From Pelagomonas calceolata (lineage: Eukaryota): a stretch of DNA of 64,000 nt. Where the stretch lies: contig CAKKNE010000001.1 of the NCBI GenBank assembly GCA_918797485.1, forward strand, positions 1,798,001 through 1,862,000, given 5' to 3'. Positions 1 to 64,000 of this stretch are shown one piece after another. The notes under the pieces are model-generated. The model worked only from the letters and a program-made list of their open reading frames with translations. It was not told the origin of the DNA and did not search any database. How positions within the stretch are numbered: position 1 is the first letter of the stretch; each line of letters begins with the position of its first letter. Position numbers and translations under genes: made by a program.

Positions 1-1
1 C

Positions 2-1276
2 CGCCCGGAATCGAAAACCGAGGAAACGCCGCGCGGCGCCGCATCATTAGCGGAACTCCTGACGAGCGACAAGCTCAAGCGACTAGCGTTGCCGTACCCC
101 GGCTACCTCGCGGCCTGGCGGCTCGTCAAGGGCCACGGCAAGTGCATCCAGGGCGTCAATGGGAGAAGTACCCATAGGGGTACGTTATGCTATAGCTTCG
201 ACTTTAAGCTGGCCGTGGGCACGCCCGTGCTAGCTGCCAGAGGAGGTACGATCGCGGCGGTCGTCGACCATTTTAGAGGAGGCGGCGCGAAGGCGCATTT
301 GGCGCCCAGAGCGAACTTTGTGGCCGTGCGGCATTCAGACGGGAGTTATGCGCGATATTATCACCTCAAGGAGAAGGGATCTTTATATAAAGTCGGCGAA
401 CGAGTCGGAAGAGGGCAACAAATCGCCTGGAGCGGCAATACCGGTTATACTGGTGGTCCTCATTTACATTTTGATTTAGTTAATTTATTACCGGAGGAGA
501 CGTCTACGCTGCGCATCGTCTCCCCGAAGCACTGCCGTAAACGGTTGCAGTCCGTCGCGGCGGCCTTTTCTTGTGAACTGCCCTCAACACCATTAAGGTG
601 TAAAGTGGTTCACGTCCCGAACGACGCCGTTGCGGGCGACGGCCTACGGATAGAAGGTCCTTGGATCGCTTTATCAGACAGAGACCCGGCCTCGACGTTC
701 TCGGAAAAAATATCATTTTTGGCAGAGCAGGGCGCCTGTGCGGCGATTATTTCCAACAATAGATCCGGTCCCGAGCTCTTCGCGATGGGTGGGTGCGAGA
801 CCGCGTCACCCGTGCCTGCTTGTCTCATCTCGAAGGAGCACGGCATCATGCTCAAGTCGTATCTGGCCGAAGGTAATAGTGTGATTCTCGAATTTGGAAG
901 ACATCCGGCAGTGGAAGGCGCGAAGCCGATGGCGACGCAGTTGTCCGATTATCGAGCAACACCGGGCGCGTTCGACACGCCGCTGTCGTGCAAGTACGGG
1001 CCCGATCTGAGGTATGTGACACGAACGCTACCCGTCGAATTCGTCGACAAGTCGGGCGACGGCTTCGTGCCCAAGCAGGCGAAGACGTATCCGAAGCCGG
1101 TGCTCTGCGTGTCTCCTAGTTGTAGCATGAAGCGGCGGGGCCGGCGGCGGCGGCGCGACGGCCCCGTCGAGCCGTCGGAGCGCGGGCGGGACCGTCGCGT
1201 CGCCGTCGAGCGGCTCGACTCGCGGGAGTCGGAGCGGCGGCCCGACCCTTTAGGGCGCGCGCCGTCGCCGCGCTGA
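2..1276 (+). CDS. M23 (LytM-type) zinc metallopeptidase with PA (protease-associated) domain; 5'-partial
   Basis: The frame is open from position 2 (RPESKTEETP...). M23 motifs: H..YSFDF..GTPVLAARGG, YARYYHL and GNTGYTGGPHLHF. A PA-like segment follows (WIALSDRD..TFSEKI..AEQGACAAIISNN..PVPACLISKEHG). Confidence 0.75.
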   Translation, partial: RPESKTEETPRGAASLAELLTSDKLKRLALPYPGYLAAWRLVKGHGKCIQGVNGRSTHRGTLCYSFDFKLAVGTPVLAARGGTIAAVVDHFRGGGAKAHLAPRANFVAVRHSDGSYARYYHLKEKGSLYKVGERVGRGQQIAWSGNTGYTGGPHLHFDLVNLLPEETSTLRIVSPKHCRKRLQSVAAAFSCELPSTPLRCKVVHVPNDAVAGDGLRIEGPWIALSDRDPASTFSEKISFLAEQGACAAIISNNRSGPELFAMGGCETASPVPACLISKEHGIMLKSYLAEGNSVILEFGRHPAVEGAKPMATQLSDYRATPGAFDTPLSCKYGPDLRYVTRTLPVEFVDKSGDGFVPKQAKTYPKPVLCVSPSCSMKRRGRRRRRDGPVEPSERGRDRRVAVERLDSRESERRPDPLGRAPSPR

Positions 1277-1374
1277 GGCATTTTTCTTATTTCGTAAGTG
1301 TTATAGGGTTACAAGGGATACTACACCGCTACCGGCACACGAGCGGGGTCGGCGGCGAGGGATCGGCCCCGCCG

Positions 1375-3747
1375 CTAGACTTGAAGCGTCTGGATGACGC
1401 GCGCGAGCTTGGAGCGCGTGCCCACCGGGATGCCCATGGCGCGCAGGTCCTCGGCCTCGAGCAGCGCGAGGGTCTCGACGTCGCGGATATCTTCTTGAGC
1501 AAGCACGGGCACGAGGCGCTGGAGGTCGAAGGCGGCCAGGGTGCTTTCGAGCGTCGCGCCGCCGCCCAGCGATGATGAGGGAGCGTAGGACGACGGCGGC
1601 GTGACGACTTGGAGCGACTCCTGTAAGGCAGCGGCGAGCTGCTCGTCCTCGGTCATCGCCGGGCGCGCCGGGGTCGTCTCGCGCAACGAAGCTTGTAAAG
1701 CGGCCGCCAGCTGCGCGTCGTCGTCGTGGGATACGTGGCGAATCTGGCGCGGCGCGCTTCGGCGCGAGGCCTCGAGGACCGCCTGGAGGCTCGCGTCGCT
1801 GTCGCCCGCGTAAGAAGCGTAGTTCTCGCGGCAGGAAGCCGCGATGGCCCGGTTCAGCGCCATCTCTTCGGCGTCAGCCGAGGGAGGCGCGCGGTGCGGA
1901 AGCACGGCGGCGGGCGGCCGCGGCAGGCGCGGCGCGCCCAACAGGCCCGTCGAGATCGAGCCCGTCGGCGCGGCCCGCGCCGGCGGCGCCCGCGCGGGGG
2001 CGTTGCCGCGGCGGCGCGGTTCCGAGCTTGGCGGCGGCGGCACCACGCGGCGCCGGGGCGGCGGGCCGGAGAGGAGGTGCTCGGGGATGACTTGGGCGCG
2101 GCGCAGCGGCGGCGCGATCGGGGCGTCGCGGCCGCGGCCCCGGCCGCGGCCGCGGCCCGCCCCGCGCCCGCGGCCCGCGGAGGCGGCCGGAGCTCTTGGC
2201 GACGCCCGGGGCGACGCTCGCGGCGAGGCCGGCGCCGCCGCCTCGGCGACGTCGAGCGACGGCGCGCGGCGCCGCCCTTGACTTTCCTTGCGCACGCGCG
2301 CCGACAGCGACCGCCCGGCGAGCTCCGTGCCGTCGAGCGCTGCCGCCGCGGCCTCGGCCTGCGCCAGCGTCCGGAAGCCGACGGCCGCGCGGCCCTTCGC
2401 CGTGAGCTCGACGCGGCCGAAGGACTTGCCGACGATAGAACCGATGTGTTCCTTCAAGTCGTAGCGCTTCGTGTCGTAGTTCAGGTTCGCGAGCGTGACG
2501 ACGGCTCCGTCTTTGCTGTCCTCGTCGGCCTCGGCGGCCGGCGCGTAGACCATGACGTCGACCGCGAAGCGCGCGTCGCCCTTGCGCCCGATCGCGTACT
2601 CGACTTTATCTCCGACTCGGAGAGATGTGCCGCGCCGAACACCGGATACGCGCACGGCGATGCGGCCGCCGGACCCTTGCTCCGCCGGCTCGATGCCGCC
2701 TCGGGACCCGTCCCAGCGGACCACCGTGCCGGTGACGCGCTTCTTCTGCTTCGCAGGAGGATCGCCGTCGACACATTCCAAACAAGCGCCCTCCGCGAGG
2801 CCGATGGCGCCGGCCGTCTCGTCTCCATAGACGTCGCCGCCCTTGTACAGGAACCTTAGAGTATCAACAGACGCACCTAACCCGTCGGCGTAGGCGCCGA
2901 AGACCCGCGCGAGCTTCGTCGACGTCCGGAGCTTGACCGTCGTGTCCTCTTCACTCGAATCTTTGCGGCGGTCGCGGACGACGATGGTCATGATCTCGTC
3001 GGGGACGGCCTCCTTGGCCTTCTTGGGCTTCTTCTTTTTCTTCTTCTTCCTCGCGACGGGCGACGGCGGCGCCTCGGGCTCGGGCTCGGGCTCGGGCGCG
3101 CGCGCGCAGGCCGCCATCATGTCGCTCAGGCCCGGCGCCGCCCGCCGGGTGGCGGGCTTCCGGGCCCCGACGTCGGACTCGCTCCGCGCGCGCTTGCGCT
3201 CCAAAGCCTCGGCCTCCATCTTGGCCGCGAGGGCCTCGGCGCGCGCGGCGGCCGCCGCCGCGCAGGCCGGGCCGCAGAACCGCGTCGGGTCGAAGTCGCA
3301 CCTGTGGGCAAGGCAATCAGTGAGTGGGGTGCTCAGTGGCGGAGATGCGACGCGACAATTTGATTTATGCACCGACTCGCACTTCTCATTACTACCGAGG
3401 ACAAAGTTTGGGCACTGGCGGCCGTCCTCCTTGACGTGGGCGCAGCGCCGCCGCGCCGGCGCCTCGGCCTCTTCCTCTTCCATGTCCGGGCCGCGCGCGC
3501 CCGACCAGCAGATGCCCTGCTCGTCGACCTCTTCGGCTTCCTCGTCGGACTCCTCCTCGTCGGAGCCGGACTCGTCGTAGACGTCGGCGCGGCGGCGGCG
3601 CGGCGCTTCTTCCTCGAGCTGCCGGAGCTTCCGGACTCTGCCGAGGGTCGCCTCGTCCCACTGCTTTTTGGAGGTCTCGTCGTAGCCAGCTTTTTCTAAC
3701 TCATCGCGGAGGTAGTCGATCTCCTCCTCGCGACTGGCGAAGACCAT
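1375..3747 (-). CDS. Multidomain protein: SUMO-like domain, cold-shock domain, RRM, RGG-like tract, four UIMs, C-terminal SAM; probable 81-nt in-frame intron 3302-3382
   Basis: SUMO-like VKLRTSTKLARVFGAYA..LRFLYKG; CSD VTGTVVRWDGSRGGIEP..LRVGDKVEY; RRM VTLANLNYDT..AAVGF..LDGTELAGRSLSAR; UIMs such as DDAQLAAALQASL and EDEQLAAALQESL; SAM LAAFDLQRLVPVL..DLRAMGIPVGTRSKL. Confidence 0.8.
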   Translation of the reverse strand: MVFASREEEIDYLRDELEKAGYDETSKKQWDEATLGRVRKLRQLEEEAPRRRRADVYDESGSDEEESDEEAEEVDEQGICWSGARGPDMEEEEAEAPARRRCAHVKEDGRQCPNFVLGSNEKCESVHKSNCRVASPPLSTPLTDCLAHRCDFDPTRFCGPACAAAAAARAEALAAKMEAEALERKRARSESDVGARKPATRRAAPGLSDMMAACARAPEPEPEPEAPPSPVARKKKKKKKPKKAKEAVPDEIMTIVVRDRRKDSSEEDTTVKLRTSTKLARVFGAYADGLGASVDTLRFLYKGGDVYGDETAGAIGLAEGACLECVDGDPPAKQKKRVTGTVVRWDGSRGGIEPAEQGSGGRIAVRVSGVRRGTSLRVGDKVEYAIGRKGDARFAVDVMVYAPAAEADEDSKDGAVVTLANLNYDTKRYDLKEHIGSIVGKSFGRVELTAKGRAAVGFRTLAQAEAAAAALDGTELAGRSLSARVRKESQGRRRAPSLDVAEAAAPASPRASPRASPRAPAASAGRGRGAGRGRGRGRGRDAPIAPPLRRAQVIPEHLLSGPPPRRRVVPPPPSSEPRRRGNAPARAPPARAAPTGSISTGLLGAPRLPRPPAAVLPHRAPPSADAEEMALNRAIAASCRENYASYAGDSDASLQAVLEASRRSAPRQIRHVSHDDDAQLAAALQASLRETTPARPAMTEDEQLAAALQESLQVVTPPSSYAPSSSLGGGATLESTLAAFDLQRLVPVLAQEDIRDVETLALLEAEDLRAMGIPVGTRSKLARVIQTLQV
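3302..3382 (-). other. Predicted in-frame GT-AG intron (81 nt), introner-like
   Basis: Minus strand reads GAGAA|GTGCGAGTC...CTCACTGATTGCCTTGCCCACAG|GTGCGAC. GTGCGA is duplicated at both ends, and the 3' end resembles the other introner acceptors in the window. Splicing gives EKCDF. Confidence 0.6.
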
Positions 3748-3935
3748 GGCTGCGCGTACCCGCTCCGCAGAGCCTGCTTCTTATGGGCCTTGTGAGAGGG
3801 CGCTAGGTCCTCCTAGGGCCCGCTGACTGCTGCGCGTGCCAGGATATGTTCCCAGGGTTGCTCCACTGCTGTGGCTTGAACTGGTTCACCCCGCGTGGGG
3901 TTTAGAGCACAGACCCAGGCGCTCGAGCCTGATTT

Positions 3936-3960
3936 GCTTGCTAGTGTCTACACCGCTAGC
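3936..3960. promoter_or_regulatory. Recurrent CTAG-spacer-CTAG upstream element
   Basis: GCTTGCTAGTGTCTACACCGCTAGC, ~190 bp upstream of ATG 3747. Confidence 0.6.
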
Positions 3961-4065
3961 TAAAACGCAAAGATGAGGTCCTAGCACCGTAACATCGACT
4001 CTTAAAGACGAGGAGGCAGTCACGCCACCCACGCGAAGAGCAAAGACTAGCACAGACTATACTTA

Positions 4066-6486
4066 TCAGATCCCCAGCGAGTTCAACCCGTCGCGCGACG
4101 GCACCTTATGCATTGAAGGATTGAAGAACGCCAACAGCTTGTCCAAGTCGTACGACGCCGCCAGCAACAGTTGATCAAGTTTCTCGAGCTGGGGCCGCCC
4201 GTCAATACCTCGAGCCTTCATGGCGTCCACGAAGAAGTCGGCGACGACCCCTGTCAAGTACTGGAGGGCCTGGGGCGCCTTCGCGTGCTCCTTCCGCAGC
4301 TCGTCGGCGTGCTCGTGGATGTACCTATATTCCTCCTCGAGCCACCTCGTATCTTCTTCCGCCGTCGCGATCTCGTGGATCGCATCGATCAACTCCACTC
4401 GTTCCGCGAGCTTTCGCTGGTACTTGAGCTTGGGGTCAATCAGTCTCAAGAATGATGGTATGGACTGCTCATCCAACACTAAATGGTCGGAGACCTCCTG
4501 CCTGAGTCGGACCGCTTCCTTCGAGATGTGCTCCTTGAGGATAGCTAGGGCGCTTATGCTATCGGAACATATTCTAGCTTTGTTCTCTTGGTAGTCGCAC
4601 TCCACACAGCCTCCGGTGTAGACGTTCTCGAAGCAGAGGCGGTGCTGGAGGTCGAGGATGGGTGGTGGCTTTGCCGGTTCCGGTGGTGCTTCCTCCTTGG
4701 CCTCTGGCTCTTTGGCCTCCTCGCGGACGGCGTCCGGGAAACAGGCCTGCGCCTCCTTCAGTATTTCTGCAAACTCATCGTCGTCATCTCTCGGATATCG
4801 TAGCGAGTCCTTTGGTATATCCTCTTTTTGCTCGTCAGCCTTGGCACTTGTCTCCTCCTTTTGTAGCGTCGGTCTCGGAGACGACGACCGCGGCTGCGTT
4901 CGAGGGGGGCACTCCGGCAAACAAGACCGCAGCCAGTCGTGCGCGTTTTGCGACGTAAACGTGCCTTCCAGCGTCAAGATGTTCTTCGGTCTTGCGAGTT
5001 GATCAGCTGTCAATTCATGGACGCGTCGGTGTAAGGACAAAGCAGGTACCCGAAAGTCGACGACTCGACCGATCTTCGGCTGTCCTCTAGCAACAACAAC
5101 GCACCTCAAGTCCCCCGGCTCGCCCTCCACAGTCCTAACACAAAACCTGAGAGCGTGCTGGTCGTCTTGGCAGCGGAACGCGGCGAGTAATTTTGTAGGT
5201 GGTTTTCCTGGCAGATCATGCCTTGGATCAGGCTCACAGGTCGAGACGACAGCCGTCGCGTCGGCGCCGTCCTCCAACAGGTCCAAAGATGAGCTTGATC
5301 GTAAGTGTACTAAGTCAATAGGTACTGGTAACTCGAGCGAGATTTGATAACACGCTCGCTCGGCATCCAACGAACATTCGCCTCGGGGCACGAAACCCCG
5401 ATTGCTGGACGAGGCTTTCGAAGGAGATGTCTGTGCCTTCTCTCGGGCCCGGTGGACCTTTTCTCTCAATTCTTGAACGTCTTTTTTCAATAACTCAATT
5501 TTCTCTTTCGCTCGAGAAGCTTCGGCATCCACATCCACCTTCATGGGCTCGTTCGAGAACGATGTTATTCTACCAGCAAAGGTGCACACTACAATATCGT
5601 CATTCGAAGATGAAGAGACGCGGCCACATCTCAGCGAATGAATGGCCTCGTTGAGCGACTGCGACCAGGCTACCGTAGGTACGCCATCCCCAAAGGATAT
5701 GACCTCCACCAACCCGTCGGCCCGGCCGACGACGACGTCCAACTGACCGTCTCTAGTTAAGTCAAAGCATGCTAGACAAGTCACCTTCGCGTCACCACCG
5801 ATTGACCAGGCCTCCTTCGTGTTGAGCGTCGACTCTTTGCAGAGGTAGCAACTTATAGAACCGCCCTCGTCCCCTACTATGAGTTCGTAGGCCCGTGATG
5901 TTACTTCCCGTACTGTTAAAGCTGATGCGGGCCGCTCGGTAGAGATCTCCCCTATGAGTTCATCCTTTTGTACCATTCTAATTCGTCTGTCTTTACACCC
6001 CAGAAACACGTGATGCTCATCCGCAAACCGCTGGACGTGCATGGCCGTGATTCGATCCGGACACGTGTAGAAGCCGTCGTCGGCACCGTCTCTGTATCTT
6101 GAGTGAGCATATTCGCCGCCCGTAAACAATAAAGCTTCATCTACGGACAGGAAGCGGATCGGTTCTACTAACGAAGATTGCAGTGAAAAAAATTGCTTGC
6201 CCTTCCTCCCTAGACCGACGACGACCTGCCCGACGGCACAAAAGACCCGATCCTTGACCTTCCCGCCGCCCGTACACACGGCCTGCACGCCGCCCTTGCC
6301 CGCGCTCGTCTTGAAGATCGACTTGGCGTCGCCTCGTTTCACCTCAAAGGCCTGGACGTCGCCGTTGTCGTCGCCGACGACAATTCGCAGTCGCCCCGAC
6401 TTCTTGTCCTCGGTCAGGGCCAGCGTATTGAGGTGTGAGATGGTGCCGACCTGGCAGAGGTCGCTGCGTTCCAGCGTGAGCTCCAT
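4066..6486 (-). CDS. BBS7: Bardet-Biedl syndrome 7 protein (BBSome subunit)
   Basis: The N-terminus MELTLERSDLCQVG..RIVVGDDNGDVQAFEVKRGDAKSIFKT matches the BBS7 start. Also beta-propeller, coiled coil, RTVEGEPGDL, LSLHRRVH and SDSISALAILKEHISKEA, with a low-complexity insertion near 4650-4880. Confidence 0.92.
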   Translation of the reverse strand: MELTLERSDLCQVGTISHLNTLALTEDKKSGRLRIVVGDDNGDVQAFEVKRGDAKSIFKTSAGKGGVQAVCTGGGKVKDRVFCAVGQVVVGLGRKGKQFFSLQSSLVEPIRFLSVDEALLFTGGEYAHSRYRDGADDGFYTCPDRITAMHVQRFADEHHVFLGCKDRRIRMVQKDELIGEISTERPASALTVREVTSRAYELIVGDEGGSISCYLCKESTLNTKEAWSIGGDAKVTCLACFDLTRDGQLDVVVGRADGLVEVISFGDGVPTVAWSQSLNEAIHSLRCGRVSSSSNDDIVVCTFAGRITSFSNEPMKVDVDAEASRAKEKIELLKKDVQELREKVHRAREKAQTSPSKASSSNRGFVPRGECSLDAERACYQISLELPVPIDLVHLRSSSSLDLLEDGADATAVVSTCEPDPRHDLPGKPPTKLLAAFRCQDDQHALRFCVRTVEGEPGDLRCVVVARGQPKIGRVVDFRVPALSLHRRVHELTADQLARPKNILTLEGTFTSQNAHDWLRSCLPECPPRTQPRSSSPRPTLQKEETSAKADEQKEDIPKDSLRYPRDDDDEFAEILKEAQACFPDAVREEAKEPEAKEEAPPEPAKPPPILDLQHRLCFENVYTGGCVECDYQENKARICSDSISALAILKEHISKEAVRLRQEVSDHLVLDEQSIPSFLRLIDPKLKYQRKLAERVELIDAIHEIATAEEDTRWLEEEYRYIHEHADELRKEHAKAPQALQYLTGVVADFFVDAMKARGIDGRPQLEKLDQLLLAASYDLDKLLAFFNPSMHKVPSRDGLNSLGI

Positions 6487-6747
6487 GCTTGTGTGTGTGC
6501 CTCACAGAGTGGGCAAACCTGCAGCTACTGGTGTCGCGCTTCTGCCAGCAGCTGCGACCGCTTCTGACGACCGCGACGAGTGCGTTCGCCGGCCGGCCGG
6601 CAGCGGTACGAGCACGCGCCGCGCGGCGGGGCTGCCTCTTTTGTTTGCTCGACTCCTGGAGACGAATCTGCGCCGGCGCCCGCCATCGCTTCGAGAGTCG
6701 TCGGCGGCGGGTGCTCAGCGTCTACGGACTCCTCGCGGACGACTTTT

Positions 6748-6772
6748 GCTAGCGGTATTTAGGCACTAGAGC
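6748..6772. promoter_or_regulatory. Recurrent upstream element (degenerate, reverse orientation)
   Basis: GCTAGCGGTATTTAGGCACTAGAGC, between the divergent BBS7 and LETM1-like genes. Confidence 0.5.
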
Positions 6773-6944
6773 AATGATGCAAGCAGCCGGCTTTGGTCGC
6801 GACGCTGGCTCATAGCCGTTTCGTAAGAGGCACAGCCACACGCCTGTGGATACGTGCCCTATCGACGGAGCGAGCGCTTCCAGACAAAGGCGCCGGAAAC
6901 GCTCCGCCAGCCACGGAGAGCGCCTCAATATAAGTGTCAGCACT

Positions 6945-8855
6945 ATGTTGCGGCGCCTCGTCGTCGTAGGAGCGGCCGTAGGCGTCGCCGCGTTCCAGCT
7001 GCCGGTACAGAATTGTAAGAGACCGGCGCGGCCCACGAAAACCGCCGCCGCGCTCATCGAGGACACGCAAGCGACAAGCGCAGCCGTGCCCGACGCGGCC
7101 GAGAACAGCCTCGACTCGGCGGCCGGCGTGCCCCCGGAGACGGACACCTTCGCGCCCCCCAAACGCGACGTCTCTCGGACATTACGGCTCCGCGATTCAG
7201 TATGGGTGCGGCAGGCCATGGACGATTTAGTAGCAGCGGAATTCGCTCTACGCTTGGAGCTCGAGGAGTCCCAGCAGGACGAGGAGGAGTCCTTTGTTGA
7301 TTTTGCGCGACTGCGGGAACAACTTGATAGCAGACTGGTCGAGCTCGAGTCCGGTGCTGGGAAGAGTAAAATAGCCGCGCGAGACCGAGCAGCATTGCGT
7401 TCAAGAGCAAGAGACACCGCAGCAGCTCTCGCGGACGCCGAGGCCGCGGCGGCGGCCCGCCGCTCGTCCGACCACGTCGAGGAGGTCGTCGAAGAGGAAG
7501 AGGACAAGCAGTTCTGGCGGGAGTTGTTGGCCGAGTTGCGGCGCCGAAGGGACGCCGTCGCGGAACTGGGCTGGTACGCTCTCAAAGGACCGCCCAAGAA
7601 CAAACTGCAGACGAACAGGACCGCTGTACTTTATGTGAGGCAAGACGGAAGTGTCGATTGGGAGGGCGCCTTGCAAGGCGCCAAGGCGGCCACGGCCTTC
7701 TCCGTAGACTTATGGAGACGCATCAACGGCGTCTCCGAGGAACCGCCGGCGACCGATGAACCTGAAGTAGAAGTGCCCTTCGCCGAGTCCGGGAGCTTCT
7801 CGCAGCAGAGAAGGGAGGCCGGTTTGAAGGCCAAGGCGTCGCAGGCCGTGTCGGCGGCCGAGGCTCTGTTGGCGGCGAGGCAGGCTTTGGACGACGTCGA
7901 CGAAATAAGTGGCGCGAAGGCTCGCGCTGCGTTCCGGAGAGCGACGGCTCTGTTGGGCGAGGCCGAGGGCAACTACGTGTCTGCGAGATTGGAGTTGGCT
8001 TTAGAACGGTGCTGTGCCGCGCTAGAAGCTTCCTTAGATGCGTCGACGTCACCGGTGGAGATCCAGGACAGACGAGTCGTGGCCGAGTTCGCTCTATTGG
8101 ACGCTCAGTTGGTAGCGTTGGCCCGGGACGCTCGCAGTGTCGGTGCGGCTATCTTGCGAGCGGAATTGGACATGCTCGGCAAGGAGATCCGAGATTTCAG
8201 TAATAGGTTAGGAATCGACCGGTTCGATAATGTGAGGGCCTTTTACGACGCGCTCAAGGCGAGCGGCGAGTTCGAGGACTCTGCTTTATTATTGGTGTTC
8301 GACGAGGCGCAACTCGGTAAATTGGCGGGCGGTTCGAAGGAGCGGCCCCAGGAGACGTCACTAGGGTTGTTATTGCGCTCTAGGGCGGCGAAGGCCGGTT
8401 CGGGCAAGCGCTTCAGCTCGAACATGCTCTCAGGCGTAGGAGCCTTCTACGACGCCATCGCGAACTTCCTGTCTTCCATGCGGACGCAAATCAGTAGGGG
8501 ATGGACCTTTTATGTCGACGGTTCACGGCTGCTCTTCAACGATGTGGGCTTCTCGGCGTCGCTTGTTGGTCGTGCGTTTGCTGGCGAGACGCTGGTGCCT
8601 CGCGACGTGCGCGTACTCCGGAGGACGGTGAAGGACCTGCTCACGACCGTGCCCTTCATTATCATCCTGCTGATACCTCTGTCACCAGTGGGCCACGTCT
8701 TCGTCTTCGGGGCGATCCAGCGCTTCTTCCCGGACTTCTTTCCCTCGTGCTACACCGAGCGGCGGCAGAATTTGGTGAAGTTGTATGCCGCGGCCGAACT
8801 AGATCGACTACCGGAGCGGCGGAAGCCGGGCGCGGACACGATCTTCAAGCTCTAG
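6945..8855 (+). CDS. Plastid-targeted coiled-coil protein with C-terminal LETM1-like domain
   Basis: ATG 6945 gives a signal peptide plus VAA-FQLP (ASAFAP-like) motif. The C-terminus RVLRRTVKDLLTTVPFIIILLIPLSPVGHVFVFGAIQRFFPDFFPSCY resembles plastid LETM1-like proteins. Confidence 0.75.
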   Translation: MLRRLVVVGAAVGVAAFQLPVQNCKRPARPTKTAAALIEDTQATSAAVPDAAENSLDSAAGVPPETDTFAPPKRDVSRTLRLRDSVWVRQAMDDLVAAEFALRLELEESQQDEEESFVDFARLREQLDSRLVELESGAGKSKIAARDRAALRSRARDTAAALADAEAAAAARRSSDHVEEVVEEEEDKQFWRELLAELRRRRDAVAELGWYALKGPPKNKLQTNRTAVLYVRQDGSVDWEGALQGAKAATAFSVDLWRRINGVSEEPPATDEPEVEVPFAESGSFSQQRREAGLKAKASQAVSAAEALLAARQALDDVDEISGAKARAAFRRATALLGEAEGNYVSARLELALERCCAALEASLDASTSPVEIQDRRVVAEFALLDAQLVALARDARSVGAAILRAELDMLGKEIRDFSNRLGIDRFDNVRAFYDALKASGEFEDSALLLVFDEAQLGKLAGGSKERPQETSLGLLLRSRAAKAGSGKRFSSNMLSGVGAFYDAIANFLSSMRTQISRGWTFYVDGSRLLFNDVGFSASLVGRAFAGETLVPRDVRVLRRTVKDLLTTVPFIIILLIPLSPVGHVFVFGAIQRFFPDFFPSCYTERRQNLVKLYAAAELDRLPERRKPGADTIFKL

Positions 8856-8902
8856 GTCTGGGTAACTTGTGGGTTTGGGTCTTACTCGTCGCTTTGCCAC
8901 CA

Positions 8903-9092
8903 TTATTCATTTTTGGATGGCGTCGGCGGCGTTTCGCGGGCGCGGAGCGCGGCTCGCGCGTATCGCAGATTGCTCTCAACCCATGCTGTGAACGGGTGCG
9001 CGCCGCCAAACACGCGCCGCGCGGTCCGTTCCACGTCCTCGAGCGTCGTTACGGCCTCGCGGAGATCGTCGAGTGTAGCGGCTGGGTCCAAG
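8903..9092 (-). pseudogene. 3' fragment of the RINGv/TPR family gene, inverted relative to the adjacent copy
   Basis: Encodes LDPAATLDDLREAVTTLEDVERTARRVFGGAHP..ARAALRARE, paralogous to the C-terminus of 8913-10010. Confidence 0.7.
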
Positions 9093-10010
9093 GCCGCCGA
9101 GGCGTGCGCCGACGACACGAAGGGGCAGACGTGCTACATCTGCACGCAGGCCCTACATTGGAAAACGAAGGAGGGCCTCGTGCGCATGTGTGCGTGCCGC
9201 GGGACGGCGGGCTTTGCGCACGTGTCGTGTTTGGCGGAGCAGGCGAAGATTTTGATGGATGAGGCCGAGGAGAATAATTTGAGCGACAAGGTGCAGAGTG
9301 AGAGGTGGAACCGGTGGTACAAGTGCAGCCTGTGCGAGCAAGAATACCACGGCGTCGTGCGGTGTGCGCTCGGATGGGCGTGCTGGAAGACGTACGTGGG
9401 TCGGCCGGAGGTGGATGTGGCTAGGCAAGTGGCGATGACACTGCTTGGGACCGGTTTAGGCGAAGCAGGGCACCACGAGGACGCGTTGACCGTGAGAGAG
9501 GCCGAGTTGTCTATGCTACGACGCCTTGGCGCTGACGAAATCACATTGCTCGTCGCGCAGAACAATATTGCATGTACGTATTCGTTGGTTGGGAGGCTTG
9601 AAGAGGCCTTGCACATGCGGCGAGACATATACTTCAAACGTTTGAAGCTCCTTGGTGAGGAAGATAGCTTGACCCTCAACGCAGCCAACAACTACGGGTT
9701 AGCTTTTCTTAATCTACAACGCTTCGAAGAAGCCAAGCCGCCGTTGCGCAAAATGCTGCCCGTGGCGCGGCGGGTTCTCGGAGAGAATGACGAGATCACG
9801 CTCAGGATGAGGTGGTATTCTGCAGCGGCGCTCTACCACGCCGACGGCGCCACGCTCGGAGATCTCCGCGAGGCAGTGACGACGCTCGAGGAGACGGAAC
9901 GAATCGCACGGCGCGTTTTCGGCGGCGCACATCCGCTCACGGTGGACATTGAGCGCCAATTGCGAGATGCGCGAGCCGCGCTCCGCGCCCGCGAAGCAAC
10001 GAGTAAATAA
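9091..10010 (+). CDS. RINGv (C4HC3) zinc finger plus kinesin-light-chain-like TPR protein; apparently 5'-truncated, possibly a pseudogene
   Basis: CYIC..CACRGTAGFAHVSCL..CSLC RINGv signature and TPR units (NNIACTY..GRLEEAL, LGEEDSLTLNAANNY). The ORF start at 8913 is only the antisense reading of the inverted fragment. Confidence 0.7.
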
Positions 10011-10047
10011 GGTACAGACTCTTACCTCGATAACACGATAAGCAATA

Positions 10048-13000
10048 TCACAAACGAGAAGGCGGCGGCGGCGGCGGCTCGTCGGCCAACGTCTGGGCCA
10101 GCTGCGCCCGCGCGGCGGCCTTGACCGCCTTGAGGTCCACGCCCTCCTCCACGTCGATGCGGGGCGAATTCCGCGGAGACCTCTCCTCCTCCTCCTTCGC
10201 AACGACGGTACGGCGGCGGTAGACGACGTAGGCCACGACCGCCAACAAGAGTACGGCGCCGGCGGCCGCCGCACCGCCCAGCGTGGCCGCGTCGACGCCG
10301 CCGCTCGATGCACTGGAGGAGGCATCGTCGCCCGGGAGCGGTACTGCGGTCGGCGCCCTGGTGCGCGTCGCGGCGAAGTCCACGGCGCCGACGGCCGTGG
10401 CGACGACTGCGAGCGTCTCATTATTTGCCGTGACCGCCGTCGCCACTGCTGCGTCGACGTCCGCCACCGTTGTGGATGAAATGGTCGAGGAGACGGCCTC
10501 CGCCTCTGACAGAGACGGCACCGCGACCTCGTAGGCGACCACGACGCCGCCTTCTGGCACTGACGTCGGCGCTGCCGTGGGCGCGTAGTTCGTCGGCTGC
10601 AGCGTCGGCGACGACGTCGTCGGCTTCGCCGTGGGTACGTAGTCGCTCTTGCGGCGCATGGGCGCCCCGGGGCTCCGCCCGGGAAGCAACGCCTCTTCCA
10701 GAAGCCTTCTCGCCGCCGCCGATATCGTCACGGTCACCGCATTTTCATCGACGCCACACAGGATCGCGACCGCGACCACAAACACTGCCTCGGCTTCCAG
10801 AGCTTCTGCCAGGCTCACGCCGGAGAACGAGAGGCCGCCCGTCACGACGTAGGGGATCGGCGACGGCGCGAACGTCGGCGCGGCGGCCGTCGGCCGCGGC
10901 GACGGTCGCAGGGTAGGCCGCAAGGGTGTCGGCGCGGGCGTCGGGCGCGGCGAGGGGCGCAGCGTCGGCGTCCGGGACGGCTGCGGCGTCGGCGCGAAGA
11001 CCGGGCTGGCGGTGGGGTCGCCGGGCGGTACCGTCGGCGAGGGGGATGGCTGCGGCGTCGGCGAGCGCGTGGGCCGGTAGCTCGGGCGAGGTGTCGGCCT
11101 CAGCGACGGCTCGGCTGTGGGCTGCCATGTGGTCGGCAGCGGCGTCGGCGTCGGCGTGGGTCGAGGTGTCGGCCTCAGCGTCGGCCGCGGGCTCGGTTGA
11201 GGCGTGGTCGGCGTAGGTGTAGGGCGCGGCGTCGGCATTGGGGTGGGTCTCGGAGTAGGTCTGGGCGTCGGCTGCGGCGTGGGCTGGTGCGAGACCGTGG
11301 GTGAGGGCGTCGGAGATACGGACGGCGCGGGCGTCGGCCGGGGCGTCGGAGTGACAGAGGGCTCCGGCGTCGGTGTTGGTGTTGGCCGAGGCGTAGGCTC
11401 CGGGGACGGCGACACGGAGGGCTCAGGGGTCGTTGGAGAGTAGGTGGGCCGGTGCGTCGGCGACGGCGACGGCGCCGGCGTCGACGGCGCGGGCGACGGC
11501 TGGGGCGTCGTCGGAGAATAAGTAGGTTCCGGCGAGGGTTCGGGCGTCGGTTCCGGCGTGGCCGGCGTCGGGGCCGGCGTGTCGACGCGGCACGTGGCCA
11601 CGACGTCGGCGTTCGCGCGCCAGCCCGGCGAGCCCTGGTACTCGGTCCACGTCCCCATCAGGTTCACAAGGTCCGCGTTATCATCATAGACGTAGGCCGC
11701 GGCGTAGTCGTCCTGGCAGGGGTCGTTCCCGATGTACCAGTAAGAGTCCATCCACCATAAATATATCCCATTATCCTCGTACATGGCCACGCCCTCGCAC
11801 TCCCCCGCTCTCCCATAAATGCCGTCGGCGGGCTGATACTCAAAACCGTCGACTTCGACGCGATCGCAGCCGACCGCTTGTGGTGTGGGCTGCGGCGTCC
11901 ACGGCGTCGACAGGTCGGCATCGTGGCCGTACAGCTGCAGCGTCCAGCTCACTAATATCCCGTCGTCGTCTCCATCATCATCGTAGTAGTAGAAGGACGT
12001 ATCCTGGCCGAGGTCGTCGTCGTCTCCCGAACCTTCCCGCATGTCGGCGACCCGCAGCGTGAACGCTCCTTGATCGGCGCGCTCGCCCCAATGCCTCAAT
12101 GTTGTGTATTTATGATGAGTGTAGCGCGTGCCTCTTTCCAGTTTGTCGTCCGTCAGTAGTGATACGACACCATCTCTTTCCAATTCAATTCTCAGATCGC
12201 CGCGCCGCGGGTGTTCGATCGTCACATATACACTAACGCTCTCTATCACAAAGTCATGAGAACCAAACTCGACAGAGGTGGACTCGACCCAGTTCCCGCA
12301 ACAGTCTTCTATCACACTATTAGTGGAAGTGGACGTTACAAGGGTGATCTCGCTGCCCCAATTTGACCACGACTTTGCGGTCATGACAGCCTCATACGCA
12401 TCAACTACACCGAAACCGTACTTGTAGCTATGTTTCACACCGGCCTGGTTCGTCTCCCACTCATCTTCGCTGTCCTCATGCGGTCTCGACGCCGTCGCAG
12501 CCAACACCCCTTGCACGTCCCTCCAGCCTAAGTCTGAGTTCGCCTCGAGCATCAGCGCCACAACTCCACTTACAAGGGGAGCGGCATACGACGTCCCCGC
12601 GCCCGAATCGCCGCAGTCGTCCGGGGCGTTCATCGACAGCGGCTTCGCGGCAAAAATGAGGTGATAGTTCTCCCAATCGCCTCCTGGGGCCGAAATAAAC
12701 ACGGGAGCACCGCTCGACGAGTACCTAGCATGTTTCAGGTCTTGACCCACACTACCAACAGAGATCGTGAACCTCGAGTTGAGGTAGCCCTCATAGTTCA
12801 CGTCATCACCCTTGCGAAATTCGTTGCCCGCCGCGAACACGAGGACCATGCCCTTGCCGCCTCTCCCGTTCTTGACGCCGTCTTCTAGGACGTCGTGCGC
12901 TGTTGACGACAGTTGGCCGAAGCCGCACTGCACGAAGTAGTGGTCGAGCTCCAGACACGCGTCAACGTCGTCTTCGAAAAAATAGTAGCAGTAGTCCACG

Positions 13001-13746
13001 ACGGTATTCTCGCAACCTTGGGAGAGATCCCTAGACGACCAGTCGTCGCCATCACAGGCCGCACAGGGGCACCAGTTACTCCCGACGTTCGGACAGTCAA
13101 ATGGGCAGCTCGTACTACTGTCGATGTAGTCACATTGATCAATGCCCCAGGAATTCGACGAAATGTCGTTCTTGTCGTACTTGTACGTTAAGAAACTTAA
13201 ACCGGTGACGGCGTCGTCGCCCATCATCGTGCACGACGCTAGTCCACTGTTGTAGGCGACGCCGACGCCCGCTTCTGAATTGGAGGAGGCTAATGCGAGA
13301 GAAGCGCAGGCCGTGCCGTGGGCGTCATTACCGTGAGGTGCGTATGAACTACAAGAGGCTGATGTATCTAGCTTCGACAAGTCGGGATGATTGTTGTCCA
13401 CACCGTTGTCATTCACCAAGATCTGGACACCACTACCAGTGTAGCCCGCGGCCCAGGCCTCCGGGGCCCGTATGGCCTCCAGGTACCAGGCCGCGGCCTC
13501 GTAGTACGGGTCTGGCAACGGGTCGTCGCGTTCCGGGCACTCGTCGACGTAGTCGTCCGCATCACAGGTGATCGCGGTGTAGCCGCTTAGGTATAAAGAC
13601 GACCCCGTCGGGACGTTGTTCTCCGGCGCGCAGATTAAGTCATAGGGACACCAGACGCAGCCTTCGGGGCACTGCCCGCAGGCCATGTAGTCGTAGCATC
13701 CTGCGTCGGCTGCCCCTATCAATATCAGTGCGACGGCTGCCCTCAT
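10048..13746 (-). CDS. Kexin/furin-like subtilisin (S8) protease with P domain, Pro/Thr-rich stalk and C-terminal transmembrane helix
   Basis: Signal peptide; catalytic D (VNDNGVD), H (HGTACAS), oxyanion N (AAGN) and S (GTSYAAP); LGWRDVQ; P domain [21 protein letters not shown]; long PTP repeats; [20 protein letters not shown] followed by RRR. Confidence 0.9.
10860..11580 (-). repeat. Coding tandem repeats (PTPxPT/PSP mucin-like stalk)
   Basis: Degenerate GGCGTCGG-type repeats on the + strand encode the Pro/Thr stalk of the protease. Confidence 0.85.
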
Positions 13747-14211
13747 TGCTGTGCACAGCGGTCAGCACGTCAGAATAGCATGTTCATGCTCCTCGTTCCT
13801 AGGACCACAAGCGCTTGCGCGTGCGTTTGCGTTGCGTTTGCGGCACCAACAAAGACTGTGTGCTGGACAAAGTCCCAGCATCCAGCCCGAACACGACGGC
13901 ACGCTGCGCGGGGACCGAAAGCAGAGGCCTCAGAGGACGACGCACGAGCTCTGGGGGGCGGCTTAACGACGTCAGCACCAAGCTCCCAAACCCGCACTAA
14001 TTCAAAGCTGTGAGATCGAGCCGTATTTTTTGACGCTAGCTCCCCGCATCCGGCGATATCGATCGCCGCGCGCTGCTCAGAAGACACCAGCCAGTCGGCG
14101 CTGCGCTGCAGCCAGCCGCCGCGACCCGACGCCCCGCGCCGGCCGAGAAAAGCTGCCGCGGCGCCAAGCTCTCTGAGCGCACAAACGCCGCCGCCGCGCC
14201 CTCCATAGACC

Positions 14212-17200
14212 ATGAGCGGCCGCAAGTCCTCGACAGGATCGATGAAGCAGACGACGCTCGCGAGCTTCTTCAAGAAGCCCTCCACGAAAGCGCCCGAAGA
14301 ACCCGCAAAACAAAAGGGCCCCGGCGCGGAAGTTGTGGGACGACGCCTCAAGGTCTGGTGGCCCGCCGACGAGGCCTGGTATTCGGGGGGCGTCGCCTCC
14401 TACGACGGCGAGCGCCACGCGATCCAGTACGACGACGGCGACGAGGAGGCCGTCGATTTGTCGAAAGAAAAATTCGAGTTCCTCGAAGGGACACATTCAC
14501 CGAAGGAAGTGAAGCGAGAGACGAAGCGCCCGGCGCCGTCGGCGGGCCTGACGGCCGAACAACGCGCTGATAGAGAGCGCAAGCGCCGGAAGGCGTCCAG
14601 TGATGATGACGACGACTTCGTCGTTGATGATGATGCTTCTATTTCCGAGGAGGAGGAAGAAGAGGACGAGGTCTTCGACGAGAGCGACGATGAGGACAAA
14701 CCGAAGCCGAAGAAACGGCGCGTCATCGCCGATGATAGTGACGAGGAGATGCCTGCGGCCAAATCATCGCCGTCCTCCGTCCCCGTGTCCTCGGACAAAA
14801 AAGAAACGCGGCCGGGCACGCCGACGCCCTTCGACGCCCGGGGCTTCCACGATAGATATCGCAAGCGATCGGCACCGGTCTCCGCCGACAAGCGCGAGTC
14901 GTACGATCTCGTGGAGTTAACTGATCAGAAAGTAGACTCTCATGACAGCGAGAAGAAGTCCGTCTTGCCGGCGGGCTGCCACACGCACGACGTCGATCCG
15001 AAATATGCCTTTCTGACGACTGCGCGGCGAGACGCGGACGGCCGGACGCCCGACGACCCTTCGTTTAATGCCCGCACGCTAAAGGTGGACTGGCACAAGG
15101 AACCCATCGCAAAATTGACGGGCACGCAGCAGACCTGGTGGCAGGTCAAGGAGACGCACGCGGACTGCGTGCTCTTTTATAAAATAGGGAAATTCTACGA
15201 GCTCTACCATACCGATGCTGATGTGGGAGTGGCCGAGGCGGGATTGGTCTACATGAAGGGCGACCAGGCGCACGCCGGGTTTCCGGAGTTGGCCTATGGG
15301 AAATACGTGCGTGACCCGGTGTGATTTAAGACCACGTCGCCTCGACGCCGTCGACGCGAGACGGTGTCGGTCAACACAGGTCGAAGCCTTGGTCTCCAAG
15401 GGCTTCAAAGTCTGCCGCGTCGAGCAGACGGAGACCCCCGATCAAGTTAAAAAACGTATTGCGGGAAGAAGAGGCCTGTCCAAAATAGAAAAGGGCATGC
15501 GCCGGGAAGTCTGTTCGCTGACGACGCCCGGCACTCGATTGTACACGGTCCTGGACATGCGGCTGGAGAAGGAGGGCGGCGGCTTCGAGCCCGTGAGCGG
15601 TCCTACCCACTTAGCTGCGGTGTGTGAGAAGGGTTCTACCGTTGGAGTGTGTGTGTGCGATAGTCCGACTGGAACCTTCACGCTGGCTCAATTCGAGGAC
15701 GACGTGCAGCGCACTAGATTGCGGACATTACTAGCAGCTTTACCGCCCGCCGAGGTGCTGGTACCCAGAGGGTCTCGCGATTTAGCTGAGATTTGTGAGC
15801 GCGCGACGGGCGCATCCGTCGAACTGCTCACACCTCAATCAGAGTTCTTAGATGCGGATTCCTGCATCGAGTATCTCTCAATCTGCGGCGCCTTCCCGAA
15901 AGCCTCGAAGCAGGGCAATGACAACGATGTCAGTGCGAGGTGGCCTCCTGTACTGCGCACAGCAGTTCGTGGCCGAGCGGACTCCGCTTTGTCGTCATTG
16001 GGCGCCGTGGCCTGGTGGCTGCGACGGGCCTTGGTGGACGTGGAGTTACTCAGCATGCGCCGCGTCGACGCGTACGTGCCTCCTGATCTCGGGGAAGCGC
16101 CTGAATCAACTACTGCATTCGTGCCGCACGATGAGGCCCAGCTACTCGAAGCAGCCCTCGCCATCTCCAGTACAGATGACGACGACGACTGGCGCGCAGC
16201 ACTGAGGAGGAAGGCGCCGCGCATGGCCTTGGATGCTACCACACTTAAAAACCTCGAGGTGCTGAGGTCGAGCGCGCCGGACGGCTGGAGTGGGAGTCTG
16301 TGGCACCTGACGCACCACTGTCGCACGGCCTTTGGCGGTCGCTTGCTCAGGGACTGGCTCTCTCGTCCCCTGTTAGATAAGAGAGATATTGATGCGAGGG
16401 CCGACGCGGTCCAGGAGCTCGTGGAGTCGCCTGATCTCTATGAAGGGTTGGCGAAGGCGCTGAAGCAGAAGGGCATCGGCGATCTGGAACGAGCCCTCCA
16501 GCAATTGCACACTTTAGGGGCTGATAGACGTGCGCCGTCCTCTGATGGCCAGCAGCATCCGGACGCGCGCGCGATCCTCTTCGACAAGCTCAAGTTCGAC
16601 GCGCGGCGCGTCAAGCAGCTGTGTAGTGCCATCGCTGGATTAGAGCGATGTGCTACCATCATGTCTTCCTTGACAACGAAGGAGCCTTCTTCTCAGCTAC
16701 TGAAGCGCCTCGCGCCGGGATCTCCACAAAAGAGTGGTGGCGGCTGCTTCCCGTCACTAGAGGATAAACTGAGACTCTTCCGCCAGTTCAACCTCGACCA
16801 CGCGGCGAAGGAGGGTACTCTCAAGTCTTCTAGAGGTGCCGACCCGGCCGCCGACGCCGCCGAAGACCTCGTCAAAGCTCGTGAGAAAGATTTAGATGAC
16901 TGGCTCAAAGAAGCACAGCGTGAACATGGCTGCAGTCTGAAATGGAAGCATTCCGCCAAAGACAGGTACTGCGTCGAGGCGGCGGACGTCCTCTTCGGGC
17001 GCGGCGGGAAATTGGAGAGACTCCCGGCGGGCTGGCAGCAGCGGTCCAAGACGAAGAAAGCTAGATCCTTTGCGGTGCCTGCCCTCAAGTCACTCATACA
17101 AGCGTTAGAAGATGCGGAAAGTTCCGAGAAAGATTTGAAGGCGGACCAGATGCGCCGTTTGTATCAGCGTAGAAATGATGGCGTCGTCATGAGACCGCGT

Positions 17201-18080
17201 CGCCGCGACGCCGTCTTCATGATCATCAGAGAGTCTGACGGCGTCGGTCCGCGCAGGCCTCTTCAAGCAGTTCGACGAGTCGCGGGATCGCTGGGCCTGT
17301 GCCGTGAAGTGCGTGGCGACGCTGGACGCGTTGCTATCGTTGGCGAAAGCCTCCAGGGAGCCGGGGTACTGTCGGGCGGAGTTGCTCGAGGGTGATGGCA
17401 GTACCCTGAAAATTGAGGAGGGGTCGCACCCTTGCTTGGCGGGTGATGTGGTCCCCAATGATTTGACAATTGGAGGTACAAAGCCTCACTTACTACTGCT
17501 GAGCGGGCCGAACATGGGCGGCAAGTCGACGCTGTTAAGGCAGGCGTGCGTCGCGGCGATATTAGCGCAGGTCGGCTGCTTTGTGAAAGCGAAGTCTTGT
17601 ACCTTGCATCCCGTGGATCGGGTCTTTACGCGCTTAGGCGCGTCCGATAAAATCCTGGAGGGCCAGAGTACGTTCATGGTCGAATTACTAGAAACGGCCT
17701 CGATCCTGAAAAACGCGACGGAGAAATCCTTGGTCATCTTGGATGAATTAGGAAGAGGCACGGCGACGTTCGACGGGGCGGCCATCGCTCACTCAGTAGT
17801 GGACCACCTCGTGAAGCAGGCGAAGTGCCGAGCTTTATTTGCGACGCATTACCACGACCTCGTGCGGTCCTGGTCCTCGCACGACAGCGTGCAGCTGGGC
17901 CACATGGATTGTCTGGTTAGAGATGGGGGAGAAAACGTCGTCTTCCTCTACAAGCTCGCCGAGGGCTGCTCGCCCAAGAGCTTCGGCATCAACGTCGCGC
18001 GGCTCGCGCGGCTGCCGAAACGCGTTCTGGAAAGAGCGGCGGAGAAGTCCGCCGAGTTCGAGGACGCGCTGATGGCCTAA
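14212..18080 (+). CDS. MSH6: DNA mismatch repair protein MSH6 (3 exons; introns 15307-15379 and 17157-17256)
   Basis: PIP box QTTLASFF, Tudor-like domain (VWWPADEAWYSG), FYKIGKFYELY, HAGFPE, Walker A GPNMGGKSTL, DELGRGT, FATHYH, KSFGINVARLA. The two GT-AG introns restore YGKY|VEALVSKG and QMR|RLFKQF. Confidence 0.95.
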
Positions 18081-18084
18081 GTTC

Positions 18085-18563
18085 CTACATCCTACGATGG
18101 GGTAGATGGGGCGCGTCTGGGTACCAAACGCTGATTGCCCGTGGCGGCGTCGTAGAGCGCGATCTTGTAGTTGTGGCCGACCAAGGCAAGGAGAGACCCG
18201 TCGGGGGAGAACTCAGTCTTGCGGATTGCGACGCCGAGGTCGAAGAGGTCCAGGTCGCGCTGGACAAGCTGCCCCTCATTCGTGGTGTAGCAAAGTGCTA
18301 CCCGCTCGTAGATCGCTCTTTGCGGAATCTCGTCGAGTGTGCCTTTCGTAGGAAGGGAGCCGGCGTTTCCACTAGCGTGCGCTTGGCAACCAGGCGGCGC
18401 GTGCCAGGGTCACGATTAACAGCGGCGGGCCGCGCCGCACGTCCTCCCAGCCCTTGGCGACGCACGCGGCCCGCGCCTCGCTCGCGTGGTCGTCGAAGGC
18501 GAAGACTCGCGCGACGAGGTACTTGTTGAGCACGACGCCGCCTCTTGAACGGATAAGCGCCAT
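18085..18563 (-). pseudogene. Possible decayed F-box/WD40 gene fragment
   Basis: An F-box-like piece (VLNKYLVARVFAF..AACVAKGW) ends at stop 18372. A WD40-like piece (KTEFSPDGSLLALVGHNYKIALYDAATG) follows in another frame and stops early. Confidence 0.35.
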
Positions 18564-18711
18564 CCAGTGCTTTCAATTTTCCAAATTATTGAGCCACACA
18601 GCGCAACTGCCGAGAGCTCGCGACGTTCTCGCGCGCTCAGTGTGCAACAAGCTTGTCGCCGCCAAGCCTCTCGTCGACAATACGCGCGTACGCGACGCTG
18701 CCAAAAAGTAG

Positions 18712-18739
18712 GCTAGCGGCATGTAAGACACTAGCCAAG
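18712..18739. promoter_or_regulatory. Recurrent upstream element (reverse orientation)
   Basis: GCTAGCGGCATGTAAGACACTAGCCAAG, ~195 bp upstream of ATG 18933. Confidence 0.6.
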
Positions 18740-18932
18740 TGGCACTTTTGCCACAGGAACAGCTTGTAGCGCTGCACTTAGCAAGCGCTGAAGCTGTCCG
18801 AGCCATAAAAACCTATTTTGCGCGGACACACCACACTGCTGCTACATAACTAGCCGATCGGGACAGCCACAACCCCGTGCTCTCACAGCCAGGTACACGG
18901 CCCACAGAGAGCGCTGCGCTGAAGGGGTAACC

Positions 18933-19514
18933 ATGCGCCTCCACGCCGCCGCGGCGCTGGCCCTCGCAGCAACCTGCGCCGACGCCGCGGGCATCACCGA
19001 GGTCACGACGCGCACCTTCGAGGCGGAAACGAGCAAGGGCGACCCTTTGCTCCTCGTCTTTTATGCACCGTGGTGCGGCCACTGCCGACGACTGGAGCCG
19101 ACGCTCCACCAGCTCGCCGCGAGTGCTGGAGACGCCTACTCGATCGCGAAGGTCGACGGCACGGCCCATCGCGTGCTGACGCAGCGGTTTGGAGTGCGAG
19201 GCTTTCCCTCCTTATTTTACGTGCGGAGCAAGCAGCAGGTGTTGCTGTACGAGGGTAGTCGCGGTTTTGCTGAATTAGATGAATGGCTCAGGAGAGGCTA
19301 CACGCAGTCGCCGCGGCTCTCTTTACTGAAATCGCCCTTCGGCCCGATAGGCCGCGCGAAGGGCTGGTGTTCTGCTGCTGGGTTGGCAGCTTTAGACGTC
19401 TATGAAGCGTTATCGGAGAAGATCGGGAGCTGGGCGGCAGCCGCGGCGGTCGTCGTGCTCGGGCTGGTCTTGATGGTCCTCGTATTCGTTGGGCCGCTGC
19501 TGTACCTCGCATAG
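18933..19514 (+). CDS. Transmembrane thioredoxin/PDI-family protein (TMX-like)
   Basis: Signal peptide, FYAPWCGHC active site, FGVRGFPSL, C-terminal hydrophobic helix. Confidence 0.9.
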   Translation: MRLHAAAALALAATCADAAGITEVTTRTFEAETSKGDPLLLVFYAPWCGHCRRLEPTLHQLAASAGDAYSIAKVDGTAHRVLTQRFGVRGFPSLFYVRSKQQVLLYEGSRGFAELDEWLRRGYTQSPRLSLLKSPFGPIGRAKGWCSAAGLAALDVYEALSEKIGSWAAAAAVVVLGLVLMVLVFVGPLLYLA

Positions 19515-19754
19515 CTGTGCCGCGGCGGCGGGGGCGGCTAGTGTTATAATTCAAGTGAGATCTATGGCCTGGGGTCGATTCCGATGAGCGAAAAAACCCG
19601 TCAAATAATCGGGTCTGCGCCTCGCTACGTCGTACGCGCGGTCTCATTAGGACACCGTATGTTGTCGTTTGTTTGCTTCAGATACGCGCGTGAACTGTCA
19701 AGCCTCTTTTGAAATCTCTGCGCGGATCATTGAGAGTAAAGTGGACATAACACC

Positions 19755-20731
19755 ATGCGCGGCGCGGCACTCGCGGTGGCGATTTGCGCGACCTGCGCGG
19801 CCCAGTGGAGGGGGCGCAGCGTAAAAAACACGCGGTCCAGCGAAGACGACCCGCTCGCTGCGAAATTCTCATGGATTCCAAGCAACGACGCCTTCGCCCT
19901 GAATAAAATCGCTCAGGCGTCCCAGAATAAGGAAGGCGTGGAATACCTCATTGATAAGGAGGGCTACCGACCGCTTCACCTGGCCGCCCAGCAAGGGTTC
20001 GTCGAAGTGGTCCCAGAGCTCTTGCGGCTGGGCGCGGACGCGAATGCACGTCTTTCAGACCTCGCGCCCCAGGGCCGGATGACGGTTCTTCACGTCGCGG
20101 CCTTTTACGGCCGCGTGGAGATCGTTCGGCAGTTGATTCGGGACGGAGGCGCCGACATCGACGCGGGCGCGACAATTGGAAGTTCTCATCATACAGCACT
20201 CTGTGTCGCTTTGGACCGCGGCCATGTCCGCACGACAAAGGCCTTACTAGCTTTAGGAGCGAGCGTCGACGTTACTTGTAAGCATGAGATGCCAAACGGC
20301 AGCAAGAGGTCATCACCTCTCCTCGTGGCGGCTGATATATGACGTGTTTGACCATCCTAGGAGCCGCGCACGCCGCCGCGAAGTCGAAGAAGCTCGAGAC
20401 GGACGAGGTCCTGGATAACGTCGCGCGGCACCAGTCCGTTCTCGAGGAAGAGTTGCGGGAACATCGCGCGGAGATCGCGCGCCTACGAATTAGGGAGCTG
20501 CCGGAAGATCTCTGTTGCAGCATCACGTGTGAAATTATGAAGGACCCGGTCATGTGCGTCGGCGACGGCCATACCTATGAGCGTGTGGCGATCGAACAGT
20601 GGCTCGCGACGGGCCGAGGGACATCGCCCGCGACGAACGAGCGGCTCGAGAACACGTCTCTCGTGACGAATCACATGGCGAAGAAGCTGATCGCCGCATT
20701 GCTCGAGGAGCACCGCCGCCGCGCGAAGTAA
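19755..20731 (+). CDS. Ankyrin-repeat plus U-box protein interrupted by a frameshift at ~20339 (pseudogene, unrecognised intron or assembly error)
   Basis: Ankyrin repeats (GYRPLHLAAQQG, MTVLHVAAFYG, HTALCVALDRGH) in 19755-20342. U-box LPEDLCCSITCEIMKDPV..DGHTYERVAIEQWL..TSPATNE in 20339-20731. Confidence 0.7.
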
Positions 20732-20942
20732 AAGGACAGTGGATGACTCGAAGTATATACAGCCTAGTGTGTCGCTATACGCTAGGTGCGTGCTCTGGCA
20801 ACCTTGAGCAGCTGCACAGCGCTCATAGAGCATCCCTGTTTCCGCAGTTCACACGTTAGAACCCTAAAATTAACCCTCGAGGCTGTGAGAGCGCAGAATT
20901 TGCTACACCTAGCCCGCCTGGGCTGTAGGCAGGACCTCAACA

Positions 20943-21545
20943 ATGAGAGTGGCACCGAGGACGCTCTGCGCGGTGGCGTCCCTATCGCTCGCAGCAGCCC
21001 TCCAGGCGCCAGTCACGACGCCGCAGCGATGCGCGACGGCGCTACGCGCGCACGCCGACCGTCGAGCCCTGCTCCGAGGCCTCGGCGCCGCGTCGATCAC
21101 CGTGGCAACGCCGGCCCTCGCGCGGACCGGGTCGCTCATGGACTCGAAGAAGAAGAACTACGGTTATATGGATGAGCCGGCCCAGGCTTATCTATCGGAA
21201 CCGACCGCAGAATTCAAAGAGGCCGAAAAACTAAGAGCGGCGTACCGCGAGAAGACGAAGGAGATTCGGAAGATCTGGGACCCCGAATTCGCGAAGTTCC
21301 AGGACGCCAAGACGGACGCCGACCGGATCACGGCGCTCAAGCGTTTAGAGTACTTGATCCTCGGGAATCAAGGGTTACCGCCTGGTTTGCGACTCACAGA
21401 TTTCATCACCCTCTGTAGAAGAGTCAAGGCCAAGGCGACCCAAACGGGCGGCTGGAAGACGGACACGGAGATCGCGTACATGGACATGATCCGGAGCATC
21501 AAGAAGGCCGAGAACCCGAACTACAAGGAGGAGAACTACCTCTGA
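20943..21545 (+). CDS. Probable thylakoid-lumen protein (signal peptide, transit peptide, twin-arginine transfer peptide)
   Basis: MRVAPRTLCAVASLSLAAALQAP..., then DRRALLRGLGAASITVATPALA (RR, hydrophobic stretch, AxA). Confidence 0.7.
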   Translation: MRVAPRTLCAVASLSLAAALQAPVTTPQRCATALRAHADRRALLRGLGAASITVATPALARTGSLMDSKKKNYGYMDEPAQAYLSEPTAEFKEAEKLRAAYREKTKEIRKIWDPEFAKFQDAKTDADRITALKRLEYLILGNQGLPPGLRLTDFITLCRRVKAKATQTGGWKTDTEIAYMDMIRSIKKAENPNYKEENYL

Positions 21546-21567
21546 ATCTTAGGCTTTTATAACATTA

Positions 21568-22062
21568 CTAGCGGCTCTCCTTCATCCCTTTCAACTTCCC
21601 CTTGAGCTTGCGCTCGGTCGCGGCGCGCGCCTTCGCCGCTTGCAGCTGGCGCATGACCTCGTCGTCGCCACCTCTCGATTGCAAGACACCCGTCACGAGC
21701 TGCAGGGCCTGCATCGCGGCCTTGACCTTGTCTTCTGGTGATGCGTTCGGGTCGACCTCGGCCATGTTCTTTTTGGCGGCGGCGACCATGGCCGCGATCT
21801 GTTCAGGTGATAGCTGCGGCGTTTGTGCGGGCGCCGCGTTCGCGGTAGCGGCGGCGTCCGGCGCTGTCCCGGGCGCTGTCCCCGGCGCCGTCCCCGGCGG
21901 TGCTGGCTCCGGCGCCGCGGCGGCGTCTGCTGCCCGTTTGCGCTCGGCCGCGCGGCGCCGCTGCTCGCGCTTCTTCTGCGACTTGCTCGGCGGTGTCGTG
22001 CTGACACGCGCGGGCTCCGCGGGATCGACTGTCATGGATGGTGCGTCTACGAGCGATGCCAT
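21568..22062 (-). CDS. Hypothetical protein (basic/helical, Ala-Pro linker)
   Basis: ATG at 22062, coding-like codon use, 12-bp GTAP repeats; the recurrent upstream element lies ~190 bp before the ATG. Confidence 0.6.
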   Translation of the reverse strand: MASLVDAPSMTVDPAEPARVSTTPPSKSQKKREQRRRAAERKRAADAAAAPEPAPPGTAPGTAPGTAPDAAATANAAPAQTPQLSPEQIAAMVAAAKKNMAEVDPNASPEDKVKAAMQALQLVTGVLQSRGGDDEVMRQLQAAKARAATERKLKGKLKGMKESR

Positions 22063-22253
22063 CGCGAGAGGTGGGGCAAAAATCCGCGGCGCCTTCAAAG
22101 AGCTCCTGCAGAGAGGCGCCTTGTTGCGAGCTGTACAGAGCACAGCGATCTGCGTACGAGGACACGTGGTCCAAATGCAGCAAATGTGTGCGTGCGAGGC
22201 ACGACGGATTGCCCGTGAACGAGCTGCTCGGCTTGGGATGTCGACGATTTTTG

Positions 22254-22279
22254 GCTTGCTAGTGTCTTACACCACTAGG
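22254..22279. promoter_or_regulatory. Recurrent upstream element
   Basis: GCTTGCTAGTGTCTTACACCACTAGG, ~190 bp upstream of ATG 22062. Confidence 0.6.
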
Positions 22280-22322
22280 TCATTCTCCCCAAAACCTCGC
22301 CGACACCAGAGAATAGACTTAA

Positions 22323-23651
22323 TTATGACCACCAATACCGAGCGAGCCGCCGCCGGGACCGCCGCCACCTCCTCAAGAGCCGCGACCCGCGGTTCCGGTT
22401 GTTGCTCATGCCGAGATGGTGCCCCAGCCCGCCCTTCCAGGGCGGCTCCGTGTCCCGCGACGGGTCCGTGAAGGCCCAGCCCAGGTTCAGCACGCAGCGC
22501 GTCACCCTTTGGTCCGCGTTCCCGCAGATCGCCTGGTCGACGCACCGTTTCCACTTCGGTCTCTGAACACTATTCATGAGACCTCTCGACACGGCGTAGC
22601 CGGCGCCGCCATAGACCCAGCTCCTTGCTACTGATGTCGTGGCGTTCCCCGTTGGATCTAGAGTGTACGGGTAGCCCGCGTCCACTCTCAGGCGTGTAGG
22701 TGAGGGTCGAATCGCGCAGCACTCGTGGTGCAAGTGACCACCGGCACAGACGCCGTCCTGCACCAGTTTTCCTGAACGCGCTTCGTAGTGTAGAGGTCGT
22801 CCCAGTTCCACGGGGCACGCCGTGTCCAAGGTAGAGCAGCAATCTATTTTCGGGGAAGAACGCTCCTCAGAAGGATAGCAGCCCGGCATGGCCGCGCCGC
22901 GTCGAGGGCCTCTCTGACCAACGAGCAAAGGCAAATGAGGATTCGACAACCGTTCCGACACTTGACCTAACGAGAATGTAGTATCGTCATCCCCCTGGAG
23001 CAGCCAATCGAACTTCGAACCCCACGTGTCGTTCGCGAACAACATCGCGATCAACGGCCGGTGCGCGCCGAGGTACCTGCGCGGAGCGTCGCGGTCTCGC
23101 GACGCGGTCCGAATGGCCTCAGAATCGAAAAAGAGACCACCCACTTCATTGTGAGATGGACACGAGTCGCGTCGATGGCGTGAAGGCGCCTCCACACGAC
23201 GGGACGCCGAGATATACTTGGCTCCATTCGTTTTGAAATCCACACCGCCTCGGCCCGGGTCGTCGGGGAAGCCTAGTATTCCCCTGGATACATCCGTCCT
23301 ATCGGAAGCGAAGACGTGGCGATGCTTCCCCAGATAGTGAGGAGTGAGGTACTTCTGCAACTGCTGCTCCCGTCTCTCGGAGGAGAAGCAGTGTAGGAGT
23401 ACGATGATGGGGACGTGGTTCTGTCGGTCTTTGAATTCTTCGCCGAACAGGGCCGGCCAGGCCTTCTCGAGATCAGGCGGCAGCACGACGCGCGGGCCGT
23501 GGAGCCGTCTCAGTTTTGCAGTTAGTGTACAGGCCTCCTCGAGCGTGCATTCCTCGGTCGCGGACGCGTTCGCGCGGCCCCGGAGCCAGGCGCGCACCTC
23601 CTGCGGGTCTGCGACGCAGCCGTGCAGCAGCAGGACTAGGAGGCAGCGCAT
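22323..23651 (-). CDS. Fringe/GT31-like glycosyltransferase; probable in-frame intron 23077-23217
   Basis: Signal/anchor peptide; FDWLLQGDDDTTF (DxD), YGGAGYAVSRGL, NADQRVTRC. The 141-nt GT-AG segment contains the introner core; its removal gives GAK|YLG. Confidence 0.7.
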   Translation of the reverse strand: MRCLLVLLLHGCVADPQEVRAWLRGRANASATEECTLEEACTLTAKLRRLHGPRVVLPPDLEKAWPALFGEEFKDRQNHVPIIVLLHCFSSERREQQLQKYLTPHYLGKHRHVFASDRTDVSRGILGFPDDPGRGGVDFKTNGAKYISASRRVEAPSRHRRDSCPSHNEVGGLFFDSEAIRTASRDRDAPRRYLGAHRPLIAMLFANDTWGSKFDWLLQGDDDTTFSLGQVSERLSNPHLPLLVGQRGPRRGAAMPGCYPSEERSSPKIDCCSTLDTACPVELGRPLHYEARSGKLVQDGVCAGGHLHHECCAIRPSPTRLRVDAGYPYTLDPTGNATTSVARSWVYGGAGYAVSRGLMNSVQRPKWKRCVDQAICGNADQRVTRCVLNLGWAFTDPSRDTEPPWKGGLGHHLGMSNNRNRGSRLLRRWRRSRRRLARYWWS

Positions 23652-24169
23652 CGGCGGCGTGAGGCAGCCCTAGCTGATGGCTGCAGGGCAGCCCGAGCAA
23701 CTGCGAAGCAACAAGAATTCACGGCCGACAGGCGAACGCCACCATCCTGCCACGAGCAGGATGCGTGCAGGCAGCCGACCAAAAAAAATGCCTCAGTGAT
23801 CAAAATGCGTCAAAACCCGAAAGACACGGACGGACTTGCCCCGCAGCGCCTTCCGGGCCCGAACGCGATGCGGCGACGCGCGCGACGCGTGGGCGCGGCC
23901 GCCGCGCACTCAGCCCCCACACGATTGCAGCGCTGTGGCCCAGACCAGGCGCCGAGCGCGGCCGGCACGCGTCCGCGGGCTGCCCGACGCGGACCACGCG
24001 CGTCCGCACACCACGGACGACACGCGGCACGCGCAGCACCCAGTGAATAGCGCACTACTGGCCAACTCTGAGGGTTAGCGCCAGGCTGCAGTGCCCGCGG
24101 ACGCGACGCGACGGCCGCGACTGCGTAGAACCACAGTTGAGCGCGCCACCGCGCCGCCGAATAGCTACG

Positions 24170-27100
24170 ATGCGGCCCGAGACGAAGCCGACGACGCGCC
24201 TCGGCCAGGAGCTGCGCACGACGGTGGCGCCGGCCTTTGGGCAAGAATCAAGGATGCTGGGCATCTTTATTCCCGGTCCCGACCTCTCGAAGTCGGGCGC
24301 CGACGCCTGGGCCAAAAGTCAACTAGATCCGATAGAAAAGGCTAGAAGGAAGGCTCGGAAAATAGAGAAGAGCCTCACGTCGGTCGGTAAAAGACCGTCA
24401 GATTTCGACACTAGAAGGTTTGTCAGGAAGGTCGCGACCGCAGCTAGTGTTCTTGAACACAAACCGGTGATAGGACGGACGTTCCTGAGCGATGACGATA
24501 TACCACAATTCTTGCAACGGAAGGTGAACTGTTCCCTGACGGCGGCGCAGGTCGGGGCTTTGCTGGATAAGGTACCTGAGTACTCTGATCCGAACAAGAC
24601 GAGTGATTGGCTGCTCGAGCACCAACCTGAATCTAGAGTTGTGGACGCGGTCTTTGCGGTCAACTTGATAACGTCGTTAGGAGAAGCGCACAACGGTGTC
24701 CAAACGGCGAATCGCATACGCGCCGATCTTAAAGACGCGGCCCTCGAGGCGAAGGTGCATAAAGCGGCGCGACCGAAGTCTGCGCCGAACCGCGTGCGGC
24801 CGCCCGTCGTCGGCCAGTGCACCACGGCGTTCATGCGGTTGCTCGACTCGCCCTCCAAGAAGAAGACTGAACCTACCATAAGTTTTGGCGTCGCCGCGAA
24901 GCTACTGACAAAAATGAAGAAGACCCGTCCTAAAAGTGCGCGGGGCTGGGGTTCGAGGGATGCTCGTCCATCTGCATATGCGAGAGATATAGCCGGCTGG
25001 TCCATCAAGGCTGTCAAGAGACCGAAGTCAGCGTTGCCGAAGCGCAGCGCCCATGCCCGCTTGAACAACCTGGTGGCCGGGGCGCACATTATTGATCTCG
25101 GAGGCCCTCGGAGACGCACGGAACTCCCGCCGGCACCTTTACCTTCACCTGTCAGGATGCGAGACCTACCGCAAAAACCCCTCGAGGCACACGATGCCGG
25201 CATCGCCAAGCTCCAAGCCATCGCATTACGCCACGAGCGCCACGCCATCGACCGGCTGGACGGGTGTGACATACAAGATCTGGCTTCTTTCGTTGAGAAA
25301 CGATTTCACGTCCACCTGACCAAAGCAGAGGCTTCCGCGATCCAAGGTCTAGCGCGGGACGGTGTCGCGCTCCAAGCTACTTTGCGAGAGTTGGCCACGA
25401 TCGGCTGCCGGCGCTCGCCACGCGTGTTGCTGTCCGGTTTATTAGCTGCTGTTCCTCTAGCACCGGGTGCCAATGAATCATTAGTAGCATTAGGTGGAGA
25501 TCTAGCAGCAAAGGCCTCGCAAGGGTCAGGCCACGCCCAGGATAGGTTGGAGAAGCTCGAGCGGGCCTGTGCGTGGGCCGCCCGTCGTATTGAGCTGTAT
25601 CCGGACGACGAGTCGATAGCCTTTGGGCTGAAAAGATTACAAAAATTAGTAAGGGCGGAGCTCGAACGTAGGCACGTTACCAAGAAGAAAGTGAAAACAT
25701 TGAGACATACCGTGTCCAACAAACCCGCGGACAAGCCTAAACTCGTCAGGAGGGAGTCGAATCTCACAAAACTAAAAAATCAATTAAATGATGCGCATGA
25801 AAGACAAGCTCAACAGCAAGTATTGTCGAAGTTCACGGAGAACCACAGGGTGAGGGAGCACCAGGTGTTCAAGGACGTCCAGGCTCGGAGTCATCGCGCG
25901 CGAGCTACGATGAATGCAGCCGAATTTGCCAGCATGATCCATAGAGATTTAGCGTCGCAGGCGGCGTCGGCCTTCGCCGTGGCGAAGAGTCCCGTTTCTC
26001 AGAAGGACGAGGATGAGTTACATGAGGAGCGGCTGCACCGGATGACGCGCGCGGGCTCGCCCTGTTCGTCCGGGGACGAGGGCTCGCCCCAGGCGTCTCC
26101 AGTGAAGCCCGTGCAAAAGGTCACGGAAGTGAAGGCTCCGTCGAACCCTACGACGCCGCGGCGGCGGCCGTCGCGTCGCACATCGTTACCGACGACGCCC
26201 TCGCAGCGGGGCCCCTTCGGCGCCGTCGCGACCCAATTAGCGGCAGAGGTCATCAACAATTGCGTGCGGAGCTTCGTGTATCGTTGTTTGAGAAAGAAGA
26301 TGGCGCGGGCCCAACACGAGTGGAAGCGCTGGATGGAGCAGCGCGCCCATCGCATGCTGGCAAGAGCCGCGCGGACCTGGGCCGCGAAAGCAAGGATGCG
26401 GAAGCGGTATCTGCGGGTGCAGGCCCAGTTGTTCGACCAGTCGAGGTCGATCATCGAGCGACTCATACTGCGCAAGGTGCGGAAGATGAGGGCCCTCAAG
26501 GCTGGTTTAACTGGGGCGGCCTACGCCATGGCCGTCGGTTCTATTTTTGATAAAGATCCCCTGTCCGAGGAGGAGGCTGCTGTGAGATTGCAGAAGCGTT
26601 TTAGGGCGATTGATGCTCGGGCTCGGTCGATGACCTTGCAACACGCGCGCGAAGCTACTAGATGCATCCGAGTGGAGGTCGTGAAGGCGCGCGGGCTGCG
26701 CGTCGCTGATGCTCGACGCCTGAACCAGGCCGACCACCACACGTTCATCGGCGGGGCCGCGGATCCGAGATGTTACGTTTCTGCACAGTTAGGTAACAGG
26801 GGAGGCTTCGGTCCTAGTAATGCCGGCGCTCCCGAAGAAGCCAAGGAAAGAATAGAGCGCCAGTACGACATCTTACTGAAGCGGCACCAAGCTCTGGACG
26901 AGCAGCACGTCCGCGACGACGGTGTGGAAAAACGAAAGTATCTCGATGCGCTAGACAAGCTCAAGGAGAGCTCGGAGGAGAAGAATAGAGAAGCCATAGC
27001 GTCGCGCGCGGCCAATCTGAGTAGCGTCATGGACAAGGCCTGCCTCCTCAAAATGCGGCGGAACACGATGCCGTTCTGGATGCCGTCCATCGTGCGCGCG

Positions 27101-28111
27101 CGGGACTGGGGCAAGTTCGCCGCCTATCCGTCAAGATACCCCCTATTCCGGGCCAAGACGAAGGTGATCCAGAAGACGCTGGACCCGACGTGGAACGCCC
27201 AATTTGACGTCCATGGGGTGGACCCCGACTCCACGGTCACGTTCACGGTAGCTGACGTGGACGATCCGACGTCGCCTCAGTCCGCCGACGATCGCGACGA
27301 CTTCCTCGGGCAAGTCACCGTGCAACTGAACGCGCTGCGGCACGCCGACTTTCTAGCTCAAATGACCTACGAGGCCGAGCGGCGGGCCAAGCTGAAGGCC
27401 AAGGCGGGCCGACGGCCTTCTAAAACAAAGACGCGCCTCCAGGCCGACGGCGCGTTGCTCGTCATGGATGCTCGGGCAAGGCTAGGTCCGAACCTCGTTC
27501 CGGTCTCGAAAGTAGTCAATGAGAAGGTGAACCACGTGGCGTTCGACGACGTCCACGTCGAGGCGACGGGCGCCGTGTATTATAGGATCTGGGCGGCGCC
27601 TCGAGCTAGATCGATCTGCGGGCACTTGGAGGTGAAGGTGCAACGAGGTTTTGTGGTCAGTTTCTGGAAACCGGTCTGGGCGTGCCTGGCGTTTAACAGG
27701 CTGACGCTGCGGGACCATCGCGGGGACGAACATTTGCGGTTGGACTTGCCTTTACGTCATCTCGAGGCCGTGGAAGTGCACTCGCCGGAGACGGCGGAAA
27801 GTATAGGGGATACGTTTTCCTTGGTCCTTGGAGGTGGGAAGCGTCATGACTTGCGGGTCGGTGATCTCGGAACACCTTTGAGGGATGTGGAGCACCAGGC
27901 CTGGGTGCGGCGGTTGCGGCGATGCGCGCCTAGAATACCAACAAATGAATTCGCGGACAGCGCGTGCCCGTTCCTGGAATATACGGAGACGCGGAAAAAC
28001 GACGGCGGGGTTGCCGCGAGGCGGGCCTCCATGCAGCGGCGGGCCGTCGCGCCGGGGAAGGGCGTCGATCCCCTTGCTGGGTTGGGGGATTTTTTGGCGA
28101 TGAATGGGTAA
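24170..28111 (+). CDS. Large protein with RPKSA repeats, IQ-like segments, a split C2 domain and a C-terminal PH domain
   Basis: C2: IRVEVVKARGL..ADP, then an insertion, then KTKVIQKTLDPTWN..DDFLGQV. PH: CGHLEVK..WKPVWACL..QAWVRRLRR. First ATG at 24170. Confidence 0.75.
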   Translation: MRPETKPTTRLGQELRTTVAPAFGQESRMLGIFIPGPDLSKSGADAWAKSQLDPIEKARRKARKIEKSLTSVGKRPSDFDTRRFVRKVATAASVLEHKPVIGRTFLSDDDIPQFLQRKVNCSLTAAQVGALLDKVPEYSDPNKTSDWLLEHQPESRVVDAVFAVNLITSLGEAHNGVQTANRIRADLKDAALEAKVHKAARPKSAPNRVRPPVVGQCTTAFMRLLDSPSKKKTEPTISFGVAAKLLTKMKKTRPKSARGWGSRDARPSAYARDIAGWSIKAVKRPKSALPKRSAHARLNNLVAGAHIIDLGGPRRRTELPPAPLPSPVRMRDLPQKPLEAHDAGIAKLQAIALRHERHAIDRLDGCDIQDLASFVEKRFHVHLTKAEASAIQGLARDGVALQATLRELATIGCRRSPRVLLSGLLAAVPLAPGANESLVALGGDLAAKASQGSGHAQDRLEKLERACAWAARRIELYPDDESIAFGLKRLQKLVRAELERRHVTKKKVKTLRHTVSNKPADKPKLVRRESNLTKLKNQLNDAHERQAQQQVLSKFTENHRVREHQVFKDVQARSHRARATMNAAEFASMIHRDLASQAASAFAVAKSPVSQKDEDELHEERLHRMTRAGSPCSSGDEGSPQASPVKPVQKVTEVKAPSNPTTPRRRPSRRTSLPTTPSQRGPFGAVATQLAAEVINNCVRSFVYRCLRKKMARAQHEWKRWMEQRAHRMLARAARTWAAKARMRKRYLRVQAQLFDQSRSIIERLILRKVRKMRALKAGLTGAAYAMAVGSIFDKDPLSEEEAAVRLQKRFRAIDARARSMTLQHAREATRCIRVEVVKARGLRVADARRLNQADHHTFIGGAADPRCYVSAQLGNRGGFGPSNAGAPEEAKERIERQYDILLKRHQALDEQHVRDDGVEKRKYLDALDKLKESSEEKNREAIASRAANLSSVMDKACLLKMRRNTMPFWMPSIVRARDWGKFAAYPSRYPLFRAKTKVIQKTLDPTWNAQFDVHGVDPDSTVTFTVADVDDPTSPQSADDRDDFLGQVTVQLNALRHADFLAQMTYEAERRAKLKAKAGRRPSKTKTRLQADGALLVMDARARLGPNLVPVSKVVNEKVNHVAFDDVHVEATGAVYYRIWAAPRARSICGHLEVKVQRGFVVSFWKPVWACLAFNRLTLRDHRGDEHLRLDLPLRHLEAVEVHSPETAESIGDTFSLVLGGGKRHDLRVGDLGTPLRDVEHQAWVRRLRRCAPRIPTNEFADSACPFLEYTETRKNDGGVAARRASMQRRAVAPGKGVDPLAGLGDFLAMNG

Positions 28112-28139
28112 TGTGGTCCACTCTAGTTATGTTCAAGTT

Positions 28140-28580
28140 CGGAGCTCTCTAGGCGACCCGCTCTATCATATCAGTTTACAACATCAAACGACATACTTAT
28201 TGCGGCGCTTCCTCGATTTCGATTCGCAGTGCAATAGAGACGTCGTCCGGCTTACGTGCCCCGCCGCGCGGGTGCTACCGCCAATAAAGTAAAGGCGGCA
28301 CGGGGCAGTCTATCTTCATTCCTGACCTCATGTCGCGGATAGCCGACAATCCGAGTGAGGGCATAAGCATACAGGGAAGAGCAAGCGCCGTCGGCATAGA
28401 AAAAAGCCGGGCGCAGAGGTCCAGTCGTACCGTCAGTCGCGTCCAGAATTCGGAAAAGGGGCTCGGCGCATATTCGCACATAGGCAAGGAAATATTGCCT
28501 TGGCTGCGGGCCGAGCGACAACGACAGGCAAATAGGAATTGACAGGATCCCTGGAAATAGTATAGCGGGCAAAATCGTGT
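28140..28580 (-). mobile_element. Possible decayed tyrosine-recombinase fragment (DIRS/Ngaro-like)
   Basis: AT-richer block. Across frameshifts the minus strand gives YFLAY..EPLFRILD..GPL, then IGGSTRAA, then SFDVVN*YDRA, loosely matching the C-terminal half of retrotransposon tyrosine recombinases. Confidence 0.3.
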
Positions 28581-28745
28581 TTTGTGAAAAGAGTCGGGCG
28601 TGAGCAGGGCGTCAGCGTGGGTGGCGGTTCGGGAGTCAGTCTCTGTGGCGTCGGATCGTCCCCGTTACAGATAGAAGCAGCGTCGAGTTTTGTGGAGCAG
28701 GGCGTCGGCGCGGTGGAAAACATGGCCAACGCGGCGGGCGCGCAC

Positions 28746-31700
28746 CTAGGTCGTCGCAGCAGCGAACACGGCATCAAACATGCCACGCTCCTCCAAACGA
28801 AGTCGGCGGAGGTGCGCGACCAAATCAGCAGTCGGACCGGTTGCCGCTCGACGTTCTAGGTCTGCCGAGGCGGCCGAGGCGATAGTCCCCACATGCGCGA
28901 CGTACGACGCCAGAGCGCTCTGGAAGTAAGGCCCCTCCATGATTTGGTCGTCAACGAGCAGCTCCCGGCCGCGTGGCTCGACAAGCGCTAACGCGTGATC
29001 AAGCCCCTCGCGACGCACACCATTTACAAAAAAGTTTCGGTCATTGTTGACGGCCTGGGAAACCCACGACGCAAGGTCCTCGGCGACGGCTTGAGACGCC
29101 GCCGCGTGAACAGTAGAGACGGCGCCCTCGACGAAGGCGTCTGCGGCCCCGGGTGTCGGTCCCGCATACGCAGCGCGAGCATTATCTCTGGCCTCGACCC
29201 GCACGCGCGCGGGACCGTCAGCGCCAGCGCGAGACAGGGCGACAGCGCGGGCACGCCATGTGTCTAAGGTGGCCTGGGCAGCGGCCACGCCCTGGTCACG
29301 GGCGATGGCCTCAGGCGTCGGCGCGGCAGGCGGCTCGGCGGCGGCAGGCGTCGCGGCGGGCGTCGGCACGGCGGGCGTCGGGCCGGCAGGCGTCCCGAGG
29401 AAGGGCGGCGGCGCGTCGGCACCTCTCCGCGCGCGCCGAGGCGCGCCGCGCCTCGGCGCGGCGACGGGCTGCCCGTCGCCGGGCAGGAGCGCCAGCGTGT
29501 CGGGCGTCGGGCCGGCCGGCGTCGACGCAGGAGCGCGTCCCGGCGTCAACCGCAAGAGATCGTCCACGTCGGCGACGGCCGGGTTGAAATGGTGGTAGAC
29601 GTGCACGCCGCGATCCTTGATAAAGCCGTAGTTGTTGAGCTGGCGCTGGAACGAGGAGTACTTGTCCGTGCTGAGGTTGCGCCGCAGGACCTCCTCAATT
29701 CGATCCCGTTGGTGGACGACGATCCTTTTCCTTGCGGCGTCCCAGGAGAGGACGCCCGAGTGCTGCGTTACCATGGCGTGTAGGGCCGTGGGGAACCTCG
29801 GCGCGCCGGGCGTCGGCGCGGCCGGCGTCGGCGCGGCGGGCGTCGGCGCGGCGGGCGTCGGCGCGGGCGTCGATCTGGTGCGACTATACATCAGCCGCAA
29901 AAAGTCGGCGGCGTCGGAGACGGTTTCATTGGAATTTTTGAAGACGACCACGCCGCCGCCCCATGGCTGAGAGTTGCTCCAGGTGGTAAGCTCGACATTT
30001 CGGTAGAAGCCGTAGAAGTTGAGCTGGCGATAGAACGTGGCCCACGAGTCCGAGATGGGGTAGAGCCGCAGGACGGTCTCGATTCGATCTCGTCGAATGA
30101 AGAGCGCCCGCCTCGCGGCGTTCCACCAGATCACGTTGGAGTGCAGCTCCGGGTACTCCGTCACCATGGTGTGGAGGACCGTGAGGAACAGGGGTGCGGC
30201 TCGCGCGGACCGTGAGGAACAGGGGTGCGGCTCGCGCCGCTGCTCGCGCTCGCGCCGCTGCTGGCGCCGCCGCTCGCTCTGCTCGCGCTGCTCGCGCGCG
30301 CGCCGCTCGCGCTCCTCCTCCGTGCGCACCGATATAACCGGTAGCCCTCGCGCGGCCCGCGTCGCCGCGCGTCGCTCCTGCGAATCCATCGTCCAGCCCG
30401 CCGGCACGAGGATGTTGCCCTGCCGTGGGTCGGCGACGCGGCCTCCGCCGCCCTCCGCGATGCGGTTGACGTTGAAGATGCGCAACGGGAAACGCGCGAA
30501 GACGTCGTCGAGGCCGCCCTGCTCGAGAGGCAGAAGGACCTTGCGGTAGAAGTGCTGCCGAGTCTCCCTGGGCAGGCTCAGCACGACGGCCTGGGGCTCG
30601 ATGACGTCGCAGATGTGGAAGGCGGCATGGAGGAGGTCCCGGCACTTCGCCTGGCACTCCCTAAACCACACGCGCCAGCGAGCCGTCTTCCCGCCGTATT
30701 TCACTTCATCATGATGCTTACGGCCGCGTGTCGCAAGGAATTTCTTCGCCGCTTCTTTCACAGCGGCAGCATTACCACTAGTGATGGCGTCGCGGAGCTC
30801 CTGGCCGTGGCGCCTCCAGACGTCCTTGTCGACGAGGTGGCTGCCGACGTAGAAGTTGCGGAACCAGGGCGCAGCGATCTTGTAATAGATGCCACAGTGC
30901 GCGCCCGCCTCGTCGACGCGGCCATCGTCGTCGCTCTCGAGCTGTTCGGTCGCCACGTCCGTGATCGTGCGCTGCACGTCCCGTGTCAGATCGAAGATCG
31001 TCGGCGTCGCGCGCGTCGCCGACGTACACCTCGCAAATGTAAGGCATTTGATGTTGAGGGTCAGCCCAAGATCGCGGACTTTTTGTTCGAGCGGGTCGAC
31101 GATGGCTTCGAGAGTATAACCACACCAGTAGTCGTCGTCGACGATGACGAGCGTGTCGGTGGTCCGACTGATCTCAATGAGCTCCTCTTCGTCGACGGCG
31201 AGCTTGCCCTCGTGCCAACGACGCCTGGCAGGGATGTCGTCGCTCGGCGCCTTCTCACGGGGCTCCTCGAGAAGGGGTCGAAAGATGACCCTGTCGGCCA
31301 TGCGCGCGTTCGGTACCAGCCGCACGACGGCGTCGGCTAGGTCCCAAACCCTGTCGCCGGCCTCAGCCCTAAGCCTGTTGTGATGAATAGCGGGGATCAC
31401 TGCCGCCCCGCGCATCCAATCGGCACGCAGAGCGGCCCCGGCGAGCAGACCTTGCGTGGTCCTCGTGATGTCCTCCCTCTTAGCCTTAAAATACTGCCAG
31501 AAGGCGCCGTCGATGCCGGCGTTAACAACGATATCAACTAAGAACCACGTCTCCGTCGCCCGAGTTGCGTCACGTCGAAGTTCGTGGCCGTGCATGCCTT
31601 CGGGAGGGGTGCTCGACGCGTTGGACGCGTTTCTAGCGGCCCTCGACCCGAAGTCGGTCAGAGCATGCACGTCTCGTTGCATCGGACCAGGTACTCGAAG

Positions 31701-32366
31701 AACCCCGTCCATGAGCTCGGCGTTCGCCTCGAGGAACTCGTCCGCAGGCGCGACGGCGAGCTGCCCGTCGCCGGGCAGGAGCGCTAGCGCGTCGGGCATG
31801 GGGCCAGCAGGCGCCCCGTGGAAGGGCGGCGGCGCGTCGGCATCTCTCCGCGCGCGCCTCGGCGCGCCGAGCTGCTGCTCGTCGTCCATGTCGTAGGCGG
31901 GAGGCGGCTCCTCGTCGAGATCGAAGCCCATGACGTCGTAGGCGGGAGGCGGCTCCTCGTCGAGATCGAAGCCCTCGGCGTCCGAGACGCCCGCGCTGAG
32001 GTCCGAGCCCGAGGCTCTTTCGTTCATCACGTAGTCGGCACCGGCGGGATCGGCCTCGTCGCGGCTCTGGAGGCCGTCGGAGTCGTGGTCGTAGGGGTCG
32101 CCGGCGTCGCCATGACGCGCCGTGCCGGGCCCCCAGCCAGGGCCAAGCACGGCGACGAGCGCAGCACCAGGCGGAGGCGGCCCGTGCGCAGCATCCAACG
32201 CAAGGTCTCCGTCGTCCCTCTCCCCGACTCGACGCCGTGGTGGACGGGGTGGCGTCGTCCCATGTACTCGGCGGCGGCGACGTCCCACGACGACCGCTCC
32301 TGCCGCGAGGCCGCCGACGCCGACCGCCGTCGCGACGGCTGGTGCGCCCAGGGCATCCAACAACAT
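28746..32366 (-). CDS. Chimeric protein: ComF-like phosphoribosyltransferase, GIY-YIG endonuclease and two HSF-type DNA-binding domains; probably extends upstream via introns
   Basis: PRTase VIPAIHH..LVIVDDDYWCGYTL..LTFAR; GIY-YIG GIYYKIAAPWFRNFYVGS..LEQGGLD..FNVNRIA; HSF domains FLTVLHTMV..WATFYRQLNFYGF and FPTALHAMV..YSSFQRQLNNYGF. Confidence 0.75.
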   Translation of the reverse strand: MLLDALGAPAVATAVGVGGLAAGAVVVGRRRRRVHGTTPPRPPRRRVGERDDGDLALDAAHGPPPPGAALVAVLGPGWGPGTARHGDAGDPYDHDSDGLQSRDEADPAGADYVMNERASGSDLSAGVSDAEGFDLDEEPPPAYDVMGFDLDEEPPPAYDMDDEQQLGAPRRARRDADAPPPFHGAPAGPMPDALALLPGDGQLAVAPADEFLEANAELMDGVLRVPGPMQRDVHALTDFGSRAARNASNASSTPPEGMHGHELRRDATRATETWFLVDIVVNAGIDGAFWQYFKAKREDITRTTQGLLAGAALRADWMRGAAVIPAIHHNRLRAEAGDRVWDLADAVVRLVPNARMADRVIFRPLLEEPREKAPSDDIPARRRWHEGKLAVDEEELIEISRTTDTLVIVDDDYWCGYTLEAIVDPLEQKVRDLGLTLNIKCLTFARCTSATRATPTIFDLTRDVQRTITDVATEQLESDDDGRVDEAGAHCGIYYKIAAPWFRNFYVGSHLVDKDVWRRHGQELRDAITSGNAAAVKEAAKKFLATRGRKHHDEVKYGGKTARWRVWFRECQAKCRDLLHAAFHICDVIEPQAVVLSLPRETRQHFYRKVLLPLEQGGLDDVFARFPLRIFNVNRIAEGGGGRVADPRQGNILVPAGWTMDSQERRAATRAARGLPVISVRTEEERERRAREQREQSERRRQQRREREQRREPHPCSSRSARAAPLFLTVLHTMVTEYPELHSNVIWWNAARRALFIRRDRIETVLRLYPISDSWATFYRQLNFYGFYRNVELTTWSNSQPWGGGVVVFKNSNETVSDAADFLRLMYSRTRSTPAPTPAAPTPAAPTPAAPTPGAPRFPTALHAMVTQHSGVLSWDAARKRIVVHQRDRIEEVLRRNLSTDKYSSFQRQLNNYGFIKDRGVHVYHHFNPAVADVDDLLRLTPGRAPASTPAGPTPDTLALLPGDGQPVAAPRRGAPRRARRGADAPPPFLGTPAGPTPAVPTPAATPAAAEPPAAPTPEAIARDQGVAAAQATLDTWRARAVALSRAGADGPARVRVEARDNARAAYAGPTPGAADAFVEGAVSTVHAAASQAVAEDLASWVSQAVNNDRNFFVNGVRREGLDHALALVEPRGRELLVDDQIMEGPYFQSALASYVAHVGTIASAASADLERRAATGPTADLVAHLRRLRLEERGMFDAVFAAATT

Positions 32367-32373
32367 CTGGCTC

Positions 32374-32645
32374 CTGTGTGGAAATCAAACAGTGAGTGAG
32401 GTTCGGATAAAGCGAGAATGCGGTCATGTCGCTCCTTTCTGGGACACGAAGCCGTCGAAACCACTTCGAGCGACGGCGAACATGTAGACGATCGATTTCT
32501 GAAAGCAACTTTCTGCACTGGCGGTCGCGGGTCCGTCTCGGGGAAACCGCCGAAGTCGGCGGCGCTCGCACCTGTGTGGAAATCAATCAGTGCGCGAGTG
32601 GCGCCGCAGAACTGTTGATTCGTGCGCCGGTCTGCACTCTTTACA
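32374..32645 (-). other. Two introner-type 3' ends (TGATTTCCACACAG) upstream of the PRTase-GIY-YIG-HSF ORF
   Basis: + strand CCTGTGTGGAAATCAA at 32373 and 32571 gives minus-strand acceptors ending at 32374 and 32572. Donors are ambiguous. Confidence 0.6.
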
Positions 32646-33639
32646 CAAAAACAAAACACCACGAACGCCAAAAGTTGCGCTAGATGCGCGGCCGGCAGGG
32701 CCGCAACACGCGGCAGGGCCGCAACACGCCGTCGACGCGGTTCGCCCGTCCGAGGCTCCGCGTCGTCGTCGTCCCGCGGCGTCGCCGCCGGCGCGCAGTG
32801 CGCCGAGCCACGGCTTGCCAACGCGCACTCGACGCTTGTATTTGCCCGGCCGGCGCCATCGTCCGCGCTGGGCGTCGAGACGTCGTCGGCGCGCACGGGC
32901 AGCGCTGCGTCGGCCGCGAGCGCGGGGACGATGGCGTCGGGCGCTGAAGCGGCGCCGGCGGGTGCGCGACCCCGAAAAGGGGCCGCGGCGAGCGCGCCGA
33001 CCGCGCTGGCTGCGCCGGCGGCGCACGTAAGCACGATGCCGACTAGGCTTGTGCATGCCGTGGCCACGGAGCCCTTTTGTCGGTCGTGGGCGCCAAGGCC
33101 GCGGCGAGCGCCGCGGCGGCCGCCGCCTTTGCACCGCACGAAGCCGCGCTTGGGCCTGCAGCACGGCCACACGCTGCGGCCGCCGACCTGCGAGGGATAT
33201 TTTTAGAGCAGCGATGATTAAATACGACGCCGCGACGTGCCGCGTAGCGCCCACGGCCAAAGCGAGACATCTAGCCTTTCATGTGGGATCCCAGCCAGGG
33301 AGGGCGGCGCGCAGCGCTGTGGCGCTGCGAGGCTCCTAAGAGAGCCATGTTTTGCGTTTGGCGTCAGCAGCAATGCATTAGTGAGCTGCGCCGCCGAGCG
33401 GCGTGTCGCCGACAGCAGCAGCAGCAGGCCAATTCCTAGCATGGCGCCCAGGCGCACGGCGCAGGCGCTTGACGCGCGCATTGCGCCTCAGACGAGCTGC
33501 TGCCTCTGCTGCATGGCACAAAACGCAGCCGTGCGGCTGCGTTGCTTGGGGTTTGGGGCTGCCCTTGCTGTTTGCTGGACGCGCCGACTAGCTAAGTCGC
33601 GGGTTCAGCACAACCGTGGGGATTGAACGTTGAAGTTGT

Positions 33640-34060
33640 TCTACTTACGGATGCTACTGCTGCTCCATATTGGATCTTCGATCTCATGAGAAATATTGAG
33701 GGGTCAGGGTCCACCGTGCCTGTGCCAAGGAACTAGTCGGCTAATTGATGAAGTGGCTATTGCTTTAAGGTCTTCTGTGATAGCAGCGTCGCGGATATTC
33801 GCAGGTGCAGGCGTTGGGCCCGTCTTCGCATAAATTCGGGGCTCCGAAGTCACCGACATCGGTGCCGTCGACGGGACACCTACTCCCTCACAGTAATCGT
33901 CTGACTGTGTTAGATGGACTCTTCCAATCCCAAATAGGCGTACACACATAAATATGTTAGAGTTGATGGGTCTAGAGGTTCCCTTTAGAAACTTTCTCTC
34001 GTCCACGGACCCCGGAAGCCATCCCTATTTATTACTCATTCACTCACCCAGCTGTGTATA
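33640..34060 (+). mobile_element. Possible decayed RNase H of a DIRS/Ngaro retrotransposon
   Basis: AT-richer, stop-riddled block encoding WIFDL..KVFCDSS and, further on, RW..THINMLELMGL, resembling the HINxLEL motif of DIRS-type RNase H. Confidence 0.35.
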
Positions 34061-35350
34061 ATTATCATGATAGTAGCGGGCGGTGCTGACGCGAGCTTAC
34101 TATTACTTCTACTTACTCACGGATCTATCAAATATTAAAATTGAGCATCGGCCCGGGGCTGAGCGAGGGCCCGCCGACGCCGCCGCGCGTCGTACCCGTT
34201 GGCAGTGTGACTCTGTAGAGCAGGTCTTACGCACCCGATGACCAGCGATACAAGGTATGGACGGGTGTGGACACGACGTTCATCTCAAAATGGTCCATTC
34301 GAGGTGGTGCTCGGTGGCGGGCAGTCTAATTATCCTGAAGACTATGTTCGCCCATACTCAAGCGACGGAAAAGGGCGAAGAACAGCCGCCAAACTATTCT
34401 TGCAGGTCCAGAAGCACACACAACGTCACGTCGGCCCGGCCGAGGCAGCGCAGTTTCGGCGGTACGGCGGCGGTAGCGAGGGAACTCCAATTCCACGTAA
34501 ACAACTTAGCGCCTCTATTAGCGGTTTGTCCGGCACCCTGGGAGTGGAACGTGGGGATTTGCAAGCGAGCGAGCGTGCAGCTCGCTGCCACGCTAGCTCG
34601 GCGTCCACGCAGCCGCTGGGCGGAGCGTCAACTGAAGCGCCGTCGAGTTAAAGCCACCACGGCGGCCGTCGGCTGCGCGTCGATGGCAGCGAGAGCGGCC
34701 CGCCCGCGCGCATGACGCGCACATGCGAGCTGCACCTTGCCTAGCCTAAAATCGAATTTGCCATGCGAGTTCCAATGACCACCGGAGTACACCCGCACCT
34801 GCATTTCACGTTCATGTCACGGGCAAGGGGCCGGGCTCAATCTCGTGCAGGAAAAGGGAGTTGGAGTCTAGAGGCGACGCGTTGCCTCCAGCTGCAGCTG
34901 TTGCTGCTTGGCAGCTACAGCAGGCACCTGGCTGTGGGCTGCAGCCCACTGGGCAGCCTCAGGGGCACCTGCGAGTGCAAGAGGCACGTTTTAAGCAAGT
35001 CACTGAGCTCGCTCCGCAGGCTAGTACCAATTCTTTCCTTCTAGCTTAATTGCGAGCGTCGGTGTTTGATTGGTGAAGTGAGCTATGCCCCCCTGGGCGG
35101 CGGTCCTCGGGTCTCGCAAGGGTCAGGAACGAGTCCCTGACGACGCAGCCCCACGGAGAGGTCGAAAGCAAATGAAACGCCGCCTAATTTCATGGATTAA
35201 CACCAAAATGTTCTTCAAGCTAGTGGGTTTTCAAGAACCGAGGGCTAGTATGTCAACCGGAAGTTGCGGCCGCTTTCGGTCGGTTTGCGTCGGCAGCTAC
35301 CGACTAATTTCCCAGCAGCCCAAACTGGCGACGAGGCGCAAAACTAGACC

Positions 35351-36133
35351 ATGGCAGCCATGATGCAGAGGCGCCTGGGAGCCAAGCTCCGGACCGCCGA
35401 CGACTACGCCACGGCCGACGAGGAGGAGATCAGGGAACTGAGCGCCATGACGGGCATCAAGTACAAGCAGCCGGCGCGCCGGCCGCAGCCGAAGCGCATC
35501 GCGGCGCCGGCCTCGACGCTCGTGAACCTGAACGAACTGAAGCAGCTGGCCGAGGAGGACGGCTCGCCGGTCAAGGCGCGCAAGGCGCTCGCCCCCCCGG
35601 AGACGGCCGAGCTCGGCGACGTCTGGTGGAACACGCACCGCGAGGAGGCCGAGGAGCCGGCGCCTGTGGCCCGGTCGCCGCCGCGGCCCGCATCATCTTC
35701 GGCGCGCCGGAAACAGATAAAGGCCGCGTCGGCGGCGTTCGTCGCGTCGGCGTCGACCGCGGCCGTTGCGTCGAACCGCCAGGCGACGGCCGGTCGCAAG
35801 AAAACAGCTCCGCGCCGAAAAACGCCCGACGCGCGGCGCGCGCCGCGCGGCGGCATCCTGGACGACGGCGCCGTGGTCCCGAGGCCGGGCGACCCCTACA
35901 AAGCGGCGTCGACGGCGCCGCGGCGGAAGACGCCCGAACCAGCGCCGCGCGTCGTCCGGACGGCGCGGGTCGAGCAGGCCGTGCCGCCGCCGCGGTCGAA
36001 GCCACGGAAGAGCCCCGCCGCGCTGCCCTCGCTGACCTGCGCGCCCGATACGTCCTTCGACCTCTTCGCGTGGCCCGGCGAGGCGCCGGCGCGCGACGAG
36101 GACGCGCTTGCGGAAAGGCTCGTCGCTCTATGA
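35351..36133 (+). CDS. Hypothetical protein (Pro/Ala/Arg-rich)
   Basis: ATG-initiated 260-aa ORF with strong GC3 bias; no domain recognised. Confidence 0.6.
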   Translation: MAAMMQRRLGAKLRTADDYATADEEEIRELSAMTGIKYKQPARRPQPKRIAAPASTLVNLNELKQLAEEDGSPVKARKALAPPETAELGDVWWNTHREEAEEPAPVARSPPRPASSSARRKQIKAASAAFVASASTAAVASNRQATAGRKKTAPRRKTPDARRAPRGGILDDGAVVPRPGDPYKAASTAPRRKTPEPAPRVVRTARVEQAVPPPRSKPRKSPAALPSLTCAPDTSFDLFAWPGEAPARDEDALAERLVAL

Positions 36134-37092
36134 ATAAGGTGTAGTAATTTTAGTTATCTAGACGGGCGACCGCACTACTAGCCTTCCGACGACGAGAGAA
36201 CGACGAGAAGGCCAACGCGCCGCCCACCGCTCTTGAATCGCACAGGTCGACCTCTGTATGCACTACCTTCACTGGTACCGCGTCGTCGCCGTGTTCTCGA
36301 CGACGGCGGAGCGCTTGGCTCAGGCCGAGCTCTCGCTCTTCCACGGCGCGGGCATCTCATACGTCGAGAACTAGGCGGCGGTGTCGCGGTCGTCGCACCA
36401 CGTCAAATACAGCTAGCGCGCGCCGCCGACTCGCTCGCGGAACACCCGCCGTCCCGGAGCGAGTTCTTGCGGACGGTCGCCATCTCGCCGCCGCAGGACG
36501 ACGAGCCAGCCCTTGTCTCTATCGGGCAGAGAGGCATTTCCTTGAGATAAAAGCAAAGATGCAAGCGGCGCCGTGCGGGCGCAGTTGGCCGGGCCTCGGG
36601 GGCAGCGTCGGCGTCGTCGAGCTGCGGGCAATGTCACACGGCGTCCCGAGCTTTGCTCTTCCTGTCCTTGTGTGGGCAGAGCCGGTGGTGGCCCGCGCCG
36701 GGCCCAGCGACGGGTCGCAGGGGCTGCTTGGGATTGCTGGGGGCGTCGGGTATGCATGTGTTTACGCTCGTCAGCCCTCTGGCGATTTTTTGGCACCCAA
36801 CTTTTTTGAAAGCATGCTTGCCGGGTCTAGAGCTCGGGGCGGGCCCGCCGAGAGGCATGGGAGCTTTCTTTGGAGGCGTTTGTTCGAGCAGATGGTATTC
36901 CGTAAAAGTGAGGTGTTGGTGCTCTTGCCAGCACGACACAATTGCCGCTTGCACGCTGGCAGTGTTGCGCTATCGCTTGCAAACATGGCGCAGCAGCGGT
37001 ACCCACCGCACTAATACGCTGCACGACACACGAAACCGCGTAAAAAAGCGACGCGCGTAAGCATTTACAAGACCAAACCAGCTCATTGCCAA

Positions 37093-38028
37093 ATGCGCAC
37101 CCGCGGCGGCGCCACGACGCGCCGCCCGTCGACGCGCTTCGGTGGCCAGCGCGGCAACGCCTCGCCGAGCCCCGGCGGCCTCGCGGGCGTCGGCTCGCCT
37201 TTACAAACTCTGTGCGAGCTGGTCGGCGGCGAGCGGGCCGCCCGCGCGGCGGCGGCGAAGCATCGATGTGGTAGGTTCGTCAAGCCGGGCCCCGAGGACG
37301 TCGCGGCCTACACGACGGAGCTGCTCACGGCGACGCAGACGACGCGGAACCCGGCGCGGGACTTGGACGGCCGACACCTCGGCGCGCGGAACAAGTTCGG
37401 CGTGACGCTGCTCCACAAAGCGCTGCGGTTCCCGAACTGGCGCGCGGCGCGCCACTTACTTACGGTAAGACCGGACCTCGCGAACGCCCGAGATGATTTG
37501 GGACGGGCGCCCCTACATGACGCGTGCTGGAACGAGCAGTTGGACTGGTCCGCCGTCGACGCATTGCTCGCGCGGGACCCCTGCCAGCTGCTCTGTGCGG
37601 ATAATCGGGGCCACACGCCTCTCTGCTACGCGCCGCAATGCTCGTGGCGGGCCTGGGCGCAATTTCTCCAATCTAGGAGAGGCTTCCTCGAGTGGGCCTT
37701 CGATGCGGATCGAGACGCGTGTAGCGAAGCGCCGGAGGACATTCTGGCGCTGCTGCCCTCGCGCAATCCGGTGGTGAGCGAGCCGTCGTCGGATAGCGAC
37801 GGCGGCGGTCCTCCGGTGAAGCGGCCGCGCGTCGCCGAGGAACCGCCACCGCCGCCTCCAACAACGTCGCCGCAGCGGCGGTCGCCGGCGCAGCGCTGGA
37901 CGGAAGTCGCGCGGTCCGTGCTCCTCGCGCACTGCCCGCGCTACGCCCCTGATAGACCCGCGCAGACGCCCGCGAACTCGCCGCCGCGCGACGGCCGGGC
38001 CCTGCCGGCGCCGCTGCCGCCACTCTGA
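37093..38028 (+). CDS. Ankyrin-repeat protein
   Basis: NKFGVTLLHKA, DDLGRAPLHDACW, DNRGHTPLCY. Confidence 0.8.
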   Translation: MRTRGGATTRRPSTRFGGQRGNASPSPGGLAGVGSPLQTLCELVGGERAARAAAAKHRCGRFVKPGPEDVAAYTTELLTATQTTRNPARDLDGRHLGARNKFGVTLLHKALRFPNWRAARHLLTVRPDLANARDDLGRAPLHDACWNEQLDWSAVDALLARDPCQLLCADNRGHTPLCYAPQCSWRAWAQFLQSRRGFLEWAFDADRDACSEAPEDILALLPSRNPVVSEPSSDSDGGGPPVKRPRVAEEPPPPPPTTSPQRRSPAQRWTEVARSVLLAHCPRYAPDRPAQTPANSPPRDGRALPAPLPPL

Positions 38029-38159
38029 TGAGAGACCTGCCCTGTGGACAACCTCGTACTAATACTTGTATCGCATTTTTTGTCTTTTGTCGCGGCTGTT
38101 GGCGTCTTTCCCCTTCGTCGTGGGCGTAGGCGTCGTCCGTCTATATCGCTACTTACGAG

Positions 38160-38560
38160 GCTACCACCGTCGACGGCGTCTCGCGGGCGCGGAGCGCGGC
38201 TCGCGCTTTTCGCGCCCGCTGCCCCCGCGGGTTAAGATTGTTTTTTGCTCTATGTTTATGCGGTACTAGGACTAGTGGGCAGAGTCACCTGTCGGACGTC
38301 GATTCCTGAACTCTCCAATGTCTCTGCCAACTCGGATCAACGGGATATACTAGCCCGTCCAGTAAATTCGCGGCGCGGAGCGCGGCTCGCGCGTGTCGCA
38401 GATCCCCCTCAATCCCCGCCGTGTTCGGGTGCGCGCCGCCGAGAACGCGTCGCGCGGTCCGTTCCACCTCCTCGAGCGTCGTCACGGCCTCGCGGAGATC
38501 GTCGAGCGTGGCGCCCTCAGCTTGGTAGAGCGCCTCCCCGTAATTCCACCGCATTCTGAG
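38160..38560 (-). pseudogene. Two further 3' fragments of the RINGv/TPR family
   Basis: 38366-38560 encodes LTLRMRWNYGEALYQAEGATLDDLREAVTTLEEVERTARRVLGGAHP..ARAALRA; 38170-38210 encodes ARAALRARETP. Confidence 0.7.
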
Positions 38561-38561
38561 C

Positions 38562-38786
38562 GTGAGCCAAGCGCCGACGCATCCGAGCCCCGCGCCGACT
38601 ACGGGCGGACCTACGGCCGAGCCTACTTCGGAGCCGACGGCCGCGCCTTCCACTGGTCAACCTACAAGCGAGCCCACGGCGCAGCCGTCCACCGCGACCG
38701 GCGAGCCCACAAGCGAGCCCACGGCGCAGCCGTCCACCGCGACGGCCGAGCCGACGAGCGAGCCGACGGCCGAGCCGTCCTCGTGA
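38562..38786 (+). pseudogene. Orphan Pro/Thr-repeat (PTxEPT) coding fragment
   Basis: Encodes PTAEPTSEPTAAPSTGQPTSEPTAQPSTAT..., has no ATG, and is joined head-to-head to the TPR fragment. Confidence 0.5.
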
Positions 38787-39158
38787 TTGACAAGACGTCC
38801 GCTGGAGCCGTTGTCCATTACCACTCCCCGTCCATAACACTTGACATTCCATGTCTCTCGCGGCTAACGGGCGCACGGCGAGATAAGTCGCCGCGTTGCT
38901 TCTACGTACTGCCCACGTCGAGACAAGTCCCAAAAATTCCTACTTAGCGCCAGCGTGGTAACATACTAGCTTGACTGCGCGGGCTCGGCTTCCTCTCAGC
39001 CGCCTTTGGCCATCGCGCGCACGCCAGCACATAGCGCTCGCGAGAGACTCCCGCAGCAGCGCGACCAACAAACCGCTGCGCCGCTACGCCGCCGCCGCGC
39101 CGTGCCGCCGAGAAAGCGCCCGCCGCTCTCCGGCTAGATTTGAAACTTACCACGCACT

Positions 39159-40253
39159 ATGGCCGACGCCATGGACGTCGACGCGCCCCCGCAACCTCCT
39201 ACGGTAGTAGCCGGAGCCCCGGTACCAGAGGCGCCGCCGGCCGCGCCTCTGACCAAAAAGCAGAAGCAGGCGAGAACGCTCGCGGCAAGACCCTGGGTGG
39301 AAAAATATAGACCAGCCTCGTTAGATGAATTGGTAGCCCACAAGGAGATCGTGGGAGTGCTTCGCCGATTAATCAAGAACGACAAGCTACCGCACACGCT
39401 ATTGTACGGCCCGCCCGGTACTGGTAAAACCTCTACGATATTAGCCGCGGCCAAGGACATGTACGGCCAGGGCTACAAGAACATGACGCTCGAGCTGAAT
39501 GCGTCCGACGACCGCGGGATCGACGTCGTCCGCAACGAGATAAAAGAGTTCGCTGGTACTCGCCGGTTATTCTCGAGCGGTATCAAGCTCATTGTATTAG
39601 ATGAGGCGGACATGATGACGAACGACGCCCAATTTGCATTAAGAAGGATCATCGAGAAATACACGGCGAACTGCCGGTTTTGCCTCATCTGCAACTACGC
39701 GAACAAGATCATTCCCGCGCTGCAGTCGCGGTGCACGAAGTTCCGATTCTCGCCCCTAGATCCGGAACAAGTACGCGGTCGCGTGGAGCACATCATCCAA
39801 GAGGAAAAAGTGAACATCAACCGCGACGCCATCGAAGCTTTGCTCAAAATGGGCCGGGGCGACATGCGCCGCGTGCTCAACGTCCTACAAAGTGCGGCCG
39901 TGGCCTATCCCCAGGAGATCACCTTCGAGAGTTTGTTCCTAGTTACGGGAAATCCCGTCCCCAAGCACATCGACGCGGTCTTCCAGTCGCTGTTGAATGA
40001 TTCATTTAATGATGCTCGCAAAACCTTACACGACATGTGCACGCTGAAGGGCTATGCTCTACCTGACGTCTTGACTTTATTAAATGAGCGGGTCCTAGAT
40101 ACGCAGTTGCCAAGGCGCATGAAGGCCCACCTACTCGCGAAGCTGGCCGACCTAGAATACCGCTGCGCGGCCGCGACGTCGGAGAAGCTCCAGCTGTCGG
40201 CGCTCGTGGGCGCGTTCGTGGCGGCTCGGGCGCTCGCGCCGGCCGAGGCCTGA
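39159..40253 (+). CDS. RFC5: Replication factor C small subunit (human RFC5 / yeast Rfc3 type)
   Basis: PWVEKYRP, LPHTLLYGPPGTGKTSTILA, LELNASDDRGIDVVR, LDEADMMTNDAQFALRRIIEKYT, IIPALQSRCTKFRF, GDMRRVLNVLQ. Confidence 0.9.
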   Translation: MADAMDVDAPPQPPTVVAGAPVPEAPPAAPLTKKQKQARTLAARPWVEKYRPASLDELVAHKEIVGVLRRLIKNDKLPHTLLYGPPGTGKTSTILAAAKDMYGQGYKNMTLELNASDDRGIDVVRNEIKEFAGTRRLFSSGIKLIVLDEADMMTNDAQFALRRIIEKYTANCRFCLICNYANKIIPALQSRCTKFRFSPLDPEQVRGRVEHIIQEEKVNINRDAIEALLKMGRGDMRRVLNVLQSAAVAYPQEITFESLFLVTGNPVPKHIDAVFQSLLNDSFNDARKTLHDMCTLKGYALPDVLTLLNERVLDTQLPRRMKAHLLAKLADLEYRCAAATSEKLQLSALVGAFVAARALAPAEA

Positions 40254-40435
40254 TGAGTTCCCTCTCGCGTAAGCGTGTTCTATCTATCCTGCGTGCTGGT
40301 GAGTGGATTCATCACGCGCTCGCGCGCGCGCGCGGGTATTTTACCCAGCTCGGGCCCCGTTTGCGATGATAGCGGGCCTAAGCTAGTCCGGAACTTGCCA
40401 TATCAATCCTCAGAGAGCAGAAAGTCACCGCACGT

Positions 40436-40463
40436 GCTTGCTAGTGTCTTACAGGCCGCTAGC
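40436..40463. promoter_or_regulatory. Recurrent upstream element
   Basis: GCTTGCTAGTGTCTTACAGGCCGCTAGC, ~195 bp upstream of ATG 40659. Confidence 0.6.
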
Positions 40464-40658
40464 TCCTGGGCTCGCAGCCATTGATCTTAAACCGCTGCAT
40501 TGCGACGCTCCGCTGACCCATTCCTTGGGCAAGATATCGTATATCGTCAAGCCAGCAGAGTTGCGCACGCTCGCGAAGCGATTGGCCATCGCTCAGGCTC
40601 TGGACTGATTTTAGCTGCAGAAGGCCGGCACTGCCTGTAGTCTCAGGGAGGCGCACGA

Positions 40659-44756
<4,098 letters not shown>

Positions 44757-45168
44757 GTCGTGGCGCGTGCCCTCCCTCGAAGTATATATCTGTCGTGTAT
44801 GAGTAGGCGGTACGTACTAGCGCGAGGTGCCGGGTCTTTAGCGTATAATGATACTTAGTAGGGGGAGGGGATCGGGGAGGGGAGGGGGGGGGGTGCTTCT
44901 TTGGCAGCGCTCAACCAGTTTTCATCATGAGCCGGGGGAGACGTCTCAACTCCTCTGCTGCTGTTGGAGTGTCTACCACGTATGCCCGGTAAAGTCATCG
45001 GTCACGGGGGAGAACAGCTGGCCGTTTTCGCCTGTGCCGTCCCCGTAAGCATATTCGATAAAACCGTTCGGCCCGAACCGCGCCATTTCCAGGTAAAGCT
45101 CTTTATCTTCGGTAAAATATCCATAATAGAAGTTGACCCAGGGCGGGAACTTCATGTCGCCTACCTAG

Positions 45169-46146
45169 GGCAGGGTCGCCGCCTTCGCGGAGTCCCCTTA
45201 CGCGGTGCCCGAACGCACTGTCGCGTATGGTCTTGACGGTAGCATCGCGGACGACTCTGACATGACGTGGGGGGCGCAGATCGCCGACGCCGTCCGAGGT
45301 GTGGGGGGGTCGTTACTAGATGGGGTGTTCAGTCAAGCGGGAGGCGTCGATTCGTATATTGCCCAATGCTACTTTACTCAGCCTCAGTTCTGTCCGGTGG
45401 CGCTCGGGCGGGCGGGCCCTTCGGTGGACAGGTTTGGCGAGGGCATGCCTGAGGAGTCGTCGAAGTACCTCGAGCTGGCGATGGCGGTGACGGTCGGGGG
45501 CGGCTACGTTGCGGACGTTGAGTGGTGGAATTACGGTTTCCCGTTCGAGGGAGGTGAACCCGCGATGCAGTCCCTCTTCTGGGCCCTGGAGAGCTCCTCC
45601 GCCTTCAAGTCGCTCGCTTTGCGGACGCCGCTCGACGTGGACAAGAAAAACGACGGGTACGCGATTCTTAGATACGACGCGATCGGCACGGGTGAAGGGG
45701 GCATAGCCGTCTACAACCTAGGCCCGAAGAAACAGACGATTTCTGTCACCATGCCGGCGGCCGCGATCGGTCAGTCGCCGACGGACCTCATGACCGGGAA
45801 GCAGCTGTCCACCCTGGGAGACACCTACGACGTCGAAGTGCCGGGCCAAGGTTACGTGCTCTTGGGGAACCTGTGGCCGGGCAAGTGGACGTCGCAAGGG
45901 TTTAAGAACTGTTACGAGGGGGCCGGCGCGTCGGGCAGCTCGAAATCAGTTGGTACCCTGTCCATCGCGGCGTGCATGGACAAGTGCCTCGAGTCCGACA
46001 AGAGTGATTGCGGTGGCGTCACTGTCGCCTGGACCGGAGACGGCAACGGCACGGTCGAGTGCTATCTTCGCAGCAACATCGACATAGGCCAGTGCGAAGA
46101 CGGCCAGAAGGACAAGCAGTGGTACACGACCTTCACGCGCGACTGA
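45169..46146 (+). pseudogene. 5'-truncated alpha-amylase-like (GH13-like) C-terminal part plus PAN/apple-like domain
   Basis: The frame opens after stop 45166 (GRVAAFAESPY..). Beta-sandwich-like YAILRY..IAVYNLG..TDLMTG..VEVPGQGYVLL is followed by Cys-rich NCYEGAGA..ACMDKC..CGGV..ECYLR. A15 run 55 nt after the stop. Confidence 0.45.
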
Positions 46147-46233
46147 TAGCGCACCAACCTCACGACGAGATCTCCCTTCCCCCATCCCTTCCCCAACACT
46201 AAAAAAAAAAAAAAATAGTCAGTAGCACAACAG

Positions 46234-48791
46234 TTACGCCCCCTCCTTCTCGAGCGCCGCCAACCGCCCCGCCGCGTCCTCAACAACCTCCGCGGGAAAC
46301 CCCGCGAGCCGCGCGCAGTGGATGCCGTAGCTCTTGGTGGCTGGTCCCGCTTCCACTTTGTACAACAACGTCAGCTCCTCCGAATCAACAAGAGCGTCGA
46401 CGTGGTAGTTTTTAACACAACCGTCCGTCGTCGCCTCCAAGTCACAGAGCGCGTAGAAGTGTGTAGTGAAGATGGACAGCGGCCCCCGGCACAGCGTCTC
46501 GCAGACGGCGGCCGCCAGCGCCGTTCCGTCCGTCGTCGACGTCCCGCGCCCGATCTCGTCGACGACCACGAAGCTCCGTGGCGTCGCGTTCTTCAAAATA
46601 GCGGCCGTCTCGCGCATCTCGCGGACGAACGTCGACTGGCCCGCGCGCGGGTCGTCGGCCGAGCCCACCCTGGCGAAGACCCGATCTAATAAAGGCACCT
46701 CCGCCGCATCGGCCGGCACGTACGACCCGACGTGCGCGAGGACGCACGCCAGGGCCGCGGCGCGCGCGAAGGTCGACTTGCCGCCCATGTTCGGACCTGC
46801 GTCGCGTCGATGGCGTCACGGCGGCGCCACAGTCGACGCGGCGAGCCTCGGAGCGGAAAGGACGCTGCCTCGCACCGGTCACGAGCCAGCACCGGTTCTT
46901 GGCGCCGTCGCCGCCGAGCTTTACGTCCGAAGGGATGTAGTCCGAGACCGCTTCGTCCACGAGCGGGTGCCGCAGGCCCTCTATTGTCAATGCCTTGCCG
47001 TCGACCGTCGGCCGCGTCCAGGCCCGCTGCGACGCGCACTCGGCCAGTGCCAACAACGCGTCGACGTCGCCGACCAACCGCGCCGCGTTCCGTAGAGGCG
47101 CCCGGAAGGTCCCCGCGACCTTCGAGCACTCGCGCAGGATCTCGACAGATGCCGCACTACAAGCATTCGACGCCTGGAGCAGGTCCGAGGCGCGCTTCGC
47201 GACGTCCTTCGTCGTGAACAGCACCTCGCCGCCGCGCCGCGTCGCTAGCAAAGTGACGTGCGAGGCCTTCCGCACCGCCGCGGCGCCGGCCTTCGTCACT
47301 CTTAAAACATGACCCCGCTGGTCGTCGGCCTCGAGCTTCAGCTTCGGCGTCGTCTTGGCGCGCTTCGCGGGCTTCTTTTGCGAGGGGAACAGGGTCGCTT
47401 CGGCGGCGGCGACGGCCTCGTGCAACGCGTCCTCGGCGGCGTCGCGGCGGGACGAGGCTTGCGCGAGCGCGCCGCAGAGGGTCGTGCGCACCTTGAGCCG
47501 CCTGCGTGGTCGATGGCGTCTTATCTCGTCGCGGACCCGAACTAGGGACGCAGGACACGCGCGGCAGCGCCTCGACGTCGACGACCTCCTCGACCAGTAG
47601 CGCGAGCTTCTCCAGGCTCTTCGCGGCGCGGCCCACGGCCTGCTTCACGTCCCGCAGCCCGTCCCCTTGTAGAGCCGCGGCACAACTCACGAGCCGCTCG
47701 CGCAGCGCGTGCGTCGCGACGAGGTCGCGCAGCGGGATGGACTCGCGCGCGAACGCGGCGGCGAGGCGGTCGGCGTCGGCGCAGCTGCGGTGTTTGAGCG
47801 CCCGGCGCGTGCCTTGCCGCGCCGTCTCGTCGTCCACAAGAGCAGCCACGGCGGCCTGGCGGGCTTTTAACGTAGGCACGTCCGCGAGGGGCCGTCGTAA
47901 CCAGGCCTCGAGCCGCTTCCGGCCGGCGGCCGTCGCGGCGTGCCCGCGCAGCAACGCGAGGACCGAGTCGTCGTCGACCAGGGCCAGCGCTCGTAACGTA
48001 GCCGCATCCAACCGCAGGCAGGTCGTGGGGTCGTCGAGGGACAGGTCGAAGTCCAGGACGCGTGGGCCCGTCGCTGGGTCCGTCGCCGCGAGGCGCTCGA
48101 GGACCGCCGCGCAGGCCTTCAACGCGACCGGAGGCACTGAACGTGCCGCCTCTTCCGCCGCGTCGCCGCCGCAGCGCTCGGCGAGCGAGCGCTGGATCTC
48201 TTGTGGCGGTCCGCCGTACGACGCCGGCGGGACCTTTGTTATTGACGCCCCGCATCTTTTGGCAACGTCCGCCGCGGCGGCGCCGTCGTCGGTCGACACG
48301 ACGAGCACCTCGCGGCAGCCCTCTCCCGCTAATGCGGCTTCCAATCTAGCGAGGGAGACGTCGTCCTCGAACTCGCAGACCCGCAAGCTCCGCGCGCGGA
48401 CGCGGCAGACGGCCAAGCCGGTTCTGGGAGTTGCGGACTGCGGTTTTGCGACCCATATCGCTGCAAACGCGCCGTCGCCGTGCTTCGCCTCCCACGCGTC
48501 CGCCGCGGCGGTTCTCCCAGCGGCGCGGAACTCGTCCGCGAGCGCCGACGCGTCGCCGGGCGTGCATCTCCGTTCGGCCTCGTCGCCGCCCGCGATCACG
48601 ACGGTGGCGCCGCGTGCGATGACCTTCTCGGCCGCCGTGAAGAGATTCGCCGGGCTCAGGCGCAGCGTGCCGTCGTCCCTGAGGAGACGGTCGCTCTGGA
48701 AGACGTCGTCGGCCACCGCTCGCGCCGCGGCCGCCGGCACCTCGTACCAGGGCGGGTCGCCGCCGAGTCGGCGCAGCGTGAGCGTCTGCAT
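46234..48791 (-). CDS. MSH2: DNA mismatch repair protein MSH2, divergent (~805 aa; introns 46797-46875 and ~47502-47562)
   Basis: MSH2-like CEFEDD..LEAAL, GHVLRVTK, RHPLV, VTGPNMGGKSTF, DEIGRGTST.DG, TTHF, LTLLYKVEAG..KSYGIHCARLAGFP. Confidence 0.8.
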
Positions 48792-49029
48792 GGCTGCGCA
48801 GCGACGGCGTACTGGTGGCGTACAGTAACGACTGTTGCGCAGCGACGGCGTCTAGTGGCGCGCAGTAAGCTGTGTCTCAGGCAGCTGGTCTCAGCTTGTG
48901 CCACAGCGAATTTGGTGCGGTCTCTCGCCCCAGCAGCAATCTGTATTCAAATTTCGTGCTCCCTGCGCTCGCACACGCGACCAATTGGCATCAATGCCGC
49001 GAGAGCGCCGAGCTGGCTTGCTTGGTCTG

Positions 49030-49056
49030 GCTTGCTAGTGTCTCACAACCGCTAGC
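49030..49056. promoter_or_regulatory. Recurrent upstream element
   Basis: GCTTGCTAGTGTCTCACAACCGCTAGC, centred between the divergent MSH2 and ankyrin/TRAF genes. Confidence 0.6.
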
Positions 49057-49320
49057 TCGCAACCGGTCAGAGCCCTCTCTCGACTAGTACGACACACCGG
49101 GCGACGACCGTTGCGAAGAAGAGTGCGGCCCGCTACGCTAAAAAAAAACTGAGCCAAGCTCCAGCGCCGCCGTGCGCTACAGCCGCATTGCTGCCCCCGG
49201 CACCCATGCTCGCGCCTTCCATAGAAAGGGCTGCGGCCTGAGCGGCATCGCTGCGAGACGCCCCGGTCCACGAGACGTGAAGGCTGAAGGAACCACAAGG
49301 TGGGGCTGCCCACAGCACAC

Positions 49321-52300
49321 ATGGCACCGGGCCGAGTAAGCCTGCCGCCCGCCGTCGCCGCGAACCCGCTCGCGCGCCCCGTCCCGCGACCCCAGCAGAA
49401 GCGCAAGAAGAAACAAGATGGCATCAGGGGCCCGGGCGGCGTGCGCTACGGACTGGCGCATCATCTAGATGAGCCGTCAGAGCTCACCGAAGCGAACCCC
49501 GTCAGGAGACGACGCAAGGCCATGCGTCGAGTCGATTCTCATAAACCGGTCTTCACGGACCTGATGAAGGCGGCCGCTGTTGGGAGACAGTCGGAGGTCG
49601 AGTATCTGCTCACGCAACCAGAAACTCTATTAACACTGTTCGCCACGGATCGAAGCGGGAGGAACGCCCTGGAGTGGGCCCGGCAGAAGAAGTTTGATGG
49701 ATGTGCTTCTCTGATTCAGGAAGCCATGTCTCGAGAAGTGCGCGTGCGCGCGGAGGACCGCGAGGCTCAGGAGCGCATTTTTGATTTGAAGAGGATCGTG
49801 CGGACGAATGGGCGCATCCGGGCCGTCGTCGAGCACGCGATCAATGAAAGAGATATAGTTACTATATCAAATTGTGTGGACGGAGCAGATTTCGATCGCC
49901 AGGAGTATGTCAGAGCCTGCAATTTACTCCAGGGCTACATGAATAGACATAGCGACGAGACGATGATCACGGACAACTCTCAAGAAGAATTTGATCCGGA
50001 CCCCGAGGCGTACTACGTGGACGTCGAGACGCTGGCTGGTAGTGATTCAGCGTTGAAAATCTGTGATCTGATGGCGCCACGCGTCGATGGCGTCGAGGTG
50101 GCGCTGCCGAGACGCCGTCGACGAGAGATCGCCCCGCCCGCACAAATATCTCACAAAACGACAACGCAGGCACGGCGCTCTTCGTGGCCTGCGCCGAGAA
50201 CCAGGTCGAACTCGCCGACAAACTGTTAACATTAGGCGCGGTCGTCGACTTCGAGAACCAGCGAGGCCACACGGCATTAAGTTGGGCGTGTGTGTGCGGC
50301 GCCGACAAAGTCGTGGAACTCTTATTAACGCACGGCGCCGACCCGAAACGCAAATCTAAATTGGAGGAACGCGTACCGCTCGCCCATGCGGCGCAGCACG
50401 GCCACGCGCGGTGCTGCCAGATCCTCCTGGACCGATTACTGTTCGACGCGCAAATGAAGAGACATGAGTTACTCAAACCGGGCCGCGATTTACCGGAAAA
50501 AGAAGCTTATGTGGTCGAAAGGCACTGGATGCGCGACTTCGAAGAAAATGTATCATATGTCGATCCTGGTACGGATCTAACCGCCCTCGAGTTAGCCAAG
50601 ACGGCACCGGACTGCGACGACTGCGTGAAGGTCTTGGAGATGGCCGAAGCAAGAGTCTTACAACGTAAACAAGAACTCGTGGCGTTGGACCTGGGCCAAG
50701 CGCCCGTCCAGTGCCCGCGCGAATGCGGCGCCGGCCTCATGCAACAATGTCGTTTGACCTACCATATGTTGAATGAATGCGACTTGAGGCCGACGGGCTG
50801 CGATAATTGCGGCGGGACCTTACCTTTGAGGTATCTCCAACAGCATAACGAGACCGAATGTCCCGCGCGGAAAAAAGCCTGTAAGCTCTGTGGTGTCCAA
50901 GTGCTACTCCCGCAGATGTCTGCTCATCATAATTTCTTGTGTAGAATGCGGTTAGCGGCTTGTCGACTCGGGTGTGGTGCGCAGTTGCCCGTGACACAGT
51001 TGCCAAGGCATGAGGTCACGAAGTGCAGGTGGCGAGGAGTGCCTTGCCCCATACCGGGGTGTGGTCGCGAAATCCGAGCGAAAGATCTTAAGCAGCATAT
51101 GAAGGAAGAATGTTTAAGGAGACCGGTCGGGTGTCGACTAGGTTGTGGGCTGAAGGTGCCTTACGAGGAACGCGAACACCACGAGAACAATGTTTGCACT
51201 AGACCATGCATGTGGTGTGGTGAGCGCATAGGACCCGAGAGTCGTAGGAGGTTGCACGAGCGCTTCCACTGCCCGAAGAGGCACGTGCAGTGCCCGAATT
51301 TGTGCGGCGTCGAGGGCGTCGCGGAAGAAGATATGGAGGCGCATTGTATCAAAGATTGCCCCCTGTATCCGTCGGCGTGTCCGAACGGGTGTGCCTGGAC
51401 GGGTTATCGGAGGGAAGTGCGCATCCACATCGACGGCGAATCCGGGAGTTGTCCGGAGCGGAAACGGAGGTGTAGGTACGACATGCTGGGACGACGTATT
51501 CGATTCCGAACGAATGAACAACCCCCTTGCCATTCCCACGAGCAGTACAAGGCCGCCGAGACGGCGTTTCGTATGATGGACGCCGATGGCGACGGTGAGT
51601 TAACTGCAGCTGAGATCTATAACGCCCTCGTGAAGCTGGGCATGCCGCAGACCATCGACTATGTCCGGGATATCGTGGAGAAGGCCGATGAGGACGGGAA
51701 CGGGACTGTCAGTCGTAGGGAGTACCTCGATGCTGTCGCAGCAGACTTGATACCAGAGGGCTGGAACCGGAAGTGGGAGACGGGTCAACTCAGGAAGTAT
51801 GATGTATCTTCCGATCAATACTTAGTTTTTTGTTCTACAAGACCACCTCAACATATGCGGCTCTGTGAGATCGAGGGGCTACAGATCATCGATTCCCATG
51901 GATACAAGTGCGGCTTCATCAAGGGCAAGGACATGGCTGAACACCTTTCAGAAGGTTGTTGTAGTAAACCCTTCGCCGGTCGAGTTCCGGACGATAGTGA
52001 TTCGGACGAACCGATCGGCTCGCCACTATCACAGTCCTCGCGCTCCTTTGTGTCAGATGATAGTGATATGGAAGTGCCGGAGGGTAAAGCACGACCACGA
52101 ATAACATCTCTGGAAGACGCCTTCGGCAAGCCGCCGGACATGGAGGGCAAGATCATTAATCCGATAGATGTGGACCCTGAGACAGGTGTGGCTTATGGTT
52201 CGACGGCAAAGCGGTGCAAGTACGGCTGCAACGCGTCGTTTCCGTTGAACGAGTTGGGCATCGATGCCTATCAACATCATCGAGATAACGAGTGCCCGAA

Positions 52301-55300
52301 ACGGCCCGTGACGTGCGAGTACTGCGGCGATAGCTCGTTGTGGGCCGAAGAGATGGACGAGCACCTACTCAAATGCCCGGTCAAGACGTACAAACCCCCA
52401 CCGCCGGGCTACAAGTGCGCCTGCGGCGAGTGGGTCCTTCGCAAGAATCAGATCGACCATAGCGTGACCTGTGTGGCCAAGCAGCAGTACTGCCCCGGCG
52501 GCTGCGGTCTCAAAATGCTTGTAAGTGAGGTCGAAGTACATATGAAGGAGAAGTGCCCCAAGAGGCACCTAAGACGAGGTGTGCTCGTGGATTGTCGGTT
52601 AGGGTGCGGCGCGTCGGACATCCCGTTCGCGTTGGAATTCCAACACATCACGACGGAGTGTCCTCGGCGCATCGTCGAGTGCGCGCCGGGCGTCGGGGGC
52701 GGCTGTCTGGCGACGTTTCCGGCGAGCATGTGGGAGGAACATGCGCACGTCTGTCCGTGCCGACCGGTGCTCTGTGGCGCGGGCGCCGAGGGCTGTGTGC
52801 GGGAATTGCGATCGTGGGTCTCTCAGGACAAACGGCTGGTGAGATGCGACGTCCACAACGCGTCGGCTTTACTCTTTGCCGTGCGCGCGAACGACACGGG
52901 TCTGTTGTACCACTTGATCGACGCGTGTAGCAGAAACCAGCAAGAGTTAGAGTTAGAAGCATCGGACGGCCACAATGCCTTGACCAAGGCCTGTGAAGAT
53001 GCGAATCTAGAACACATTGAGATTTTGTGGCGATGTGGCGTGAACGTGAACCGAGAAACAGGAAGGGGAAGAACAGCCTTAATAGAAGCGGCCAAGAACG
53101 GCCACCAGGACGTTTGTAGATTTTTGGTGGATCGAGGTGCGAACATCAAACACCGAAATAGATTAGGTAAAAGCGCGCTGCAGTGGGCGGCGCTGTCTGG
53201 CCATGTAGCCGTGCAAAGGCAGATGCGGAGGGACGCCGACGTCCAGGAGTCCATGGCCGTGTTGTTTACGCATGTTACTCGCGGGGATTTGGCGGCGGTC
53301 CACGAAGTGGTTAAAGAAGGAGAAGTGCATACGACCGGATGCATTTTACAGCTGTCGAATGAGTTACTTGAAGAAGATAGATTGTTGGAAGTCGCGCAAA
53401 CTTCCTTGAAAGCCTCGGAGAAGGAGCTTATTGAATTTCAGCAGAAGGAAAGGGAAGGCTTGCACAACTTGGCGTCTTGCTCTCGGCTAGCTTCATTGGT
53501 CGAGGGCCTGGCAGATCAAACGCTAGACGCTCGTAAAAGACTAAATGCCATGAGTGCGGAAAAACACCGGAGATGCGCGTTGCAGCTGAAAACGATCGAA
53601 AGTGCCGATCTGTCCGAAGTGATGGAGTTGAAGAGTAGTGCCGTTGCTGATAGGGTCTATAGGGTCTTTGTTTTATGCTGTATGTTGCTAGGAGTGGAAA
53701 TACCGGAAGGTAGCATGGTGAGGAAGCCCGAGGATCCGGTGGGAGATGCGCAAGTCATCGTCGATAAATGCAAGAAGAAGTTAGAGAGGGCGCAGTCGCT
53801 GCCGGACCAACCTAAAGCCACGGACACGGCCGAAGAGGTCAAGACCATGCTCGCGGAGAAGAAAGCCGCCGTCGACGAGGCCATGGCGAAGATGAACGAC
53901 GCGCTGGAGGGGCTGGAAACAGCTAAGAATAGAGCCGAAGCGCTCAAAGTCAACGAGAAGACGAACGTACCTACGGAGCGCGAGAAGAAGGCTAGAGTGA
54001 AGTTACGAGCCCAGACCTGGCGGGCCTGCAAGAAGCTGCTGAAGATGAAGCCGTCGATCGAGAAAAGATTACGGTTCTTCGCTGAAGGGAGTGCGCCGAT
54101 TGACGATGAATTAGTGGACTTGCTAAGGGAGCGGTACGGCGACGAAGCTTGTTTCAAAAGAGATCGTGAAAAGAAAGGGCAGTTTGAGAAACCTTCAACG
54201 GTTGTCGAAGAGGAGGACGACGACGAGCCGGACGAGTCGCATCTGAAGCCGGAGGATCGGACGACGCCGGAGGATCGAGCGGCCGCGCGAGCCGTGAAAG
54301 CCGCCGCGAAGTACGCCAACGAGGTCGCCGACCGGCCGCCCTTCTTCACGCTGGATGGAGATACCGGGACGGCGGTCGACGCGATCTCGAATGCCGAAGT
54401 GGAGGGCTATCATGTCGTCGGTGTACTGGCTTTATTTGCCAATGCGCACATCGCGTCTTGCGAGAGTGCGCATGCGCAGAAACGCCTGGAGAATACGGAG
54501 AGGCAGTTGCGCAGTCGTTTTGACGACGATCGCGCACCGGCATTACTAGCTGCCAAGCGCTACGCGTATGTGGCGCATAGTAGAGTGAAGATGGTTCGAG
54601 ATGAAAGAGACCAGTGGATCAAGGAGGTTTCTTTCCGTAAAAGAAGAGTGCGCGCGTGGGAAGGTAAAGTACGAGCGGCTCGCGTGCTGCAGCAGTACAC
54701 GCCGCAGGGCCACTCGCTGTTGACTTGGGCGTGCTGTTTAGGTATAGAACAAATAGTGGAGGAGTTGTTAGATCACGGGGCCTGCCCGGGCGTGCCTGAC
54801 GTCGTGCTGGCGGAAGCCAGTCGTGTCGTCCAGCTCGTCTTCAGACACCACTTATGGCGCAAGGAACAGCGGAAGCGCATCGAAGCGTCGGCGTATGCTC
54901 GATCAGCTACGGAGCGAGCCATGCGCACACGAAGAGAAACGGAGCACTGCTTTGAGTTAGCTAGGGTGCTACAGGTGTACAAAGACAAGCGGGGCGCCCA
55001 CCGCGTGCCGTTATGTGAAGCGGCCTACAACGGCAACCACGAATGCTTCGAGGCGTTCAAAAGACGTAAATTGCTCAGAGGTGGAAGTTCTTTGTATGAA
55101 ACGGTACTATACCCCGAGGCCCACTTCCCGTATCGACGAAGGCAACCCGACGAACCCAAACCAAAGTATAATGTGGACGAGTGCGCCAAGTTCGGTGCGT
55201 CCGACCTACGAATGATGGACTGGCGCCACGGCGTCGGCTGGGTATACGACGAGGAAACTCCAAGGTCGTTGACACTAATTGCGGCCGAGGAGGCCTGGCA

Positions 55301-57146
55301 GGGCCACCTGCAGGCGGTCCGAGCCGGTATCCAATCGAGAAGCGACAAGGTACGTACCAGAAAGGAACGGGAAGCCCACAGGGCCGCCGTCGACGCCCTG
55401 GAGGAGGCCTTGCGAAAAGACGACTTCATGCGCATCGGCCAGATATTTGATGAAGGAGTTGTTCCGGTGGACCACGAGGACCCGTCGACGGGCTTGACGC
55501 CGTTGATTGCTGCTGCGCGTGAGGATACATCGATGGAGACGCGCAAAAAGTGCCTTAATGATGCCAATGAAGTTATTTTAGCGGTGGCGTTTCTGTTGGA
55601 TCGACCGAAAAGAAGGCCGCTCGTGGACATGGAGAACCGATGGGGCAACACGGCCCTTACGATGGCTATTTGCAAGGGTCGCGCGGATGTCGTCGAGGCT
55701 TTACTTGAGAGGGGTGCTGATGTTAATCGCAAATCGGAAGGGAGGAAGGGCTGGACTCCATTAAGGTTCGCTGCTGAAAGGGACAAGCCGAAATGCGTGG
55801 AGTTACTATTATTGCGGGGTGCAGACCCCAACATGAAAGGTGACGATGGTCGGACGCCCTTGGACATCTGTGTCAAGCGGGGCCACATCGAGGCGCAAGC
55901 GGCTCTCCAGAGGACGATGCGCCAGGCGTTCGTTGGGAGTGTGCAGAAGCGCGACGCCGCGTTACTCCAAGTGTGCTGTGCGTACGGGTGCGGCGCGTTC
56001 GTGCCCCAAGAGTCGGACGATCCGCAAGCGTACGAAGAGCACCACGCCCAGTGCCCGAAGCGGCCCGTCACCTGCAAGTTTTGTGGTGATTCCGAGTTGT
56101 GGGCCGAGGAGCTGGAGGCGCATCTCGAGTTGTACTGTAAAATTAGGCGCATCATGGACTGTCCTCTGGGATGTGGTATTACTTTCAGGGAAGGCGACTT
56201 GTCCGAACATTTGGTAGAGTGCAAGAACCGCGTGGTCGTCTGCGACTGGTGCGGCGTCGAGGTGTTTGAAAATTCCTACAAGACCCACAAGGACTATAGA
56301 TGTCCCATGAGACCGAAAGTAGAAAAGATAAGACCACCGACGCCCTTAGATCCGGAACCCTGCGAGTTGTGTGGCGCCTTTTATTTCATGGACAAGATCT
56401 CGCCGGAGGCCCACGACTGTCCCGTCATCCGCGTGGCGCCGTGTCCGAACAAGTGCGGTGTGTCATTGCGGCCGCCCGAGCTCCAAGAACATTTGAAGAG
56501 AGAGTGCACGCACCGCTGGGTGCCGTGTGAGCGGGGATGCGGCCTCAAGATCCGAAAATGCGACATGCGCATGCATCTGGACGGGCCCGGGCCGCCTGGT
56601 AGTAGGTGCGGGCTCGTTGAAAGGTACTGCGACGATTGTCAACAGCCCGTCAAATTAGCGTTGTGGGACGCTCATTTATCATCTACTTGTCCGAGACGGA
56701 AAGTCTCGTGTCCCTTATGTGGTACCGAAGTTTATGCGAACGAGTTGGACAAGCACAAATCTGACAAGTGTCCGATCCGCCTGGTGAGGTGTCCCAACCA
56801 AAACTGCTACAAGGAGCTGCCCCTCAACCAGATGAAGGTCCATGCGACGACGGAGTGTCGAAAGAGGGAGTTGAAGTGCCCCCAGGGCTGTGGCCTGCTG
56901 ATGAACGTGAAGCGACTCGCGAGGCACATGACGCACCGCTGCCCGAAGCGGTACGTCGAGTGTCCTTTACAATGTGGTGCTAGGTTTAGGGCCGAGGAGG
57001 AGACTTATCACCTGACGCAGCAGTGCGTGAGAAGGCACGCGGCCGCGCACACGGGCGATTTGGACGCGCCGTCGCCCTCGAAGCTGGACATCGAAAAGGA
57101 GGCGGCGCGGAAGGCGAAGAAAGACCGGTTTGCTGCTGGTGTTTAG
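49321..57146 (+). CDS. Giant protein: ankyrin repeats, three arrays of TRAF-type zinc fingers, EF-hand pair, coiled coils, IQ motif; intron ~50042-50169
   Basis: Repeated CPxxCG...H...C units; EF hands DADGDGELTAAE and DEDGNGTVSRRE; several ankyrin clusters. An intron (donor 50039 or 50042) joins ORF 49300 to ORF 50184 and restores GSTALFVAC. Confidence 0.85.
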
Positions 57147-57390
57147 TTCCGGCTTGGGGAACCTAAGAATTATTTGTGTTACGTACTTCCGCCGTCCGTG
57201 TGTGAGCAATCATGATGGTTTCAGTGTAGAGTCCCCATACGCTGTCGACGGGATACGTTACGCGACTCCAGCAGAGGCATCAGCGACTAGCTCGCGTGTG
57301 GACCCACTCCCTCGGCTTCGCGTAGGATGGGATCTTTACACCCGACAGCTATACACGCCATCGACGCGACACCGAGTCATGAATTGAAGC

Positions 57391-59783
57391 TTATTTCGAC
57401 TCCGTTCGCGCGAGCTGGCTCGCGCCTCGCAGCGCCCGCGCGCGACGGATGAGGTCCATGTCGACGTCGAGGCCGTCGTCGACGGGAGGCGCCTCGCGCG
57501 CCGGCGCGGGTTCGGCGTCGGACAGAAGCGCCCGGGCCCGCGCGACGAGGTCCTCTTCCTCCTTGGAGACGACGACGGCAGGCGCCGGTGCTGTTTCGAC
57601 GGGCGCCGCCGACCGCCCGACGGCGGCGATTTGGGACCTGAGTGGGATCAAATTTCGGGCGCCCCACGCCATCGACGCGACGTTGTCCCCGTGGCCGCGT
57701 CGGCTCGATGGCGTGGAGGTAACCTAACTCACTGGTTGATATCCACACAGGCTGGGACTCAAGCTCGGCCGCGACGCGCGACGCGTGCAGCGATAGCGCC
57801 TTGGCGCGCGCTAACAGCGGGTCAAATTCCTCGTCGATCTCCTCGGGCGTCGCCGCGTCCTCGACCTCGGGCTTGCCGCACATGAGGCGCGCGCGCCGCT
57901 CGACGGCGTCGAGGGGGTCCTCGGGCTTTTCCTCCTCGAACCGCCGCCTGCGGTTCACGAAGATTTAATCGGCAGCGCGAAGCCGCGACCGTCCGGCGCC
58001 GCGCCTAAGTTTTGCCTAAAAATATCCTCGACTAATCACGGCGACGCCGTTGGCGCCAACGCCATCGACGCGGGGATAAATCAACCACACTCGTTACACG
58101 AGAGAGAAAGCGCCTAGGCGCCGCGCGTCATGAAGAGCCGCGACACCGTCGCGACCTGCTCGGCGGTGAGGTCGTAGGCCGGCGCGCCGGCGCAGCCCGG
58201 CCGCTCGAACTGGAGCACGGAGCCGGCCAACGTGGCAGGTAGAGGCTCGAAGGCCCGGACCGGGGCCACCCTCAGCTGGCACGGGAACTTCGTCTGGGCC
58301 GTGGCTTTTCCGGGCGGCGGCGCGACGCCCGTCCAGGGTGCGCTCGTGAAGGCGGACGGCACCACTGGAGAATCGGCAGAGTCGCCCTCGGCGGCGTCGG
58401 GCCGGAAGATGCCGTGGAGGCGCTTTCTCGAAGCGTCCCAGAGGAAGACGCGGATGGACGCGCCGCGGTCCGGCGCATTCAGAATGGCCTTGACGACCGA
58501 AGCATGAGACGCGGGAAACGCGAAGAGCCTTCGATCCAAACATTCGGCGCAGGCGTCGCCATCCGACGCCGCGAAGACCACGCCCGCCGGCACTTCACTT
58601 ACGGAATCCTGCTCCCGCAGCGCGGCCCGCAGCTTCGACAAGGGACCCACCGCCAGCACGCGCGACCCCGTCTGGGGATCGACGGCCGCTTTCAAAGCCG
58701 CGGCCGGCGTGTCGCGCAACTGTTGTAACGTCGAGATGCCGCAGCGCTTCAGCGGCTCCTCGACCCGTCCTAAACCGGCCTCGGCGAGGAAGGCGGCGAA
58801 GGCGTCGGGGGCCTCTTGCCTGTGCGTTTTCGACGCGCGTCTCTCGCGGCCGGCCTCTTCGCCGTCGACGCGTCTGCTCTCGCCGCGCGCGTCGTCCTCC
58901 ACGCCATCGACGCGTCTCTCACTCGTCAGCGGAGAAACGCTCGTGAAGGCGTTATGCGGTCGGCCTCCACGCCATCGACGCAACTGCTCTCTCGCGTCGT
59001 CGCGGAGAAACGCTTGGGAAGCGCGTGGTTGAGAGAAAGGACGCGGGGCGCGCGCCGCGTCACGACAGGAACAGGCTGTGGAGGAGGAGGCGGCGGCGCG
59101 CTTTCCCGCAGCTTCTCGAGCGACGCCCGCAATTTCGAGTAGGGCCCCACAGCCAACACTTTTTGGCCCGTCTCGGGATCCACCAAGTTCCTCAGGTCCT
59201 TCGGGTCGACGTCTAGTAGGTTTTCCACGGTGGAAATGCCGGCGCGCGCCAAAGCGGGCGCGAAGCGGTCCAGGCCGAGGTCGGCGAGGTGCCTCGTGAG
59301 AGCCGGTTCTGGGGTTGTTCCTGATGGCGCCGCGGGCGCGGGCGGCGGCGTCGGACTTGCGTTGAGCTGCCTCCGCAATCTAGCAAGAGCGCCGACGGCC
59401 AAGACGCGCCCGCCGGTCCGCGGGTCTTTGAGGTTCTTTAATTCTTCTTGGGGCATGGCCTTCAATCGAGCAACCGAAGCGCAGCCCGCGGCCACTAAAG
59501 CGTCGGCGTACCTTCCTAAATCGGCGGTCTCGAGGAACGCTTTTAGGTCAGAAGCCGCGCTCCCGTTCTGGGGAGGCGGCGGCGGCGGCGGCGGCGGCTT
59601 CTTGGCCGCTAGCCTTTGCGCCGTCGCGGGGTCGCGCGTCGCGACCGCGGCGACGATCTGGCGCAGCGACGCGGCCTCCTCGTTTGTGATGGCGTTTGCG
59701 CCCGGCGCGAGGATTTCCAACGCTTCCGCGGCGGAGAGCGTGGCGGCGGTCGCCTCGACCGCTTCCGCGTTGACGATGATCAT
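57391..59783 (-). CDS. 3xSAM plus DCD (development and cell death) domain protein, ~618 aa, 4 exons (introns ~58820-59055, ~57948-58126, 57638-57758)
   Basis: Three SAM-like repeats ending DPxTGxxVLAVGxxxKL/RL. DCD-like ECLDRRLFAFP..VFLWD..RLHGIF..FPCQL. Predicted introns carry the introner core; two need GC donors. Confidence 0.65.
57638..57758 (-). mobile_element. Introner element inserted antisense to its host gene
   Basis: The + strand has the family's normal 3' end (CTAACTCACTGGTTGATATCCACACAG). The minus-strand host can splice GA|GTCCCAG...CACTCAG|GTCCCAA, with GTCCCA duplicated. Confidence 0.7.
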
Positions 59784-59957
59784 CGCGGGAGTGGCCTGCT
59801 GCGCCTTGTGTGTATTGGTACCCTCGCTGGCACCTTGTCTGTGCAGCGCTGCGGCTCTGGCGATCGCTGCGAAGCTGGCGCGTCGCGTCGCTGTTGATTT
59901 TGCAGCGGTGGCTCGGTAGCGCGCGAGAGCCGCGCGCGATCGAGATGGTCTCGTCGA

Positions 59958-59985
59958 GCTGCTAGTGTCTTTACTGGCCGCTAGC
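59958..59985. promoter_or_regulatory. Recurrent upstream element
   Basis: GCTGCTAGTGTCTTTACTGGCCGCTAGC, between divergent genes starting at 59783 and 60273. Confidence 0.55.
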
Positions 59986-60272
59986 GCTCGGAGGCCTTTC
60001 ACGCGTACCCCGGACGCTTCCTTTACCTTGTGAGAGGATTACAACTCTCCAAAACACACTCTGAACGACTGCTGTTTGTGGGTTTGTGCTTGAGAGCTTG
60101 CCGCTTTTTGGCGGCTACAGAGGCTTTGCGGAGGGTCACGGAGCCTGCAGACATTCTCTGCAAGTGCTTTGCACAGTGCCGCCACGAATTCTCGCTTACC
60201 TTGCGCGAACAGGTAGTATTGCTGAGGCTGCCAGGTGCAGCCACTGCGCATGCGATTGATTTCAGCGCAGTG

Positions 60273-61079
60273 ATGCGCCCGATCCTCCTGGTCGTATGCG
60301 CGCTGCACGCGTCACATGCACTGCAAGCGCCGCGGCCGCAATGCACGACGTCGCTGCAAACGCCGCGGCCGCACCGCGTGACGTCGCTACGCGCGAGCCC
60401 ACCAGCAGAAACAGAGGAGGCGCCGACGGCGCAATGGCTCGCCAGCCTCGCGCTCGCCGGCGCGGCACTAGGTCCCGTCTGCGACAACTTCCACTCGGCG
60501 GCGGGCGTGCTGGGCTACACGAAATATCAAATAGCGCTCGGGCCGGCGCCGGACTGGTGGGGCGGCGGCCACCTCTTCCAGACGGCGTATTGGGTGCCGC
60601 CCCTGTTCGCGCTCGCGGCGTTGATAATAGGCGGCATCGACGCGGTCGTGAGTTCACAAAGGCCGCCGCCGGAAAATCTCGCGGCGCCGAGCGGACGGCG
60701 CGTCGCGGGCGCCGTTGCGGCCTTCGTGGCGCTGTACGCGTTCTCGGCGCTCCTCGCGACGGGCCTCGCGCCACCGACGGAGGCACTCGTGCTGTGGCCC
60801 CTCGCGCTTTTGCTCTGGAAAACAAATGACCCGACGCTGGCCTCGTTCGTCGCCGGCGCGGCGACGGCCGTCGGTGGACCGGCGATTGAGGTAGCGTTGC
60901 TCGGCGGCGGCGGCCTCTTCGCCGAGCCCTTCGGCCACCTCTACGCCTACGGCCGCCCGGACGTGTTGGGCGTGGAGTCCTGGATTTTGCCCGTCTATTT
61001 TGCTGGCGGCCCTGCCGTGGCGCTTGTGAGCCGGTGGCTGCGGGGGCGGCGGGGCGGTGGTGGTGACGGTAACGGCTAA
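60273..61079 (+). CDS. Probable plastid-targeted multi-pass membrane protein (INSIG-like plant/algal family)
   Basis: Signal plus transit peptide (MRPILLVVCALHASHALQAP..), then about six hydrophobic segments with LGPVCDNFHS, WVPPLF, GGPAIE, WILPVYFAGGPAV. Confidence 0.65.
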   Translation: MRPILLVVCALHASHALQAPRPQCTTSLQTPRPHRVTSLRASPPAETEEAPTAQWLASLALAGAALGPVCDNFHSAAGVLGYTKYQIALGPAPDWWGGGHLFQTAYWVPPLFALAALIIGGIDAVVSSQRPPPENLAAPSGRRVAGAVAAFVALYAFSALLATGLAPPTEALVLWPLALLLWKTNDPTLASFVAGAATAVGGPAIEVALLGGGGLFAEPFGHLYAYGRPDVLGVESWILPVYFAGGPAVALVSRWLRGRRGGGGDGNG

Positions 61080-61195
61080 GTAGCCAGTAGTAGACGCAAA
61101 AAGAAAATCCGCCGGCTGGCCTGGAATCCCGTGGACGCTCATTGTTACGGTGCTAGAACTTAAGCAGCCCGAATCCATGAAGAACGAAGAATGAC

Positions 61196-61222
61196 CTAGC
61201 GGCCTGTAAGACACTAGCAAGC
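61196..61222. promoter_or_regulatory. Recurrent element (reverse orientation) with no adjacent start codon
   Basis: CTAGCGGCCTGTAAGACACTAGCAAGC, ~50 bp before the MITE. Confidence 0.5.
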
Positions 61223-61273
61223 AGGCTTGCGTCCTAGTCCAGCCGGACGGGTGGGCCCGGGGGGAGCGGGAGG

Positions 61274-61715
61274 CTAGGGTGCAATTTACGCACGGCGTTC
61301 TTTACGTGAGAAACGGTCCGGCGTCATTTACGCCGTAATTTACGCGTAATTTACGCGTGCATTTATTTATAAAACCCGCACACACGCAGGCAGAGCGCCT
61401 AAACAAGGCCTTGGTAGCCACGCAGCTCAATAGCAGCACGAGCACGGCGCATAAGCTTACACCTAGAGTGCACACCTTGCTCGCAACAGCATGCAACTAG
61501 CAATTGGCTCGGCTCTGACAACGTTTGGGGCAGCCACACTCTGCGAGGTGCTGATCGCGAGCTAGAGTCTTAAAGGGCCGCTAGCGCCGGCTTCGGGAAG
61601 AGCCCTGGAAGGACTTTTGGATACCTCCTTTTTTACGCCGTTTTTTACGTGGGATCTCCTGTAGCGGTGCTTTACGTGTAACTTACGCGTTTTTTCCACG
61701 TAAATTGCACCCTAG
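61274..61715. mobile_element. MITE, 442 bp, hAT-like
   Basis: Perfect 17-bp TIRs CTAGGGTGCAATTTACG (61274-61290) and CGTAAATTGCACCCTAG (61699-61715); 8-bp TSD GCGGGAGG (61266-61273 and 61716-61723); subterminal TTTACG repeats; no coding capacity. Confidence 0.9.
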
Positions 61716-61872
61716 GCGGGAGGGGTACGGGGAACCCTGCGACGTAACTAGCCTCAGCCTCAGCAGGCCATAAATCGACTGGCCACTGACTGAATCCCCT
61801 TCCGCTTGTAAACTCGCTTTGAAATATTACACCTTTCGTATTGCCCAGGAACGCCGCGGCGACGCGTGCGGG

Positions 61873-62457
61873 TCACAACTCCGCCGCCGCCTCACACCGC
61901 TGCTCGCCCCGCTTCTTCTCGAAGAACGCGATTGACACGGCGTCGCGGGCGCGCCGCGCCTTCTCGAGCTTCCGCTCGACGCGCGCACAGGAGGCCTCCC
62001 GCGCGTCCCAGGCGACGCGCAGCTTGTTCGCTTTCAAGACCTTCGTGAGCTCCTCGCGCACGTGGATCTCGACGATAGAATACGACGGGATCCACCGGAA
62101 CATGTTCGCCGGCGACCAGTACCGCCTCCCCCGCAATACCTTCTGGTAGGTGATCATCTGGGCCTCGCCGACCAAATCGAGCCAGCACGCCTCATCAATA
62201 AAACCCTGATCAATCCCCGCGCGGACGCACGCGCTGCGGTCGCTCCACACCAAATACTCGGCGGCGGCGGCGGCCTGCTCGTGCAATCGCCCCGTGACGC
62301 CCGACGCGACGTCGCTCCGGGCCTTCGTGAACATTAAAATTCCTGTCCCAGCGGTCGACGCCGTGAGGGCGATGGCCCGCGCGCTCGTCGACATGTCCTC
62401 GATCTGCTTCATCTTCGACGTGAGCATGCCGAGGAGCATGGCGGTAGATTGCTTCAT
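61873..62457 (-). CDS. Hypothetical protein
   Basis: ATG-initiated part of the 265-aa ORF with coding-like codon use and one hydrophobic segment. Confidence 0.55.
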   Translation of the reverse strand: MKQSTAMLLGMLTSKMKQIEDMSTSARAIALTASTAGTGILMFTKARSDVASGVTGRLHEQAAAAAEYLVWSDRSACVRAGIDQGFIDEACWLDLVGEAQMITYQKVLRGRRYWSPANMFRWIPSYSIVEIHVREELTKVLKANKLRVAWDAREASCARVERKLEKARRARDAVSIAFFEKKRGEQRCEAAAEL

Positions 62458-62699
62458 CGGGCAGCCTTTTTGCCTTCGTAATGCGGCGGCTTTCGAGTGG
62501 CGGAGCGCGACGGAGGGCGCCGAGAGTACGACGGGCGCTCGCGACCTTCGGGCAGCGTCGGGTCTCGCGAGAACCACAGCGCACGCAAGTTTAGCAACGA
62601 CGAGCACGGGTTTCGTGGCCTCCTGTGTGTATGAGTCCTCGCGTCGACCTCTTTCAGTTGGGTTAGACACAACTTGAGGGGATAGAAGTCGCTCTGATG

Positions 62700-62726
62700 G
62701 CTTGCTAGTGTCTTACAGCCGCTAGC
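62700..62726. promoter_or_regulatory. Recurrent upstream element
   Basis: GCTTGCTAGTGTCTTACAGCCGCTAGC, between divergent genes starting at 62457 and 63060. Confidence 0.6.
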
Positions 62727-63059
62727 TCGTTGCAAGCGCCGCAGAGCGTTTTTGAGCGAGCCGGCCACTTGCATTTGACTGCGCTGTGAGCGGCGGGACA
62801 CTTGTTTGACGGCGCAAGCCACCCAGCCATAAAGCGGTCCGCGGTGAGTCGTCGCAAGCGCTGTTTTCAGCCGGAAGACGCGAGAGGCCTTTTTCTCGCA
62901 GCAAACGCGTGCATAGACAGCGCGCGAGCGCGGCAGAGCGCAGCATCTCACTGCGCGCATCGGAGCGCGCAAGAAAAAAGGCTCGCCTCGACTCCCGCAC
63001 GCGAGCGCTCTCGGTGCTCCGCGAAAGCGCTCCGCGCACACCAAGCAAAACACCAAGCG

Positions 63060-64000
63060 ATGACGAAACTCACCTTCACCAAAGACGACCCGCCGCCGCC
63101 GGAGTCCCTGCCCGACGCGCCGCGCGCGCGCGCCGCCAGTGCCGCGACCGCCGCGCCGCCGGAAGCACCCGGCGAGGACGCGGCGGTCGACACGGAGTGG
63201 ACTGAGGAGGACGCGGCGTTCATGGCCGGCTGGGAGCAGAGCGACGAGAGCGATGTTAGTGATGGCGAGCCCTGCCCGTTCTGTGGGGGTCTGGGCCATT
63301 CGGTCGACGACTGCCCCATGCGGCGCGACACCAAGGGCGAGGTAGCTAAGGAGCAGCGGCCGGACCCCGTCGCGCGCTTGGTCGATGTGGTGGCCGACGC
63401 GGTCCTTGATGTGGCCGACGAGAATTTGTCAGCTTTCCTCGCGCGGCTCGCGGCGAACGGGCTGCGGGCGCAGCGGTACAACGACCTGGTCTCCGAATTG
63501 GTACCGGGCATCTGCGCCGACGCGGCGTTTGATCCTGAAATGTTAGCATCGAAATTCGAGGTGGATCCGGAGGGCCTCTTGTTATTGAGGGAGACCGTGC
63601 GGCGGGAGGTCGACAAATTACGGGCCACGCACGCGCTGCACAAAGACGACCTCACTGGTAACCTATCGCCGGAGCAGCTCTCCTCATTCTCTTCCGCAAA
63701 AACCTGGGACGACGACGATACGCGGGAGATGCCCGTGGAGCCTCCACCGCCGCCGCCGCCGCCGCCACCGCGCACCGTCGACCTCCCGGCCCTGGGCATC
63801 CGCGTGTCTGCCGACCCCACCGACGACGACGACGACAACGACGACCGCGACGAGGTCTTCGCGCGGTCGCCGAGCGGCCGCGTCGACTGGCGCGCGCCGG
63901 GCCAGCCCGTCGACGGCGCGTCGTCCGTGCGCCTTGCGCCCGTGCGCGAGGAAGGCGACGACAGTGGTGATGAGGACGACCTCCCCGCTGAGTACCTCGA
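63060..64000 (+). CDS. CCHC zinc-knuckle protein, 3'-partial (absent from the ORF track)
   Basis: The frame from ATG 63060 (MTKLTFTKDD..) stays open to the window end and contains CPFCGGLGHSVDDC (CX2CX4HX4C). Confidence 0.7.
   Translation, partial: MTKLTFTKDDPPPPESLPDAPRARAASAATAAPPEAPGEDAAVDTEWTEEDAAFMAGWEQSDESDVSDGEPCPFCGGLGHSVDDCPMRRDTKGEVAKEQRPDPVARLVDVVADAVLDVADENLSAFLARLAANGLRAQRYNDLVSELVPGICADAAFDPEMLASKFEVDPEGLLLLRETVRREVDKLRATHALHKDDLTGNLSPEQLSSFSSAKTWDDDDTREMPVEPPPPPPPPPPRTVDLPALGIRVSADPTDDDDDNDDRDEVFARSPSGRVDWRAPGQPVDGASSVRLAPVREEGDDSGDEDDLPAEYL

What the first reader, a model, noticed from the sequence alone, without database searches (positions are those of the whole stretch)
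28746..32366. Novel PRTase + GIY-YIG nuclease + 2x HSF DNA-binding domain fusion
Seen in one 1206-aa frame: a ComF-like type I PRTase (~31410-31030; VIP..H, VIVDDD..G.TL, LTFAR); a GIY-YIG domain with GIY-x-YVG, downstream Arg/His, LEQ..LD and FNVN motifs (~30900-30450); a charged linker; and two HSF winged-helix domains with F.RQLN.YGF (~30190-29880 and ~29800-29550), without the HSF trimerisation heptads. Known: GIY-YIG domains of this type occur in homing endonucleases and virus proteins joined to separate DNA-binding modules; ComF-like PRTases occur in bacterial DNA-uptake and conflict modules; HSF domains bind nGAAn repeats. Inference: a eukaryotic site-directed nuclease or DNA-modifying effector aimed at heat-shock-element-like DNA, either a selfish element's targeting protein or an antiviral effector. 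It lies in a gene-poor island with mobile-element relics. This is the best candidate for an undescribed system here.
Basis: partly seen in the sequence, partly recalled or inferred. Interest (0 to 1): 0.88.

Follow-up and report, generated by a model that had tools for sequence, protein, structure and literature searches.

The report
Algal nuclease with swappable aiming domains
A gene of the ocean alga Pelagomonas joins a predicted nucleotide-binding domain like that of bacterial DNA-uptake proteins to a predicted DNA-cutting domain like that of phage homing enzymes, and its relatives keep this pair while swapping the attached DNA-binding modules, so it is likely a selfish or defensive DNA cutter whose aim would be set by borrowed transcription-factor parts.

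Summary
The open frame and all four domains are real. The predicted fold matches ComF best (Z 13.2) for the PRTase and I-TevI (Z 8.1, 91 of 92 residues) for the GIY-YIG domain; two HSF domains pass Pfam. The host is Pelagomonas calceolata, where the locus is annotated only as an HSF gene. The lasting unit is the PRTase + GIY-YIG core: 22 relatives were found, median identity about 24%, with the nuclease Tyr, Tyr, Arg, His and Glu invariant. HSF is an exchangeable accessory: C-terminal in one relative, N-terminal in a wild copy of this locus, joined by zf-CW in another, with weak Myb or KIX hits in two more. The gene probably has four exons (1416 aa); 9 of 9 coding indels against the wild copy keep frame. 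Against: no reads, an exact 31-nt duplication holds HSF in frame, amino-acid constraint is weak, and no transposase, terminal repeats or gene-poor island were found. Best reading: a selfish, nucleotide-gated nickase aimed by captured chromatin modules (0.4); defence effector next (0.25). No description was found in five full-text searches.

The parts
33241..33270 (-). Predicted exon 1 with start codon (followed by a 53-nt GC-AG intron)
   Evidence: Modelled on annotated paralog P0112; spliced frame open in window and L001; no transcript of this copy seen
32638..33187 (-). Predicted exon 2, Ala-rich; the paralog's counterpart has two hydrophobic segments (66-nt GT-AG intron follows)
   Evidence: tblastn of P0112 73%; 5 of 5 indels against L001 keep frame; hydropathy computed on P0112
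32529..32571 (-). Predicted exon 3 (155-nt GC-AG intron follows; the two acceptors are a 34-nt repeat)
   Evidence: family D12
28746..32373 (-).
32283..32339 (-). Hydrophobic segment followed by five Arg (possible membrane anchor)
   Evidence: Kyte-Doolittle 1.95 over 19 residues; absent from P0047 and P0109 as called
31707..32090 (-). Acidic, low-complexity linker shared by diverged copies
   Evidence: about 45 of 52 residues identical between P0047 and L001 in its first part (my count)
31023..31589 (-). ComF-like type I PRTase domain; flexible-loop Arg381, PRPP loop DD-x4-G-x-T at 31151-31110
   Evidence: VIA-align Z 13.2 to ComF, 8.6 to ShosT; D410 in 16 of 16 rows, R381 in 14 of 15
30462..30896 (-). 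GIY-YIG nuclease domain with a helical hairpin inserted between the YVGS strand and the catalytic Arg; Y495, Y506, R547, H551, E615, N632
   Evidence: Z 8.1 to I-TevI; ESM Atlas 0.92 to SegE-like GIY-YIG clusters; invariance
30176..30237 (-). Exact 31-nt tandem duplication at the join of charged linker and HSF1; with one copy only, the frame ends after 724 residues, before any HSF
   Evidence: (D13)
29880..30197 (-). HSF DNA-binding domain 1
   Evidence: Pfam E 2.3e-9 alone; PDB HSF hits
29544..29801 (-). HSF DNA-binding domain 2; a 92%-identical copy sits upstream of the PRTase in wild locus L001
29366..29521 (-). Scrambled copy (84-87%) of the linker at 31747-31884, so the PRTase-to-HSF2 block is bracketed by direct repeats
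   Evidence: D4, D6
28200..28328 (-). Downstream flank shared with a P0047-type copy
   Evidence: P0096 matches here at 86% over 43 codons although its nuclease part is 61% identical to the window and about 59 of 65 identical to P0047

Best explanation
This is likely a selfish, nucleotide-gated DNA nickase: a predicted ComF-type PRTase domain and a predicted GIY-YIG nuclease form a conserved core, and exchangeable DNA- or chromatin-binding modules (here two HSF domains) would aim it. Shown: the frame, the HSF domains, the conservation of nuclease residues across the family, the reshuffling of modules. Predicted: both folds. Inferred mechanism: the HSF domains dock on TTC/GAA motifs in open chromatin; the PRTase binds PRPP or a nucleoside monophosphate (and perhaps single-stranded DNA) as ComF does and acts as a switch rather than as a salvage enzyme; the nuclease then nicks nearby DNA; recombinational repair copies, truncates and shuffles the gene, which would explain partial copies elsewhere, mosaic copies with similar ends and diverged middles, and turnover of the aiming module.
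For: Folds: ComF Z 13.2 against 8.6 for the next row; I-TevI Z 8.1 against 4.8. Family: 22 relatives at E<=0.001 among 1.84 billion representatives; 13 rows span the core, median pairwise identity 24%; of 372 well-filled columns 10 are invariant and 7 of these are GIY-YIG motif residues (P0100, P0114, P0124 dropped before counting). Module exchange: HSF C-terminal in P0047, HSF + zf-CW N-terminal in P0109, HSF N-terminal in L001, Myb in P0117 (E 0.004) and KIX in P0105 (E 0.007), both below cut-off. Mobility-like traces: truncated copy P0112 on another chromosome-size contig; P0047-type copies share the acidic linker and the 3' flank while the core is 36-49% identical. Patchy occurrence: only one named protein (P0112) among the 11 of 22 clusters looked up. 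ComF-like PRTases are described in selfish elements and fused to DNA enzymes (PMC5512222 section 24; PMC4670107 passages); ComF binds PRPP, NMPs and ssDNA (PMC9005727 passages).
Against: No transposase, reverse transcriptase or integrase among 30 + 8 window frames scanned; no terminal inverted repeats bracketing the gene; no empty-site allele seen; no DNA context for any relative but L001. The gene has introns, host-like GC3 and ordinary neighbours. No full heat-shock element in the window and one two-unit site in 28112-35340. The shared ends could equally mean deeply diverged alleles of one locus, or a chimeric contig for P0096. The hydrophobic N-terminus fits a tethered host protein better than a mobile gene. 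dN/dS against L001 is 0.40 in the PRTase part (137 codons, p 0.06) and not below 1 with any significance elsewhere. The second Asp and the G-x-T of the PRPP loop are degenerate in about a third of rows. No activity, ligand binding or expression of this copy was shown.
Confidence: 0.4

Rival explanations
1. A host defence or suicide effector. The protein would be held inactive (possibly membrane-tethered) until infection changes PRPP or nucleotide pools, then cut viral or own DNA; the fast divergence and module swapping would reflect an arms race, with diverged alleles kept at one locus.
For: ShosT is the second structural match (Z 8.6) and the PADLOC ShosT model matches 4 of 23 alignment members (best E 9.6e-7); PRPP binding is needed for ShosT toxicity (PMC12961424 abstract) and the RqlH PRTase is genotoxic. 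Hydrophobic N-terminal segments. Coding frame preserved in a wild copy.
Against: The window's own protein has no PADLOC hit; no antitoxin or DprA-like neighbour among the frames scanned; HSF, zf-CW, Myb and KIX modules point at host chromatin rather than at viral DNA (inference); no expression data under infection.
Confidence: 0.25
2. The PRTase + GIY-YIG core is a working family protein, but this particular HSF fusion is incidental: a recent rearrangement, a decaying copy or an assembly error at the 31-nt duplication.
For: The frame into HSF1 depends on a 100% identical 31-nt duplication; substitution identity to L001 is the same in coding and non-coding DNA (91-97% against 93-96%); HSF dN/dS 0.69, not significant; the paralog is truncated and has frameshifted wild forms (P0084, P0113); gene number Pca_1p10370 is missing from the published table, which may mean a split model.
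Against: P0047 has the same PRTase-GIY-YIG-HSF order in one frame at 38% identity; L001 and P0109 also fuse HSF in frame with the core; 9 of 9 coding indels keep frame while 9 of 9 non-coding ones do not; all nuclease and HSF recognition residues are intact.
Confidence: 0.2
3. A domesticated host factor for DNA repair, recombination or nucleotide-responsive transcription, like PurR or PyrR in using a PRTase fold as a sensor and like Slx1 in using a GIY-YIG flap nuclease at promoters.
For: PurR and Slx1 appear among weaker structural rows; intron-bearing gene among housekeeping neighbours.
Against: The published annotation gives no NR match for the locus while its neighbours have stramenopile matches; relatives are 16-39% identical between lineages; module order differs between two copies about 93% identical, unlike a stable housekeeping gene.
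Confidence: 0.15

Closest known systems
I-TevI and Seg-type GIY-YIG homing endonucleases of phages
   Same: Catalytic GIY-YIG fold (Z 8.1, 91 of 92 residues; SegE-like Atlas clusters 0.92), same Tyr-Tyr and Arg-His spacing, nuclease joined by a linker to a separate DNA-binding module (module layout recalled).
   Different: Fused to a PRTase; helical hairpin inserted before the catalytic Arg; eukaryotic HSF, zf-CW, Myb or KIX modules; not inside an intron; nuclear gene with its own introns.
ComFC (ComF/GntX family PRTases)
   Same: Best structural match (Z 13.2); PRPP loop and long Arg-bearing flexible loop; TIGR00201 matches 2 of 23 members, best E 4.7e-5.
   Different: No 4-Cys zinc finger before the PRTase; fused to a nuclease; eukaryotic; no competence context.
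RqlH (helicase-PRTase) and ShosT (PPase-PRTase toxin); PRTases of polyvalent proteins
   Same: A ComF-like PRTase fused to a second enzyme in a DNA-damage or conflict setting; ShosT second structural match.
   Different: Partner enzyme is a GIY-YIG nuclease; no DprA-like partner found nearby; carries chromatin-targeting modules.
Stramenopile HSF transcription factors
   Same: Two HSF DNA-binding domains with intact RQLN-YGF helix; lack of heptads is common in the group; the genome has at least 23 PF00447 genes, one with zf-CW (table cut when stored).
   Different: HSF is an accessory on a two-enzyme core and is missing or elsewhere in relatives.

Membership tests
GIY-YIG nuclease superfamily | Three-stranded alpha/beta GIY-YIG fold | tested here: met
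   Top five VIA-align rows are GIY-YIG folds, best Z 8.1, rmsd 2.4; Foldseek alone weak, E 1.3; no Pfam hit
GIY-YIG nuclease superfamily | Two Tyr motifs 10-11 apart plus Arg, His, Glu, Asn of the active site | tested here: met
   Y495, Y506, R547, H551 in 16 of 16 rows, E615 in 17 of 17, N632 in 8 of 9; catalytic roles are recalled from I-TevI, Y495 placed by the alignment
GIY-YIG nuclease superfamily | Metal-dependent DNA cleavage | not testable with these tools
   needs an assay
Homing endonuclease genes | Located in a self-splicing intron or intein | tested here: not met
   No Rfam match in 27000-37000; stand-alone gene between host genes. Free-standing homing genes are not excluded by this
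Homing endonuclease genes | An empty allele that the enzyme cuts and invades | not testable with these tools
   No genome held; only one other locus fetched
Type I PRTase, ComF clade | PRTase fold with PRPP loop hhhhDD-x4-GxT | tested here: met
Type I PRTase, ComF clade | Conserved Arg in the loop shared by ComFC-like and invasive-element PRTases | tested here: inconclusive
   R381 in 14 of 15 rows; equating it with the Arg of PMC5512222 is my inference
ComFC proper | N-terminal 4-Cys zinc finger | tested here: not met
   No Cys pair precedes the PRTase in the translation; feature from PMC9005727
ShosTA / RqlHI | PPase or RecQ-like helicase fused to the PRTase | tested here: not met
   The fused domain is GIY-YIG; no such Pfam hit in the protein
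ShosTA / RqlHI | Adjacent DprA-like partner | tested here: inconclusive
   None among the 30 frames of about 200 aa or more scanned; shorter or spliced genes not covered
HSF transcription factors | HSF winged-helix DNA-binding domain with RQLN-YGF helix | tested here: met
HSF transcription factors | HR-A/B trimerisation heptads | not tested
   No coiled-coil predictor was run; by eye Pro/Ala-rich linkers follow both domains; not universal in stramenopiles
Penelope-like retroelements | Reverse transcriptase coupled to the GIY-YIG domain | tested here: not met
   No RT in the protein or in the scanned frames
DNA transposons | Terminal inverted repeats and a transposase | tested here: not met
   Best inverted match 17 nt, with one arm inside exon 2; no transposase hit. 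A non-autonomous element without such ends is not excluded

The most novel reading that the evidence does not exclude
A eukaryotic family of PRPP-switched nucleases that spreads or defends by capturing transcription-factor and histone-reader modules: one natural scaffold that couples nucleotide status to DNA cutting and is re-aimed by swapping HSF, zf-CW, Myb or KIX domains, in one of the most abundant algae of the ocean.
Probability: 0.25. Interest if true: 0.9.

Novelty: new variant of a known kind. Interest (0 to 1): 0.72.

Why it matters
ComF-like PRTases fused to DNA enzymes are an open puzzle (RqlH, ShosT, phage polyvalent proteins): they bind PRPP, yet in the passages read no substrate is established. 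A single chain that carries such a domain next to an intact nuclease gives a direct read-out: does PRPP or an NMP switch cutting? It also shows a phage-type nuclease wired to eukaryotic chromatin modules, hidden from annotation (the locus is listed only as an HSF gene). If selfish, it is an unrecognised driver of genome change in a globally abundant alga; if defensive, a candidate algal antiviral effector with bacterial-type parts; either way a natural modular nuclease scaffold.

Tried and rejected
Reads: none could be obtained, so expression and the 31-nt join are open. No whole genome was held, so copy number is unknown. Viral contigs: five scans with the window core, P0117, P0047, P0134 and P0128 found no relative; the alignment was too divergent to scan with. 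Prokaryote genomes: one scan with P0117, none. tblastn of the core against phages and plasmids: no match at E<=1. These see close relatives only. Foldseek gave nothing at E<=0.001. PHROGs: nothing for the window protein. Atlas search with the two-domain core gave only 0.79 (PRTase family). Profile search of the word-indexed protein set added nothing new. Homodimer prediction of the core: no answer, score 0.00, alignment not used. A Myb-like stretch in P0109 seen by eye got no Pfam or PDB support and is not counted. Helitron-like or inverted termini: nothing convincing. Expression tables of PMC12054182 and PMC13284251 gave no hit for the locus tag or for the neighbour used as control (six files of the second not searched), so uninformative. 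Earlier scan findings: four look-ups, nothing. Literature: searches returned 0 papers; some searches returned 5, 1 and 1 listings whose titles and abstract starts do not describe this fusion; I did not open them.
Full report
Observation. Neighbouring proteins are identical or clustered with Pelagomonas calceolata records, and by gene order (C2 gene, HSF gene, unknown, ankyrin, RFC, acetate kinase) the locus is Pca_1p10360 in the genome paper's table, where it has only an HSF annotation and no NR match; number 10370 is absent from that table (PMC9481584, supplementary file 4 rows; main-text passages). The exact 1206-aa sequence is not in the protein collection.

Domains. Pfam finds only HSF (E 3e-21, two stretches), and each HSF domain matches solved HSFs with the recognition helix intact. 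For the middle part I aligned 23 sequences and folded it (pLDDT 85) and the nuclease part alone (pLDDT 82). Foldseek was weak (no E<=0.001; ComF and ShosT at probability 0.91, I-TevI rank 2 at E 1.3). The exhaustive aligner was clear: ComF Z 13.2 (rmsd 3.2, 158 residues), then ShosT 8.6 and ordinary PRTases about 8 and below; I-TevI Z 8.1 (rmsd 2.4, 91 of 92), then T4 EndoII, PD-T4-3, UvrC and a plant GIY-YIG fold at 4.8 to 3.4. The tool warns that Z near 8 can be a common arrangement; here the match covers the whole target and the five best rows are one superfamily. The Atlas independently ranks SegE-like GIY-YIG clusters first (0.92, but 146 shared features, under the 170 typical of the same family). 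A helical hairpin is inserted between the YVGS strand and the Arg helix, which probably explains the failure of profile searches (inference).

Family. A search of 1.84 billion representatives with the core gave 22 proteins at E<=0.001. Thirteen alignment rows span both domains, one a near-duplicate; median pairwise identity is 24%, range 16-97%. After dropping P0100, P0114 (frameshifted tails) and P0124 (duplicate), 10 of 372 columns with at least 14 residues are invariant: G260, D410, A527 and seven nuclease positions (Y495, Y506, G508, S509, R547, H551, E615). The hits were selected by similarity to the window, which favours such agreement, but the concentration on active-site positions is not expected from that alone. 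The PRPP loop is looser: D411 in 11 of 16, G416 in 11 of 16, T418 in 10 of 16. So PRTase + GIY-YIG is an old, conserved pair under selection for a working nuclease site (inference). Its range is unknown: of the 11 of 22 clusters looked up, only P0112 has an organism name (P. calceolata). No relative was found in viral contigs, prokaryote genomes, phages or plasmids, by searches that see close relatives only.

HSF is exchangeable. Of 39 relatives scanned with Pfam (many are fragments or near-duplicates), HSF passes in 3 (P0047 after the nuclease; P0109 and P0107 before the PRTase, with zf-CW), zf-CW appears in 4, Myb weakly in 1 and KIX weakly in 2; most have no accessory hit. P0047 has the window's order in one frame, 38% identical over 617 columns. 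The one related locus fetched, L001, follows the window at 90-92% by blastn from 34000 into the PRTase, but carries a copy of HSF2 inserted in frame upstream of the PRTase; the contig ends before the nuclease, so its C-terminal part is unseen. In the window the PRTase-to-HSF2 block is bracketed by scrambled 84-87% repeats of one linker, a plausible substrate for such moves.

Gene structure and selection. The annotated paralog P0112, on another chromosome-size contig and with a transcript record, shares three upstream exons and the PRTase (63% over residues 225-470) but no nuclease. Using it as a guide gives four exons, two GC-AG and one GT-AG intron, and a 1416-aa open frame; the same model is open in L001. 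Against L001, 9 of 9 internal indels in coding segments are multiples of three and 9 of 9 in non-coding segments are not (boundaries were mine, end gaps and the rearranged stretch 32214-32082 left out). Amino-acid constraint is weak: dN/dS 0.40 in 137 PRTase codons (p 0.06), 0.69 for HSF, 0.71 for exon 2, 2.2 for the acidic linker, none significant. The join from nuclease to HSF1 depends on an exact 31-nt tandem duplication; with one copy the frame stops at residue 724. It may be a recent compensating event or an assembly error; no reads were available.

Surroundings. Flanking genes are ordinary. Gaps are 634 nt downstream and 2078 nt upstream, the second largest in my list of long frames. No mobile-element domain, RNA family or terminal inverted repeat was found. 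GC3 is host-like. One trace of mobility or allele exchange: the fragment P0096 has a P0047-type nuclease (about 59 of 65 identical to P0047, 61% to the window) joined to the window's downstream flank 28328-28200 at 86%, and P0047 shares the acidic linker start with L001 at about 45 of 52 residues while its core is 36-49% identical to the window. Similar ends with diverged middles fit either subfamilies of a mobile gene or old alleles at one locus.

Mechanism. ComF binds PRPP, monophosphate nucleotides and ssDNA, and its PRT activity is unproven (PMC9005727, passages). The RqlH PRTase is needed for genotoxicity (PMC4670107, passages). ShosT binds PRPP without activity on four common purines (PMC11961720, passages) and needs PRPP binding to be toxic (PMC12961424, abstract and outline). 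Related PRTases ride in phage and plasmid polyvalent proteins, proposed to make or sense a nucleotide (PMC5512222, passages and section 24). Stramenopile HSF domains bind TTC/GAA units, many without coiled coils (PMC11267843, passages). From this I infer a nickase that is aimed by its accessory module and switched by the PRTase. I favour a selfish gene (0.4) because of the I-TevI-like layout, partial and mosaic copies and fast module turnover; defence (0.25), an incidental or decaying HSF fusion (0.2) and a domesticated repair or regulatory factor (0.15) remain open. None of targeting, gating, cutting or spreading is shown.

Novelty. Five full-text searches showed no description of a PRTase-GIY-YIG fusion; I saw listings only, and the library lacks most subscription journals. 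All parts are known and the layout (nuclease plus separate DNA-binding module; PRTase fused to a DNA-conflict enzyme) has precedents, so I file it as a new variant; it fails membership of ComFC proper, ShosTA/RqlHI, Penelope elements and intron-encoded homing genes. Interest 0.72.

Noticed in passing
window 8921-9080, 9796-9995 and 38168-38565: Dispersed repeats of 150-200 nt at 81-87% identity, in both orientations; size fits the introner-like introns reported for this genome or a small non-autonomous element.
   Followed up: no
window 14212-17395 and 47157-48791: An MSH6-like MutS gene with a Tudor domain, and a second, more diverged MutS II/III frame about 30 kb away.
   Followed up: no
window 40659-43739: Acetate kinase and DRTGG frames; annotated as one fused acetate kinase/phosphate acetyltransferase gene whose best NR match is cyanobacterial.
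   Followed up: partly
window 32367-32400 and 32565-32598: The acceptors of introns 2 and 3 are an 85% identical 34-nt repeat, and two of three introns have GC donors.
   Followed up: partly
P0112, P0084, P0113, P0114: A truncated paralog with the upstream exons and PRTase but no nuclease; wild forms carry an internal deletion with frameshift.
   Followed up: partly
relatives P0088, P0090, P0094, P0097, P0098, P0102, P0103, P0105: Their called proteins run into Arg-rich tails at about the same place, just after the catalytic Glu helix, suggesting a shared intron there that the window copy lacks.
   Followed up: no
window 28750-28735: A donor-like GTGCGC follows the stop codon directly, so the last exon or 3' UTR may be spliced.
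   Followed up: no
genome table rows Pca_5p02120 and Pca_1p02110: Host genes that join HSF with PHD and (in the first) zf-CW; a possible source of the HSF + zf-CW cassette seen in P0109.
   Followed up: no
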